Shown one piece after another: positions 1-48,589 of a stretch of DNA of 48,589 nt (the first letter of the stretch is position 1; every line of letters begins with the position of its first letter). The position numbers and the translations under genes were made by a program. The notes under the pieces were generated by a model that saw only the letters and a list, made by a program, of their open reading frames with translations, was not told the origin of the DNA and did not search any database. Source of the stretch: a virus; the IMG/VR virus record IMGVR_UViG_3300027987_000509; one strand, written 5' to 3'.

Positions 1-1
1 A

Positions 2-79
2 TTCACCTGGCGAAACTCGAAGATCTTCCGCGAAGTGATGAATATCAATTTTGTCGATTGTGTTTTAGAGCGATGCTGA
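2..79 (+). CDS. C-terminal end of an upstream CDS (partial)
   Basis: Open frame from the window edge to TGA at 77-79, overlapping the ATG at 73 of the next gene. Confidence 0.5.
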   Translation, partial: FTWRNSKIFREVMNINFVDCVLERC

Positions 80-831
80 CCCATGTACCGGCACCTAGAT
101 GGCACTCGGATGGCCAACTGCACGTCGCCACGGTCTATTTTGGCGATTCTCCATTAAACTCGCTGTGGCTTCGTCTACAGCAAGAGTTTCTCAAACGCAC
201 CACGACCAACTATCGCTTTAGCGTATATCTGAATAATTGTGATCAGTCATTATTCAAAGACGTGGACATTCTGGGTGTAGCACCAAAAGGACTACCATCA
301 AGTCCGTCCCAGAACCACCTATGCTGTCTTCGAGAGCTAGTCAAGCTTATTGATTGCAGCAAGGATCTTTTGATACTGGATAGTGACTGCTTCCCGATCC
401 TCGAAGGATGGCGACCAATCTTGCAAACCGCCATGGCGGACAGAGGATTTCAAGCGGCTGCCCCGGTCAGAGTGGAGAACCTGGATCTATTTCCACACCC
501 TTGTGCGATGTTCGTTACTAGCCAAGGTAGGGAAGATTTCGAAATAATCTCTTCGAATTCTGACAATTTATTGGGCGTTAGGCGACAAGAACCGACATGC
601 TCCGTTCCGGTTTTCCCTTTGATCAGGACTAACAGGATTAATATTCACCCGATCGGAGCAGCAATCTATTACGACATGTTCTATCATCACGGAGCCGGAT
701 CGAGACCGGCGATCTTCCACAACATCGATCAAGACCCATACTTTACCGGTAACTATAGCTGGGAGTACTCGATAGATCGCTTGAATCAAGACCCAACAGG
801 ATTCGTCAATTGGTTAATGCGAAAAGAATAA
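73..831 (+). CDS. putative GT-A fold glycosyltransferase
   Basis: hhhhDxD motif (LLILDSDCFP); lies in a glycan cluster; ATG 73 chosen from overlap with the upstream stop. Confidence 0.6.
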   Translation: MLTHVPAPRWHSDGQLHVATVYFGDSPLNSLWLRLQQEFLKRTTTNYRFSVYLNNCDQSLFKDVDILGVAPKGLPSSPSQNHLCCLRELVKLIDCSKDLLILDSDCFPILEGWRPILQTAMADRGFQAAAPVRVENLDLFPHPCAMFVTSQGREDFEIISSNSDNLLGVRRQEPTCSVPVFPLIRTNRINIHPIGAAIYYDMFYHHGAGSRPAIFHNIDQDPYFTGNYSWEYSIDRLNQDPTGFVNWLMRKE

Positions 832-1505
832 ACGCCGAAATCCAGAAATTGCGTTCTGGAGTCGATTTCTCCGGCATCGTGCTGGAAAGAATCATTGACT
901 GGACACCAACCGAATCGGATACCAGTTGGAGACCATTCCAACGACCGAAACTGTTGCGACTTGTGTCGAAGTTCGTGACAGTTAACGGACTTTGGCTCGA
1001 GTTCGGTGTCGCAGCCGGATTTAGTATCAAAACGATAGCACAGTGCTGTGACCATGCATATGGCTTTGACACGTTTACCGGTCTACCGGAAGAATGGAAG
1101 AAAGGAGAAGCCACATTGCCGGTTGGGCAGTTCAGCCAAAATGGACAACTGCCAGCTGTCCCGTCAAACGTCACTTTGATTAAGGGCCTTTTCGAACAGA
1201 CTCTGCCGCCATTCTTGAAGGCACATTCGGAACCGATAGCTTTCGTCCACATCGATTCTGACATCTACTCATCGTGTAAGTGCATTCTGCAGGCTTTGAA
1301 AGATCGGTTTGTCCCTGGAACAATCATCTGCTTTGATGAATTTACCGGCTACCAGAACTTCGCAGAACATGAAATACGTGCTTGGATTGAGACTATGGAC
1401 GACTCGGAGTATCAATGGGTTGGATACTTGGGACAAACTGCGATAGTCTCAATAGGCGATTCTGAGCTGGTCACAGCTATGATGAGTCGATGTCTGGTGC
1501 CGTGA
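810..1505 (+). CDS. TylF/MycF-like class I SAM-dependent O-methyltransferase
   Basis: Motifs LEFGVAAG, GFDTFTGLPEEW, IKGLFEQTLP, AFVHIDSDIYSS, FDE. Confidence 0.85.
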   Translation: MVNAKRINAEIQKLRSGVDFSGIVLERIIDWTPTESDTSWRPFQRPKLLRLVSKFVTVNGLWLEFGVAAGFSIKTIAQCCDHAYGFDTFTGLPEEWKKGEATLPVGQFSQNGQLPAVPSNVTLIKGLFEQTLPPFLKAHSEPIAFVHIDSDIYSSCKCILQALKDRFVPGTIICFDEFTGYQNFAEHEIRAWIETMDDSEYQWVGYLGQTAIVSIGDSELVTAMMSRCLVP

Positions 1506-2464
1506 TGTTGTTTCACTCGCACGTCACCACTCGGATCTTGATCCAAAATGATGGTTCCGACATCTATGGATCAGGTATGCAGATCCAATTGTTGATGGAC
1601 GGATTGCGAGAGCTAGGACTCAGTGTCGATTACAGCAATGACCCAGATATCGATCTTCGTCCATACAGCGTCGTGCATTTGAACCATTTGAGGCAGGAAT
1701 GGACTGCTAAGCAATATCTGAATTGCCTGGCACAAAAGACACCATACACTGTCAAATGCATCTGGGTCAGCGGCAGAGCCCATTCACAAAAAGATCTACC
1801 GACAATTCGAGATATCGCTAAAAACGCTTTTGCTCTGACTTATGAAGCCAAATGCAATGAGCAGAGACTAATCAACCTCACTGGTAATAAGTCTAAATTG
1901 TTCTACATGCTACCCGCAATCCACCCAACTTTTCGAAATGAAAAACCGTTGGAAGAAAGAAAGCTGGTGCACATTAACGGCAGGTATAGTAGGATCAAAG
2001 GGCATCTGGAAGTCATCAAAGCCTGCAAAGAGCTTCAAGTCCCTGTTGTGACCGCTGGCTGGATCACTGACGAAGCGTACTATCAAACTTGCAGAAATGA
2101 AGAGTACGGAGACGTCAAGTCACGGCTGGACCATGAGGCCCTGAATTCGATATTGAACGATACGAGGGTCTATGTCTGTGCGAGCCAATACGAATTGGCG
2201 GCAACCAGTGTCGGCGAGGCTTTGGAATGTGGATGTCTTTGCCTTGCGTCGACCGGGTATGCTGCCGGTCCTGATTTCAATTTGCCAACATACGAGTATG
2301 GCAACCAAAAAGACCTCGTTGCCAAGCTCAAGACCATCTATGAATCAGATCGATCTCCAACCGTACGCATGTGGTCCGTGCGTCGTTTAGCTGTAGAGTA
2401 TTTGCGGATTTGGGTTAAAGCTGCCCCTGAGTTGAATTGGGCATTGCAAGATGTTGATGGATAA
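1505..2464 (+). CDS. GT4-family (GT-B) glycosyltransferase
   Basis: GR...KG and E-x7-E motifs (ELAATSVGEALECG); TGATG coupling to the previous gene. Confidence 0.8.
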   Translation: MLFHSHVTTRILIQNDGSDIYGSGMQIQLLMDGLRELGLSVDYSNDPDIDLRPYSVVHLNHLRQEWTAKQYLNCLAQKTPYTVKCIWVSGRAHSQKDLPTIRDIAKNAFALTYEAKCNEQRLINLTGNKSKLFYMLPAIHPTFRNEKPLEERKLVHINGRYSRIKGHLEVIKACKELQVPVVTAGWITDEAYYQTCRNEEYGDVKSRLDHEALNSILNDTRVYVCASQYELAATSVGEALECGCLCLASTGYAAGPDFNLPTYEYGNQKDLVAKLKTIYESDRSPTVRMWSVRRLAVEYLRIWVKAAPELNWALQDVDG

Positions 2465-3245
2465 TCCGACAATTGGATTGATGATGATCCGTGATGAGCA
2501 AGACATGCTTCGTGAGGCTCTAGACAATCACACGAAGTTTTGTGATCTCATATTCGTTCTCGACGGGACAGAAGGCCCAGATGGAGAGTTATCAGAATCA
2601 ATTTGTAGGTCATACTCGCAGGTGGTTGGATACTGGAGAGACAGAGACACCGGCTATGACAAAATCGTTTGTGGATCTCGTCAGTTTTTGCTGGAAAGAG
2701 CCAGAGAAACAGTTGGACTGAACCATTGGTGTGTGATCTTGCATGGAGATGAGATCTGGGGTACAAGCCCACTCGATTTGATGACACCTACAAATGAGCC
2801 ATTGGCTTATCGAGTGCGGTTTTATCACTTCTTCCCGCACGTGTCACAACGAGAATCGTGGGATTTTGGCGAGAAGACAATCGAAGAATGCAGTAAATGG
2901 TACATGCTGCCAGCCACGCTTGAGAAGCGTGTTTTCTTCGATATCGGGCTTGATTATAACCCAAATCTGCATTTGAATCCTTTCCCGATTGATGTTGACG
3001 TCCGGCAATCTGAGCTTGTCGTAAAATCGTACAATTACAGAACACCAGAGCAAGCACACAAACGGGCCGTCAGTAGAAAAGAAACTGGATGGCAGACCAA
3101 CCATTACGCTCATCTGTTGGCTGGGCCAGACGAATTCTTCGTTGCCTCTTTGGCCCAAGACGGCATGAAGTGGAGTGGTTGGTCCAAGCCGGGTGAAGGT
3201 GAGGCGGTAAACACTGACGATGTGCCGCTACCTATGATGGTGTAA
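2451..3245 (+). CDS. GT2-like glycosyltransferase
   Basis: N-terminal MMIRDEQDMLRE..H..D.IFVLDG and a variant DxD (HGDE). Confidence 0.7.
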   Translation: MLMDNPTIGLMMIRDEQDMLREALDNHTKFCDLIFVLDGTEGPDGELSESICRSYSQVVGYWRDRDTGYDKIVCGSRQFLLERARETVGLNHWCVILHGDEIWGTSPLDLMTPTNEPLAYRVRFYHFFPHVSQRESWDFGEKTIEECSKWYMLPATLEKRVFFDIGLDYNPNLHLNPFPIDVDVRQSELVVKSYNYRTPEQAHKRAVSRKETGWQTNHYAHLLAGPDEFFVASLAQDGMKWSGWSKPGEGEAVNTDDVPLPMMV

Positions 3246-3878
3246 GCCACGATCGACTAACCCGACAGCCTCAGCTGTGTCTGGCCAATACCCGATGAAA
3301 TCGCAAATCTTTGCTATTTCTCTCTCCGGGCTGTTCAAGATATCTTGATATTCGATCTTCAACATGTCGATGTCGACACTTTCAATCGATCTGAGTCTCG
3401 CTGATTCGTATCTTTCACAGATTTCTTTTGCCAATTCTCGCGAAGAAGGCATGCCAAAGCTTGGGAGCGTACTGGAAACGACGCTCGCGATTGATTCTTC
3501 GATGTCTCTATCGACCCAAATCAATTTGCGGTTGCAGGTCAAACAGCTCAAGAAATGCGGTAACAAGAAACACAGCCGTGGATCTTTGACGCCCCATAAA
3601 CTTTGGTTGCATTTTGAGTTGACAAGATTGCGGTACTGCGGGAGGTGCTTCTCAATTTCACTCAGATCTGGGTCGAACCATTTATTGCCTGTCATCTTGA
3701 CGTGCAAGTTTAAAAACTCAGTATCTTCGAAGAATCCTTTTTCATTTGATGGCATGGGCCGTAAGAGACTGTTGCCCATGTTGACACCAAGAAGGTGCAA
3801 AATACCGGCAGTTAAGCTGGTGCCGCTTCTGAGGCGTCCAAGGACGATGATGCAGGTCGATTGTTCATGCTTTAGCAT
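3228..3878 (-). CDS. sulfotransferase family protein
   Basis: 5'-PSB loop GRLRSGTSL; N.KGFFED and WGVKDPRLC motifs. Confidence 0.85.
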   Translation of the reverse strand: MLKHEQSTCIIVLGRLRSGTSLTAGILHLLGVNMGNSLLRPMPSNEKGFFEDTEFLNLHVKMTGNKWFDPDLSEIEKHLPQYRNLVNSKCNQSLWGVKDPRLCFLLPHFLSCLTCNRKLIWVDRDIEESIASVVSSTLPSFGMPSSRELAKEICERYESARLRSIESVDIDMLKIEYQDILNSPEREIAKICDFIGYWPDTAEAVGLVDRGLHHHR

Positions 3879-4597
3879 AGACTCATCCCGAATATCTCTT
3901 TGGCCTGTTTCATGACTTCGGGATGAGACAAAGCTCTACGGAATTCCTCGTTGTCAGCATAGTTACGCCATCGATTGAAGACATCCATTTTGGAAGCTTT
4001 CCCTTCGAAACTGGCACCATCGAAGCTGGACCATCGACCAAATGGTGAAACTGTCTCTAGATGCTTGGTAGAGTACGGCCTCTCACATAATTCCAGTGAG
4101 ATCTTGCGGCGGTACTCTTCGTCGATAAACCAACTATTGTAGAGGATTGGGTAGATGTTTGGGCGATTTATCGAGTGAGCATGGTCTAGCCATAGCTCGA
4201 CGGCACGATTATTAGCGGCGTCGGCATGCTTGTGACAGCCCTGGAAGTTGAAACATGCCCGTAGTCTGCTAGCAAAGCAATTGAAGGGATCACGAATGAT
4301 CAGAACAACTTTGTTTTTGGCTATCTTGAGTGCATCGTCGACGAAGTGGTCTTCGTAATTTGTGATGACGCACTCACCGGTCCCTTCGTCTTCATATTTG
4401 TAGATTCCTGCTATCCCGAAATCACCGACCCCCAATTCTCTGTATTCGTCGTGGCCTTCCTCACCAAAATCGTTGTTGAATGTAGTGCTTTGGAAGTGAC
4501 CGGCGATCCATCGAATTATGGGATGATGCCCGGATCGACGCATTGCGATTACGTCAAAATAGGCCGTGGTTTCGTTCCAGTTCAGCATCTGGATCAT
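3872..4597 (-). CDS. sulfotransferase-like P-loop protein
   Basis: AMRRSGHH (PSB-like) and IIRDPFN..ASR (3'-PB-like). Confidence 0.7.
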   Translation of the reverse strand: MIQMLNWNETTAYFDVIAMRRSGHHPIIRWIAGHFQSTTFNNDFGEEGHDEYRELGVGDFGIAGIYKYEDEGTGECVITNYEDHFVDDALKIAKNKVVLIIRDPFNCFASRLRACFNFQGCHKHADAANNRAVELWLDHAHSINRPNIYPILYNSWFIDEEYRRKISLELCERPYSTKHLETVSPFGRWSSFDGASFEGKASKMDVFNRWRNYADNEEFRRALSHPEVMKQAKEIFGMSLC

Positions 4598-5387
4598 TCC
4601 ACAAAGTTGTCAATTTATTCTCGAATGACTCCCAACCGGGAGCGGCTCTCAATTGGTGGTTGAGATGGTATCCGATAGTATCGTACAAACAAGCTACTAA
4701 TTGGCCGCTTTTGATCAAGCGGATCGCGAGTTCTGTATCCTCGCCACCCCAGATTCCATCAAGTTCAATTGAGAAACCGCCAAGTCGTTTTAAGATGGTT
4801 GTTTGATAGCTGATATTGCAGGACCAGCAGTCCCAAGCTATCGGACTGTTCATGTCATCGAACTCTGCATCCCAAGAGCAAGCGGTGAATCGCAGCCACG
4901 GTCGCTTAGTTCTGATTCTGTAATCTTCTTCGATTACGTTGAGGTCGTCGTAACTGAGAGTACCGGCTTCGAATTGCTTCAAGAGCCTTGGGATAGAATC
5001 TTCCGCGATGCAACTCCTACGACCAACAACCACAATTCCGTCATCACCAAAACGAAGATGAGACTCAACCAGATTGTTTGACGGGATGATGTCAGTATCT
5101 GTACAAATCACTCGCGGCGATTTGACCTCTCCTATCGCCACATTCCTGGCTTGGCTTGGCCGATATTTTGATGTCTTCGGTGGCAGGAAGTGATACTTGA
5201 TATGCAAATCAGGAAATTTAGCTAGGACATCATCAAGACCGTCTCCGCCATCGTCCACGATGTGAATCAAGAAGTCTTTGGTGGTTTGCTGGGTGTAGCC
5301 CCATAACGCCAACGACAATCTATCCGTGTCGTTATAAGTTGGGATGATCACCTCTATCGGAAACCGGCGGTGCATCAGCACCTCCAC
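4554..5387 (-). CDS. GT2 glycosyltransferase with GT7-like C-terminal motif
   Basis: Motifs VIIPTYN, VDDG, DTD, WGGEDTE. Confidence 0.85.
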   Translation of the reverse strand: MEVLMHRRFPIEVIIPTYNDTDRLSLALWGYTQQTTKDFLIHIVDDGGDGLDDVLAKFPDLHIKYHFLPPKTSKYRPSQARNVAIGEVKSPRVICTDTDIIPSNNLVESHLRFGDDGIVVVGRRSCIAEDSIPRLLKQFEAGTLSYDDLNVIEEDYRIRTKRPWLRFTACSWDAEFDDMNSPIAWDCWSCNISYQTTILKRLGGFSIELDGIWGGEDTELAIRLIKSGQLVACLYDTIGYHLNHQLRAAPGWESFENKLTTLWNDPDAELERNHGLF

Positions 5388-6511
5388 GCTATCTGTAGGA
5401 AGTGCTCCATCGCTTCTTCCGCTGTGGAGTTGATTACTATATCACCTGTTTGTGGTGATTCGAGAGGGTATGAAGCACCAGTGTCAAGATATCCCTCTGG
5501 ATCGATAAAGATGATCTGTTTGCCCTGTGTTCTTGCTTGACTGATAACGTTGCGTCTGTCTGCGTGGCAACCAATCACCAACAAGGTTTTCGTATCTTCA
5601 CGGAATTCGATCTCCGGATAAATCGCAGTTCCGTCGAACCGTCTGCGATAATGTTCCGGTAGGCCAACTGAGGCTGGTAATCTATCGAAATTGCTTGTGA
5701 TGATCTCACCGACAATATGCCCAGAGTCATGCAGCTGCTTCAAACCGTGATAGAATGGTGTCGGCTCGGCGATGAGACACGCATGGTGAATCTTGCTAGT
5801 CTTTCTCAACGTCCCTTCAAAATCCGAAAGGAAAGACCCTATCACATCGGTTTCAGCTTCAAACAAAAACTGTTTGTGATGCTGGACTCCATAGTGTTGA
5901 TGCAGATAATTTAATGGCGGAATTCCGGCAGCTAGCGATGGACCACATCCAAGCTCCACGTGTGCTGGAAAAATCTCACTGGTGAGTTCGGAAATCGGCA
6001 AATACGTTGGGTTTCCTCGTGGTGTAATCTTCCGAATTCCGACTTTCTCGATCAGGTACCACGGTCTGTTGAGTGTTTCTGCCGATGGTGGGTTGTGATA
6101 GATCATCAACTCGAAGCAATGGTATCCGTTGCCGAATTCGAATGATCGGGTGTCGCAGTTGAGATCGCCCAAGACATGGGAATGCCCGTTGCTCTTCCAT
6201 CCACCTTCTTTCATCGAATCTGAGACGAGCTGTCGGTACTTCTCGGTTTCGTCCCCACAATTTCTGATGTGGAAGAACAAATATGGTTCTACCACGCAGA
6301 AGCAATTGTCGATCAATCCATACCGGTCTCGATGGTGAATGACTCGTCTTTTTAGCGAATTCTGTCCTGACCATCCGGATAGGTCTTGGTTCAACTCTGA
6401 CTGGTGTCGCCGCCATACCGTCTCCCTAACCTCGTATCCTCTGAATCTGATATCGAAGTTTGCCCTTTCCCGTTCCGTCAGGTTCTCCTGCAGTTTGATA
6501 GGTAACCGCAT
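5375..6511 (-). CDS. protein with C-terminal SIR2/sirtuin-like domain
   Basis: GCGPSLAAGIP (GAGxS-x-x-GIP-like), IITSNFDRL (TQNID-like), LLVIG. Confidence 0.65.
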   Translation of the reverse strand: MRLPIKLQENLTERERANFDIRFRGYEVRETVWRRHQSELNQDLSGWSGQNSLKRRVIHHRDRYGLIDNCFCVVEPYLFFHIRNCGDETEKYRQLVSDSMKEGGWKSNGHSHVLGDLNCDTRSFEFGNGYHCFELMIYHNPPSAETLNRPWYLIEKVGIRKITPRGNPTYLPISELTSEIFPAHVELGCGPSLAAGIPPLNYLHQHYGVQHHKQFLFEAETDVIGSFLSDFEGTLRKTSKIHHACLIAEPTPFYHGLKQLHDSGHIVGEIITSNFDRLPASVGLPEHYRRRFDGTAIYPEIEFREDTKTLLVIGCHADRRNVISQARTQGKQIIFIDPEGYLDTGASYPLESPQTGDIVINSTAEEAMEHFLQIAWRC

Positions 6512-7323
6512 TACTTATTGGATCTCCATTCTTCGTTGGCACGCTGAGCAGAAAAACCGATATACGGGTTGATCCCTTGCTTATTAGCGAGTGCGATGAA
6601 GGCATTGAGATCTTTGGGTAGACAAGCTCCACCAAAGCCTCTTTCGCCATCGTGTCCAGGAACGTTAGTGTGATTCGCAGTGACCCGGCCGTCTCCTATC
6701 ATAGCACAACGAACATTTTCCCAATCGTCGTCGGTGAAACCGAGAGTATCGCAAATTGATCTCAATTCATTGAAGAATGCGATCTTTACGGCGAAGAATG
6801 AATTAAGGGCGAGCTTACTTATTTCTGTTTGCTCGCTCTTCATCATGCTGATTGCTATACCAGGCCACCGTTTTTTGTAGAGCGTGGCGAGAATGCGACC
6901 AGCCCATTCGCTCCGCTCTGTTACGCCGATCAAATGCCTGCTTGGATTCAAAGCATCTTCGTAGGAGCAGCGGGCAGTCAAGAATTCAGGCGAATGTACA
7001 AGCCCAGTTAGGTTATACTTTCTAGATAGTTGTTCGGTCGAGCCTGGGAGAAGCGTTGATTTTAGAACAACTACGCCATTCCATCCTTGGATTTCAGCAC
7101 AGAAGCTGTTGATGGCTGTTAGATCGTAGCCATCATCTGACGGCGGAGTCGGCAAACAGACAAAGACAAGATCACTCTGCTCCATACAATGACCAAAGTC
7201 ACAATTGCTTCTCTCTTGGACGAGATCATACATCCAGACTTTGTCGGCGTACTCGAGGTAGGATCTGGCTGTCGCTGACCCAACGACACCCATTCCGACC
7301 ACTCCAATTTTTCGTACTTCCAT
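6511..7323 (-). CDS. ugd: UDP-glucose/GDP-mannose dehydrogenase family, short form without the C-terminal domain
   Basis: GMGVVG, VCLPTP, KSTLLPG, SPEFL, catalytic GFGGACLPKD; only 270 aa. Confidence 0.85.
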   Translation of the reverse strand: MEVRKIGVVGMGVVGSATARSYLEYADKVWMYDLVQERSNCDFGHCMEQSDLVFVCLPTPPSDDGYDLTAINSFCAEIQGWNGVVVLKSTLLPGSTEQLSRKYNLTGLVHSPEFLTARCSYEDALNPSRHLIGVTERSEWAGRILATLYKKRWPGIAISMMKSEQTEISKLALNSFFAVKIAFFNELRSICDTLGFTDDDWENVRCAMIGDGRVTANHTNVPGHDGERGFGGACLPKDLNAFIALANKQGINPYIGFSAQRANEEWRSNK

Positions 7324-10300
7324 TAAGCGAGTTCCAGCATCGTGGGAATAGTTGCATCCAGGACTGTTGAGCAGGTCCCGTATTTCTCTTCCCCTATCAG
7401 CCGTAACTCCAACCTGAGATGATCACATTCCCAGTCATACTGGTTGTTCTCGTCCAGAAATGTTTCGGCACTGCAAATGGTCTCTCCTTCTTCGGTCATA
7501 TCACAACCGATAAGCAGACAACCACAATCGAGACGAAGACCTGCCTCATTTAATATACCAGAGCCACACTGGAAGAGAAGCGTGGATGGTTGGCCTGTCG
7601 TGCCAAGTCCGGGGACGCCGAGGGCAGCGAGAATGTCGTCGTAAAGGCCACTCTGCCCCAAGTCTTCACCAGCATATGGCTGGAATCCTGACACACAGGC
7701 GTAGCCATCGGCATAATCTGTGAATAGATTAGGGTCCGTCCCGCATACTTGATGGCTTGTGAACAATGGGGTGGTGACGTCAAGCTCACCGTCGCCATCG
7801 GCCTGGACTTCGACGGCGGAGTCGTAATCGCAAACTTGGTCAAGTGTGACATATGGGCTTGAATTCGCGTTTTTCATGTAGACGCTGTGAACAACGTCGT
7901 CGTCTCCGAACAAGGCGTTTGTTCCGAGAGAGTGATCTCCGAGTGATGTGATGTCTGGGGTGAGTCCATTTCCGGCTGCCGTGTAAGGGACGTCGTCAAA
8001 TACGAGGTATTCATTACCGTCCGTGCCGACGATCTTCGTAACATTCAGTTGTGTTGGCTCGTTGTCCCCGCAGACGTACTTTGGGCCGCAAAATGTGCTA
8101 TGTGGATCGTCCCATGGCCTTGCCCTCCAAGTTGTGCTTGTGAAATCTTCTTCGAGTGCGTTCATCCTGGCAAACCGACATCCCGGTAGATGAAGAGTCG
8201 GCTTGTCAATGTTTAGCGACGGACGCTGCAAAGCTAGATGCTTGAGCTGGTCGCCATCGAATCCTTTCACCCGATTGGTAAAATGAAGAGTCTGGTTCTT
8301 GGGCGTATCGTAGTCTCGATATAACCTCCCCAGATAACTGTCGTTCTTGAACGGGAGCTTTTGATCATACGGTGCAGTGAGGTACTCACTTTGCTCGTCG
8401 GTCAAGAAATGCTGTATTGTTGACTGTTTTGCCTTGCCTGAGAAGATGGGTCTTTGACTGCGGCTGTGAGGACAAGGCTTCATAGTGCCGGGTGCCGCCA
8501 TAACGCTGTAGGATGGGAATGTCCAGTAGACACCCATGCCCATGCCTATGCTACACGGCCTGCACTGCCACCACTCATCGCCCACAACCGTTGGACGGTA
8601 AAGAAGCTCGTCGTCAACACGGCCCTTGTAACAATAATCGTTGACATCATCGAGTTCACAGAATGGAACACGAATTTCAGTGAATTCTCTCGTGAACGAA
8701 CCGTAAGAACTTCCATCACTGTTGGTAGTGACGGCAGGTCCGGTCTCATCGAATTTGCCATTAAGGATCGAGTCTCCAGGCGAGATATCAGGATTGCTGA
8801 AGAAACCTGCATCTCCATTGCCAGCAGCAGGGCTTGGGCCGTACTCCGTTGAACGCGATTCAACACGCTCCGCTGTTGTGATCCTATCTTGGCCGAGATA
8901 AGTGAACTTACACTCAGATCTGCCTGTGGCCGGTTGGGCAAGTCCTAATCGCTCGTTTGTTGGAATCTGGTCGACTCGATCGTCCAAAGTCTTCCAGGCA
9001 GCGTGCTCTTCTGGCAGATTCGCAAGCTTACGCAACCGTAAAGTAATGTCTTCTTCTTTGTACCCAAGACTGACCGGATCGAGGAGCGTGCAATCGTTAA
9101 GATTTTCCGGCAAATTCGGAATGATGGCTGGCGGAACTTGCAGCATACCAATCGCAGTGTCATATCGCTGCTCGATATCTCCACCAACACAGAGATCGGT
9201 CACCTCGTACGTCTCCGTCAAATCGATTCGCAGGACGACGCGATTCAAGAGACTGTGAAATGCTTTCAACCTGAAAAGGAACTCGACTGCGAATTCAAGT
9301 GTCACTGGGTCCGCATATTCGTTGAGCGTCTCCGTGAGAACTTGAATATCAAACCGATTGCTTTGTAGGTCTGCGATCAGATCTGGGACGACAATTGTCT
9401 GTTTCAGATAGGTCACAAACATGTAAAGGACTCGGGGTTTGTCGTTGCTACCCTCGATGTCCAATGAACCGTTCAGACTGATATTGAGGTTGTTAGTCTC
9501 ACGGTTGAGCTTTACTCCATCTGCTCGTAGTGGGATTTCAGGCCCGACCAAGACTTCGTCCATCGCTTTGCCGAGTTTACCGCTGATCAGAACTTGGCTG
9601 TAACCAATGACGGCCAATCCATTCAGTTTGCTATGGATTTCTGTTGGGTTCAAGAATCCTTCGGCGTCGGCAGTGCAGCCCGCGTTGTTTCCGTAATTGA
9701 CTGGGTCTGCTTTGATGGACGTTGAGATTTCTTTTAGCTGTGCTTCGGCAGGGCTACCTACTTCGACGAAATAGGCATCGACGGTGACGTTTCCGCCGTC
9801 CCTTGCTGAGTTGAAGTCGTCGAGACCAGCGGCTATCTGTGGTCGAAACATCAGCGGGATTGTGAAAACGCCGAATCCAGTAGCTGTACTTGATTCTCCT
9901 GCCCAGGAATCGAGAATAATGTCTGTTTGACACTGTTCTTCGATCGTGATTTCTTCTTGCTGATACGGAGATGGCAACCTTTCTCCGGGGCGAATGAAGC
10001 GTTTGCCATCGCTTGACCACCAGAGATTGCTAATTAGAATTTCGAACCCGAATAGTCTGAATAGATTGACGATCGCTCTTCGCGATCCAGCCAGATTTTG
10101 GAATTCGACGGTTCGGCGTAGCACAGCACGTCGTAATTCGTCGAGTGACTCGGGGAAATACGGCAGGTCCCAGCCAAGGAGCTGTGATAAGTATGGAATA
10201 GCTTCGGCCGGGACGTTGAACACCCAGTTGATCGATTCAAGCAGATCTTGCTCGTCTTGAATGTCTTGTAGCGAATCGGTGAATGGTCGGTAGAGTGCGA

Positions 10301-10988
10301 CCGTTGTGTCTTGTGCTTTTGTAGCGTTTGTGAGATATGGTGGAGGTGTCAGACGATAAAATTCGTCCATCACCGGTCCGGGGTGCTTGATCGGGAACCG
10401 TAGCAGTGCCAACGCAATGCTTGTCGCGTCGATGCAAAGAAAGTCTTTGCGATCGTCTTTTGAGACGACCCTGGTGAAATATTCAGTTTGATAGACGAAG
10501 TTGTAGTTATCTGATGGCAGAAGTTCGAGTTCGACGAGAATGTCGGAGAGGTCGTAATAAACGGCACCAACGAGGTAGGGAATGGTGTCGGTGACGCCCG
10601 ATGCTGTTGTGTAAGTCATGATGTCGCCATTCTTGGCGTTGGCAAGACTTACGGGCTCCCCGGTGCTTTTCTTGGCGATTTCGAGATTGCCTAGCTCGAT
10701 GACTCTATCGGCTAGTTCAATTGAATCGACATTTTCTGAGTAAATCTCATGGTCCGGGAACCTTTTGCCGATGTTCTGGTGTCCAGCTACTCTGGCTTCT
10801 GATGGGACGTCTTCGATAAAGATCTTGACGTTGAAGACCGAGCTGTTCTCAATACCGGCTCCGCTCGGAGTTCTTTTGTGCGGGACGACAAGGATGACCG
10901 GGAGTCCAAATGGTCTCCAGGCGGTCCTGTCGTTGTTGACGGGAAAGAGAACGAAGTTGGGGTTGTTCTGGTCTTTGAGTGATGCCAT
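7323..10988 (-). CDS. large virion protein with P2 gpI-like (baseplate wedge/tail) domain
   Basis: 1221 aa, acidic; IPYLSQLLGW...LRR..EFQNLAGSRRAI..LFRLFG resembles the Tail_P2_I signature. Confidence 0.65.
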   Translation of the reverse strand: MASLKDQNNPNFVLFPVNNDRTAWRPFGLPVILVVPHKRTPSGAGIENSSVFNVKIFIEDVPSEARVAGHQNIGKRFPDHEIYSENVDSIELADRVIELGNLEIAKKSTGEPVSLANAKNGDIMTYTTASGVTDTIPYLVGAVYYDLSDILVELELLPSDNYNFVYQTEYFTRVVSKDDRKDFLCIDATSIALALLRFPIKHPGPVMDEFYRLTPPPYLTNATKAQDTTVALYRPFTDSLQDIQDEQDLLESINWVFNVPAEAIPYLSQLLGWDLPYFPESLDELRRAVLRRTVEFQNLAGSRRAIVNLFRLFGFEILISNLWWSSDGKRFIRPGERLPSPYQQEEITIEEQCQTDIILDSWAGESSTATGFGVFTIPLMFRPQIAAGLDDFNSARDGGNVTVDAYFVEVGSPAEAQLKEISTSIKADPVNYGNNAGCTADAEGFLNPTEIHSKLNGLAVIGYSQVLISGKLGKAMDEVLVGPEIPLRADGVKLNRETNNLNISLNGSLDIEGSNDKPRVLYMFVTYLKQTIVVPDLIADLQSNRFDIQVLTETLNEYADPVTLEFAVEFLFRLKAFHSLLNRVVLRIDLTETYEVTDLCVGGDIEQRYDTAIGMLQVPPAIIPNLPENLNDCTLLDPVSLGYKEEDITLRLRKLANLPEEHAAWKTLDDRVDQIPTNERLGLAQPATGRSECKFTYLGQDRITTAERVESRSTEYGPSPAAGNGDAGFFSNPDISPGDSILNGKFDETGPAVTTNSDGSSYGSFTREFTEIRVPFCELDDVNDYCYKGRVDDELLYRPTVVGDEWWQCRPCSIGMGMGVYWTFPSYSVMAAPGTMKPCPHSRSQRPIFSGKAKQSTIQHFLTDEQSEYLTAPYDQKLPFKNDSYLGRLYRDYDTPKNQTLHFTNRVKGFDGDQLKHLALQRPSLNIDKPTLHLPGCRFARMNALEEDFTSTTWRARPWDDPHSTFCGPKYVCGDNEPTQLNVTKIVGTDGNEYLVFDDVPYTAAGNGLTPDITSLGDHSLGTNALFGDDDVVHSVYMKNANSSPYVTLDQVCDYDSAVEVQADGDGELDVTTPLFTSHQVCGTDPNLFTDYADGYACVSGFQPYAGEDLGQSGLYDDILAALGVPGLGTTGQPSTLLFQCGSGILNEAGLRLDCGCLLIGCDMTEEGETICSAETFLDENNQYDWECDHLRLELRLIGEEKYGTCSTVLDATIPTMLELA

Positions 10989-11110
10989 GTAGCATTCTCC
11001 ATTTCAGGTATCTTTATTTACGGGATCTATGGGAATCGCTACGGTGCCGCAAAGATAGGAAGCATACGGCAGTCACGTACATATTCGTGATTGCCCAGTG
11101 AGGACGATGA

Positions 11111-11611
11111 ATGATTGCTGAATCTGGCCACATCTTCACAAAAGACGAGTATGACGCCCAGTACGAAGTGGACTGGGAGACCGTTGGCGTAGATCTCGAC
11201 ATCACAACGATTACGAAAATCCCCTACGTTTGGGGAGAAGCACCGTCAGGTTTCGTCAAGAACGGCATTCTCTTTAGACGTGGGATGGTCACTGTCCAAC
11301 GCCAGATTATTCGAGTCCTCACGAACGGATACGAGATCATCGCGGAGGGTAACTCGAGCTTTGAGGACCTGATCCAGATGAATTTCCCTTGTGAGGAGGG
11401 ACCCACAGATCCTTTTGCGTACCATTTGGATTGCGGTATTCTCGATGAACCTTATATCAAGATTCTTGAGGGGCCGCATTGGGCAGATCCAGATGATCCA
11501 GACGATGTAGATGCCATCTGGGGCGATCTACAAGCTGACGGGTCGCCGGTGGAAGAAGTTACCGTCACCGGTGGTGCCGATATTCTCGAGTGGGTAGATG
11601 TCTGGGCCTGA
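11111..11611 (+). CDS. hypothetical acidic protein
   Basis: 166-aa ORF with GAGGA SD-like sequence upstream. Confidence 0.65.
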   Translation: MIAESGHIFTKDEYDAQYEVDWETVGVDLDITTITKIPYVWGEAPSGFVKNGILFRRGMVTVQRQIIRVLTNGYEIIAEGNSSFEDLIQMNFPCEEGPTDPFAYHLDCGILDEPYIKILEGPHWADPDDPDDVDAIWGDLQADGSPVEEVTVTGGADILEWVDVWA

Positions 11612-11653
11612 TACCAGGCAAGGACGCCCATGAACCAGATCAGAGATTAAGAT

Positions 11654-13504
11654 ATGTCATTTTCGAAGACACTCGCACTTTTGATCGCTGTCGCAAGTGT
11701 GGGTTGGATCGCGGTGTCTAACGCTCAGCAGCCGCCAAACTTCCAACTCGTATCATCGGGCAGAGTCGCACCAGCTAGCGGCTACAATGGGGCAACCCCG
11801 AATTTCGGGCTTCTTACACCCGGTCAATCGCAACTTCCCCAGCTCGTGCAGGTCAATCAACTCAATGCCGCTCCACATCCACGTGACGCCGTTGCCTATG
11901 CTCTGGCCGACTGCCAGAGCCTACCGGCAGATTCCAGACCGTTCCAACGATACATCTGGATTCCGGATGGAGACCGCAAAAAGGCAGCAGCACTGAATTT
12001 TGCCGTAAACACGGCTGTCTCAAGAGCTACAACCATCGTTACACCGGTGCCGGTCGCCAATGGCAAGCTAATGCGATATGACTTGAGGGCTCTTGCTCCT
12101 CGTGAATCGCAGTATGCGGCACTGCACGCCAATTGGGAGAAGCTGGCATTCGAGCCATACTTCCATCTGACGAAGTCGGCGACCGACGCTCTTCCGTCGA
12201 ACGCCATTACTATCGCATCGCGAGACGATGACCCGGTGGGTTCCGTGCGTTTCAAAGTCGGAGACGTCATTTGGTACAGATCGCCGACTCACACTTTCTT
12301 TATTCTTGAGAATAATCGATGGGTACAACGATCGCGTCCAACTACCGTCCAATTGGTGGCAGCTCCCGCAGCCCACACGAATCTGACAAGTGCTGTGCTT
12401 CTACAGGGTCTTACTCAATCTGGGGCGGCACTGGTTCGATACGACTTCTTCATGACGCGAGTCCTGTCGTCCATCGACGGCGGCCTTTATTATGACTTCA
12501 GCGGAATCAATGGAACCATCGCCGCCGCCAGAAAAGGAGGAAGCACTAAGACAGATCAACAGATCATCTTAGAGGCACTGGGAGCAAACGAGCAAATCAT
12601 CTCTTCGTTGCGATCTGACCAAAGGGCCGCGATGTTCAGATCTAATGTCACTGGTAAACCTCGCCAGATCGAGGTCTTTCAGGGACAGGGTGTCCGTCCG
12701 GGGTCCGGTACCGGCTTGGTCACTATGACACACGATGTCTTTGACAATGATGTTGATCCGGCCCGCGATCCGATTCGCAACTTGCTGAACTTCCAGGATC
12801 GTGCAAGAGAACTGATTGCTGAACGCGGTGGTACGTTTGGTGCCAACGGAATGCATCTGTTTGCGTTGTTCGACAGCACGGGCAAGTTGCAGGCGGAAGC
12901 TCCACCGAATGTCGTCGTGGACCATACGATTCCACGTCCGCATACTGGCCGTTTGCAAGCTGCTATTAGCTGCATTCGGTGCCATGGTCCGCAGGAGGGA
13001 TTCCAGCCGTTCAATAATGAAGTTCAGACGATGCTCGCCGGTTACTTGAACATCTTCGGTGATGTTTCAAGTAGAGACACGGTCCCAGACCAATTGGATC
13101 GCTTGGCTGGTCTCTACTCTGGCGACCTATCTAAGCCGATCAGACGTGGAAGAGATGACTATACCGATGCGATTTACAGGGCTACAGGTGGTATGCAGGT
13201 ACCTGAAGCATCGCTATTGGTGGCAAACATCTATCAGGCGTACGTCTATGATACCGTGGACGCTCAGAAAGCCTGTTTGGAACTCGGATACGTCGTCCCA
13301 GCAGCCCAAGCAGTCTATTACTTGAACCAGATCCTGCCACCGTTAAATCGAGATGTTCTCGGTATCAGCCCAGAAGATCCCATCATTGGTGCACTCAAGG
13401 CTGGCCTCTCAGTCAACCGATACCAGTGGGAACAAGTCTACCCCGACGCTGCCTTCAGGGCGATGAAGACGTATGAATCGTCTCAGGAAAATATAGGGCA
13501 GTGA
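11654..13504 (+). CDS. secreted protein with one CxxCH heme-c motif (planctomycete-type)
   Basis: Signal peptide (..VSNA-QQ); SCIRCHG. Confidence 0.75.
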   Translation: MSFSKTLALLIAVASVGWIAVSNAQQPPNFQLVSSGRVAPASGYNGATPNFGLLTPGQSQLPQLVQVNQLNAAPHPRDAVAYALADCQSLPADSRPFQRYIWIPDGDRKKAAALNFAVNTAVSRATTIVTPVPVANGKLMRYDLRALAPRESQYAALHANWEKLAFEPYFHLTKSATDALPSNAITIASRDDDPVGSVRFKVGDVIWYRSPTHTFFILENNRWVQRSRPTTVQLVAAPAAHTNLTSAVLLQGLTQSGAALVRYDFFMTRVLSSIDGGLYYDFSGINGTIAAARKGGSTKTDQQIILEALGANEQIISSLRSDQRAAMFRSNVTGKPRQIEVFQGQGVRPGSGTGLVTMTHDVFDNDVDPARDPIRNLLNFQDRARELIAERGGTFGANGMHLFALFDSTGKLQAEAPPNVVVDHTIPRPHTGRLQAAISCIRCHGPQEGFQPFNNEVQTMLAGYLNIFGDVSSRDTVPDQLDRLAGLYSGDLSKPIRRGRDDYTDAIYRATGGMQVPEASLLVANIYQAYVYDTVDAQKACLELGYVVPAAQAVYYLNQILPPLNRDVLGISPEDPIIGALKAGLSVNRYQWEQVYPDAAFRAMKTYESSQENIGQ

Positions 13505-13514
13505 GGAGATCCCA

Positions 13515-14372
13515 ATGAAAAAGATCGCTTTTTTGATCGCTGTTTGTGCGTCTGTCTTGGCCATCTTGCCATCCTCCGCCAACGCTGGTTGGAAATGGCG
13601 AAGAGTCCAGACGAACTGCGGCTACACGTACCAGAGATACTACGTCCAAGAAGTCGCTCAGCCGCAAGTTCAGAACACGACGACAGTCGTCAACAACCTC
13701 ATCGGTATTCCCGTGCCGGTGAACTACACCGAACCAATTACAGCACAGGGTTCGACGGTCTACGGCTACTCTTCCGTGACACAAGCTCAGGGTGCCCTCG
13801 ACATGGGCCTGTTGTATAATCAGGCCGCACGTTTGACGGATCAAGCCCAACAACTCGCAGGACAAGCGGCAACCGATTTTGCGGCCCTTGTACAAGCTGA
13901 AGGGCAGAACAGGGCGGAAGTTGCGAAGATCATCGCCCAAGGACAGGCGGCCCGGATGGCTCTGGAGGCGACTCAAGGGCATCCACCACAACTGATTCAA
14001 AGGACCTTCGCGTTCAGAGTGACGCAGGGTGCCGATGGTCAGATGAAAGTCGAACAGATCCAGTCACAGCAGCCACAGGACTTCAGTTTGATGTCCTCGT
14101 CTGCGACGAATGTCTCGGATCTATTGAAGCAGCGTTGTGTCAGTTGCCATGGTAACGCCAAAGCCAGTGGCAATTTGAATCTGGAAGTGGCTATCTCCGA
14201 TGCACAACAGAGGGCGATTCTCGAAAGAGTAACGACCGAAGACCATGCTCGAAGAATGCCGCGTAATCCGGACGGAACAGCTGGTGCCAAGCTCTCTATT
14301 GATGAGCTACGCTTGCTGTTCAATGCAATGGCCCCCGCAACCAGTGGAAATACCTCTGGTAGTAGTCAGTAG
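13515..14372 (+). CDS. secreted planctomycete cytochrome c domain protein
   Basis: Signal peptide (..ANA-G); LLKQRCVSCHG...GNLNL...RMP matches the planctomycete cytochrome C pattern; GAGGAG SD. Confidence 0.8.
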   Translation: MKKIAFLIAVCASVLAILPSSANAGWKWRRVQTNCGYTYQRYYVQEVAQPQVQNTTTVVNNLIGIPVPVNYTEPITAQGSTVYGYSSVTQAQGALDMGLLYNQAARLTDQAQQLAGQAATDFAALVQAEGQNRAEVAKIIAQGQAARMALEATQGHPPQLIQRTFAFRVTQGADGQMKVEQIQSQQPQDFSLMSSSATNVSDLLKQRCVSCHGNAKASGNLNLEVAISDAQQRAILERVTTEDHARRMPRNPDGTAGAKLSIDELRLLFNAMAPATSGNTSGSSQ

Positions 14373-14432
14373 CAGAGGAGGACGGCCTTCGGCCACACCA
14401 CCAAAGCGTACCATCCGAACAGGAGAAAAGAG

Positions 14433-14834
14433 ATGAAGTACCTCGCATCGATTTTGGCAGTTCTCGCCCTCGTTTTTGTAGCCACCAACGACGCCAACGC
14501 CCAGTGCTTCCGCAACAATGTTGTGGCAGTCAACGGCTTTTCGCAGTGTGTTGGTGGCTCGTGCTTTGTCCAGCAGCAGGTGTTGGTCCCGCAGTCCACC
14601 GCGTTCTTCACTGGTGGCCGATCTGTCGCATTCATCAACCAGCCTGCATTCGTCAACGTCGGAGTGCCGGTCGTTTCGCCGGTGGTCCAGCAAGTCAACA
14701 TTCGACGTGGCTTGTTCGGCAACGTGCGACGAGTACAGGTGAGGAATTTCGCGGCGGTCCCGGCGGTGAACGTGATTACTCCTGGTGTCAACGTCGCTGT
14801 CGGACGCAGAAATGTGTTCGTCAGCGGGTTCTAA
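14433..14834 (+). CDS. secreted low-complexity V/N/F-rich protein
   Basis: Signal peptide (..ANA-Q); RRGLFG motif common in planctomycete secreted proteins; AGGAG SD. Confidence 0.7.
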   Translation: MKYLASILAVLALVFVATNDANAQCFRNNVVAVNGFSQCVGGSCFVQQQVLVPQSTAFFTGGRSVAFINQPAFVNVGVPVVSPVVQQVNIRRGLFGNVRRVQVRNFAAVPAVNVITPGVNVAVGRRNVFVSGF

Positions 14835-14860
14835 CGGTCCGCAAGGACAACAGTAGTATT

Positions 14861-14888
14861 CCGAGAGCCCGGTTCGCCGGGCTCTCGG
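14861..14888 (+). terminator. GC-rich stem-loop, likely terminator
   Basis: CCGAGAGCCCGG-TTCG-CCGGGCTCTCGG, a perfect 12-bp stem after the secreted-protein cassette. Confidence 0.75.
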
Positions 14889-14931
14889 CGTATTTGAACA
14901 TTCCAAGAGGGTATTCTTGGTGGGGGTTCAA

Positions 14932-15249
14932 ATGCGACACACTATCGCTGCATTCTGTTTGGCATTCATTGCCGCTTCATGTTCGACCCAATCGTTCGAA
15001 GACGCAACCGATTCAGTCGACAAGTCAGTGCTTCAACAGACGATGCTACAGCACCCTCCTCCAAAAACAAGAGAGGAACCTGTGGTGGGGCCGGTTGCGA
15101 AAGGGCCGGTTGCGAAAGAGCCGGTCGTGGAAGAACCGGTCGAAGTCCCAATTGAAGCACCACTTCCCCCACCGCCGCCACAGCCAGTTCAACCGGCTCC
15201 GGAGCCAGAGCCAGAACCAGTCAAACAGTTCAGATTGGTCCCAGATTAA
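14932..15249 (+). CDS. proline-rich putative lipoprotein
   Basis: Lipobox-like IAAS-C; P/E-rich tail. Confidence 0.65.
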   Translation: MRHTIAAFCLAFIAASCSTQSFEDATDSVDKSVLQQTMLQHPPPKTREEPVVGPVAKGPVAKEPVVEEPVEVPIEAPLPPPPPQPVQPAPEPEPEPVKQFRLVPD

Positions 15250-15608
15250 TGAAGAGAACTGTCGAACAAGAGAAGATCTGGCTCGACGAAAAGACCAACT
15301 TCCACTATATTCGACGAGGCGTCGAACGGACCCCTCCCGGCACCAAAGTCAAAATCGTCGAATGTAACAGTGGCCTGTGCACGAGCGAAGGCACTCTCAA
15401 AGGCACCGTGGCGTTAGGGCTACTGAATGTCGACGGACACTTCGCCGGACAAATGATTGCCTGGAGCTACGATGCGGACGATCTGGTTCTATTTGCAATC
15501 GAGCACCATTGGGATATGGACGACGATACCTTTCGCATCCTCACGGAGAACCTCTACGGCGAGACGGCGTCTGAGCCGTCCACCAAAAGAGAGGACGAGG
15601 GAAGCTAA
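15249..15608 (+). CDS. hypothetical protein
   Basis: TAATG coupling; 119 aa. Confidence 0.6.
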   Translation: MKRTVEQEKIWLDEKTNFHYIRRGVERTPPGTKVKIVECNSGLCTSEGTLKGTVALGLLNVDGHFAGQMIAWSYDADDLVLFAIEHHWDMDDDTFRILTENLYGETASEPSTKREDEGS

Positions 15609-15628
15609 AGGAGAGGCCGGGAGGCGTG

Positions 15629-16306
15629 TCAGATCATCCGTATTTCATGAAGGCGGGAAAGATCGACTTCTGGCAGCCGCCCGTACAACCTTCCCATTCG
15701 CCCAGCATACATCGATCTGACCCATCCCAATGGGAAGTCATTGACGACGATGTGCATTGGTACCCCCACTGACGTGCACACTTCAGCCAAACCGCTGACA
15801 GCTCCGATAAACGCATAGGATACCGAAGCGAGTTTGACACATTCTTTTAATGGCCTCTCGCCGCCAAGATTCTCCAATCTCCATCCGGCATCGATCGCAC
15901 GCTTCGTAAATTCCTCGATCTCATCTTTAGTCGGCCGACGCTGTGCTTTGTCGCCGGTCATAGCATCGAACTGATAGCAAATCAATTTGGAATGCGGGCG
16001 TTTCTTCCAGACCCATAAGGTCCGAAAATAATCGTTACCGAAGTAGTATGGTAATTTCTGGCGATTTGCTCTCTGTGGCACGATCTCAAGCCAGCCGGGA
16101 TCAGACAACACTTCCAGACATTCAACGATCTTGTTCTTGACATTTTGATTGAGATCACCGACGAATTCGGAGATGTAGACTGTCCTATCAGACTTGATCG
16201 AGAGATGGTAGAAGAAATTGAGAGAAGACCAGACGTCGCCCAAACACGGGCTACTTACTGAGTGAATACTTCCAAGTGGGTTGTCATAGTTGCTCAGGGT
16301 CTGCAT
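15629..16306 (-). CDS. GT9/heptosyltransferase-like protein
   Basis: N-terminal LGDV and C-terminal L.E...L......FIGAVSGL......VGVP. Confidence 0.6.
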   Translation of the reverse strand: MQTLSNYDNPLGSIHSVSSPCLGDVWSSLNFFYHLSIKSDRTVYISEFVGDLNQNVKNKIVECLEVLSDPGWLEIVPQRANRQKLPYYFGNDYFRTLWVWKKRPHSKLICYQFDAMTGDKAQRRPTKDEIEEFTKRAIDAGWRLENLGGERPLKECVKLASVSYAFIGAVSGLAEVCTSVGVPMHIVVNDFPLGWVRSMYAGRMGRLYGRLPEVDLSRLHEIRMI

Positions 16307-16528
16307 TTAGCATTCTACAGCCTTAAAGCTACCGCCAATATCGACGACGGCAACATTCGAGTCCCATTCTTTCAGCTCGCCAATGAATTTCTCGCCGCCG
16401 ATAGCCTCCCAGTGAACGATTTCACCGGGCTGACAGGTCCGATCCAGCTGCTTCGATGGCGGTGGTCTGAACCCGCCAGAACCCTGGAGTTTGATTTTCG
16501 GCAATCCTGCGACGTTTGGCTTACCCAT
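16307..16528 (-). CDS. hypothetical protein
   Basis: 73 aa, translationally coupled on both sides. Confidence 0.55.
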   Translation of the reverse strand: MGKPNVAGLPKIKLQGSGGFRPPPSKQLDRTCQPGEIVHWEAIGGEKFIGELKEWDSNVAVVDIGGSFKAVEC

Positions 16529-16947
16529 TATTGTGGCATCACGGCCTGCAGATTGGTGATCGTGACAGTGCCGCCTTTGATGAAGTTGATGTTGTCGAAT
16601 TCGATGTCGCCGCCGCCACCAGTTGCCGTGACGTCTCCGTCGATGACAGCCCCGTTGTCTCTGTCATAAATACGGAACCATCCACAGACACCAGTCGCAT
16701 CGACGTTGGTATCGTCAGCGATGGAGTTGGCAAATGCCTGTCCGTTGCTGAAATTCCCGAACGCCGGGTTCGAGAAATTGTTGGTCGCCAGAAGAGTACC
16801 GGTAGCAGCTACTTGCGGACTAGCCGGTTTGCTACCTGTCCGGAATTCAATGAGACCGTTCGGGTTGGTGGAGCCAACATCGATGAGATCAACGATGGCG
16901 TCACCGGCGTCGTTCCGTGCTTGTGTCGATATGTTGACTGTCATCAA
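16528..16947 (-). CDS. probable virion structural (tail-associated) protein
   Basis: G/T/D/N-rich beta protein (ATG..GWFRI.D..G..VIDGDVT..GGGGD) typical of phage tail modules. Confidence 0.6.
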   Translation of the reverse strand: MMTVNISTQARNDAGDAIVDLIDVGSTNPNGLIEFRTGSKPASPQVAATGTLLATNNFSNPAFGNFSNGQAFANSIADDTNVDATGVCGWFRIYDRDNGAVIDGDVTATGGGGDIEFDNINFIKGGTVTITNLQAVMPQ

Positions 16948-18068
16948 TGTCTCCGTTTCCGGCGTCTGGATCTATCTACTTGGGTGATTAGACTATCTTT
17001 AATTAGCGGGTCTATTCGCCGCAACCTTCTCGGCAGGAATTGTGGCCGTATCTTTTGGTGATGCTCAACGACAGCGTTCTGTGGTGCTTGCACGTCTGCA
17101 AGCGTGATTTCGACAGCTGGTTGGACGATGCTCGGTGCTCTGACTGTTCCAGACTCCTTTAGCACCGAAGTGACTCTGATAGGAGTATGGAATGTCTCGA
17201 GAACACGAGGCGGTTCCGTTGTAGATTCAATCTTCGGATGCTTGACTTTAGCATCACCAGGCGGCTGAACCACTTCTTGCTTCGTGGCAGCTGTCGCCTT
17301 CGGCGGCAATTGTCGTGGTAAGGATACGCACGGGCAAGGATCAAATGAAAATGGTTCGAATCTGTCGACAACACCCCAACCCCATAAAGCATACAGAATT
17401 CTTCTATTACTGCCAATAGCCGCCAAGATCTGACCGGCCGGATCGAACGCTTCTGGTAATATGAATTCTCCAGAACCGATCAGCTCAAAGGCTGTCAAGA
17501 ACATCGGCCCGCCAGCACCACGATATTCTTCGTATAGCAGAGCTGACGTCGTGTGGTAGACGCTGAATTCAGGCGGCTCGAACAAGAGAGCGTCTGTGGT
17601 GTGTAATTGCCTGCCAGCACTCAGTGCCGCATCTGTAGAATGTGAGATGTCAAAGACAAACGCAATTTTGGCATCTGTCGAATGCGTTAACGAAACCTCT
17701 CCCTGCAGTAATGCATCTGTACTGTGCGTTAGCGAATTTTCGGCCTGAAGCAAGGCATCCGTGGTGTGAGTTCTTGGTAGAACAAACAAAGCGTCCGTCG
17801 TATGAGTTCTGCTAATCTCGGCCTGGAGTAAAGCATCTGTGGTGTGTGTGAGACTGTTCTCGGCCAGTAGCAGGGCGTCTGTGGTATGACTGAGGCTTGA
17901 TCCACTGCTAAGCGACGCGTCTGTAGTATGCGTAAGTGACGACGTTCCTTGATTGAGGGCGTCGGTTGTATGGGTCCGCGATTCTTCCGCCAACAGTAGG
18001 GCGTCGGTCGTCTGAATCCGTGAATTTGCACCCGCCAGGGCGTCGGTTGTGTGGACAAGACTCGGCAT
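16944..18068 (-). CDS. 14-aa HTTDALL repeat protein (short paralog)
   Basis: About 13 HTTDA repeats followed by a domain shared with the upstream gene. Confidence 0.8.
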   Translation of the reverse strand: MPSLVHTTDALAGANSRIQTTDALLLAEESRTHTTDALNQGTSSLTHTTDASLSSGSSLSHTTDALLLAENSLTHTTDALLQAEISRTHTTDALFVLPRTHTTDALLQAENSLTHSTDALLQGEVSLTHSTDAKIAFVFDISHSTDAALSAGRQLHTTDALLFEPPEFSVYHTTSALLYEEYRGAGGPMFLTAFELIGSGEFILPEAFDPAGQILAAIGSNRRILYALWGWGVVDRFEPFSFDPCPCVSLPRQLPPKATAATKQEVVQPPGDAKVKHPKIESTTEPPRVLETFHTPIRVTSVLKESGTVRAPSIVQPAVEITLADVQAPQNAVVEHHQKIRPQFLPRRLRRIDPLIKDSLITQVDRSRRRKRRH

Positions 18069-21000
18069 TATCCTCTCCTTCTCCTACGCTGACCTACGGA
18101 GAATGAGGATAACATTCGCGGTGGTTCTTGTACCGCAATCGTTGATTCGTGAGTCACGTGTGCATTTTGCGGTGGCATGATCGCTGCTTCTTCTTTTATG
18201 GCGATGCTGCTCACCAGGCTCTTGATTGTACCAGCTTTCTTGTTTGGTCTTAATTTCGCCAAGGATTTGTGGAAGTCGCTCTTTGGAATCGGCTTTGGTA
18301 TGCGTGATGTAGCCTGTCTCGGTACGACAGATCGTGGCCTTGGTGCCTCTACGGGTTCAATCTCGACCTGTAGCGGTTCCGATGCCGCCAGTTGCTTGAT
18401 GGTGCCAGCTGGCTTACTACTCTTTGTCAGTAATAGAGAGACATCGAAGCTTGTCAGGAATCGAAGAAGCGGTGGCTCTTGCTCTTCTGTTGATTGAACC
18501 GGTGCGATATAGCTTGGGTCTAGCGACCTTGCCAAGCGTCTCGCCTCGGCTTTCTGAGCCGCTGGTGCGTCAGATTCCTGGAATTTCTGTAAGTCAAATG
18601 CTGTTGGCCCTGATCCTGTCTCGATTGAGACCAGTGTTGGACGATCAGCATTGAGCGGATCGAGTTCGCCGAGAAGAAGCTTACCAGCCACAACTATGCA
18701 GCGGAACGGCTTAAGCGGTCTGTCGCATGCAAGGACACCGTCTTTGCCCCAACGATAAATCTGTTCGAGGCGTCGTCTGTTCTGGTAGAAAATCTCGACT
18801 TCGATCTCTTTTGGATCGAATGGCTCTGGCAGCGTGAACGTTCCTTCGCCGACAATCTCGAACTTGGGAAATTCGAATCCATCGTTGGTCGGGCGGAAGA
18901 ACGGAACAAAGACACCAAATCCGCTCAGCTCGAACTTGTTGAAATTCAGGACGCCAAGGCCAGGGCCTTCGAAAAGTCCAGAACCGCTGAGCGAGAACTC
19001 AGAGAAGACGAGCGATCCAGAACCGGTGAAGACTGCCTGTAGTAAAGCGTCTGTCGAGTGGACCAACGTGTTGACTTGAGCCAACTTCGCGTCGGTGGTG
19101 TGTGTCCTAGTATTGTCGACGGCCTGCAACAAAGCGTCTGTTGTATGCAGTCGCGATGTTTCGCCAAGCAGCAAAGCGTCGGTAGTGTGTGATCTGCTTT
19201 CTTCGGCTTGGAGTAAGCTGTCCGTTGTGTGAGTCAGCTGCTGATCTGCAAGCTGTAACAAAGCATCGGTGGTGTGAGTTCTTTCCACATCGACCGATTG
19301 CAGTAATGCGTTGGTGAAGTGGAACCTTTGTCCGGCTCCCTCCATCAGTGCGTCAGTAGAATGTGTGAGTTGACTTGTCGCCTGGAGGAGAGCGTCTGTG
19401 GTGTGACTTAGGCTTCCTTCGGAGAACAATAAAGCATCGGTAGTCTGAGTCAATGACCCTTCGCTGAATAATAGCGAATCAGTCGTATGCGTCAGACTGA
19501 CGACGGCCTGCAAAAGAGCATCGGTGGTGTGGATCGCGGATCGTTCGCCGAATAGCAAAGCGTCCGTTGTATGGGTTCTTGACTCTTCGGCCTGAAGAAG
19601 AGCGTCGGTCGTGTGAGTCGTTGATCCTTCGCTCGACAAAAATGCGTCTGTCGTGTGTGTCCGAGATTCCTCAGACAGCAATAGAGCATCTGTCGTGTGT
19701 TCTTCAGATCCTTCACTGAAGAGAAAGGCGTCAGTCGTGTGTGTCCGAGATTCTGCCGTGAACAAGAGAGCGTCAGTGGTGTGAACCCTCTCGTTGTTGA
19801 CTGCCTGTAGTAAGGCGTCAGTCGTGTGGACAATGGCTCCTTGGCTCGATAGGAAGGCATCGGTGGTGTGGGTCCGACTTTCTTCGGCGAAGAGCAACGC
19901 GTCGGTGGTGTGGGTCCGACTTTCTTCGGCGAAGAGCAACGCGTCGGTGGTGTGGGTCCGACTCTCCTCGGCCAATAAGAGAGCATCAGTTGTGTGGGTT
20001 CGGCTCTCCTCCGCCAGCAACAGGGCGTCAGTGGTGTGAGTCAGCGACCTTTCGCTGAATAATAACGCATCGGTGGTGTGGGTCCGACTCTCCTCGGCCA
20101 GCAACAGAGCGTCTGTTGTGTGAGTCGTGGTGCCAGCTCCTGAGAGAAGAGCGTCGGTGGTGTGGGTCCGACTCTCTTCGGCAAACAGGAGAGCATCAGT
20201 GGTATGCGTGAGCGATCGCTCACTGAAGAGCAGAGCATCGGTGGTGTGAGTCCGCGATCCCTCACTTAGCAGCAAGGCATCGGTGGTATGCGTTCTCGCT
20301 CCGGCCCCTTCTAGCAACGTATCAGTAGTGTGGGTCAGACTATTTTCAGCCTGAAGCAAGGCATCGGTTGAGTGTGTCAACGACCCTTCACTGAATAGAA
20401 GGGCGTCTGTGGTGTGGGTCAGGCTATTTTCAGAAAATAAGAGAGCGTCGGTGGTATGAACCCGGCTCTCTTCCGCCAGTAGGAGGGCGTCTGTTGTGTG
20501 GGTCAGGCTATTTTCAGCCTGCAACAAAGCATCGGTCGTATGGGTCCGAGACTGTTCGCTCAGGAGTAAAGCGTCTGTTGTGTGAGTCCGAGATTCTTCC
20601 GCCAGTAGGAGGGCGTCAGTGGTGTGTGTCCTCGATTCTTCAGCAAGCAAAAGAGCGTCGGTGGTGTGGGTTCGGCTCTCTTCCGCCAACAACAGAGCGT
20701 CAGTTGTGTGAGTTCGAGATTCTTCACTGAAGAGCAACGCATCGGTGGTGTGCGTTCTTGATCCTTCACTGAAGAGTAATGCGTCAGTGGTGTGCGTCCT
20801 TGACACATTGACGGCTTGAAGCAAAGCATCTGTCGTATGCGTTAATGCTCCCTGACTGGTCAGGAACGCGTCGGTTGTGTGCGTTCTCGACTCTTCCGAC
20901 AACAGAAGGGCGTCGGTGGTATGGGATAAAGTACGCTCGAAGAATAATGACGCATCTGTGGTGTGCGTGAGCGATCGCTCTGTGAATAACAGAGCATCCG

Positions 21001-21322
21001 TAGTATGGGATAGGGTGCCTTCGGAGAGCAGTAACGCGTCAGTTGTGTGCGTTCTCGACTCTTCGCTGAGGAGTAGAGCGTCGGTGGTGTGAGTCCGACT
21101 CACCTCAGCCTGAAGCAAGGCATCGGTAGTGTGGGTCCTGGACTGCTCGCTCAGGAGTAGGGCGTCGGTAGTGTGAGTCCTGGACTGCTCTGTCGCTTGG
21201 CTTTGGAGACTTGAGTCTGTGGTGTGGGTAAGCGACTGCTCAGCGAGGTTCAGACCGTCCGTAGTGTGGGTACGGGAATTCGCACCGGCTAGAGCATCAG
21301 TTGTATGGTCAAGACTTGGCAT
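18068..21322 (-). CDS. 14-aa HTTDALL repeat protein (long paralog), probable fibre or virion surface protein
   Basis: Roughly 54 tandem xxSRTHTTDALLxx repeats (estimated from length); synonymous sites diverged. Confidence 0.85.
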   Translation of the reverse strand: MPSLDHTTDALAGANSRTHTTDGLNLAEQSLTHTTDSSLQSQATEQSRTHTTDALLLSEQSRTHTTDALLQAEVSRTHTTDALLLSEESRTHTTDALLLSEGTLSHTTDALLFTERSLTHTTDASLFFERTLSHTTDALLLSEESRTHTTDAFLTSQGALTHTTDALLQAVNVSRTHTTDALLFSEGSRTHTTDALLFSEESRTHTTDALLLAEESRTHTTDALLLAEESRTHTTDALLLAEESRTHTTDALLLSEQSRTHTTDALLQAENSLTHTTDALLLAEESRVHTTDALLFSENSLTHTTDALLFSEGSLTHSTDALLQAENSLTHTTDTLLEGAGARTHTTDALLLSEGSRTHTTDALLFSERSLTHTTDALLFAEESRTHTTDALLSGAGTTTHTTDALLLAEESRTHTTDALLFSERSLTHTTDALLLAEESRTHTTDALLLAEESRTHTTDALLFAEESRTHTTDALLFAEESRTHTTDAFLSSQGAIVHTTDALLQAVNNERVHTTDALLFTAESRTHTTDAFLFSEGSEEHTTDALLLSEESRTHTTDAFLSSEGSTTHTTDALLQAEESRTHTTDALLFGERSAIHTTDALLQAVVSLTHTTDSLLFSEGSLTQTTDALLFSEGSLSHTTDALLQATSQLTHSTDALMEGAGQRFHFTNALLQSVDVERTHTTDALLQLADQQLTHTTDSLLQAEESRSHTTDALLLGETSRLHTTDALLQAVDNTRTHTTDAKLAQVNTLVHSTDALLQAVFTGSGSLVFSEFSLSGSGLFEGPGLGVLNFNKFELSGFGVFVPFFRPTNDGFEFPKFEIVGEGTFTLPEPFDPKEIEVEIFYQNRRRLEQIYRWGKDGVLACDRPLKPFRCIVVAGKLLLGELDPLNADRPTLVSIETGSGPTAFDLQKFQESDAPAAQKAEARRLARSLDPSYIAPVQSTEEQEPPLLRFLTSFDVSLLLTKSSKPAGTIKQLAASEPLQVEIEPVEAPRPRSVVPRQATSRIPKPIPKSDFHKSLAKLRPNKKAGTIKSLVSSIAIKEEAAIMPPQNAHVTHESTIAVQEPPRMLSSFSVGQRRRRRG

Positions 21323-21363
21323 ACATCGTCCCCAAAGTTACTGTATCTTTGGGGTCTGATGTG

Positions 21364-21624
21364 TCAATTGCTGACTTTTTGCCAGTAAGCGTGAATTACC
21401 CCAGGTTCAGATCTGGTAATGATCTTTTTGTAGAGCACATTCAGACGAGCGTTGTAATAGTAGTCCCCTCGGTAGGTAGCGGGGTCTGGTTCGAACGCCG
21501 TTGGCTCAATTACAGTTGCCCCGTCCAGCTCGAGGAACCACACTGTATTGTTGTTCCCGACGCTGCGTTTCCCGCGACGCTCGTAGAGGTCATCCAGAAA
21601 TGCTTGTGTTTGTTCGCTTGACAT
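21364..21624 (-). CDS. hypothetical protein
   Basis: MSSEQTQAF start with GGAGG SD; the longer ORF call is antisense to the next gene. Confidence 0.65.
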   Translation of the reverse strand: MSSEQTQAFLDDLYERRGKRSVGNNNTVWFLELDGATVIEPTAFEPDPATYRGDYYYNARLNVLYKKIITRSEPGVIHAYWQKVSN

Positions 21625-21687
21625 TGGAATCCTCCAATGGTATGTTCGACTCACACGGTATGTATTTCTGAAATGGGAGATCGTGTC

Positions 21688-22194
21688 ATGAAACAAATCG
21701 TCTTTATCACCGCTGTCACTCTGATGTTTTGTGGATGCCCGAAGAGGCCATACGCTCAAGACCTTGAGGGGCTCACCGGTCCTGCATACGCTGCGGCGAT
21801 GAATGAGAGGTTGCATCGATTGCAAGAAAGGAACGCGGCGAGAGCTGCGACGGCCCCTGCTCCTACAAGGAGGGTAAAGGAGCCTGCGAGAGCAGTTCAA
21901 AGACCCGTGCTTACTGGTCCAGCTTATGCGGCGGCCAGAAGTCAAATGCTGTATCAGTGGCAGCGTAGGAATGCTGCCACTGGCTTTCATGGTCAAGGTC
22001 TTACCGGCCCGTATTATGCAGCTTACGAGGCCAACGTCAAAGCTAACCAGAGGCTTTGGAACGGCACTTGGCCGAACAACTTCTACTACCCCTACTACAC
22101 CCCTCCTAGAAAGCCAGGAAGCGTCAGTCGTCTCAATGATCCCTGGCTCTGGTACAGTCAACAGCCGTATGGCTGGTTTCAGTGGCGTTACTAA
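21688..22194 (+). CDS. putative lipoprotein with three LTGPxYAA repeats
   Basis: MKQIVFITAVTLMFCGC signal/lipobox; GGGAG SD. Confidence 0.65.
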   Translation: MKQIVFITAVTLMFCGCPKRPYAQDLEGLTGPAYAAAMNERLHRLQERNAARAATAPAPTRRVKEPARAVQRPVLTGPAYAAARSQMLYQWQRRNAATGFHGQGLTGPYYAAYEANVKANQRLWNGTWPNNFYYPYYTPPRKPGSVSRLNDPWLWYSQQPYGWFQWRY

Positions 22195-22571
22195 TGCATT
22201 TCTCAGAATTTCTGAATCGCGTCATCGATGACGGGATCGCAGCCGCTCGTGAGGACTATGCTAAACCGGCCCAAAAGCGTAAGCTTGAAGGCTCGATCGC
22301 CGGTTTTGAGGCATGTCGGAACGTCCGCCCTTTGCATGCTCATCAGGATCTCACGGAACTTTTGGATGCGGCGAGAACTTCTACTCATGCCGCTTCGCTC
22401 GGTGACGAACGTGAGGACTATTGGTGGTTCAGATGCTACGAACTCGAGGTCGAGTGGATTTGCAACTGCGTTTCTGCGGTGCTTATCAACGAAGGCAAAC
22501 CTCCAATAATTACTCCTACAGCTCGTGGAGTATTAAAAGCTGCAGATATCATCGGTGTTCGTGCTTCTTAA
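22194..22571 (+). CDS. hypothetical protein
   Basis: TAATG coupling; ends immediately before the array. Confidence 0.7.
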   Translation: MHFSEFLNRVIDDGIAAAREDYAKPAQKRKLEGSIAGFEACRNVRPLHAHQDLTELLDAARTSTHAASLGDEREDYWWFRCYELEVEWICNCVSAVLINEGKPPIITPTARGVLKAADIIGVRAS

Positions 22572-22572
22572 T

Positions 22573-23185
22573 GGACCTGTCCGGCACGGTTAGGTCCGGT
22601 ACGTTGCGGAGCGGCCCGTTGAGCAAATGCTTGGTAGTCCATGACTTTTCATGGAGTGTCTTGCCCCGGTGCAGCCCGGAACGGCTCGTGATCGTCGCGG
22701 AAGTGCAGTGTAAGGTGACCAATGGTTTCCAAGCGGCTCGGAGGGTAAAGCGAGTCGTGGATTGTACCGGAGCTGCCCGTCTTGAGTAGAGTCCGGCCCG
22801 GCACTGTGAGGAAGCCGATGGCTTTTTCAAGGATGGGTGAGTTTTGTCCCGGTCTCGCCCGGTAAGGTAAGAACCGTTGTGGAACGCACAGGTGGCCGAT
22901 GGCCTTTCTTGGATCGTCGCGTCAAGCGAGGGTTCGGAATGGTAGGCATAGTTTCGGCTAGCGTACGGCTCAGCCCGGAATGTCATGCTTCGGTGGCCAA
23001 TGGCTTTACAAGGATAGTCTAGGTGCTGTAATGCTGGTTCGGGATTGGTGCGTAGTGAATCGGTGGTGTATGGTAGCCAACGGCTTTTCGGGGCTAGTCC
23101 AGGCTCGGCGTAGCAGGTCCCGGCAAAGCAGGTGACCGGTTGGCGGGTCAGAGCTTGTCTGGGCAAGGGAGTCCATGACCTTCAA
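22573..23185 (+). repeat. pentamer/hairpin array segment 1 (7 units), candidate guide RNAs
   Basis: 5-nt periodic G/GG runs, each ending in a triloop hairpin (22636, 22717, 22813, 22894, 22995, 23075, 23170) plus a pyrimidine tract. Confidence 0.85.
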
Positions 23186-23197
23186 CAAGGCAGAAAG

Positions 23198-23464
23198 ATG
23201 GCAAAGCGTCAGCAGAAGTTCCAGCGGCCGAAGTTCACTGTCGACGAGTCGTTTCTCGGCGTGACGGTTGTCAAGATGAATGATGCGATGAGAGAATTGC
23301 TGTCGCAATTCATCGACGATGTCAATGATGTGGAACCAGAGATTCTGGCTCTCAGCAAGGCACTCATCGACCCCGTCAAGAGCCGTGAACTGCGAGACGA
23401 GAAGAACAGACGCAACCATCGTCGCAACAGACAAGTATTTGATGAGGAAGAAGCTGTAGCCTAA
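23198..23464 (+). CDS. small hypothetical protein embedded in the array
   Basis: 88 aa, helical and charged; pentamer periodicity stops at its start and resumes after its stop. Confidence 0.7.
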   Translation: MAKRQQKFQRPKFTVDESFLGVTVVKMNDAMRELLSQFIDDVNDVEPEILALSKALIDPVKSRELRDEKNRRNHRRNRQVFDEEEAVA

Positions 23465-23466
23465 TC

Positions 23467-25092
23467 GGCTAGGCTTTGCCATACCAATCGATACGAGCGA
23501 TGGGTGTGGAGCGGTTGGGTTCACTTTGGCAGTCTGCGGGTGCCCAGTGCACTTTCCGGGACCGGCTCGTCCAGGTTAATGTAGGGCCGGGAAAGTCTCG
23601 ATACGGAAAGTCTCTGTAGGGGTGCCCAGTGCACATCACACGGCACGTTTGGGTGCGGAATACCTCGTCTGGTAGCGGCACTGCGTGCTAAGGCCGGAGC
23701 CGGGGAGTCAATGGCTCTTTTATGGTTCGGCACGTAGGGGCACGTTTAGGATGGCCCGGTTAGCTGGGGTCCGGTACTCACCGGCGGGTTTAGGGAGCCA
23801 ATGGCTTCACCGGGCACGTACCGGAAGGTCACGCTCGGGTTGGGCTGCCACCGGCTCGTCATAGAGCGGTTAGGAAGTCCACGACTTCACAGGGACCGGA
23901 TAGGTGAGTCTTGTCCCGGTCTGGTCCGCACGGGATTGATCCGGCAATGAATAGCAGGTCATGCTACGGTAAGTTTCGGAAGCCAACGGCTTTACTGGGA
24001 GCGGTATGCTCGGGTGTTGCAGAGTGTGCAGAGAAGCGGTCTGACATGGAGATCAACGGTCTATCACAGACGTGGCATGAATCGGACAGCTCCGCCTTGG
24101 CGGCCAAGGGCCGCCACACGGCTAGATGCGGAAGTGTCGGCATTGGCAAGAGCGGGGTGCGTCCAGGTATCGTACGGGAACCAATGGTTTATTACCAGGT
24201 GCGGCCAGGAGCGGCTGTGCCCGGTAGGGCTGGGTCCGGAAAACCCCGGCATAGCAGGGTCAGGGAGTCCACGACTCACTCAATGGCTAGGGAAGGATGG
24301 TCCCGGCAGAGTTCGGTTGCGTGCGGCACAGCGTGGAAAGAGCCGGGAAGCCAACGGCTTCTTTTGAGGCAGGGCATGGTGCTGTTTGGTACGCCAGTGA
24401 TCGGCGTGGTGGTAACGGACCGGTTTGGTAGCCAATGGCTTTTATTTAGGGCCGGTACCGGAAGGTGCGGACCGGCATGCTGTAGTCCGGTGCGGTACGG
24501 TGTGGAAGTCCATGACTTCACTTGGATTGGTCCTGCTTGTTTCGGTAGTGTTCGGCGAGGAAGTGCTAGGTGTGATTTGTTGAGGCACTGCCCGGAGGCC
24601 AATGGCCGCTTTTGAGGCTTGGATGAGCACGTAGTGGCACGGCACTGTAGGCTGTGGAGTGGTTTACCTCGGTGTTGCGGGGATCGGCAGGGTTGGGGAG
24701 CCAACGGCTTCTAACGGGCAAGGTCCGCCGCGTCTCGATGCGGAGCGTATTGGACTGGTACCCAATGGGTTTTATTGGATTGGTCCGCCATGGTAGAGCT
24801 AGGCTCGGTCGGGAACGTTTGGGATTGTCTCGCACTGGACTGGCTTGCACAGGTAGGCAATGGGAGTCGACGACTCTTTCAAGGCCCGTTTCGGAGCTGC
24901 CATGCCAGTTTTGGTACGCTCGGCAGCGGTTCGGAGTCCAATGGACTTTCAAGGCGAAACCAGGCACGGTTTGGTGCGTCTTGGACCGGCTACCATCGGA
25001 GGTCAACGGCCTTTTTCGGGCAAGGCAAAACGAGTTGCTGCCAGGCACGAGTGCTGCTGGGTACGGCAAGTCTCGGGACTCCATGAGTTTCC
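23467..25092 (+). repeat. pentamer/hairpin array segment 2 (about 20 units)
   Basis: Same unit architecture; hairpins such as AGCC-AAT-GGCT, AGTC-CAC-GACT, ACCC-AAT-GGGT, ACTC-CAT-GAGT. Confidence 0.85.
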
Positions 25093-25108
25093 ACCTAGGA
25101 AATCAAAC

Positions 25109-25244
25109 GGGAGCGTAGCTCAAAATGGACAGAGCCGATTTTCGAAAATCGAGTATCGACTGCTACCGTGGGCAGGAGGTTATTTTTCCTCCTAGCAGCG
25201 GGTGTGGAAGATGCGACATGCGGGTTCGAGCCCCGTCGCTCCTA
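25109..25244 (+). ncRNA. tRNA-like RNA with a large insertion, inside the array
   Basis: Acceptor GGGAGCG/CGCTCCT-A, D arm GCTC/GAGC, T arm GCGGG-TTCGAGC-CCCGT; about 85 nt in place of the anticodon and variable arms. Confidence 0.7.
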
Positions 25245-25249
25245 CTACT

Positions 25250-26210
25250 GGTTGGTTTAGACGTGCATAACATAGGCGTGTCTGAGCCCGGCCCGTGATT
25301 GGTAGTGTATAGTCCGGTCGGGAGGGGAGGCCAATGGCCTTTATTGGTCCGGAGAGGCATAGCGTGTCACAGTTCGGCTCGAGCACGGTAATGTCGGGAG
25401 TGGTTAGGTGTCCAATGGACTTTCCTACGAGGAAATCACATGGATTGCGTAGGCTATGCAAGCCAAGAACAGAACCGGAGGGTCTGGTATTGGAAGCCTA
25501 CGGCTTTTCCTGGAATGGCTCGGATGGTCTAGAGTAGACCCAGGTGGAGCTGGGTTCGGAAATGTTGGGTTAGGGAGCCAAAGGCTTTAAGTGGATTGTC
25601 GCGTCTAGTCTAGGTGGTCTCGTCGTGGTGTGAGCGTAGCACGGTTTGTAGAGACTGGGACCGGCACGGTCAGCTTCGGACTGCAACGGGAGCCGATGGC
25701 TTCACAAGGATTGGACGGGAAAGGACAGCAATGCAGAGGTTAGGTATGCTCGGGTCCGGGAGCCCACGGCTTTATGTATGAATCGGCAGGGCTGGGCAGA
25801 TTTCGGAGCGTCGCTGCTGGCAATGCCAAGAGCTTGGGATTCCATGAATCTCAATTGGATAGTCTAGGCTCGGTGCGGTAGTGTTCGGAATAGTGCGGCA
25901 GGCAAAGGGACTCAAAGAGTCTTCCAAAGGCTAGGTTGGCTGAGGCCGATCCAGGTGGTGCAGTAGCTCGTCCAGGATTGTTCCGGCATTGCGAGGAAGC
26001 CAATGGCTTTTCGAGGCTAGTTGCCCGGAGACCAATGGTCTTTCATGGATCGGCAGGGCTGGGTAAGTTTCAGCCCGGTGCCCCTAGGATCGTCAAGGAG
26101 ACCAATGGTCACTCAAGGTTTGTCACGGATAGTCGTGGTTCGGTCATACTGGTTAGGGACCGGCGAGCCGGGGTAAAGCACGGCTAGGCTCGGGGACCAA
26201 TGGTCATTTA
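25250..26210 (+). repeat. pentamer/hairpin array segment 3 (about 12 units)
   Basis: Same architecture; the last three hairpins are identical (GACC-AAT-GGTC at 26030, 26100, 26195). Confidence 0.85.
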
Positions 26211-26266
26211 ACGTCGCACGTATTTCAGCAACACGGCACCGGTAAAATTCACCCACGGAGATTTCC

Positions 26267-26749
26267 ATGCACATCATTAAGCTGATTCGCTGGTCCAGTG
26301 AAGAGATCAAAATCTTCAAGGAATTGGAGCGATGGCTCACACTGCACGAACGAGCAAATCTCATTGACGACGAGGTCAAGGCAGCCTGCAGATTGGCACG
26401 CGACCCCGGCAGTCCTGTACCAGAAGCGAAATTGCTCGAATCTATTGCAGCCTGGGAGAAAATCAAGGCTGTCATGGAGCAACAGAGCGAAGATGCCGCC
26501 AAAATCGCACCCAATTTGCCAGAGGACGTCGGCGGCGTAGGAATTATCTCCAAGCCACGCATGGCCTACCAGCTACTCGAAGAGGTCGGCCTGACCTGCA
26601 TCACCGACATCGAGCGAGCATTGCATCTCGCCAGATTTGGACTCGGCTTTCTTCGCGGCGATCTCAAAGCTGCGTCTCTGCTTGACGTACGTCCCGAAGA
26701 TGGGGCCTACATTCTTCAATTCGAGAACGTCGATCCGGAAGAACTCTGA
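26267..26749 (+). CDS. hypothetical protein
   Basis: 160 aa, GGAG SD. Confidence 0.7.
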   Translation: MHIIKLIRWSSEEIKIFKELERWLTLHERANLIDDEVKAACRLARDPGSPVPEAKLLESIAAWEKIKAVMEQQSEDAAKIAPNLPEDVGGVGIISKPRMAYQLLEEVGLTCITDIERALHLARFGLGFLRGDLKAASLLDVRPEDGAYILQFENVDPEEL

Positions 26750-26767
26750 TCGGGACAAAGGTAAAAT

Positions 26768-27175
26768 ATGTCCGATCTCTTCCAATTACTATTTCTCGAC
26801 GACTGCCCGAACAGATGCAAGAAGTTTCGCAGCAGTTGCCCCTATGCAACCATTGTGCACACTGCGGTCGACGCGATCGCCAGAATCGAAGCACAACATT
26901 GGGATATCGTCTCCCTCGACCACGATCTCGGCGGCGAAGCATACGTAGACAGCAAACGTGAAGATTGCGGGATGGAGGTTGTGCGATTCATCGTTGCAAA
27001 TCAGCCGAAGATCCACAAAGTCATAGTGCACTCGTCCAACGGACCGGCTCGTCTGAACATGGTCTCTCTGTTGAAACAAGCTGGATACGTAGTTCAAGAC
27101 GCCAGCTTTCTCAATTTCTGGACGAGCGGGATAGTCGATGGAATCAACAGAGCGAGAGACAATCACGGTAGCTGA
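26768..27175 (+). CDS. cyclic-phosphate-processing receiver (cREC)-like domain protein
   Basis: Motifs LFLDD, SLDHDLG, G.EVV, VHSSN. Confidence 0.8.
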   Translation: MSDLFQLLFLDDCPNRCKKFRSSCPYATIVHTAVDAIARIEAQHWDIVSLDHDLGGEAYVDSKREDCGMEVVRFIVANQPKIHKVIVHSSNGPARLNMVSLLKQAGYVVQDASFLNFWTSGIVDGINRARDNHGS

Positions 27176-27599
27176 AGTATCGTCAGGCAAGATAGAACTC
27201 GTCTTTGTCGACCAACTGCCGGTGCTACAGTTTAATTGCTCTTGTGAAGATGCTCTCCCTTATTGCAATGCTCTTTGCTGCCGTCGCCGCCCAGACTACA
27301 ACATGGCTCTCGAGGGCGTGGACGAGATGAAGCGGTTCGCCGACTCGTCGATACGGCACCCAACTCTCCCACTAGTCCGCTTGATGGCCTACAAAGATGG
27401 TGCCTGCATTCATCTTGATGGGTGCAAATGTGCCGTCCATGCTCAAAAACCGTCGATCTGTAAACGATGGCATTGCAGTCCAGGCGGAATTGGCGAAGGT
27501 ATTGAAATAAGAGACGGTGGTTTCAGCTTCGTGACCGTACATGGCGATTTGCAGCATGAGATGATCAATGGCTTACAGAGAGATTCCGGCACACCTTGA
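27138..27599 (+). CDS. YkgJ/CxxCxxCC-type Fe-S or Zn-binding protein
   Basis: C..LCC, C.HL...KC.VH..KP.IC..W.C. Confidence 0.75.
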   Translation: MESTERETITVAEVSSGKIELVFVDQLPVLQFNCSCEDALPYCNALCCRRRPDYNMALEGVDEMKRFADSSIRHPTLPLVRLMAYKDGACIHLDGCKCAVHAQKPSICKRWHCSPGGIGEGIEIRDGGFSFVTVHGDLQHEMINGLQRDSGTP

Positions 27600-27888
27600 G
27601 TGTCCTTGTGCGAAACTGAAAGATCCACCACCGCCGACAAAGCTCGAAATGCGAGCGTTACCGCTCGAGACTGAGCCGAAGCCAACTAACGTCTGCACCG
27701 AATGCGGATATGCAAGATCTGGTGACATCCCTGAAAGCTGCTGGAATCAGAATGCAAAGTTGGTGCTCGACGAGAAGTATAAGTGCCATTACTGCGGATC
27801 ACCGATCTTCTCCGATGAAGTCGCAGTGTGGTGCATCCACTCAACCATGGAAGGCGGGACATGTGAATACCGCCTAATGTCAGGGTAA
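27568..27888 (+). CDS. Zn-ribbon protein
   Basis: CTECG and CHYCG motifs. Confidence 0.6.
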   Translation: MAYREIPAHLECPCAKLKDPPPPTKLEMRALPLETEPKPTNVCTECGYARSGDIPESCWNQNAKLVLDEKYKCHYCGSPIFSDEVAVWCIHSTMEGGTCEYRLMSG

Positions 27889-27889
27889 C

Positions 27890-28501
27890 ATGCCAAGCAA
27901 AATCATTCTATTCGATCTTGATGGTACTCTCGCCAACTATGATGAGGCTTTGCTTCGCGACCTGAAAGCGATGGAATCGCCGGGAGAAGCCGGACTCATC
28001 GAGAAATACGGCATCCACGAAGATGGCCCAGCGTGGCTTTGTCATCGCATCAAGCTGATCAGAAAGCAGCCTGGATGGTGGCGTGATTTGGACCGTCTCA
28101 AGATCGGCTTTGAGTTACTTGATGAAGCCATTGATATCGGGTTTGAGGTCCATGTTCTGACAAAAGGCCCAAAGAAATCGTCAAATGCTTGGACCGAGAA
28201 ATTCGAATGGTGCCAAGAACATTTACCAGCGGCGGTAAATGTCACAGTTACCCGTGACAAAAGCACGACCTACGGGTTGGCTCTCGTTGACGATTACAAG
28301 CCGTTCCTGCAGGGTTGGCTCGATCATCGATCTCGGGGATATGGGATTCAACCAGTGAACCCTGGGACGAAACTTACTGATTGGCACCCACGAGTTGTGC
28401 AGTACGACGGCACGGCAGTCCAGATGTCACGGGCACGCCGGGTAATGAGAGCTGTCTACAGCCGAGAACCGGGTGAAGAGGCCGTACTTGCCACAGGATG
28501 A
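27890..28501 (+). CDS. HAD-family 5'(3')-deoxyribonucleotidase-like protein
   Basis: FDLDGTLA, LT, AWTEKFEW, DK, LVDD. Confidence 0.8.
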   Translation: MPSKIILFDLDGTLANYDEALLRDLKAMESPGEAGLIEKYGIHEDGPAWLCHRIKLIRKQPGWWRDLDRLKIGFELLDEAIDIGFEVHVLTKGPKKSSNAWTEKFEWCQEHLPAAVNVTVTRDKSTTYGLALVDDYKPFLQGWLDHRSRGYGIQPVNPGTKLTDWHPRVVQYDGTAVQMSRARRVMRAVYSREPGEEAVLATG

Positions 28502-28832
28502 TGTCGAATTCATAGCGGCGGCGATTCATGACCGCCTATTCGAGATCTTTCCAGATCCGACGCAAGGGGCACACCGTAGTTTCGATTTTGGCTACACTGT
28601 GATAGCCATCCCGAATTGCAAAGTGTTCTACAAGAATGCCCATCTTGAGGCGAGATGCTGGATCTATGGCGAAGGAGTCAAGCCACGCGAATTTCGCTGC
28701 GAATACGCCAATCCCAGATTGATCGAACTGCTTGAGGCGAAATTGCAAGAATGGTTTGAGACGGAGATAACTGTTACGGAACAGTCACATTTCCGGCACC
28801 AACCAGTGCCTCGAACCAATTTCGCAGCGTAG
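28473..28832 (+). CDS. hypothetical protein
   Basis: 119-aa ORF in operon orientation. Confidence 0.5.
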   Translation: MKRPYLPQDDVEFIAAAIHDRLFEIFPDPTQGAHRSFDFGYTVIAIPNCKVFYKNAHLEARCWIYGEGVKPREFRCEYANPRLIELLEAKLQEWFETEITVTEQSHFRHQPVPRTNFAA

Positions 28833-29253
28833 TGATGGAGAACTCGTTGTAGGCTGCGACGGTCGGCGATGCTCCGCCAGCCCCGCTGCTGTTGAGGACA
28901 AATTGTCCTCCGGCTTTCCGGTCATATTGGACCGCGAAATCTTCCCAAGTGTCGTTGATTCTCGCAACGCGTCCTGAGAAGTGCATCGTGGCGTCTTTGA
29001 CCGTCTTGACGGCTCCGCCAGCTGGCGTCAGTGTGAGTGTTCCACTGACGAGGGCCAGCATGTTTTCGAGCCAGTTATTCCCGGCCTGGACTTCGACGAT
29101 GGCCTGGTTGCTGGAATTTGGAGTATCACCAACTCCGGCGTTCACGGAGATGTTGCCGCGTTCGTCGATGTGGGCAGCAAATTGGTCGTGTGTGTCATCG
29201 TCATAAGCGATGATACCAGAAAATCTACCGACGAATCGCAGTTCAGTGCTCAT
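28774..29253 (-). CDS. probable virion protein with internal duplication
   Basis: Two copies of F.GR.......DT.(D/E).FA; GGAG SD; AAAAATAC motif upstream. Confidence 0.65.
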   Translation of the reverse strand: MSTELRFVGRFSGIIAYDDDTHDQFAAHIDERGNISVNAGVGDTPNSSNQAIVEVQAGNNWLENMLALVSGTLTLTPAGGAVKTVKDATMHFSGRVARINDTWEDFAVQYDRKAGGQFVLNSSGAGGASPTVAAYNEFSITTLRNWFEALVGAGNVTVP

Positions 29254-29411
29254 GACAAGTCTCCGTTAAAGCTCGGCTTGTATAGTATTTTTGATCAGCC
29301 TGAGAGTATTGAAAATGGACGAATACGATCGGCCTACACGAATCGCAGTATATTTGTTTGTGCTGGGTGCCCTGGTCTTCGGTGAACTTGCAGCACGCGT
29401 CGTGTATTCCT

Positions 29412-29480
29412 GGCTCGGATGGTAAAGCATCGGCCGGGAGTGTCCCGCTGGGGCGTGCCCAGTCATGGTGGCCTCTGGCC
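29412..29480 (+). repeat. solo pentamer/hairpin unit
   Basis: GGCTC GGATG GTAAA GCATC GGCCG GGAGT GTCCC GCTGG GGCGT GCCCA GTCAT GGT, then GGCC-TCT-GGCC; every pentamer starts with G. Confidence 0.7.
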
Positions 29481-29494
29481 AAGGTAGATAGCGA

Positions 29495-29752
29495 ATGGAC
29501 GACGTATTGGTAAAAAGACGGCTGATGGCCAGAACAGCCGAAGTGATGGGCCGTCAGTACGACAGAGAATTCCAATCTTGGGTCATCAATCTGATACACG
29601 ACCCACAATTCCAACGTCGGAACAAGCAACACGACTGGCGAAATTACATCGACAGTGAAGTCCAGCTCATCTGGAATCATTTGCCAGAATCGTCACGGCT
29701 TGCCCTGGTCATCAATGCTGAAACTCAAGCCGGGAAAGAAGAATGGGAATAA
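29495..29752 (+). CDS. hypothetical protein
   Basis: 85 aa; overlaps the start of the next gene. Confidence 0.6.
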   Translation: MDDVLVKRRLMARTAEVMGRQYDREFQSWVINLIHDPQFQRRNKQHDWRNYIDSEVQLIWNHLPESSRLALVINAETQAGKEEWE

Positions 29753-30300
29753 TCGCAATCGCAATCATATTGCTGGTTCCCACAGTCTGCTTTTCACAAG
29801 AGTTACACGAACATCCGACAATCGTCCGGATGCATCACGTCAATAACTCGATTCGCCAAAGATTTAGTCTGCCGACGCAGAGCCTGTCGCCACGGCTCAC
29901 CAGAGCGGCCCAGTACCAAGCTGAGTACATGGCCAAAACTCACGAATTTTCACATTATGTTAACGGCAGCCCTGGCATCCGGGCCGGGAAGTACGGCTAC
30001 GATGGGGTCGTGGTCGAGAATATAGCCCGCTCCTATTTCAGCGTTGAGGAGACTTTTTACGCCTGGGTCGACAGTCCTGAGCACTGGCACGCCTTATCAG
30101 GTTCTGATGCCGAAGTTGGCTATGGGTATTCGATCGCAGCTGACGGAACTACGTATTGGGTTGCTCTGTACGGAACTCCTGGAAACAGGTTGGCATGGAC
30201 AAAAGATTCAGACAACTCGCCAACACCATCCAAAGTGCTAGTAAAGCCCTCAGCGGCTTCGCTTCGGCAGCAAAACGCCTTTCTGCTCATTGGTTTGTGA
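29743..30300 (+). CDS. secreted CAP/SCP-domain protein
   Basis: Signal peptide; N..R....L, L..AAQ..AEYMA...FSH, ENIA, W..SPEH, YWV. Confidence 0.85.
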   Translation: MGIIAIAIILLVPTVCFSQELHEHPTIVRMHHVNNSIRQRFSLPTQSLSPRLTRAAQYQAEYMAKTHEFSHYVNGSPGIRAGKYGYDGVVVENIARSYFSVEETFYAWVDSPEHWHALSGSDAEVGYGYSIAADGTTYWVALYGTPGNRLAWTKDSDNSPTPSKVLVKPSAASLRQQNAFLLIGL

Positions 30301-31091
30301 GATATCCGTTGCATCCTGTGTATCCCTCCCCTCGTCAGACTCCTGCACCTGACGAGATCATCGGAGGTATCAAGATCTGGCTTAACGAAACGTACCCGCA
30401 GATCCATGTGACTGTTGGGGTCGAACGCATCCGGCCAGTTGCAACATACCCAAATACTGATCTCACCAAGGGCGATCTCAAACTTTCTTTCAATTGCCCT
30501 GACCGCAGCCATCCGAAGCCCCGGCCGACCATTAGGTCAGAGGCTCTGGTCCATTGCTATGCCGAATGCTTGACCATTGGCAGGTTCACCACCGGCTACG
30601 ATGACCCAGATTTCTTTGATAAGATCGCCGGTGTCCTTGATTGGCTTCTCGAGGGCAAGTCTTTGAGCGAATTGTTCTTCGACCCATGGGATGCCTGCGA
30701 AGAACCGCCATATATTCCACCACGAGGTGACGTATTGGAGAAAGTGACACCACGACGAGCCACAACGTCGTGGGTGGTGCCAATAAGATGCCGTGGCCCG
30801 CCTGGTAGCAAGGCGGGGACTCGGCATGACGGCGAACTGCCAATAGGAGTTACGAACCTATTGGTGAGGGGAGCCCGACCGGGAAGCCGCCCGTTCGGCG
30901 AAGCTCTCGGCCACCACTCACGCAAGTGGCCGGGAGCTTGTTTTATGCCTAAGACGCAGTGTGATCGATGTCTTCAAGATGATTGTCGCGGTGATTGTCT
31001 AGCGAGGTTTGGCGATTGGCTTGACCAACTTCTCAAGGCCAAACGAACGAACAGACACGGTTATTCGTGTATTTCGTGCTTGCGGTGTTGA
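30297..31091 (+). CDS. hypothetical ORF; the 3' half may be a structured RNA plus a small Cys-rich gene
   Basis: GTGA coupling at 30297; protein-like up to about 30730. Confidence 0.4.
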   Translation: MRYPLHPVYPSPRQTPAPDEIIGGIKIWLNETYPQIHVTVGVERIRPVATYPNTDLTKGDLKLSFNCPDRSHPKPRPTIRSEALVHCYAECLTIGRFTTGYDDPDFFDKIAGVLDWLLEGKSLSELFFDPWDACEEPPYIPPRGDVLEKVTPRRATTSWVVPIRCRGPPGSKAGTRHDGELPIGVTNLLVRGARPGSRPFGEALGHHSRKWPGACFMPKTQCDRCLQDDCRGDCLARFGDWLDQLLKAKRTNRHGYSCISCLRC

Positions 31092-31614
31092 CACCATCGT
31101 TTTTGGCGGGCGAGTGATTCCACAGACGCGAACTAACTGCTGCCAGTGCGGCAACGAGATTCCGCCAGGAAAACCGGGGCGACGATGCAGGAAATGCAGA
31201 GCGATAACCGCCAAGGAGTTGCGAGGATGATTGAGGCTGCCATTAGCGAGTCAGCATCGGCTGGTTTAGTAGCAATCGCGTTGGCCATCGGATTTTTAAT
31301 CGTGTGTTGTTCAAGATAATAGACACCCCCTAACCGCCGAGAGTTGAGTCGTGTACGAGATGCTTTTCGTCAAGCTACCGCTATTCATACTTGCATGGTT
31401 GGGCTGCTCGGCGTTTGCCGCATTCATTACGTGGATTGCATATAGAAACAAGTGAACCACTAACCGCCGTCGAATTTGCGGCAACTTAGAGGGGATTTGA
31501 GTGATGATAGATCCGTGCTCATCTAATCGGGACGTGGTCCGTACCATTAATAGTGTGGGAGGCGTACACCAGTTCCGATATCTTGAATGAGCGTACCGGA
31601 GCTGTAGAGATGAT

Positions 31615-32076
31615 TCAGGCAGTCGCAGATGCGAGACCAGCCTGCTGATTGACCTCTTGCGGAGGTCCAACTCGATCCTCGATAGGTTCCGGATCTTTGT
31701 ATTCTCCGGACAGGATCTTACGCACGATCTCATCTAGTTTGTTGACAAAGGGACGCCATGCTTTCAGCTGCTTTATCCCTTTGACGATTTTCGGCCAATA
31801 CTTTGCGACTGTCGGGCCGTGCTTGGCGATGAGCTTCGCAATAAAGCTGCTCGACTTCCCAAGGTATTTTGTGCCTTTTCCGAGTGCATCGCCGATTTCA
31901 GGAATCAATGAGATCAAGGAGAGAGCTGAGTTCAGGTATTGCCCTTTCTTGGCATACCATAGAGCGTTTGCAAGGTCAGCTGGTTCACCATAGCCAGGAA
32001 TGAGTCCGGCCACGTCGAGAGCCACATGACCCACGGTATCAATCGCACTATCTTCGGCAATTGCTCTCAATTTCAT
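31615..32076 (-). CDS. protein with a pre-toxin TG-like helical motif
   Basis: H.ALDVAGLIPGYGEPADLANALWY...G.Y..ALS....IP..GD. Confidence 0.65.
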   Translation of the reverse strand: MKLRAIAEDSAIDTVGHVALDVAGLIPGYGEPADLANALWYAKKGQYLNSALSLISLIPEIGDALGKGTKYLGKSSSFIAKLIAKHGPTVAKYWPKIVKGIKQLKAWRPFVNKLDEIVRKILSGEYKDPEPIEDRVGPPQEVNQQAGLASATA

Positions 32077-32115
32077 ACTCTATGTTTTCTCCAAAAATAC
32101 GGCTGGAGAGGAACT

Positions 32116-32676
32116 ATGGACAGAAAACACATCTATCGGCTTGCCTCGTTGATCACCGAAGACGAGTACGAGGGGCTCGAGGACGCTGATGAATTCAAGC
32201 AGCCAGAAGTTCATGGGTATGGCTGCGGTCGTGGATGTTGGGAATACGAGGAATTTCCATTCAATCTGAATGGCCAACACTGGCTCGGGAATGCCACCGT
32301 CGACTACGACGCTCACACCCAATTCTACAAAGGCAGCCGTCCTACAAGGTACGATCCAGGCGAGTCGGATTATCTCGAAGCTTACGTCGAAGGCCACTCC
32401 GTCGAACATTTCGAAATTTTCGACAATAATGGCGAGACGATCGTCAAATGGAACAAAAAAGCTGGCAGAAAATGGGGCCATAAATGGAACGCTGGCCGTA
32501 AAGTCGAGCAGGAGATAGTGTGGCCAGCTGGGTTTGAGCAAGGTCAACTGACAGACGAGCAACTAGAAAACGTATTGTCACAGATAAGCCAGCAGTTCCA
32601 ACAGGATGAAGACAGAGTCATCGAGTACATTCAGGAGAATTATGACGAGGGTCACGATTATGGAGGAAGTTGGTGA
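32116..32676 (+). CDS. hypothetical acidic protein
   Basis: GAGGA SD and AAAAATAC motif upstream. Confidence 0.7.
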   Translation: MDRKHIYRLASLITEDEYEGLEDADEFKQPEVHGYGCGRGCWEYEEFPFNLNGQHWLGNATVDYDAHTQFYKGSRPTRYDPGESDYLEAYVEGHSVEHFEIFDNNGETIVKWNKKAGRKWGHKWNAGRKVEQEIVWPAGFEQGQLTDEQLENVLSQISQQFQQDEDRVIEYIQENYDEGHDYGGSW

Positions 32677-32872
32677 TCTTGATCGCAAGGAAGGTGACCC
32701 GACTCCAGAGGACATCAAGCTGCAGACAGAGCTGATCAGAGAAGACTGGTCAGACGCTAAGCACGAATCCCGTTGGCAGCTACAACAGCGGGTTGAATGG
32801 GTCCTACCAACCACGTCGGCTTGGAACGTCGAACAGGCCGAAAGAGTGTCTGAGGTAAAGGATCGAAACTAG
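32660..32872 (+). CDS. hypothetical protein
   Basis: 70 aa, overlaps the previous stop. Confidence 0.5.
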   Translation: MEEVGDLDRKEGDPTPEDIKLQTELIREDWSDAKHESRWQLQQRVEWVLPTTSAWNVEQAERVSEVKDRN

Positions 32873-33015
32873 GTTTCCACCCTGGAAATCGTTTGCATGG
32901 AATTATCGAGGAATATTGCACGTATTTGATTCCTCGAACGGGATATTCCTCCTCTGGCAAGGGTCAAAGCGAGCGAATCCCACCACTGTGATCGGTCAAT
33001 CCAAGGAGACCGCAA

Positions 33016-33855
33016 ATGTCTGACTCTTTCGTGCCCAAAAGCTATGCTTTCAAGTTCACGGGCACCACGGCGATGCTGATGCACGCCGACGACGTCGAAG
33101 CCGCCGACCGCCTGCAAGCCTGGCGGAAGGACCCGAGTAACAACGAACTGTCTGTCCCCGGCGACGATCGGTCGCCACCGTGGACATGGCGGACCTACCT
33201 CTACGCCGGAGAGATCGATGGCGTTCGGCAGGTCGTGATTCCGTCCTCGAACGTGATGGCCGCCCTCCGCTACGCTGGCTCCCAGATGACCTTGAAGGGC
33301 AACAAGACCTTCAAGAAGCTGTCGCAGTCCGGCATCGCCATCCTCGACGAGTTCTGTGCCCTCAAAGTCGGCCTCGGCCCCATCGAACACGCTCCCGTGA
33401 TCGACGCCGAATACGCCCGGCTGGCCGGACTCATGCCGAACGAAGGCGAGAGCTACGAAGCCCTCGCCGCCCGCCATGCCGCTGAGCTTGGCGTCGACGT
33501 CGGCAAGCCCCATCCCGGATTCGGACTGCGTCCGATCCTCGCATCGGACATCGATGCGATTCCGGAGATGATGAAGTACCGAGACCAAGTGACGCAGTGT
33601 CGCAAGCTCGGCTTCAACCTCTACGCCAAGCGTGCCCCGGTCGGCAAGTCCAAGCACGTCCGCTGCCGTCCTCGCTTCGAGGTCTGGGAAGTCACCGGGA
33701 CTCTCAAGGTCACGCAGGAAGCGATCGACGACAAGATCCTCACCACGATGCTCAACATCGCTGGCGAGCAGTCCGGCCTGGGTGACTGGCGTCCCTCAAG
33801 CCCGCTGTCTCCTGGACCTTTCGGTCAGTTCACCGTCGATCTGAAAGCCGTCTGA
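33016..33855 (+). CDS. stand-alone Cas7/RAMP-like protein, candidate effector for the pentamer array
   Basis: N-terminal strand FKFTGTTAMLMH; VIPSSNV (IPxSS-like); R.RPRF..W; C-terminal Gly-rich loop GLGDWRP...GPFGQF; AAGGAG SD; strong C-ending codon bias. Confidence 0.75.
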   Translation: MSDSFVPKSYAFKFTGTTAMLMHADDVEAADRLQAWRKDPSNNELSVPGDDRSPPWTWRTYLYAGEIDGVRQVVIPSSNVMAALRYAGSQMTLKGNKTFKKLSQSGIAILDEFCALKVGLGPIEHAPVIDAEYARLAGLMPNEGESYEALAARHAAELGVDVGKPHPGFGLRPILASDIDAIPEMMKYRDQVTQCRKLGFNLYAKRAPVGKSKHVRCRPRFEVWEVTGTLKVTQEAIDDKILTTMLNIAGEQSGLGDWRPSSPLSPGPFGQFTVDLKAV

Positions 33856-33876
33856 TCGGCAACAGTCGCGATTCCA

Positions 33877-33911
33877 ACAAGGGCCGGGGGTCAATAGCCT
33901 CCGGCCCTTGT
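33877..33911 (+). terminator. stem-loop terminator after the RAMP-like gene
   Basis: ACAAGGGCCGGGGGT...GCCTCCGGCCCTTGT inverted repeat. Confidence 0.75.
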
Positions 33912-33962
33912 CGTATTTAACCACCATCACTGGCTGGCAACAGATTGGCGGAGGAAAGACCT

Positions 33963-34265
33963 ATGACCAGAAAAGATCGCATCGTTCGCCAAATCCTCGA
34001 CCAACTCAAGTGGATCGAGCAATGCGGTGGAACTCTGCTTGGCTACATCGCCAAGTACGGCGATCCTGGCGTCCCTCCGCTCGACGAGAACGGTCAGCCG
34101 AAGATTCTAACTCTCGGCCCGAATCAAGCCCATCTACGGCCTTGTTTTGTCCCGGTCCCCGGCACAACGGACCGCTTCTATCATCCCCATTCTGGCAATG
34201 GCGGCACTGCGATCTATCGTGCTGACATGGCTGAGTTGCACAAACTGGAGACTCAGCTACGATGA
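33963..34265 (+). CDS. hypothetical protein
   Basis: GGAGG SD; ATGA coupling to the next gene. Confidence 0.65.
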   Translation: MTRKDRIVRQILDQLKWIEQCGGTLLGYIAKYGDPGVPPLDENGQPKILTLGPNQAHLRPCFVPVPGTTDRFYHPHSGNGGTAIYRADMAELHKLETQLR

Positions 34266-34696
34266 AGGAACAGGACACAAAGTATCTGACGATCCGGAAG
34301 CAAGAACTAAAGTTTCGAGAGGGTGGTTCCGATCAGTTCCAACCGGCAGGCGATTACAAATCCGCCTTGCAGCAGTACCTCAACGATCCAAGCGATGACC
34401 CGATTGATGTTCAATCCGTCTCGATCGTCGTCGTTACGCAAGAATCTAAGAAATTCTTCGAATGTCAGCTGATGCATGACAACATCGTCGTGCCTGACGC
34501 ACAGTGCATGTTCTACATCCGCATCGTCTATCCGTGGCACATCAAGTCTGGTGCACGAGACGCCGACGAGATTCTCACGGACGGAGAACGCTTCTACCTC
34601 GTAACTCGTAACCTTGCGAAGACGCCGTTCAAACTGAACGACTACAGCAGGGATAAACTGAACGCTGCCATCACAAAATTCGTGGAGACAATCTGA
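34262..34696 (+). CDS. hypothetical protein
   Basis: Coupled ORF, 144 aa. Confidence 0.7.
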   Translation: MKEQDTKYLTIRKQELKFREGGSDQFQPAGDYKSALQQYLNDPSDDPIDVQSVSIVVVTQESKKFFECQLMHDNIVVPDAQCMFYIRIVYPWHIKSGARDADEILTDGERFYLVTRNLAKTPFKLNDYSRDKLNAAITKFVETI

Positions 34697-35136
34697 TGCC
34701 AAAGCTCTGTGTTCCGTCAGTCGGCGACAAGATTCGTTTGACGCGTGAGTGGGAATTCCCACTCCATTTCGAACATCGCAACAGTTCACTGATCCACCGG
34801 ATTCGCCCCGGTTTGGAATTCGGTTGGCGTGACAAAGGGTCGATTATCGCGACTCTGGAGAAAGGCACGGTCCTTCGCGTCGATCGCATCTACATTCGCA
34901 AAGGCAAAGGCGAATGGGACAGCATCACGTTCATCATCAACGAGGCTCCGAAAGACGACAAGCGAGCCAAGGCGACCAAGCAGCCGTCGCGGTGGAACAC
35001 ACAGGCGAACGCCAACGGGACGGAAGACAAAGGCCAACAGCCCGAACAGAAGTACAAAGGTGCTCGGTTCTGGGCCAAGCTGGACGACGTCAACGAGATC
35101 TACTTCGAGAAGGTCGAGGAACCAGTCGAGGCATGA
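34696..35136 (+). CDS. conserved-looking phage hypothetical protein
   Basis: GD.IRL..EW.F.L..E.RN...GT.L.VDRIYIRKG...DSITF...RFWAKL.DVN pattern; coupled. Confidence 0.75.
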   Translation: MPKLCVPSVGDKIRLTREWEFPLHFEHRNSSLIHRIRPGLEFGWRDKGSIIATLEKGTVLRVDRIYIRKGKGEWDSITFIINEAPKDDKRAKATKQPSRWNTQANANGTEDKGQQPEQKYKGARFWAKLDDVNEIYFEKVEEPVEA

Positions 35137-35429
35137 AGTTCTTTCAGCGAAACAGACAGGTGATTTTCAAGCAGCGGACCGCACGGCATCTTGCTGTGCG
35201 GTCTAATCTTGCGTGGGAATACGAAATGGGGAACGTAATCACTTGCGATCCCCACAAGAAAATCGTAGTTGTCTGTTGGTTGCAAGGACACCACAGCAGG
35301 ACCGACGACGTCCCGTATGCCGACATTGTTGCCGTGAACGATAACCGCTGCCGCATGCACCAAATCGGTGGATGGAAGGGGCGGAGCCGATTACTTCAAG
35401 AGATCGTAGAGGAAGGCCATGAAGGTTGA
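35133..35429 (+). CDS. hypothetical protein
   Basis: ATGA coupling at 35133. Confidence 0.6.
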   Translation: MKFFQRNRQVIFKQRTARHLAVRSNLAWEYEMGNVITCDPHKKIVVVCWLQGHHSRTDDVPYADIVAVNDNRCRMHQIGGWKGRSRLLQEIVEEGHEG

Positions 35430-35757
35430 ACTGACGCAGGAAGAACAATCGGAATTCACCCCGATCAACCGTGCCGCCCTTGACTTACTTCTGCAGAAGC
35501 AGCGAGAAGGCGGTTCGATCAACCCGTGTTGGCTGTGTATGTCCGAAGATGCCCGCCAGAAGGCTCGGGAAGACCTCATCTCGTACTTGAATGAGCAAAA
35601 GCGGCCCATCGTGCCTATGACAATCGAGACCGCGACGAAGGCCATCGAGAGGCTCCCGAACATGCAGGAAGCGATTGATGGCTGGAAGCGGGCCGAACTC
35701 TCACTCAAGAAAGAAAGGGAAGCGGGCAACCCACGAGCCTACTTCATGGAAGTATGA
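35419..35757 (+). CDS. hypothetical protein
   Basis: GAGG SD; coupled. Confidence 0.65.
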   Translation: MKVELTQEEQSEFTPINRAALDLLLQKQREGGSINPCWLCMSEDARQKAREDLISYLNEQKRPIVPMTIETATKAIERLPNMQEAIDGWKRAELSLKKEREAGNPRAYFMEV

Positions 35758-35972
35758 GATTATTCCGCGACTTCTGGCGTTGGCTGGTGAAACAATGCGA
35801 CAAGCTTGAAACCAGCCCTGGACTGGTGCGTACAGGGCATTGGCGTGTCAGGTACTCAGATGGCCAGTACGCCCGCAAATCCACTTACGACGTCGCTTGT
35901 GACTATGCCGATATGTTCGGCGGCGAGGTCGTCTACACCCGATTTCACGATCCCTACCAACGAGAAAAATAA
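35754..35972 (+). CDS. hypothetical protein
   Basis: Coupled on both sides. Confidence 0.6.
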   Translation: MRLFRDFWRWLVKQCDKLETSPGLVRTGHWRVRYSDGQYARKSTYDVACDYADMFGGEVVYTRFHDPYQREK

Positions 35973-36193
35973 TGGCCCTACCAGCATCGCGTTCGCCGGA
36001 TGAATTGGCGGAAATGACAGACGAGCAGTTACAGAAGTATTTCGAAGATCATGCGAGATACTTCCGCGAAAATCCGCCAGATTCTCAATACGCTATCCGA
36101 CTTGGGGCCAGTTCATTGTTCAGCCATGACACACTCGACCTTCGCGAACAATTCATCGCAACAGTCAGAGACTATGCTGCCTCTGAGCGATGA
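35972..36193 (+). CDS. hypothetical protein
   Basis: TAATG coupling. Confidence 0.6.
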   Translation: MALPASRSPDELAEMTDEQLQKYFEDHARYFRENPPDSQYAIRLGASSLFSHDTLDLREQFIATVRDYAASER

Positions 36194-36716
36194 AGTCCTA
36201 GCAGTGCGTGTCCACTTTGAGTTTCTCCGGAAACGCAATCGTGGGCTGGTCACTATCCTGTGTATGTCGGACTCGATCGTCGCCGGAATCGGCAAAGTTG
36301 GCTTCATGGAAGTCAAGTTTCTCTACGATCGTATCAAGATTTCGGCGGCGATGCCGATCTTGCCGTCGAATCCGAGCGATTCGTCTGCCTACTGCATCAA
36401 GCTGCACAAGCACAGAAAAAAGACGAGTATCGCAAGAGAAGAGTTGGTGCAAGGGCTCGCGGAAACAAACGGGAAGCTTGGGCCACGGCATCTGCATGAT
36501 CATCATGTCTCGCAGATTGGCTTCGAGTATGCCAGACCTTATAGTCTCCATGCCGCTGAATACTTTGCCAACAAGATCATATCGGTAGTTCGCCGTAAGG
36601 TATATCGGGTAGGGCATAACGTATTGTTGAAAGACCCGGCGGATAAAACGGACCTTATTGCCCTTGTAACAGCGGAATGGGAAGCCAATCAACCACGTTT
36701 CTTGAGGAAGCTCTAA
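36174..36716 (+). CDS. hypothetical protein
   Basis: Start chosen at MLPLSDEV to limit overlap. Confidence 0.55.
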   Translation: MLPLSDEVLAVRVHFEFLRKRNRGLVTILCMSDSIVAGIGKVGFMEVKFLYDRIKISAAMPILPSNPSDSSAYCIKLHKHRKKTSIAREELVQGLAETNGKLGPRHLHDHHVSQIGFEYARPYSLHAAEYFANKIISVVRRKVYRVGHNVLLKDPADKTDLIALVTAEWEANQPRFLRKL

Positions 36717-37288
36717 TGTGCGAAACCACTGAACTGACTGTTGCTGACGCCAAATCGACTCCGGAGCGAACCCGGTTCCAGCTGTATCACATTCCGACCG
36801 GCGAAAGCACGGCGGTTGTCGAGCTTGACGAAGCGTTGCTCGGCGATCCGAAGTTCATCGATCCTGAGCGGATGACGTTCCCGAACATTCCCCACGGCGG
36901 CCAATACACGTTGATCCCGCTGGAGGACCCGACCGTGGTCATTCTGTCGCGGGTGATGGACGTCCACAGGCGAATCACCACCACTCCGTGCCAGCTTCCG
37001 TCACAGATGATGCATCGGATGGATGAACTGGTGCAGATCGTCGGCCTCATGTTCGGTGAGGTTGAGGCATACCTCGTCGAGAATGTCGAAGACATCGGCA
37101 AGCTGACCCAAACGAACATCGCGGAAGACCACAAAAGGCCACCAATCATCAAGCGGACTATTCTCGGCAATCTCCTGGATGAGGTCAAGGCGAAGCTGGC
37201 CGAGACTGAGGGAACAGCCGGGACGCCCGAGACGTCTGACAAGCCGGAAGAGGCTGCGGAAGACGACGACGATGTTCAAGGAAGTTAG
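36716..37288 (+). CDS. hypothetical protein
   Basis: TAATG coupling; acidic tail. Confidence 0.7.
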   Translation: MCETTELTVADAKSTPERTRFQLYHIPTGESTAVVELDEALLGDPKFIDPERMTFPNIPHGGQYTLIPLEDPTVVILSRVMDVHRRITTTPCQLPSQMMHRMDELVQIVGLMFGEVEAYLVENVEDIGKLTQTNIAEDHKRPPIIKRTILGNLLDEVKAKLAETEGTAGTPETSDKPEEAAEDDDDVQGS

Positions 37289-38000
37289 CGGCCAAGGTGC
37301 CGATCAGCTTTATTACTGCGACGTTTGCAGTAACTGCGAGATCGACTCTGGATCACATACTCCAGAGTATATGGCGATCTACGAGATTCCAGATTTCGTA
37401 GCTGGCGTCGATTGCAGTATGCACCTTTGCGGCTCTTGTTTGAGGGACTATTACAAAGTGGACGATATCGTACTCGCGTTCTACCCTGAATTGGCCGAAG
37501 TCCTCAATCAAGACCCGGACTTGGCGGCCACTGCACGTTCTGTTGAACTTCCGTTCGACGAACTGCAGTCGGTTGTGGTGATTCGTGAGTACGAAGACTA
37601 CTCGAAGATTCCTGAACAGGATATTCTGCCGCAAAAGGGAGAGGGCAGCGGACTAACCAAGCCGCGTGTGAAAGTGGTGACGATCCAAGGGCGAATCGAT
37701 GAGAGGAAGCCAGAGTCAATCATCTTCGAAATCCACGCTGGCTTCGCTCCGCTTACTGAGTCGCCACCGTCGATGTCTAGAATGCGACCTCGGGTCCACA
37801 TGAAGGGAGCAAAGTGGATCGCTCTCGAGAATTACGCCAGGACTGCCGGAGTTCGGGCGGTGTTCGAGTACAATCTATATGATGTTGCCGGGTTTGAGTT
37901 TCTCTGCGAGTGGGCGAAGGCTCAAGCGAAGGAGTGGCTTTGTAAGTGGCATCTGGATATGATCAAAAAGGCGGGTCTGATCGACCTGACCCGTATTTAA
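37272..38000 (+). CDS. hypothetical protein with N-terminal Zn finger
   Basis: CDVC...HLCGSC. Confidence 0.65.
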   Translation: MFKEVSGQGADQLYYCDVCSNCEIDSGSHTPEYMAIYEIPDFVAGVDCSMHLCGSCLRDYYKVDDIVLAFYPELAEVLNQDPDLAATARSVELPFDELQSVVVIREYEDYSKIPEQDILPQKGEGSGLTKPRVKVVTIQGRIDERKPESIIFEIHAGFAPLTESPPSMSRMRPRVHMKGAKWIALENYARTAGVRAVFEYNLYDVAGFEFLCEWAKAQAKEWLCKWHLDMIKKAGLIDLTRI

Positions 38001-38078
38001 CCAGTATGCCAGCCCTGCAACACCCATCTATCACGACGCGAGGCGTCACACCAAACCACTAGCCTTTGGAGGCCAATC

Positions 38079-38696
38079 ATGAGTTGGGCTGATCGCTACA
38101 AAGAAGAGAAGATTGTCGTCCAGCAGGCAGGCAATCACAACAAGTTCTGGGCCGCGTATTGGGACGAGACGTCCGGCAACGTGTACGTCCGGTGGGGTCG
38201 CCTCGGCACGAAGGGCCAATCGCAAGTCAAGCATTTCGGCAGCAATTACGCTGCCGCGAATTTCATCGACGGCAAGTATCACGAGAAGCGTCGCAAGGGC
38301 TACCGCGACACGGATGAGGCGGGCCAGAAGATCACCCACGCTCGCTTCGACGAAATGTGCACCGAAGCCGCGATCGTCGGGACCTCGAACAAGTGCCACA
38401 AGCTGCAGTGGGTTGAGTTGACCGAGACGGGGGTCAACACCTACGAGTTCACGCCGATCAACGAGGATCGGCTCTATGCTCCCGACTGCAACCCCGGTCT
38501 GCTCGTCGAGTTGGAGACGAAGAAAGAGCACGACAACCGCAACCGGTTCAAATTGCTCTTCACCTTCGAAGAGACGTTCGACGTTCGCGATGCGAACCGG
38601 GCGGCTCCGAATCAGCTGGTCGATTCAAGCCACCCGCTCCATGACATGACGGAGAAGGTCGAAGAGGCCATCGGTCGTCGTCTGTCTGCGGCGTAA
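38079..38696 (+). CDS. WGR-domain protein
   Basis: HNKFW...VRWGRLGTKGQ...K.RKGY; GGAGG SD. Confidence 0.9.
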   Translation: MSWADRYKEEKIVVQQAGNHNKFWAAYWDETSGNVYVRWGRLGTKGQSQVKHFGSNYAAANFIDGKYHEKRRKGYRDTDEAGQKITHARFDEMCTEAAIVGTSNKCHKLQWVELTETGVNTYEFTPINEDRLYAPDCNPGLLVELETKKEHDNRNRFKLLFTFEETFDVRDANRAAPNQLVDSSHPLHDMTEKVEEAIGRRLSAA

Positions 38697-38784
38697 ACTC
38701 TGGTCATGCGAAATTGAACCTCACCAAAGGCGAGATTTAGCCGACGCCGGGCAGGATAGAAGCCTCTGAACCAGAATACGCAAA

Positions 38785-38811
38785 AGGCCGGACGGGGAAA
38801 CCCGCCCGGCC
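38785..38811. terminator. stem-loop between convergent genes
   Basis: AGGCCGGACGGG-GAAA-CCCGCCCGGCCT with a T-tract on the minus strand. Confidence 0.75.
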
Positions 38812-38839
38812 TGCTTGCGTTTACAACACTGGTTCAGAC

Positions 38840-39379
38840 TTAGGCGTCAGCCTTTGCCAGCTTGATGCCTTCTGCAACCGCCTTGGCGAGCAACACAACC
38901 ATCGCGTCGGACTGGACACCGGTCTTGGCCGCGAGGTCCGCGACTTCGTCGATGTTCCACTGACGGTCGATTGCGAGATCGCTGTGACGCACCGCCTGCT
39001 TCGACACCATGTTCGCGGTCTCAACCGCGTTTTGCAGTGCCTGCGTGGCGATGTTCTGCTTCGCATTGTCGTGCTGCTGAGCGTCGCTCAGCACCTTGTC
39101 GACGTACGAGCGGTTGCGTCGGACGGATTCCAGCGATTCACCGTTCATCGATTCGACGTGACGGCGAGCCTGTCGGAGAGTTTCGAAGCTCTCGTTCTGG
39201 TACTCATCGTACGTCCTCTTACGATTGGTGAAGTACAGGGAATCCTTCTCGAACATTTCCGAAGACCAGGCTTCATCCTTGCCGATCTCGAATTCACGTT
39301 CCACATGGCGATCCTTGCCTTGGGCAGTTGCGGCCTGATCGGTACTTGGATCACGGCCGACTTCGTCTGGAGCTGCCAT
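38840..39379 (-). CDS. hypothetical helical protein
   Basis: A/Q/N-rich helical ORF with GAGGGAG SD. Confidence 0.7.
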   Translation of the reverse strand: MAAPDEVGRDPSTDQAATAQGKDRHVEREFEIGKDEAWSSEMFEKDSLYFTNRKRTYDEYQNESFETLRQARRHVESMNGESLESVRRNRSYVDKVLSDAQQHDNAKQNIATQALQNAVETANMVSKQAVRHSDLAIDRQWNIDEVADLAAKTGVQSDAMVVLLAKAVAEGIKLAKADA

Positions 39380-39524
39380 GGAAAATCTCCCTCTGGCCAC
39401 AATGTGGCCTCTAGTGTGACAGGGAGCACCATCCTCGGTTGTTTGGGAACTCTTCCTTGAGGGATCGCCCAGCAGAGGGCATGATGAGTGGAACGAGCGA
39501 TTTGCCCCGTTCGCTTTATCTTTG

Positions 39525-40085
39525 CTAGATACGATCTAGACGTCTAAGATACGATTCCGTGACGCCCGAAACTCTCCAAAATTCGAGAGTGACCGGACTC
39601 AACACGTTGAGCTTACCAGCATTCTCTTCGAAATCATCCAAACGTTCGTCGATGCTAGAAGGGTCTGGCTCTGCCTCTCTCGGACGCTTTGGAGCTTTGA
39701 TAAACTGTTGATATTGATCAAGCACAACAGCGTACTCCCACCATGGCGAGTTGCTGTACTGCCATAACGGGCTTCGCGGGGTGTGCGGGAGCAAGATGTA
39801 TTCCCCGGTGGCCAGAAATTTCTCAACATCGGTCTCCGTCAGGTTCACTTCGTCGATTGTGTTAAAGTGTGAAATGAAGTACCGCCCAAGCTGATTGTGC
39901 TCAGGTACGTCAGGCAGCTTGCCGATCACATTGAGAGCGAAATTTTCAACCAGGATGTCCTGTGGAACAAAATCCTCGATGCGGATATCAACGAAATGAC
40001 CAAGGATCGGCCTGGTATATTCACCGTCCTTTCTGGCGAGCATCGCCACTCGTTGACTGGACCATGGGCGTTCGCAAATCAGCAT
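39525..40085 (-). CDS. hypothetical protein
   Basis: 186 aa, GAGGTGG SD. Confidence 0.65.
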   Translation of the reverse strand: MLICERPWSSQRVAMLARKDGEYTRPILGHFVDIRIEDFVPQDILVENFALNVIGKLPDVPEHNQLGRYFISHFNTIDEVNLTETDVEKFLATGEYILLPHTPRSPLWQYSNSPWWEYAVVLDQYQQFIKAPKRPREAEPDPSSIDERLDDFEENAGKLNVLSPVTLEFWRVSGVTESYLRRLDRI

Positions 40086-40124
40086 TCACCACCTCTTCTG
40101 TATTAAGTTTGGTGGGAACCAATT

Positions 40125-40790
40125 ATGGATATCGATGACCAAGTCAATATCGTGGACATGATCGCAGACGAGTTTGAAAAGCTCGTCAAGGGCATCTACG
40201 AAGACGTGCGTGTCTTATCCAGCCAACAAAACCCAACCGTCAGATGGCCCCTACGAGTATCATCAGACCTATCTGAGAAAGGATCGCGGGCCGATGCCTG
40301 CTCTGACGTGTGGGGAATCTCGGTGATTGCAAACGGCGACTGGTGCCACTCAAATCCAGAACCGACAAGCAACCGAATAGGCAGGTTATTGATCGATCAC
40401 GAACGCATTCGCGTCGGTCGCCTCGGCACTCAATACGCCATAGCTCTAGCGGAGCCACGTTTAGAACAAGAAGTGCTCACAGTCCTGCACGAAGACATCA
40501 CCTCATACCTTCTCGGGCAAGCCGAAGTCATGGAACGGAACGGCAATCTCTGTCGTACCAGCATCAGAACCAGAGACGTCGACGATTGCTATAAAGCCGT
40601 TGGACTCCTCGATTTACGTTATCTCGCACACATGTACAAGTCTGCGTATCTAGGGTGGGAATCAATTCCTGACCTAGTGGTGGTCGGCTCAGAGCGAGAC
40701 TACGGTGCTCCGCCAGTCGATCGCAGACCTTATCGACGCGAGCAAATCGAGCATGAAATGCATGATCCTGGCCGGTGGAAAGGGCACTAG
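40125..40790 (+). CDS. hypothetical protein
   Basis: 221-aa ORF. Confidence 0.6.
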   Translation: MDIDDQVNIVDMIADEFEKLVKGIYEDVRVLSSQQNPTVRWPLRVSSDLSEKGSRADACSDVWGISVIANGDWCHSNPEPTSNRIGRLLIDHERIRVGRLGTQYAIALAEPRLEQEVLTVLHEDITSYLLGQAEVMERNGNLCRTSIRTRDVDDCYKAVGLLDLRYLAHMYKSAYLGWESIPDLVVVGSERDYGAPPVDRRPYRREQIEHEMHDPGRWKGH

Positions 40791-41484
40791 ACTTGGCTCA
40801 TTAACGGTAGCTGTCAACAAGCACTTGCTGCCAGTCGGTCCAAAGCCGATGATCATGCACTCTTTCGAGTTGCTCTATCGGGCGGGCTTCAAAGACGTCC
40901 TGCTCGTCACTAACGCCGAGAATGTCGGCGACTTCATGAAGCTCATCTCGGGTCGAATCCATCCACTCGAGAAATTCAATCATCTCTACGTCACGCCACA
41001 GTTTGAACCAGCCGGAATCGCGGATGCTATCCGTTATGGCGAAGGATTCTGCCAAAGAGGACCTGTGCTGGCTTTGCTCGGAGACAATGTCTTCGAGCCA
41101 AAAGACATGGAAATGTTCCGGCAGGTCGTAGAGGGATTCCAGAAAAATCCAGTCGGGGCACATATCTGGACGATTCAAGTCGAGGACCCAAGCGACTACG
41201 GCGTTCTGATTCTTGATGAACAATACAAACCACACGGAATCGTAGAAAAGCCAAAGGAGTACGTTGGCAATCATGCAGTAGTCGGTGCTTACCTCTTTGA
41301 CGGCCGAGTGTGGGACATCATTCCGACGCTCGTTAAGTCCGACAGAGGAGAGTACGAAATTACTGAGATCATCTGGGAGTACTTAAAAGACGGTTCACTC
41401 ACTCACCATGAGCTGCTGGGTGAGTGGTACGACCTCGGTCGTTCTGTTGAATCGTATTACAAGGTCGCTTCTAGGGTCTCATGA
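40753..41484 (+). CDS. rmlA: glucose-1-phosphate thymidylyltransferase
   Basis: ILAGGKGTRL...NKHLLPV..KPMI, LGDN, YGV, EKP, RGEYEIT, W.DLG. Confidence 0.9.
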   Translation: MKCMILAGGKGTRLGSLTVAVNKHLLPVGPKPMIMHSFELLYRAGFKDVLLVTNAENVGDFMKLISGRIHPLEKFNHLYVTPQFEPAGIADAIRYGEGFCQRGPVLALLGDNVFEPKDMEMFRQVVEGFQKNPVGAHIWTIQVEDPSDYGVLILDEQYKPHGIVEKPKEYVGNHAVVGAYLFDGRVWDIIPTLVKSDRGEYEITEIIWEYLKDGSLTHHELLGEWYDLGRSVESYYKVASRVS

Positions 41485-42341
41485 TAGCAATACTAGGTGC
41501 CAGCGGATACATCGGACAAGCATTCGTAAGGTTTTTCGACAAGCACGGAATCGCCTATCGCTCAGTCTCACGCAGAGAGTGTGACTATTATTGTCCGAGC
41601 GAACTTGGATTCCTTCTCAGCTTCCTGAAGCCGAAATTCCTCATCAACTGTGCTGGTTATACTGGCAAGCCAAACGTAGACGCCTGCGAGGATCACAAGG
41701 CCGAATGTCTATCTGCCAACGTCTATTTGCCTTTGGCCATCAACGAGGCGTGCGAAAAGCACGGCATACCGTGGGGCCACGTCGCTTCCGGCTGCATCTA
41801 TCAAGGCAATAACGGTGGGGTTGGCTTCGCGGAGGATGACCCGCCGAATTTCAGCTTCCGGCAGAACAATTGCAGCTTTTACTCTGGCACCAAAGCTCTC
41901 GCTGAAGAGGCGATGAAAGATGCCAAGTGCTGGCAATGGCGTCTTCGAATCCCATTTGATGCCAATGTTCACAACAGGAACTACATCACCAAAGTCCTGA
42001 CGTACAAGACGCTTCTTGATGTGGAGAACAGCCTCTCGCATCTTGATCAGTTTGTAGAGTGCTGTTACTACTGCCTGGAGCATGATGTGCCGTTCGGCGT
42101 CTACAACATGACGAATGGAGGTAGTGTCACTACCCTTGACGTGGCGAATCTACTGAAGGAACGATTTCCGCACCAACAATTCCAGTTCTTCAAGGACGAA
42201 GACGAGTTCATGCGGCTGGCCGCCAAGGCACCGAGATCGAGTTGTGTCTTGGATAACTCTAAAGCTCTCTCTGCTGGTATCCCTCTAGATCACGTTACAG
42301 ACGCGTTGGCCGCCGCTATCCGAGACTACGGAGCGGCATGA
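41481..42341 (+). CDS. rmlD: RmlD-like NDP-sugar reductase/epimerase
   Basis: [32 protein letters not shown]. Confidence 0.8.
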
Positions 42342-43351
42342 TGAAAATTCTTGTAACTGGCGGGGCTGGCTTCATTGGCGGCCATTTCGCGAAGATGTAT
42401 GCCGGTAAGCACCGGATCATCAATTATGACAAATTGACCTACGCCGCGAATCCGCTTTTCATTCCGGACCCTGACACCGACGAGCATACTTTCGTCAACG
42501 GCGATATCTGCGACAAAAAGCAGCTGATGAACACATTTTGCAGGTTCATCCCAGACTGGGTCGTCAATTTCGCTGCAGAGACTCATGTTGATCGGTCGAT
42601 CGATGGTCCGATCGATTTTGTGCAGACCAATGTGCTTGGGACGTTCCAGCTGTTGGAGGTTGCCCGTTGGTACTGGGAGACGATGCTTAACGAAGTCGGT
42701 CAACGCCGTTTCCGTTTGTTGCATGTGTCGACAGACGAGGTCTATGGCTCGCTTGGCAAGACTGGGAAGTTCACCGAGAAGACGCCGTATGCCCCGAATT
42801 CTCCGTATTCAGCGTCGAAGGCAAGTGCTGATCATTTTGTTCGTGCTTACCATCAGACATATGGTCTTCCGGTCATCACAACCAATTGCTCAAACAATTA
42901 CGGCCCTCATCAGTTCCCGGAGAAGCTGATTCCGTTGATGATTTTGAACGCTCTCAACGGAAAGGAGTTACCGGTCTACGGTGACGGTAAGCAAATCCGT
43001 GATTGGTTGTTTGTAGAGGATCACTGCCGGGCAATCGAGACTATTCTCGAGAATGGCAAGCTTGGCGAGACTTACAACATTGGCGGTGATTGCGAGATGG
43101 CCAACATCTCGATTGTGAAGCTTATCCAGGAAAAGGTTGGTGGCGGAACGATCAAGTTTGTGGAGGATCGTCCTGGTCACGATCGCCGGTATGCGATCGA
43201 TTGCACCAAGCTGAAAAAAGATCTGCTGTGGGCTCCTCTTGAGACATTCGAGTCGGGTCTTGATTACACGATCGAATGGTACAAGGAGAACAAGAGGTGG
43301 GTCGAGGAATCGACGGCTTACAGGCAGCAGAGGTTGGGGCTTAGCCGGTGA
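42338..43351 (+). CDS. rmlB: dTDP-glucose 4,6-dehydratase
   Basis: [50 protein letters not shown]. Confidence 0.95.
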
Positions 43352-43643
43352 TCAGGGTATCCAGGTCGTGGAGAAGGCTGTCGCCGAATGGGTTTCTGTT
43401 GCGGCCTTGCTTTTCGCGGGCCTTTTGATCGGCGTTTTTGGCTTCTCGTGCCTTGTTGGCTTGGTCCTGGGGAGAGCCTGGGTAGACTGGTTTGGGGAGA
43501 GGGTGCCGACTTTTCTTTCGCGGCGGGGGCGGCGGTTCGGGGTACCCTGGTTGCTTTTCGAACTCCAACACGATGTCGGGGTCGTCGGTGAGCATGCCAG
43601 CCACTTGGTTGACAAGGTTTTGGTCGATCGCCATTGGTGGCAT
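43341..43643 (-). CDS. hypothetical Pro/Lys-rich protein
   Basis: AAGGAG SD and AAAAATAC motif upstream. Confidence 0.65.
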
Positions 43644-43675
43644 CTCCTTTGGTGGATGTATTGGTATTTTTGAAT

Positions 43676-43739
43676 GGCACTGCTTGGCTCGGTGCGGCAG
43701 GGTAAGGACGAGACCGGCACGGAATGGGGGCCGATGGCC
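43676..43739 (+). repeat. solo pentamer/hairpin unit
   Basis: GGCAC TGCTT GGCTC GGTGC GGCAG GGTAA GGACG AGACC GGCAC GGAAT GGG, then GGCC-GAT-GGCC. Confidence 0.85.
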
Positions 43740-43872
43740 GATGGGAATACCCTCGTGTGCTTTTTGCTGGGCAAACGTATTTAAGGTTGTCGAAAGAACA
43801 CGAACCTTGATTTAACGGGTTGTGTCCTTTCGGTAAGAAGCTCTTTGACAACACAATCGGTGGACTCAGGTC

Positions 43873-43999
43873 TGGAGGACTTGGTAGAAGTTCAGAGTAC
43901 GGGTTCGATTCCCGTTATCGCTACCAACTGCGATATGTGCCGAATGGTAAGGCACCACACTTTTCAATGTGGCATTACACTTTTGCCGACTTTCCTCCA
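43873..43999 (+). ncRNA. handle RNA A carrying a circularly permuted tRNA
   Basis: TGGAGGA/TCCTCCA and GGTAGAAGT/ACTTTTGCC stems enclose T arm, TATCGCT-ACCA, TGCGATA, D arm and anticodon arm, in that order. Confidence 0.75.
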
Positions 44000-44021
44000 A
44001 ACCTGATTGCACCGATTCAAT

Positions 44022-44117
44022 CGCCTGTTCGTCCAGTGGTAGGACAGAAGGGGAACGCTGCAGACTTCGGTCGCAGATATGACCCGCCAGACCTCGGTTC
44101 GATTCCGAGATGGGCGA
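44022..44117 (+). ncRNA. tRNA-like RNA with non-canonical anticodon region
   Basis: Acceptor CGCCTGT/ATGGGCG-A, D arm GTCC/GGAC, T arm CTCGG-TTCGATT-CCGAG; the middle is a UUCG-capped hairpin. Confidence 0.7.
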
Positions 44118-44119
44118 CT

Positions 44120-44240
44120 TGGAGGACTCTGGTAGCAGTTTAGAGATTTAGCTCAATTGGCAGAGCATCGGTCTATGGAACCGAGAGTTGCGGGTTCGAT
44201 TCCCGTGATCTTAACCAACACTGTTGCTGACTTTCCTCCA
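44120..44240 (+). ncRNA. handle RNA B enclosing a tRNA
   Basis: TGGAGGA/TCCTCCA and GGTAGCAGT/ACTGTTGCT stems. Confidence 0.75.
44142..44217 (+). tRNA. tRNA with ATG anticodon (His-like, atypical), inside handle B
   Basis: Cloverleaf; TCGGT-CTATGGA-ACCGA; A1:A72 mismatch; A73; encoded CCA. Confidence 0.7.
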
Positions 44241-44275
44241 TTTTTTTCAACAACGCAAAGGACGCTACAGCTACA

Positions 44276-44476
44276 ATGAGTGAAGGTACGATCAAGAAGA
44301 AAGTGGAAGACAAGGGATTCGGCTTCATCAAGCGAGGAGAGGGTCAGTCGGATCTGTTCTTCCACGCAACTGCTTGCAACGGTCAGTTCGAGCAGCTTCA
44401 AGAGGGACAAAAGGTGAAGTTCGATGAGGGTCGCGGCGAAAAGGGGCCGCGAGCAGAGAACGTTCAACTTGTTTGA
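44276..44476 (+). CDS. cspA: cold-shock protein
   Basis: RNP1 KGFGFI, RNP2 DLFFH, KGPRAENV. Confidence 0.92.
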   Translation: MSEGTIKKKVEDKGFGFIKRGEGQSDLFFHATACNGQFEQLQEGQKVKFDEGRGEKGPRAENVQLV

Positions 44477-44481
44477 TACAT

Positions 44482-44594
44482 GCGGTCCTGGCCTTCTGGC
44501 AACGGAAGGAGGACACCGGTGCTGTCACTCACCCCGGTGAGGGAAGCTCTGGTGGGCTAAAGAACAGTAGGTGAAAGTCCTGCGGACCGTGCCA
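44482..44594 (+). ncRNA. tRNA-like RNA with long D stem and extended central arm
   Basis: GCGGTCC/GGACCGT-G-CCA; CCTTCTG-GCAA-CGGAAGG; T-like arm GTAGG-TGAAAGT-CCTGC. Confidence 0.6.
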
Positions 44595-44601
44595 ATATAA
44601 T

Positions 44602-44688
44602 GGATGGGCAAGCCAATTGGTGATGGCACCCGGTTTGAACCCGGACGAGCTGTTAAAAGCCTTGGGAGTTCGACTCTCCCCCCTTCCG
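44602..44688 (+). tRNA. tRNA-Ser(TGA)
   Basis: Loop TT-TGA-AC, long variable arm, G73. Confidence 0.85.
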
Positions 44689-44691
44689 CTC

Positions 44692-44752
44692 GGTGGACTA
44701 GAGAACGATTCAGAGAACTGGTTTTTCAAAAGGTCGTTTTCGCCTTTCCGCC
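44692..44752 (+). ncRNA. handle RNA D (minimal cargo)
   Basis: GGTGGA/TCCGCC, CTA/GCCTT loop, GAGAACGAT/GTCGTTTTC, then TCAG. Confidence 0.7.
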
Positions 44753-44850
44753 ACCTTTTTTCAGGTGAGGCATGGTGCTGTTAAAAAAACAGACCTACGT
44801 GCCAAAGACCCTGTACTGAAATGCTGAAATGCTGAGTTACGAGGATAACG

Positions 44851-45045
44851 ATGGACGCTCACTTGCATGATTCCAATGGCAACCTAGTTGCAACTGTGCA
44901 AGTGCCGGTCCAGCGTGCTTACCCGCCGTTTGTCGCATACGATGGTGCTGTGTACCAGTGCCGGAACGTGGCGAGTGCGGCTGGTGACTACGACTTGGTC
45001 GGTCGCGTTCACGTTGTCGAAGTTTCTCCAACCTCTGGATCATGA
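44851..45045 (+). CDS. hypothetical protein
   Basis: 64 aa, GAGGA SD. Confidence 0.55.
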   Translation: MDAHLHDSNGNLVATVQVPVQRAYPPFVAYDGAVYQCRNVASAAGDYDLVGRVHVVEVSPTSGS

Positions 45046-45358
45046 AGGGACTACTATCATTCTGATTAAGAATGATGGGGTGCAGCGATGCTGTCAAGCC
45101 GGTAAGTTGATGAATCCGCAAGAGCGGTCGGCAACCCGGAGTTCAGACGTTGAGAGATTTTTACTGGAACCCCTCTCCTGCAACACAACAATAACCCCGA
45201 GGATTCAATGACCAGAAGCCTAACCAGGATTTCCAGGTAAGACTCTGCGAGAATTCCGAAGTTACGGGTCACATGCCGTAACACGCCGGGAAGGCCATCC
45301 GGCAGCAGGAGATAGAAAAGAAACACGAACCTCATGGCTGTGGTTTTGTGTCTTTAAT

Positions 45359-45520
45359 ATGACGGATCTTGACCGACGCATCGAACAACTGGACAGAGAA
45401 GCCGACAAGCTGATCGATCAGGGGTTGAACGAACGAGCGGCCGAGAAAACGGAAGAACGATTGAGACTGGAAGCACTGAGAAAACACGAACCTCAAGACG
45501 ACGGTTTGTGTCAAAAATAG
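45359..45520 (+). CDS. small coiled-coil hypothetical protein (53 aa)
   Basis: MTDLDRRIEQLDREADKL...; below the ORF-track length cutoff. Confidence 0.5.
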   Translation: MTDLDRRIEQLDREADKLIDQGLNERAAEKTEERLRLEALRKHEPQDDGLCQK

Positions 45521-45531
45521 AGAACACTTGA

Positions 45532-45605
45532 CGCGGAGTGGAGCAGTCCGGCAGCTCGCGAGGCTCATAACCTCGAGGTCGTGGGTTCGAATCCCATCTC
45601 CGCCA
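45532..45605 (+). tRNA. tRNA-fMet-like (CAT)
   Basis: CGCGGAG..., C1:C72 mismatch, CT-CAT-AA loop. Confidence 0.85.
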
Positions 45606-45608
45606 CTT

Positions 45609-45693
45609 GAAGGACTCTGAGAACAAGTCAGATATCTTCGGTTATCGACGCCCGCCCATCAAGCGGCGGGCACCTTGCTCTCGACTTTCCTTC
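45609..45693 (+). ncRNA. handle RNA E (two-hairpin cargo)
   Basis: GAAGGA/TCCTTC, CTCT/GACTT loop, GAGAACAAG/CTTGCTCTC, then TCAG. Confidence 0.7.
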
Positions 45694-45808
45694 TCATTTT
45701 CTACCACTACCAACGACCTCCAGAGATTGGAGGAGATCATGACTCACCGCACCACACAATTGAAACGCAAGAGGTTGAAACGCTGGTCGAGTACCAGTTG
45801 TTATTCAT

Positions 45809-45881
45809 GCCCTTGTGACGCAATTGGTAGCGTAGCTGACTTTTAATCAGCAGGTTGCAGGTTCGAGTCCTGCCGGGGGCA
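45809..45881 (+). tRNA. tRNA-Lys(TTT)
   Basis: Cloverleaf, GCTGA-CTTTTAA-TCAGC. Confidence 0.9.
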
Positions 45882-45900
45882 CTTGGCGAAAGCCATCCCC

Positions 45901-45974
45901 GGACCCTTAGCTCAGTTGGTAGTAGCAATCGGCTCTTAACCGATAGGTCCTCGGTTCGAACCCGAGAGGGTCCA
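45901..45974 (+). tRNA. tRNA-Lys(CTT)
   Basis: Cloverleaf, ATCGG-CTCTTAA-CCGAT. Confidence 0.92.
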
Positions 45975-45986
45975 CTTTGACAATTT

Positions 45987-46114
45987 GGGTCTTCTGGTCT
46001 GATAACTACGCGACCTAACCGCTCACGAAATCGACATTCTGGTGCACCAGGGTGAAGACGAGGCGGGTCGAAGCAATGGCGGTAGGGATTCGGGTTCGAT
46101 TCCCGTGAGATCCA
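45987..46114 (+). ncRNA. tRNA-like RNA with a ~55-nt insertion in the anticodon arm
   Basis: GGGTCTT/GAGATCC-A, GGTC/GACC, ACCGC/GCGGT, CGGG-TTCGATT-CCCG. Confidence 0.6.
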
Positions 46115-46269
46115 CTTGGTGTTTCAAGTCATTCAAGACGGCGAAAGCTTCCTGAGGCAGACGCCCGAGACGATCACGAGACAAGGTGTTTCAGAAGTAA
46201 AGTGAGCAGGCACGCAGGATAAGGAGATACTCCGATGCGAGACTAACAATCAACGATGCCAAGGATAAG

Positions 46270-46743
46270 ATGGAGAAAGCCATCGACTTTCTCGCAGACC
46301 AACTCCAGGGCATCACAAAACTTGGCGGCGGTGGTGAAGCGTCGCTTATTGGGTCTGTCAAGGCACAATACTACAGCCAGACAACGCCAATCAGCCACTT
46401 CGCACACGTCACCAGGACAGGCAACAGGGTCTCCGTCACCCCGCACGAACCAACCTTCGTGCCAACCGTAGTGAAGGCACTCCAGCAAGCAGGATTCAAC
46501 GCCTACCAATTTTCGAAAGATACAGCGGTAGTCGAGGTTCAGCCGCCGAGTGGTGATACCAAACGGGAGAAAGGGCAGCGAATCAGGACGATCGGCGAAG
46601 AGACTAAGGTCGCAATCAGAAACATACGAAAACGATGCAAGAAAAGCATCGAGAAGGAGGAGATCAAGGAGCTTCAAGATTTGACAGATAAGGCGATTTC
46701 GGCGGTTGACGAGATCATTGAGCGAAAGCTTTCTTACCTGTAA
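46270..46743 (+). CDS. frr: ribosome recycling factor
   Basis: MEKAIDFL...I..G.AS....VK..YY...TPI...A.V; GEETKVAIRNIR; LQDLTDK.I..VDEI...K. Confidence 0.88.
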   Translation: MEKAIDFLADQLQGITKLGGGGEASLIGSVKAQYYSQTTPISHFAHVTRTGNRVSVTPHEPTFVPTVVKALQQAGFNAYQFSKDTAVVEVQPPSGDTKREKGQRIRTIGEETKVAIRNIRKRCKKSIEKEEIKELQDLTDKAISAVDEIIERKLSYL

Positions 46744-46777
46744 CGAACCTTGAAGCCATGAGACGTGTCCTTTTTAC

Positions 46778-46864
46778 GGAGGGACAAGCCAATTGGCGAT
46801 GGCACCCCGCTCGAACCGGGACGAGGATTAAGCCCCCTTAGGAGTTCGACTCTCCTTCCCTCCG
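46778..46864 (+). tRNA. tRNA-Ser(CGA)
   Basis: Loop CT-CGA-AC, long variable arm, G73; paralog of the tRNA at 44602. Confidence 0.88.
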
Positions 46865-47097
46865 CTTGGGCCTTTGGTCCGCCAAAGACAGCACTGCGTA
46901 AACACGCGGAAGTAAGACGATGATCTGAACTCGTCGTCACGCTTGAGGCACAAGGTCCACCATACAATTCAGAAATCCTGATCCAAGAAGGCAGCCCTGA
47001 TAAGGCGTGACGGCACCAGCCTCAGAAGCTGGCGGCCAAGCTGGAGATTGGTCTTTCTGATCGTTCTTTGACAATTCGAAACAACTGTAGTCCAAGT

Positions 47098-47171
47098 GGC
47101 GATGTAGCTCAACCGGCGAGAGCGGCTGTTTCATACGCAGCAGGTTACTGGTTCAAGTCCAGTCATCGCTA
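47098..47171 (+). tRNA. tRNA-Met(CAT), elongator-type (Ile2 not excluded)
   Basis: GGCGATG/CATCGCT, GCTGT-TTCATAC-GCAGC. Confidence 0.88.
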
Positions 47172-47174
47172 CTC

Positions 47175-47303
47175 GGGAGGACTAGATAGAGATTCAGGTA
47201 AGCATCACTCTCATAAAGTGAAGACTGCTGGTTCGAATCCAGCCTCCGCCACCATCCATGGCGGAGAAGCTAAACGGTAAACATCTTTGTCGTCTTTCCT
47301 CCC
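47175..47303 (+). ncRNA. handle RNA C carrying a circularly permuted tRNA(CAT)
   Basis: GGGAGGA/TCCTCCC and GATAGAGAT/ATCTTTGTC stems enclose AGC, anticodon arm, T arm, CTCCGCC-ACCA, TCCAT, GGCGGAG, GCT. Confidence 0.78.
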
Positions 47304-47539
47304 ACCTTACAAAATCCCGATAGGCCCAAGAAGGTTGCGGGCCACCAGCCCGCCCCGAACGGTTCGATTCCGGCACTCAAGTGGAGCTAGGGTCTGAGGC
47401 TGACATCGGGACCATACAAGTACCAAACGGTGTCCATGACGATTCGTGGTGCAATTGCCGTAAAGCATTCTGGGTATTCAACCCAGCGATACGATGTGGC
47501 GACTCGTCGAATCCGAGAGCTGTGAGGTATTTAACCAGC

Positions 47540-47705
47540 GGAAGCTGGAACACCTGCCCTTGTGGCTGAGGGGATCGGTCGGATCAAAGAAGGAGGAGCG
47601 ATGCCTGCTTGCAGGACGGTTCGCTGGACCTGAGATTCGCCCCAAGAGAACAGAAGTCAAGTGCACAAAGCCGATTTGACTGAAACAGAAAGGTGCCTAG
47701 CTTCC
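47540..47705 (+). ncRNA. unidentified structured ncRNA candidate
   Basis: Ends pair (GGAAGCTGG..CACCT / AGGTG..CTAGCTTCC); internal hairpins; GTATTTAAC motif just upstream. Confidence 0.45.
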
Positions 47706-47709
47706 ATTC

Positions 47710-48049
47710 GGGGGCGATCGGATTCGACTGGTTGTCGGAAGATTGCACCGCGTGCCGTGGTTGGTCAGCAGGCCACGTAAAAAGCCGACCAAAACATAAT
47801 TGCCAAGCACAGCTTCGCAATGGCCGCCTAAAGCGGCCTTGGGTCACCAACTCGCCCTGAGGTGAAGTGACCGACATGCATCGGGGAAAGAAAGCGGTAG
47901 ACTCCCATAAGCCGCTGGTTCAACCCATGGGATGCTGGCCCGCGATTCCGTCGCCGGAAGCAACGGCCTCAAGATAAAGCGGCGACTACGCACGTAGAGG
48001 TGTTATCGGAAGCATTCCCAGGACGAGGGTTCAATTCCCTCCGCCTCCA
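47710..48049 (+). ncRNA. ssrA: tmRNA
   Basis: GGGGGCG...GGATTCGAC 5' end, G3:U70, T arm, CGCCTCC-A; tag frame 47802-47831 reads AKHSFAMAA-stop. Confidence 0.92.
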
Positions 48050-48106
48050 CTCAGTTCCTGCCGCCTCCACCACATTCCGCTCAAACATATGGGTGGAGGT
48101 GGAGCG

Positions 48107-48589
48107 ATGCCGAACTACGTTGAAGTGGTTTGTGAAGGATGTCAGAAACCGTTCAGGAAAGAACGAAAGGAATTCAACAGGAGTGAAAAGCTCGGGAGGA
48201 AACATTTTTGTTCCCGAACTTGCTGCGGTAGACACTCTGGCATCCAAAACATTCCGAAGGTGAAAAGAGAGGATACAAGGGTCACAGTTCATTGTGCGTC
48301 ATGCGGCAAAGAGCTAAAGAGGAAGAAATCACAAGCAAAGCGATCGAAAAACTTCTTCTGTGACAGGAAATGCAAACGAAAGTTTGAGTACGTCGGGCTG
48401 GACAGAGAAAAGAGAAAGTCCAAGACCAGACGTGATCATCTAGAGCAAAAACAAGCATTGCTGGATGAAGTTGGCATTATTTGTCAACACCCAGGGTGTG
48501 AATTGGACCTCATGGATGATCGAAGAATGGTGGATCTACACCATTTCGGAGATAGTTTGGACCACGACAGGACGAAATTGTTGTGTCCA
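48107..48589 (+). CDS. HNH homing-endonuclease-like protein with Zn-finger repeats (partial)
   Basis: Two CxxC...FCxxxC modules, then C..PGC...DLHH...LLCP running off the window. Confidence 0.75.
   Translation, partial: MPNYVEVVCEGCQKPFRKERKEFNRSEKLGRKHFCSRTCCGRHSGIQNIPKVKREDTRVTVHCASCGKELKRKKSQAKRSKNFFCDRKCKRKFEYVGLDREKRKSKTRRDHLEQKQALLDEVGIICQHPGCELDLMDDRRMVDLHHFGDSLDHDRTKLLCP

Follow-up and report, generated by a model that had tools for sequence, protein, structure and literature searches.

The 48,589-nt window analysed here (IMG/VR record IMGVR_UViG_3300027987_000509) lies on a 146-kb contig of a giant phage and harbors a predicted VIPR guide array of 39 pentamer-coded units at positions 22573–26205 on the plus strand. 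Each unit, a predicted vrRNA, consists of 2–19 (median 12) pentamers composed of a G-rich pair, a third base H and a dinucleotide NN, followed by GG-N, a triloop hairpin and a pyrimidine linker. The number of units agrees with the approximately 39 counted in an earlier note on this DNA. GG-N with a 4-bp stem and a C-NAN-G triloop closes 37 units, with one mismatch in the tail at 23167, and the units at 23503 and 23558 carry a variant tail with a broken closing pair. The distance from tail to tail is 32–115 nt, except for two gaps of 251 and 371 nt.

The 5-nt periodicity of G, which the note had described, was confirmed by autocorrelation. Between 22573 and 26210 the values were 0.184, 0.269, 0.183 and 0.197 at lags of 5, 10, 15 and 20 nt (z 11.4, 15.9, 10.8 and 11.7 against 500 shuffles), compared to ≤0.064 in the two regions flanking the array. 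We parsed 38 units, the 37 with a standard tail and an orphan unit at 43676, and found 434 steps of five, 14 of six and 4 of four nt. Position 1 of the pentamer is G in 79% and position 2 in 69%; GG is present in 222/434 (51%) and GGY in 157/434 (36%), so the triplet is indeed more degenerate than GGY, as had been stated. At least one G occurs in 420 of the 434 triplets, and 12 of the 14 six-nt steps carry an extra G. The proposed pentamer layout held for the G-rich positions 1 and 2, but position 3 is constrained and not free (non-G in 430/434, i.e., H).

Over 40 tails, 92.5% of the stem cells are paired and 43 cells changed on both sides, a result reached by 0 of 500 shuffles, with the structure derived from the same 40 sequences that were scored. 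The compensating stems of the earlier description were thereby recovered. Its rejection of CRISPR also stands: the longest exact repeat in the array is 15 nt, an Rfam search of the array gave no match, and the protein described below has no Cas match in Pfam or NCBIfam.

The view of the region as non-coding needs correction. An 88-codon ORF of unassigned function is inserted in the array (23198–23464, plus strand) and gave no match in Pfam, NCBIfam or PHROG. A tRNA-like element lies inside the array at 25109–25245 (plus strand), for which ARAGORN in intron mode predicts acceptor, D and T arms together with an enlarged central region (fold z −2.6; Rfam without match). The two variant-tail units (23503–23633, plus strand) share a 15-nt repeat, and the second is partly decayed with an internal duplication. 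A truncated unit of 2 steps is found at 26016–26040 (plus strand); contigs of three DNA runs were compared, of which X1 may be the source, and those of X3 covered parts of the array with zero substitutions and contain a form of this unit that is 19 nt longer. A 40th, orphan unit of 10 pentamers with the same tail type is located at 43676–43739 (plus strand), just upstream of a tRNA cluster, and no target was found for it. A promoter scan gave 5 sites versus 2.7 ± 1.5 by chance, one of them at 22483–22510, and has no value as evidence.

The Vipr Protein and Related Loci

The ORF at 33016–33855 (plus strand), 6.8 kb downstream of the array and with no vap gene adjoining, encodes a protein of 279 aa with a RAMP fold and a clade-specific insertion of about 60 aa. 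By sequence comparison and structure modelling it is identified as Vipr. The structure of SUSP1 Vipr (PDB 36pp_D) was its sole match in phmmer (E 4.5e-6). The link to VIPR systems drawn in the earlier note proved right (bioRxiv 10.64898/2026.04.26.720920). Residues R138, D177, W178 and R179 of SUSP1 Vipr align to R218, D257, W258 and R259, which are invariant across 41 homologs; H23 is nearly so, and the H17–H23 segment scores just 0.6 bits. The AF2 model has a pLDDT of 88, and its best Foldseek matches are Cas7-family chains, the nearest being Cas7 subunits of RNA-targeting type VII and type III complexes in a library that predates the Vipr structures. Searches of Pfam and NCBIfam gave no Cas match. 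Among the ORFs >150 aa of the genome, vipr has the highest share of C-ending codons (0.50).

Pentamer runs adjoin the gene on the same strand in 79 of 80 loci with Vipr homologs, and the expected co-occurrence of such arrays with homologs of ORF 33016 was thus observed. Close relatives of this Vipr show 65–87% identity, and the homologs from the alignment scan are all at ≤42%. A single-protein scan of viral sequences yielded 0 of 21 candidates and a metagenome scan two distant fragments among 254 candidates. Scanning for the tail pattern only, we found three contigs of one phage, each with vipr adjacent; a second tail-pattern scan gave 0 matches. The tail type of the array is also seen beside vipr in related loci.

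The present locus differs from its relatives in several respects. The largest of 81 related loci has at most 14 units, about a third of the number found here, and the share of GGY is 36% here versus 91% in 410 related units. No pentamer run adjoins 33016–33855, from which the array is separated by 6.8 kb on the upstream side and the orphan unit by 9.8 kb on the downstream side. A profile of the gene family found downstream in 66 of the 81 related loci, one vap family, detected nothing in the 146 kb (best E 0.07), which represent a fragment of the genome. A related 388-kb phage, examined over 104 kb, has just about 12 canonical units; of 20 guides taken from this and a second large phage, not one had a convincing defence match.

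Guide Code and Strand Polarity

Guides were read as NN pairs separated by a 1-nt skip on the wobble base, with ≥80% NN match as threshold, and target families were named ahead of the target searches. The gapped search proposed in the earlier note yielded matches in frame with a skip of 1 nt but not with one of 0, 2 or 3; the 1-nt skip outscored the others for u2, u3, u4, u5, u26, u27 and u32. Six of the 39 units reached the threshold, all in frame: u2 (23/24), u3 (21/26), u4 (23/24), u5 (26/32), u27 (20/24) and u32 (19/20). Pairing of position 3 with the wobble base was rejected, as A, C and T all occur where NN constrains the wobble (overall chi-square p 0.03).

Reverse-complemented usage of codon positions 1–2 fitted better for 30 of 38 guides (p 5e-4), and the peptide-level matches were antisense in 11 of 12. 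These scores and matches share one polarity, in contrast to the published VIPR feature of targeting both strands. Guides of other phages showed no bias (174/410 fitted reverse-complemented usage better). When the database was assembled by family name only, 9 of 37 guides reached z ≥ 3 in antisense and 1 of 37 in sense orientation, compared to 3/150 and 2/150 for foreign phage guides in the same database (Fisher p 1e-6). One of the nine antisense guides, u11, fell in an unrelated frame. The earlier note had foreseen neither this single-strand reading nor targets that are mostly defence genes.

The phage's own 146 kb, an incomplete genome, contained no skip-1 match above shuffles, and in 104 kb of the related 388-kb phage 0 of 37 guides matched above shuffles. 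Structural and replication genes were without guide matches both in 1.3 Mb of Vipr-phage loci and in 104 kb of the related giant phage.

Predicted Targets of the Decoded Guides

Guide u2 (22653–22727, plus strand, as all guides below) is complementary to the Walker A codons of Hma/DISARM-type SNF2 helicase genes. With ≤3 mismatches it gave 60 matches in 52 of 201 Planctomycetota genomes, five of them at 23/24, and the reversed control gave 0; by PADLOC best match, the helicases were HmaA in 5 and DrmD in 1 of 6 scanned. Guide u4 (22831–22904) corresponds to the Walker A of BREX BrxC. In an exact GTDB scan with 10 of its 12 codons, the BrxC motif was present in 120 of the 120 matches listed, with about 1900 matches estimated versus about 1 by chance, and 6 of 6 scanned loci were BrxC. 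The two unconstrained codons read V/I and S/T/A in the matches and V,T in the guide; the full 12-codon pattern gave 0 matches. Guide u5 (22911–23005) matches HsdM of type I restriction-modification (26/32 in one Planctomycetota HsdM, peptide z 7.9), and its pattern with ≤3 mismatches was found in 0 of 201 genomes. For u27 (25346–25420), the target is the catalytic YADD region of retron-type reverse transcriptases (20/24 in three enzymes that PADLOC assigns as retron RT; peptide z 7.1–8.9).

Guide u3 (22744–22823) points to the Walker A of DndD/PbeC (phosphorothioation) or a related SMC-type ATPase (21/26 in DndD); its nucleotide p was 0.10 and its peptide z 4.1–5.3, and it also fits a phage AAA_23 protein (20/26). 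Guide u32 (25785–25849) matches the N-terminal motif of an SbcD/Mre11-like nuclease at best with 19/20. With ≤2 mismatches it had 6 matches in 5 of 151 genomes versus 1 control match, and the three scanned proteins were Mre11/SbcD-like, below curated cut-offs. SbcD is a repair nuclease.

The remaining assignments are weaker. Guides u8 (23642–23716) and u16 (24285–24359), each at 19/24, both correspond to the HExxH region of IrrE/ImmA-type metalloproteases (RmrA/CapP-like). The nucleotide match of u8 was not above shuffles and its peptide z was 4.4–4.9 (PADLOC RmrA); u16 reached a peptide z of 5.2–6.1 (PADLOC capP). Guide u19 (24524–24607; 21/28, peptide z 4.6–6.7) matches an XRE helix-turn-helix, best in a repressor with HTH and S24 peptidase; a match of u19 in random DNA, also at 21/28, was treated as chance. 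Guide u30 (25593–25701, 25/38) fits the C-terminal His...Tyr motif of tyrosine recombinases with a peptide z of 5.3 in the family set and 2.9 across all cellular loci. IrrE/ImmA, XRE and integrase genes are genes of prophages and ICEs as much as defence genes. Guide u26 (25250–25339; 23/30, peptide z 6.7) is a weak lead from a single locus, an unnamed gene of 255 aa immediately upstream of a region with an Hma-type helicase, for which no family was found and an Atlas search was also empty.

For 28 of the 39 array units there was no supported target, and no guide match was perfect in the genomes searched, which lack the true host. Four of seven guide-pattern searches were empty for their guide (u4 at full length, u5, u15 and u11), the pattern of u15 in 0 of 201 genomes and that of u11 in 0 of 201 genomes and with 0 matches in IMG/VR. 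In the large set, u10, u11 and u20 were not above shuffles; matches within small family sets only were seen for u10 (DGQHR, 17/24), u20 (HsdR, 20/32), u11 (HerA, 21–22/34) and u17 (RT, 18/24). Guide u11 also had a sense-strand match in an outer-membrane efflux gene (24/34, z 7.4), and a match of u22 to BrxA (19/34) was treated as chance. Motifs that we presumed for u15 (E1/ThiF-like), u37 (PRTase-like), u14 (helicase motif Ia) and u12 (HTH) were not supported. The local target database was enriched by our own guesses on families, and the local maxima of u2, u4 and u32 are circular, because their loci were retrieved with the patterns of these guides.

Discussion

We consider it probable, at roughly two in three, that the array and Vipr form the VIPR system of a giant phage whose decodable units match codon positions 1–2 of conserved motifs in defence and mobile-element genes, which would be silenced during infection. 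This explanation builds on the unit anatomy, the homology of Vipr, the 1-nt-skip code, the coding-strand polarity and the motifs of six well-supported and about five weaker guides. The phage probably infects a planctomycete. In at least six units the code reads as a core motif of a bacterial gene, in five cases an anti-virus gene, and it is likely that several host immune systems are switched off at once.

By analogy with the SUSP1 VIPR, the transcribed array would be cleaved where hairpin and pyrimidine tract meet, which would release RNAs of about 70–100 nt. Vipr would coat each RNA with one subunit per pentamer, hiding the triplets, and the NN pairs would bind the coding strand of the target gene with the wobble base skipped; the bound filament would then block transcription. 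With the wobble base skipped and catalytic motifs as targets, a single guide would suffice for an entire family of proteins across host strains. This Vipr presumably tolerates degenerate triplets as long as one G is kept and the third base is non-G. For VIPR, the variants NNNGG, YNNNG and NNNNG are allowed (bioRxiv 10.64898/2026.04.26.720920).

Several points speak against this explanation, among them the imperfect matches, the 28 units that lack a supported target, the empty pattern searches, and the few canonical units and unconvincing guides of other large phages. The GGY share is only 36%, although perturbation of GGY abolished silencing in SUSP1 (bioRxiv 10.64898/2026.04.26.720920). No vap homolog was detected in 146 kb, although SUSP1 requires Vap1 in infection (bioRxiv 10.64898/2026.10.15.759431). 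A block of transcription would also leave already-made defence proteins in place.

Alternatively, the guides could suppress competing resident prophages, satellites or ICEs, and the defence genes would be matched merely as cargo. Integrase (u30), XRE/S24 repressor (u19) and IrrE/ImmA (u8, u16) constitute a typical element-control module, u3 and u30 also score against phage proteins, and a satellite recombinase is described as target of the SUSP1 VIPR (bioRxiv 10.64898/2026.10.15.759431). However, the strongest matches are BrxC, HmaA/DrmD, HsdM, DndD and retron RT, whose silencing would help an incoming phage and does not affect the mobility of an element, and the Vipr-phage loci and related giant phage lacked matches in structural or replication genes. 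We regard this alternative as rather unlikely.

In a further alternative, the complex acts on mRNA; it would pair with transcripts instead of DNA, blocking translation or triggering decay. The polarity, absent from the guides of other phages, fits this view. SUSP1 Vipr formed guide-RNA duplexes in vitro (bioRxiv 10.64898/2026.04.26.720927), and the closest folds are Cas7 of RNA-targeting type VII/III complexes, but from a library older than the Vipr structures. In contrast, SUSP1 filaments on ssRNA were mostly incomplete, a DNA triplex appeared to be required for silencing, and a reporter was silenced via either strand (bioRxiv 10.64898/2026.04.26.720927,.720920). A coding-strand bias could equally result from a better RNA-polymerase roadblock or from the route of guide acquisition, and action on mRNA appears improbable to us.

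Still less credible is an array that represents a decaying relic with eroding triplets or a decoy soaking up the Vipr of a rival. The low GGY share relative to related units, 18 register slips, one truncated unit, two broken tails, the detachment of the array from vipr and the undetected vap would fit this view. The degeneracy follows rules, however, as seen from the retained G, the non-G third base and the extra G in six-nt steps; the stems covary, NN pairs match targets at 23/24, and vipr has an intact reading frame and a strong codon bias. That the region is simply a low-complexity tandem repeat or a series of terminators, with peptide motifs read by chance, can practically be dismissed: 39 guides were read in two orientations and motifs were first recognised by eye, but this view is contradicted by the counts over whole collections with reversed patterns as controls, by shuffles, by other skip sizes, by the 150 foreign guides and by the linkage between pentamer runs and Vipr homologs at 79 of 80 loci.

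In class 1 CRISPR systems, Cas7 forms a RAMP filament on a processed crRNA, a likeness reflected in the Foldseek matches of the Vipr model. The present locus lacks identical repeats, spacers and a cas operon, and its predicted pairing is gapped. Phages also counter immunity by RNA anti-CRISPRs and protein anti-defence factors; unlike these, with one inhibitor per system, one protein with many guides would address unrelated systems.

Vipr, vrRNA and Vap of Escherichia phage SUSP1 are described as a type II VIPR (bioRxiv 10.64898/2026.04.26.720920,.720927; PDB 36pp). Shared features are a single-RRM RAMP protein with thumb Arg and G-loop DWR, pentamer guides of about 9–16 repeats with a structured 3' tail, the 1-nt-skip code on the wobble base, the location on a phage and the lack of self-targets. 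In contrast to SUSP1, the present system has 39 + 1 guides instead of four, an array 6.8 kb from vipr with no vap detected, a (GG/GY/WG)H triplet with 36% GGY instead of strict GGY, a triloop hairpin of 4–7 bp instead of a pseudoknot tail, an insertion of about 60 aa in the protein, strong coding-strand polarity, and bacterial defence genes instead of satellites and prophages as decodable targets. Unlike in the minimal VIPR locus, where vrRNAs flank vipr, both the array and the orphan unit are distant. 

Guides away from vipr that act in trans and target catalytic codons, including those of a recombinase, are also described for solo or orphan vrRNAs of F5 satellites and VIPR-null phages (bioRxiv 10.64898/2026.10.15.759431). 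Those aim at REP decoys, vipr genes and rival vrRNAs, whereas the present guides point to host immunity and share a genome with their cognate vipr. VIPR is likewise tied to anti-phage defence in the type III and V systems that hosts encode in defence islands (bioRxiv 10.64898/2026.04.26.720920), but these are cellular, carry nucleases and target viruses, the opposite direction to a viral system aimed at defence genes. Published phage VIPRs target rival mobile elements, and we found no paper on host-defence targeting.

Phages usually counter each immune system with a protein inhibitor of its own. In the present case, one RNA-guided protein appears to hold a library of guides to five or more unrelated defence families, which would reverse the direction reported for phage VIPRs (rival elements) and for host VIPRs (viruses). 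The novelty lies in the guide content, coding-strand guides for defence motifs. The strand bias makes recognition of DNA versus mRNA directly testable, and the degenerate triplets suggest that this Vipr has relaxed scaffold rules, of use for multiplexed repeat-free guides. We lean slightly towards a programmable pan-immunity suppressor, in which one 279-aa protein and about 40 guides would address protein families instead of single genes via codon positions 1–2 of catalytic motifs. BREX, Hma/DISARM, type I RM, Dnd, retron and CapP/RosmerTA-type systems would all be silenced at the same time, and the polarity is strict enough for mRNA to be a possible substrate. The array can be read, as each guide decodes to a motif of 10–17 residues, and it is a record of what the phage found worth silencing. 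If the pan-immunity reading is true, the 28 undecoded guides would be a phage-selected list leading toward further, possibly undescribed defence genes.

The Array Region Contains 39 Predicted Guide Units and Two Interruptions

The region 22573–26205 (+) had been described in the earlier note as about 39 non-coding units with a pentamer code and compensated hairpins. Autocorrelation of G, the check proposed there, showed maxima at lags 5, 10, 15 and 20 (z 11–16), while flanking DNA was flat. We parsed 37 units with a GG-N-stem-NAN-stem tail and two with a variant tail; an orphan unit is present at 43676–43739. The median unit length was 12 pentamers. At least one G was present at pentamer positions 1–2 in 420 of 434 steps, and G was avoided at position 3 in 430. 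Only 157 of the 434 triplets were GGY, in agreement with the degeneracy claimed before. The stems had changed on both sides 43 times across 40 tails, a value reached by none of 500 shuffles. The units stood, but the region is not made of units throughout: it is interrupted by an ORF of 88 codons and by a tRNA-like element (25109–25245). The latter may provide sites for cleavage by RNase P/Z, or may be an insertion with no relation to the array. Similar odd elements lie among true tRNAs at 43860–43925, 45985–46118 and other places within 43800–47560; they have T-arm and acceptor features with expanded or unusual central regions and were not called by ARAGORN or Rfam. At 26016–26040, sequencing run X3 carries 19 extra bases, with which a two-step unit would become one of about six steps. 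Guides seem to differ here between populations by deletion.

The Vipr Protein and Related Loci

The ORF at 33016–33855 (+) had been linked to the array in the earlier note, which proposed a RAMP protein as partner of the guides and a kinship to VIPR. The sole match of its product among solved structures was Vipr of Escherichia phage SUSP1 (E 4.5e-6), whose guide-binding Arg and G-loop DWR align, in support of that kinship. The AF2 model (pLDDT 88) matched Cas7-type chains, and 621 homologs were found. An insertion of about 60 aa (33364–33540, residues ~117–175), modeled with high confidence, is common to the 11 nearest homologs; it is a candidate for the cause of the relaxed triplet reading or for a substitute for Vap. 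A profile search of the 146 kb found no homolog of the accessory gene that follows vipr in 66 of 81 related loci. Among the genome's ORFs of more than 150 aa, vipr had the highest share of C-ending codons, which would fit high expression. A strong terminator-like hairpin (33879–33909) directly follows the gene.

No guides adjoin vipr in this phage. Of 80 homolog loci that were fetched, not all of them independent, 79 have same-strand pentamer runs at a distance of no more than about 1.5 kb from the gene. The expected co-occurrence of arrays and homologs was thus found. When only the tail pattern was used as query, three contigs were retrieved, all of one phage and each with vipr adjacent. A related giant phage of 388 kb (L022, L513; G205) has nine canonical guides with identical tails beside vipr and a small cluster that lies apart from it, at 209 kb; one guide occurs in both sites. 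Hairpin-less head-to-tail guide runs set apart by a GGAWC-type mark in related loci (L028, L034, L042, L031) are probably the published staggered arrays. Array and Vipr almost certainly form a real VIPR system. It is a new variant, with an array that is bigger than any related one examined, detached, degenerate and polarized.

Genome Setting and Host

The full virus record comprises 146,091 bases, of which the window is the final 48.6 kb. Since fetched pieces of the 388-kb IMG/VR phage show homology across many genes (≤73% identity), the record is probably a piece of a giant phage genome. Translations read by eye revealed portal-, terminase- and baseplate-like genes; eight tRNAs, one tmRNA (47710–48052) and a ribosome recycling factor gene (46270–46743) are also present. 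The small ORF 44270–44478 is presumably cold-shock-like. From a PSCyt1 domain, found at the Pfam cut-off, and Atlas clusters (0.86, a lead only), we infer a planctomycete host. Clusters of glycosyltransferase-, sulfotransferase- and dTDP-sugar-synthesis-like genes, also read by eye (58–7323 and 40705–43351), possibly serve DNA or capsid modification. Two long ORFs (374 and 1084 aa) at 16944–21322 (-) consist of HTTDALL-type repeats of about 16 residues; the longer had no Pfam match.

Many Guides Read Antisense Spell Protein Motifs

By the published rule, NN pairs contact the target with one base skipped (10.64898/2026.04.26.720920). The NN composition of the array correlated with reverse-complemented codon positions 1–2 (r 0.63 versus -0.35 for the sense reading), and antisense polarity was favored by 30 of 38 guides, compared to 174 of 410 units of other phages. 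Many guides read antisense with a skip of 1 spell recognizable protein motifs, from which target families were guessed and written down before the target searches. For the best guides, a skip of 1 scored above skips of 0, 2 and 3; as the loci of u2, u4 and u32 had been retrieved with their own patterns, the comparison is circular for these three. Six of 39 units reach the published 80% match threshold; of the others, about five match less well and 28 stay undecoded.

The gapped matches postulated earlier exceeded controls for units u2, u4 and u32, but pattern searches with u5 and u15 (0/201 genomes each) and u11 (0/201 genomes, none in IMG/VR) were empty. The exact 12-codon pattern of u4 had no match in GTDB. 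With codons 2–3 freed, a choice guided by the motif, at least 120 matches were obtained (about 1900 estimated), compared to about one expected by chance (596 Gb x 2 / 4^20). All 120 matches listed read W[IV][STA]GFFGSGKSH (37 at 23/24, 83 at 22/24), and 6/6 scanned proteins were BrxC. Unit u2 gave 60 matches in 52 of 201 Planctomycetota genomes at ≤3 mismatches, its reversed control none; the helicases were HmaA-like in five of six scanned and DrmD in one, and HmaB- or HmaC-like genes adjoin three of the six. For u32, six matches in 5/151 genomes (control: one) led to SbcD/Mre11-like proteins in 3/3 scanned.

In 1.95 Mb of defense-enriched loci, the best matches of u3 (DndD, 21/26), u5 (HsdM, 26/32), u8 and u16 (IrrE-type, 19/24), u27 (retron RT, 20/24) and u11 (HerA, 22/34) lay in the predicted family and in the reading frame; u5, u16 and u27 scored higher than any of 20 shuffles. 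Random planctomycete DNA (0.4 Mb) flagged 1/38 guides. In a set chosen by family name only, 9/37 guides passed antisense (u11 on an unrelated frame) and 1/37 sense, versus three and two of 150 guides from other phages. Over all cellular loci, 11/37 passed antisense and 1/37 sense, the latter in an efflux gene (24/34). No self-target was found in the phage's own 146 kb, and 0/37 guides matched 104 kb of the related 388-kb phage. Among 1.3 Mb of Vipr-phage loci, u3 alone had a match at the nucleotide level. An unnamed 255-aa gene (L408:462–1238), about 9 kb from a u2-matched SNF2 helicase gene, was matched by u26 (23/30).

Proposed Role of the Array

The build of the units, the Vipr homology, the code with its polarity and the identity of the decoded motifs are shown by the present analysis. 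By analogy to SUSP1, the array would be transcribed, the transcript processed at the tails, a Vipr filament assembled on the guides, a DNA triplex formed at the target and the target gene repressed. As working role we propose silencing of defense and element genes, with a probability of roughly two in three. The chief objections to this role are that proteins made beforehand would stay despite silencing, that several targets double as element-control genes, and that triplets as degenerate as these would not work with SUSP1 Vipr.

According to the consulted text of the VIPR papers that our search retrieved (10.64898/2026.04.26.720920,.720927, 10.64898/2026.10.15.759431, 10.64898/2026.10.21.760802), phage VIPRs act against satellites, prophages and other VIPRs; the guides of satellites are directed at REP decoys, and cellular VIPRs at viruses. 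Non-canonical triplets are also described. In contrast, the decodable guides of the present phage are, as judged from their sequence, aimed mainly at bacterial defense genes. That text reports neither phage guides against host defense genes nor arrays of this size, though the supplementary target tables (Data S3) could hold cases. The matched sites, irrespective of their position along the gene, correspond to Walker A boxes and catalytic signatures, so that a single guide, by skipping the wobble bases, would serve for a family in different hosts.
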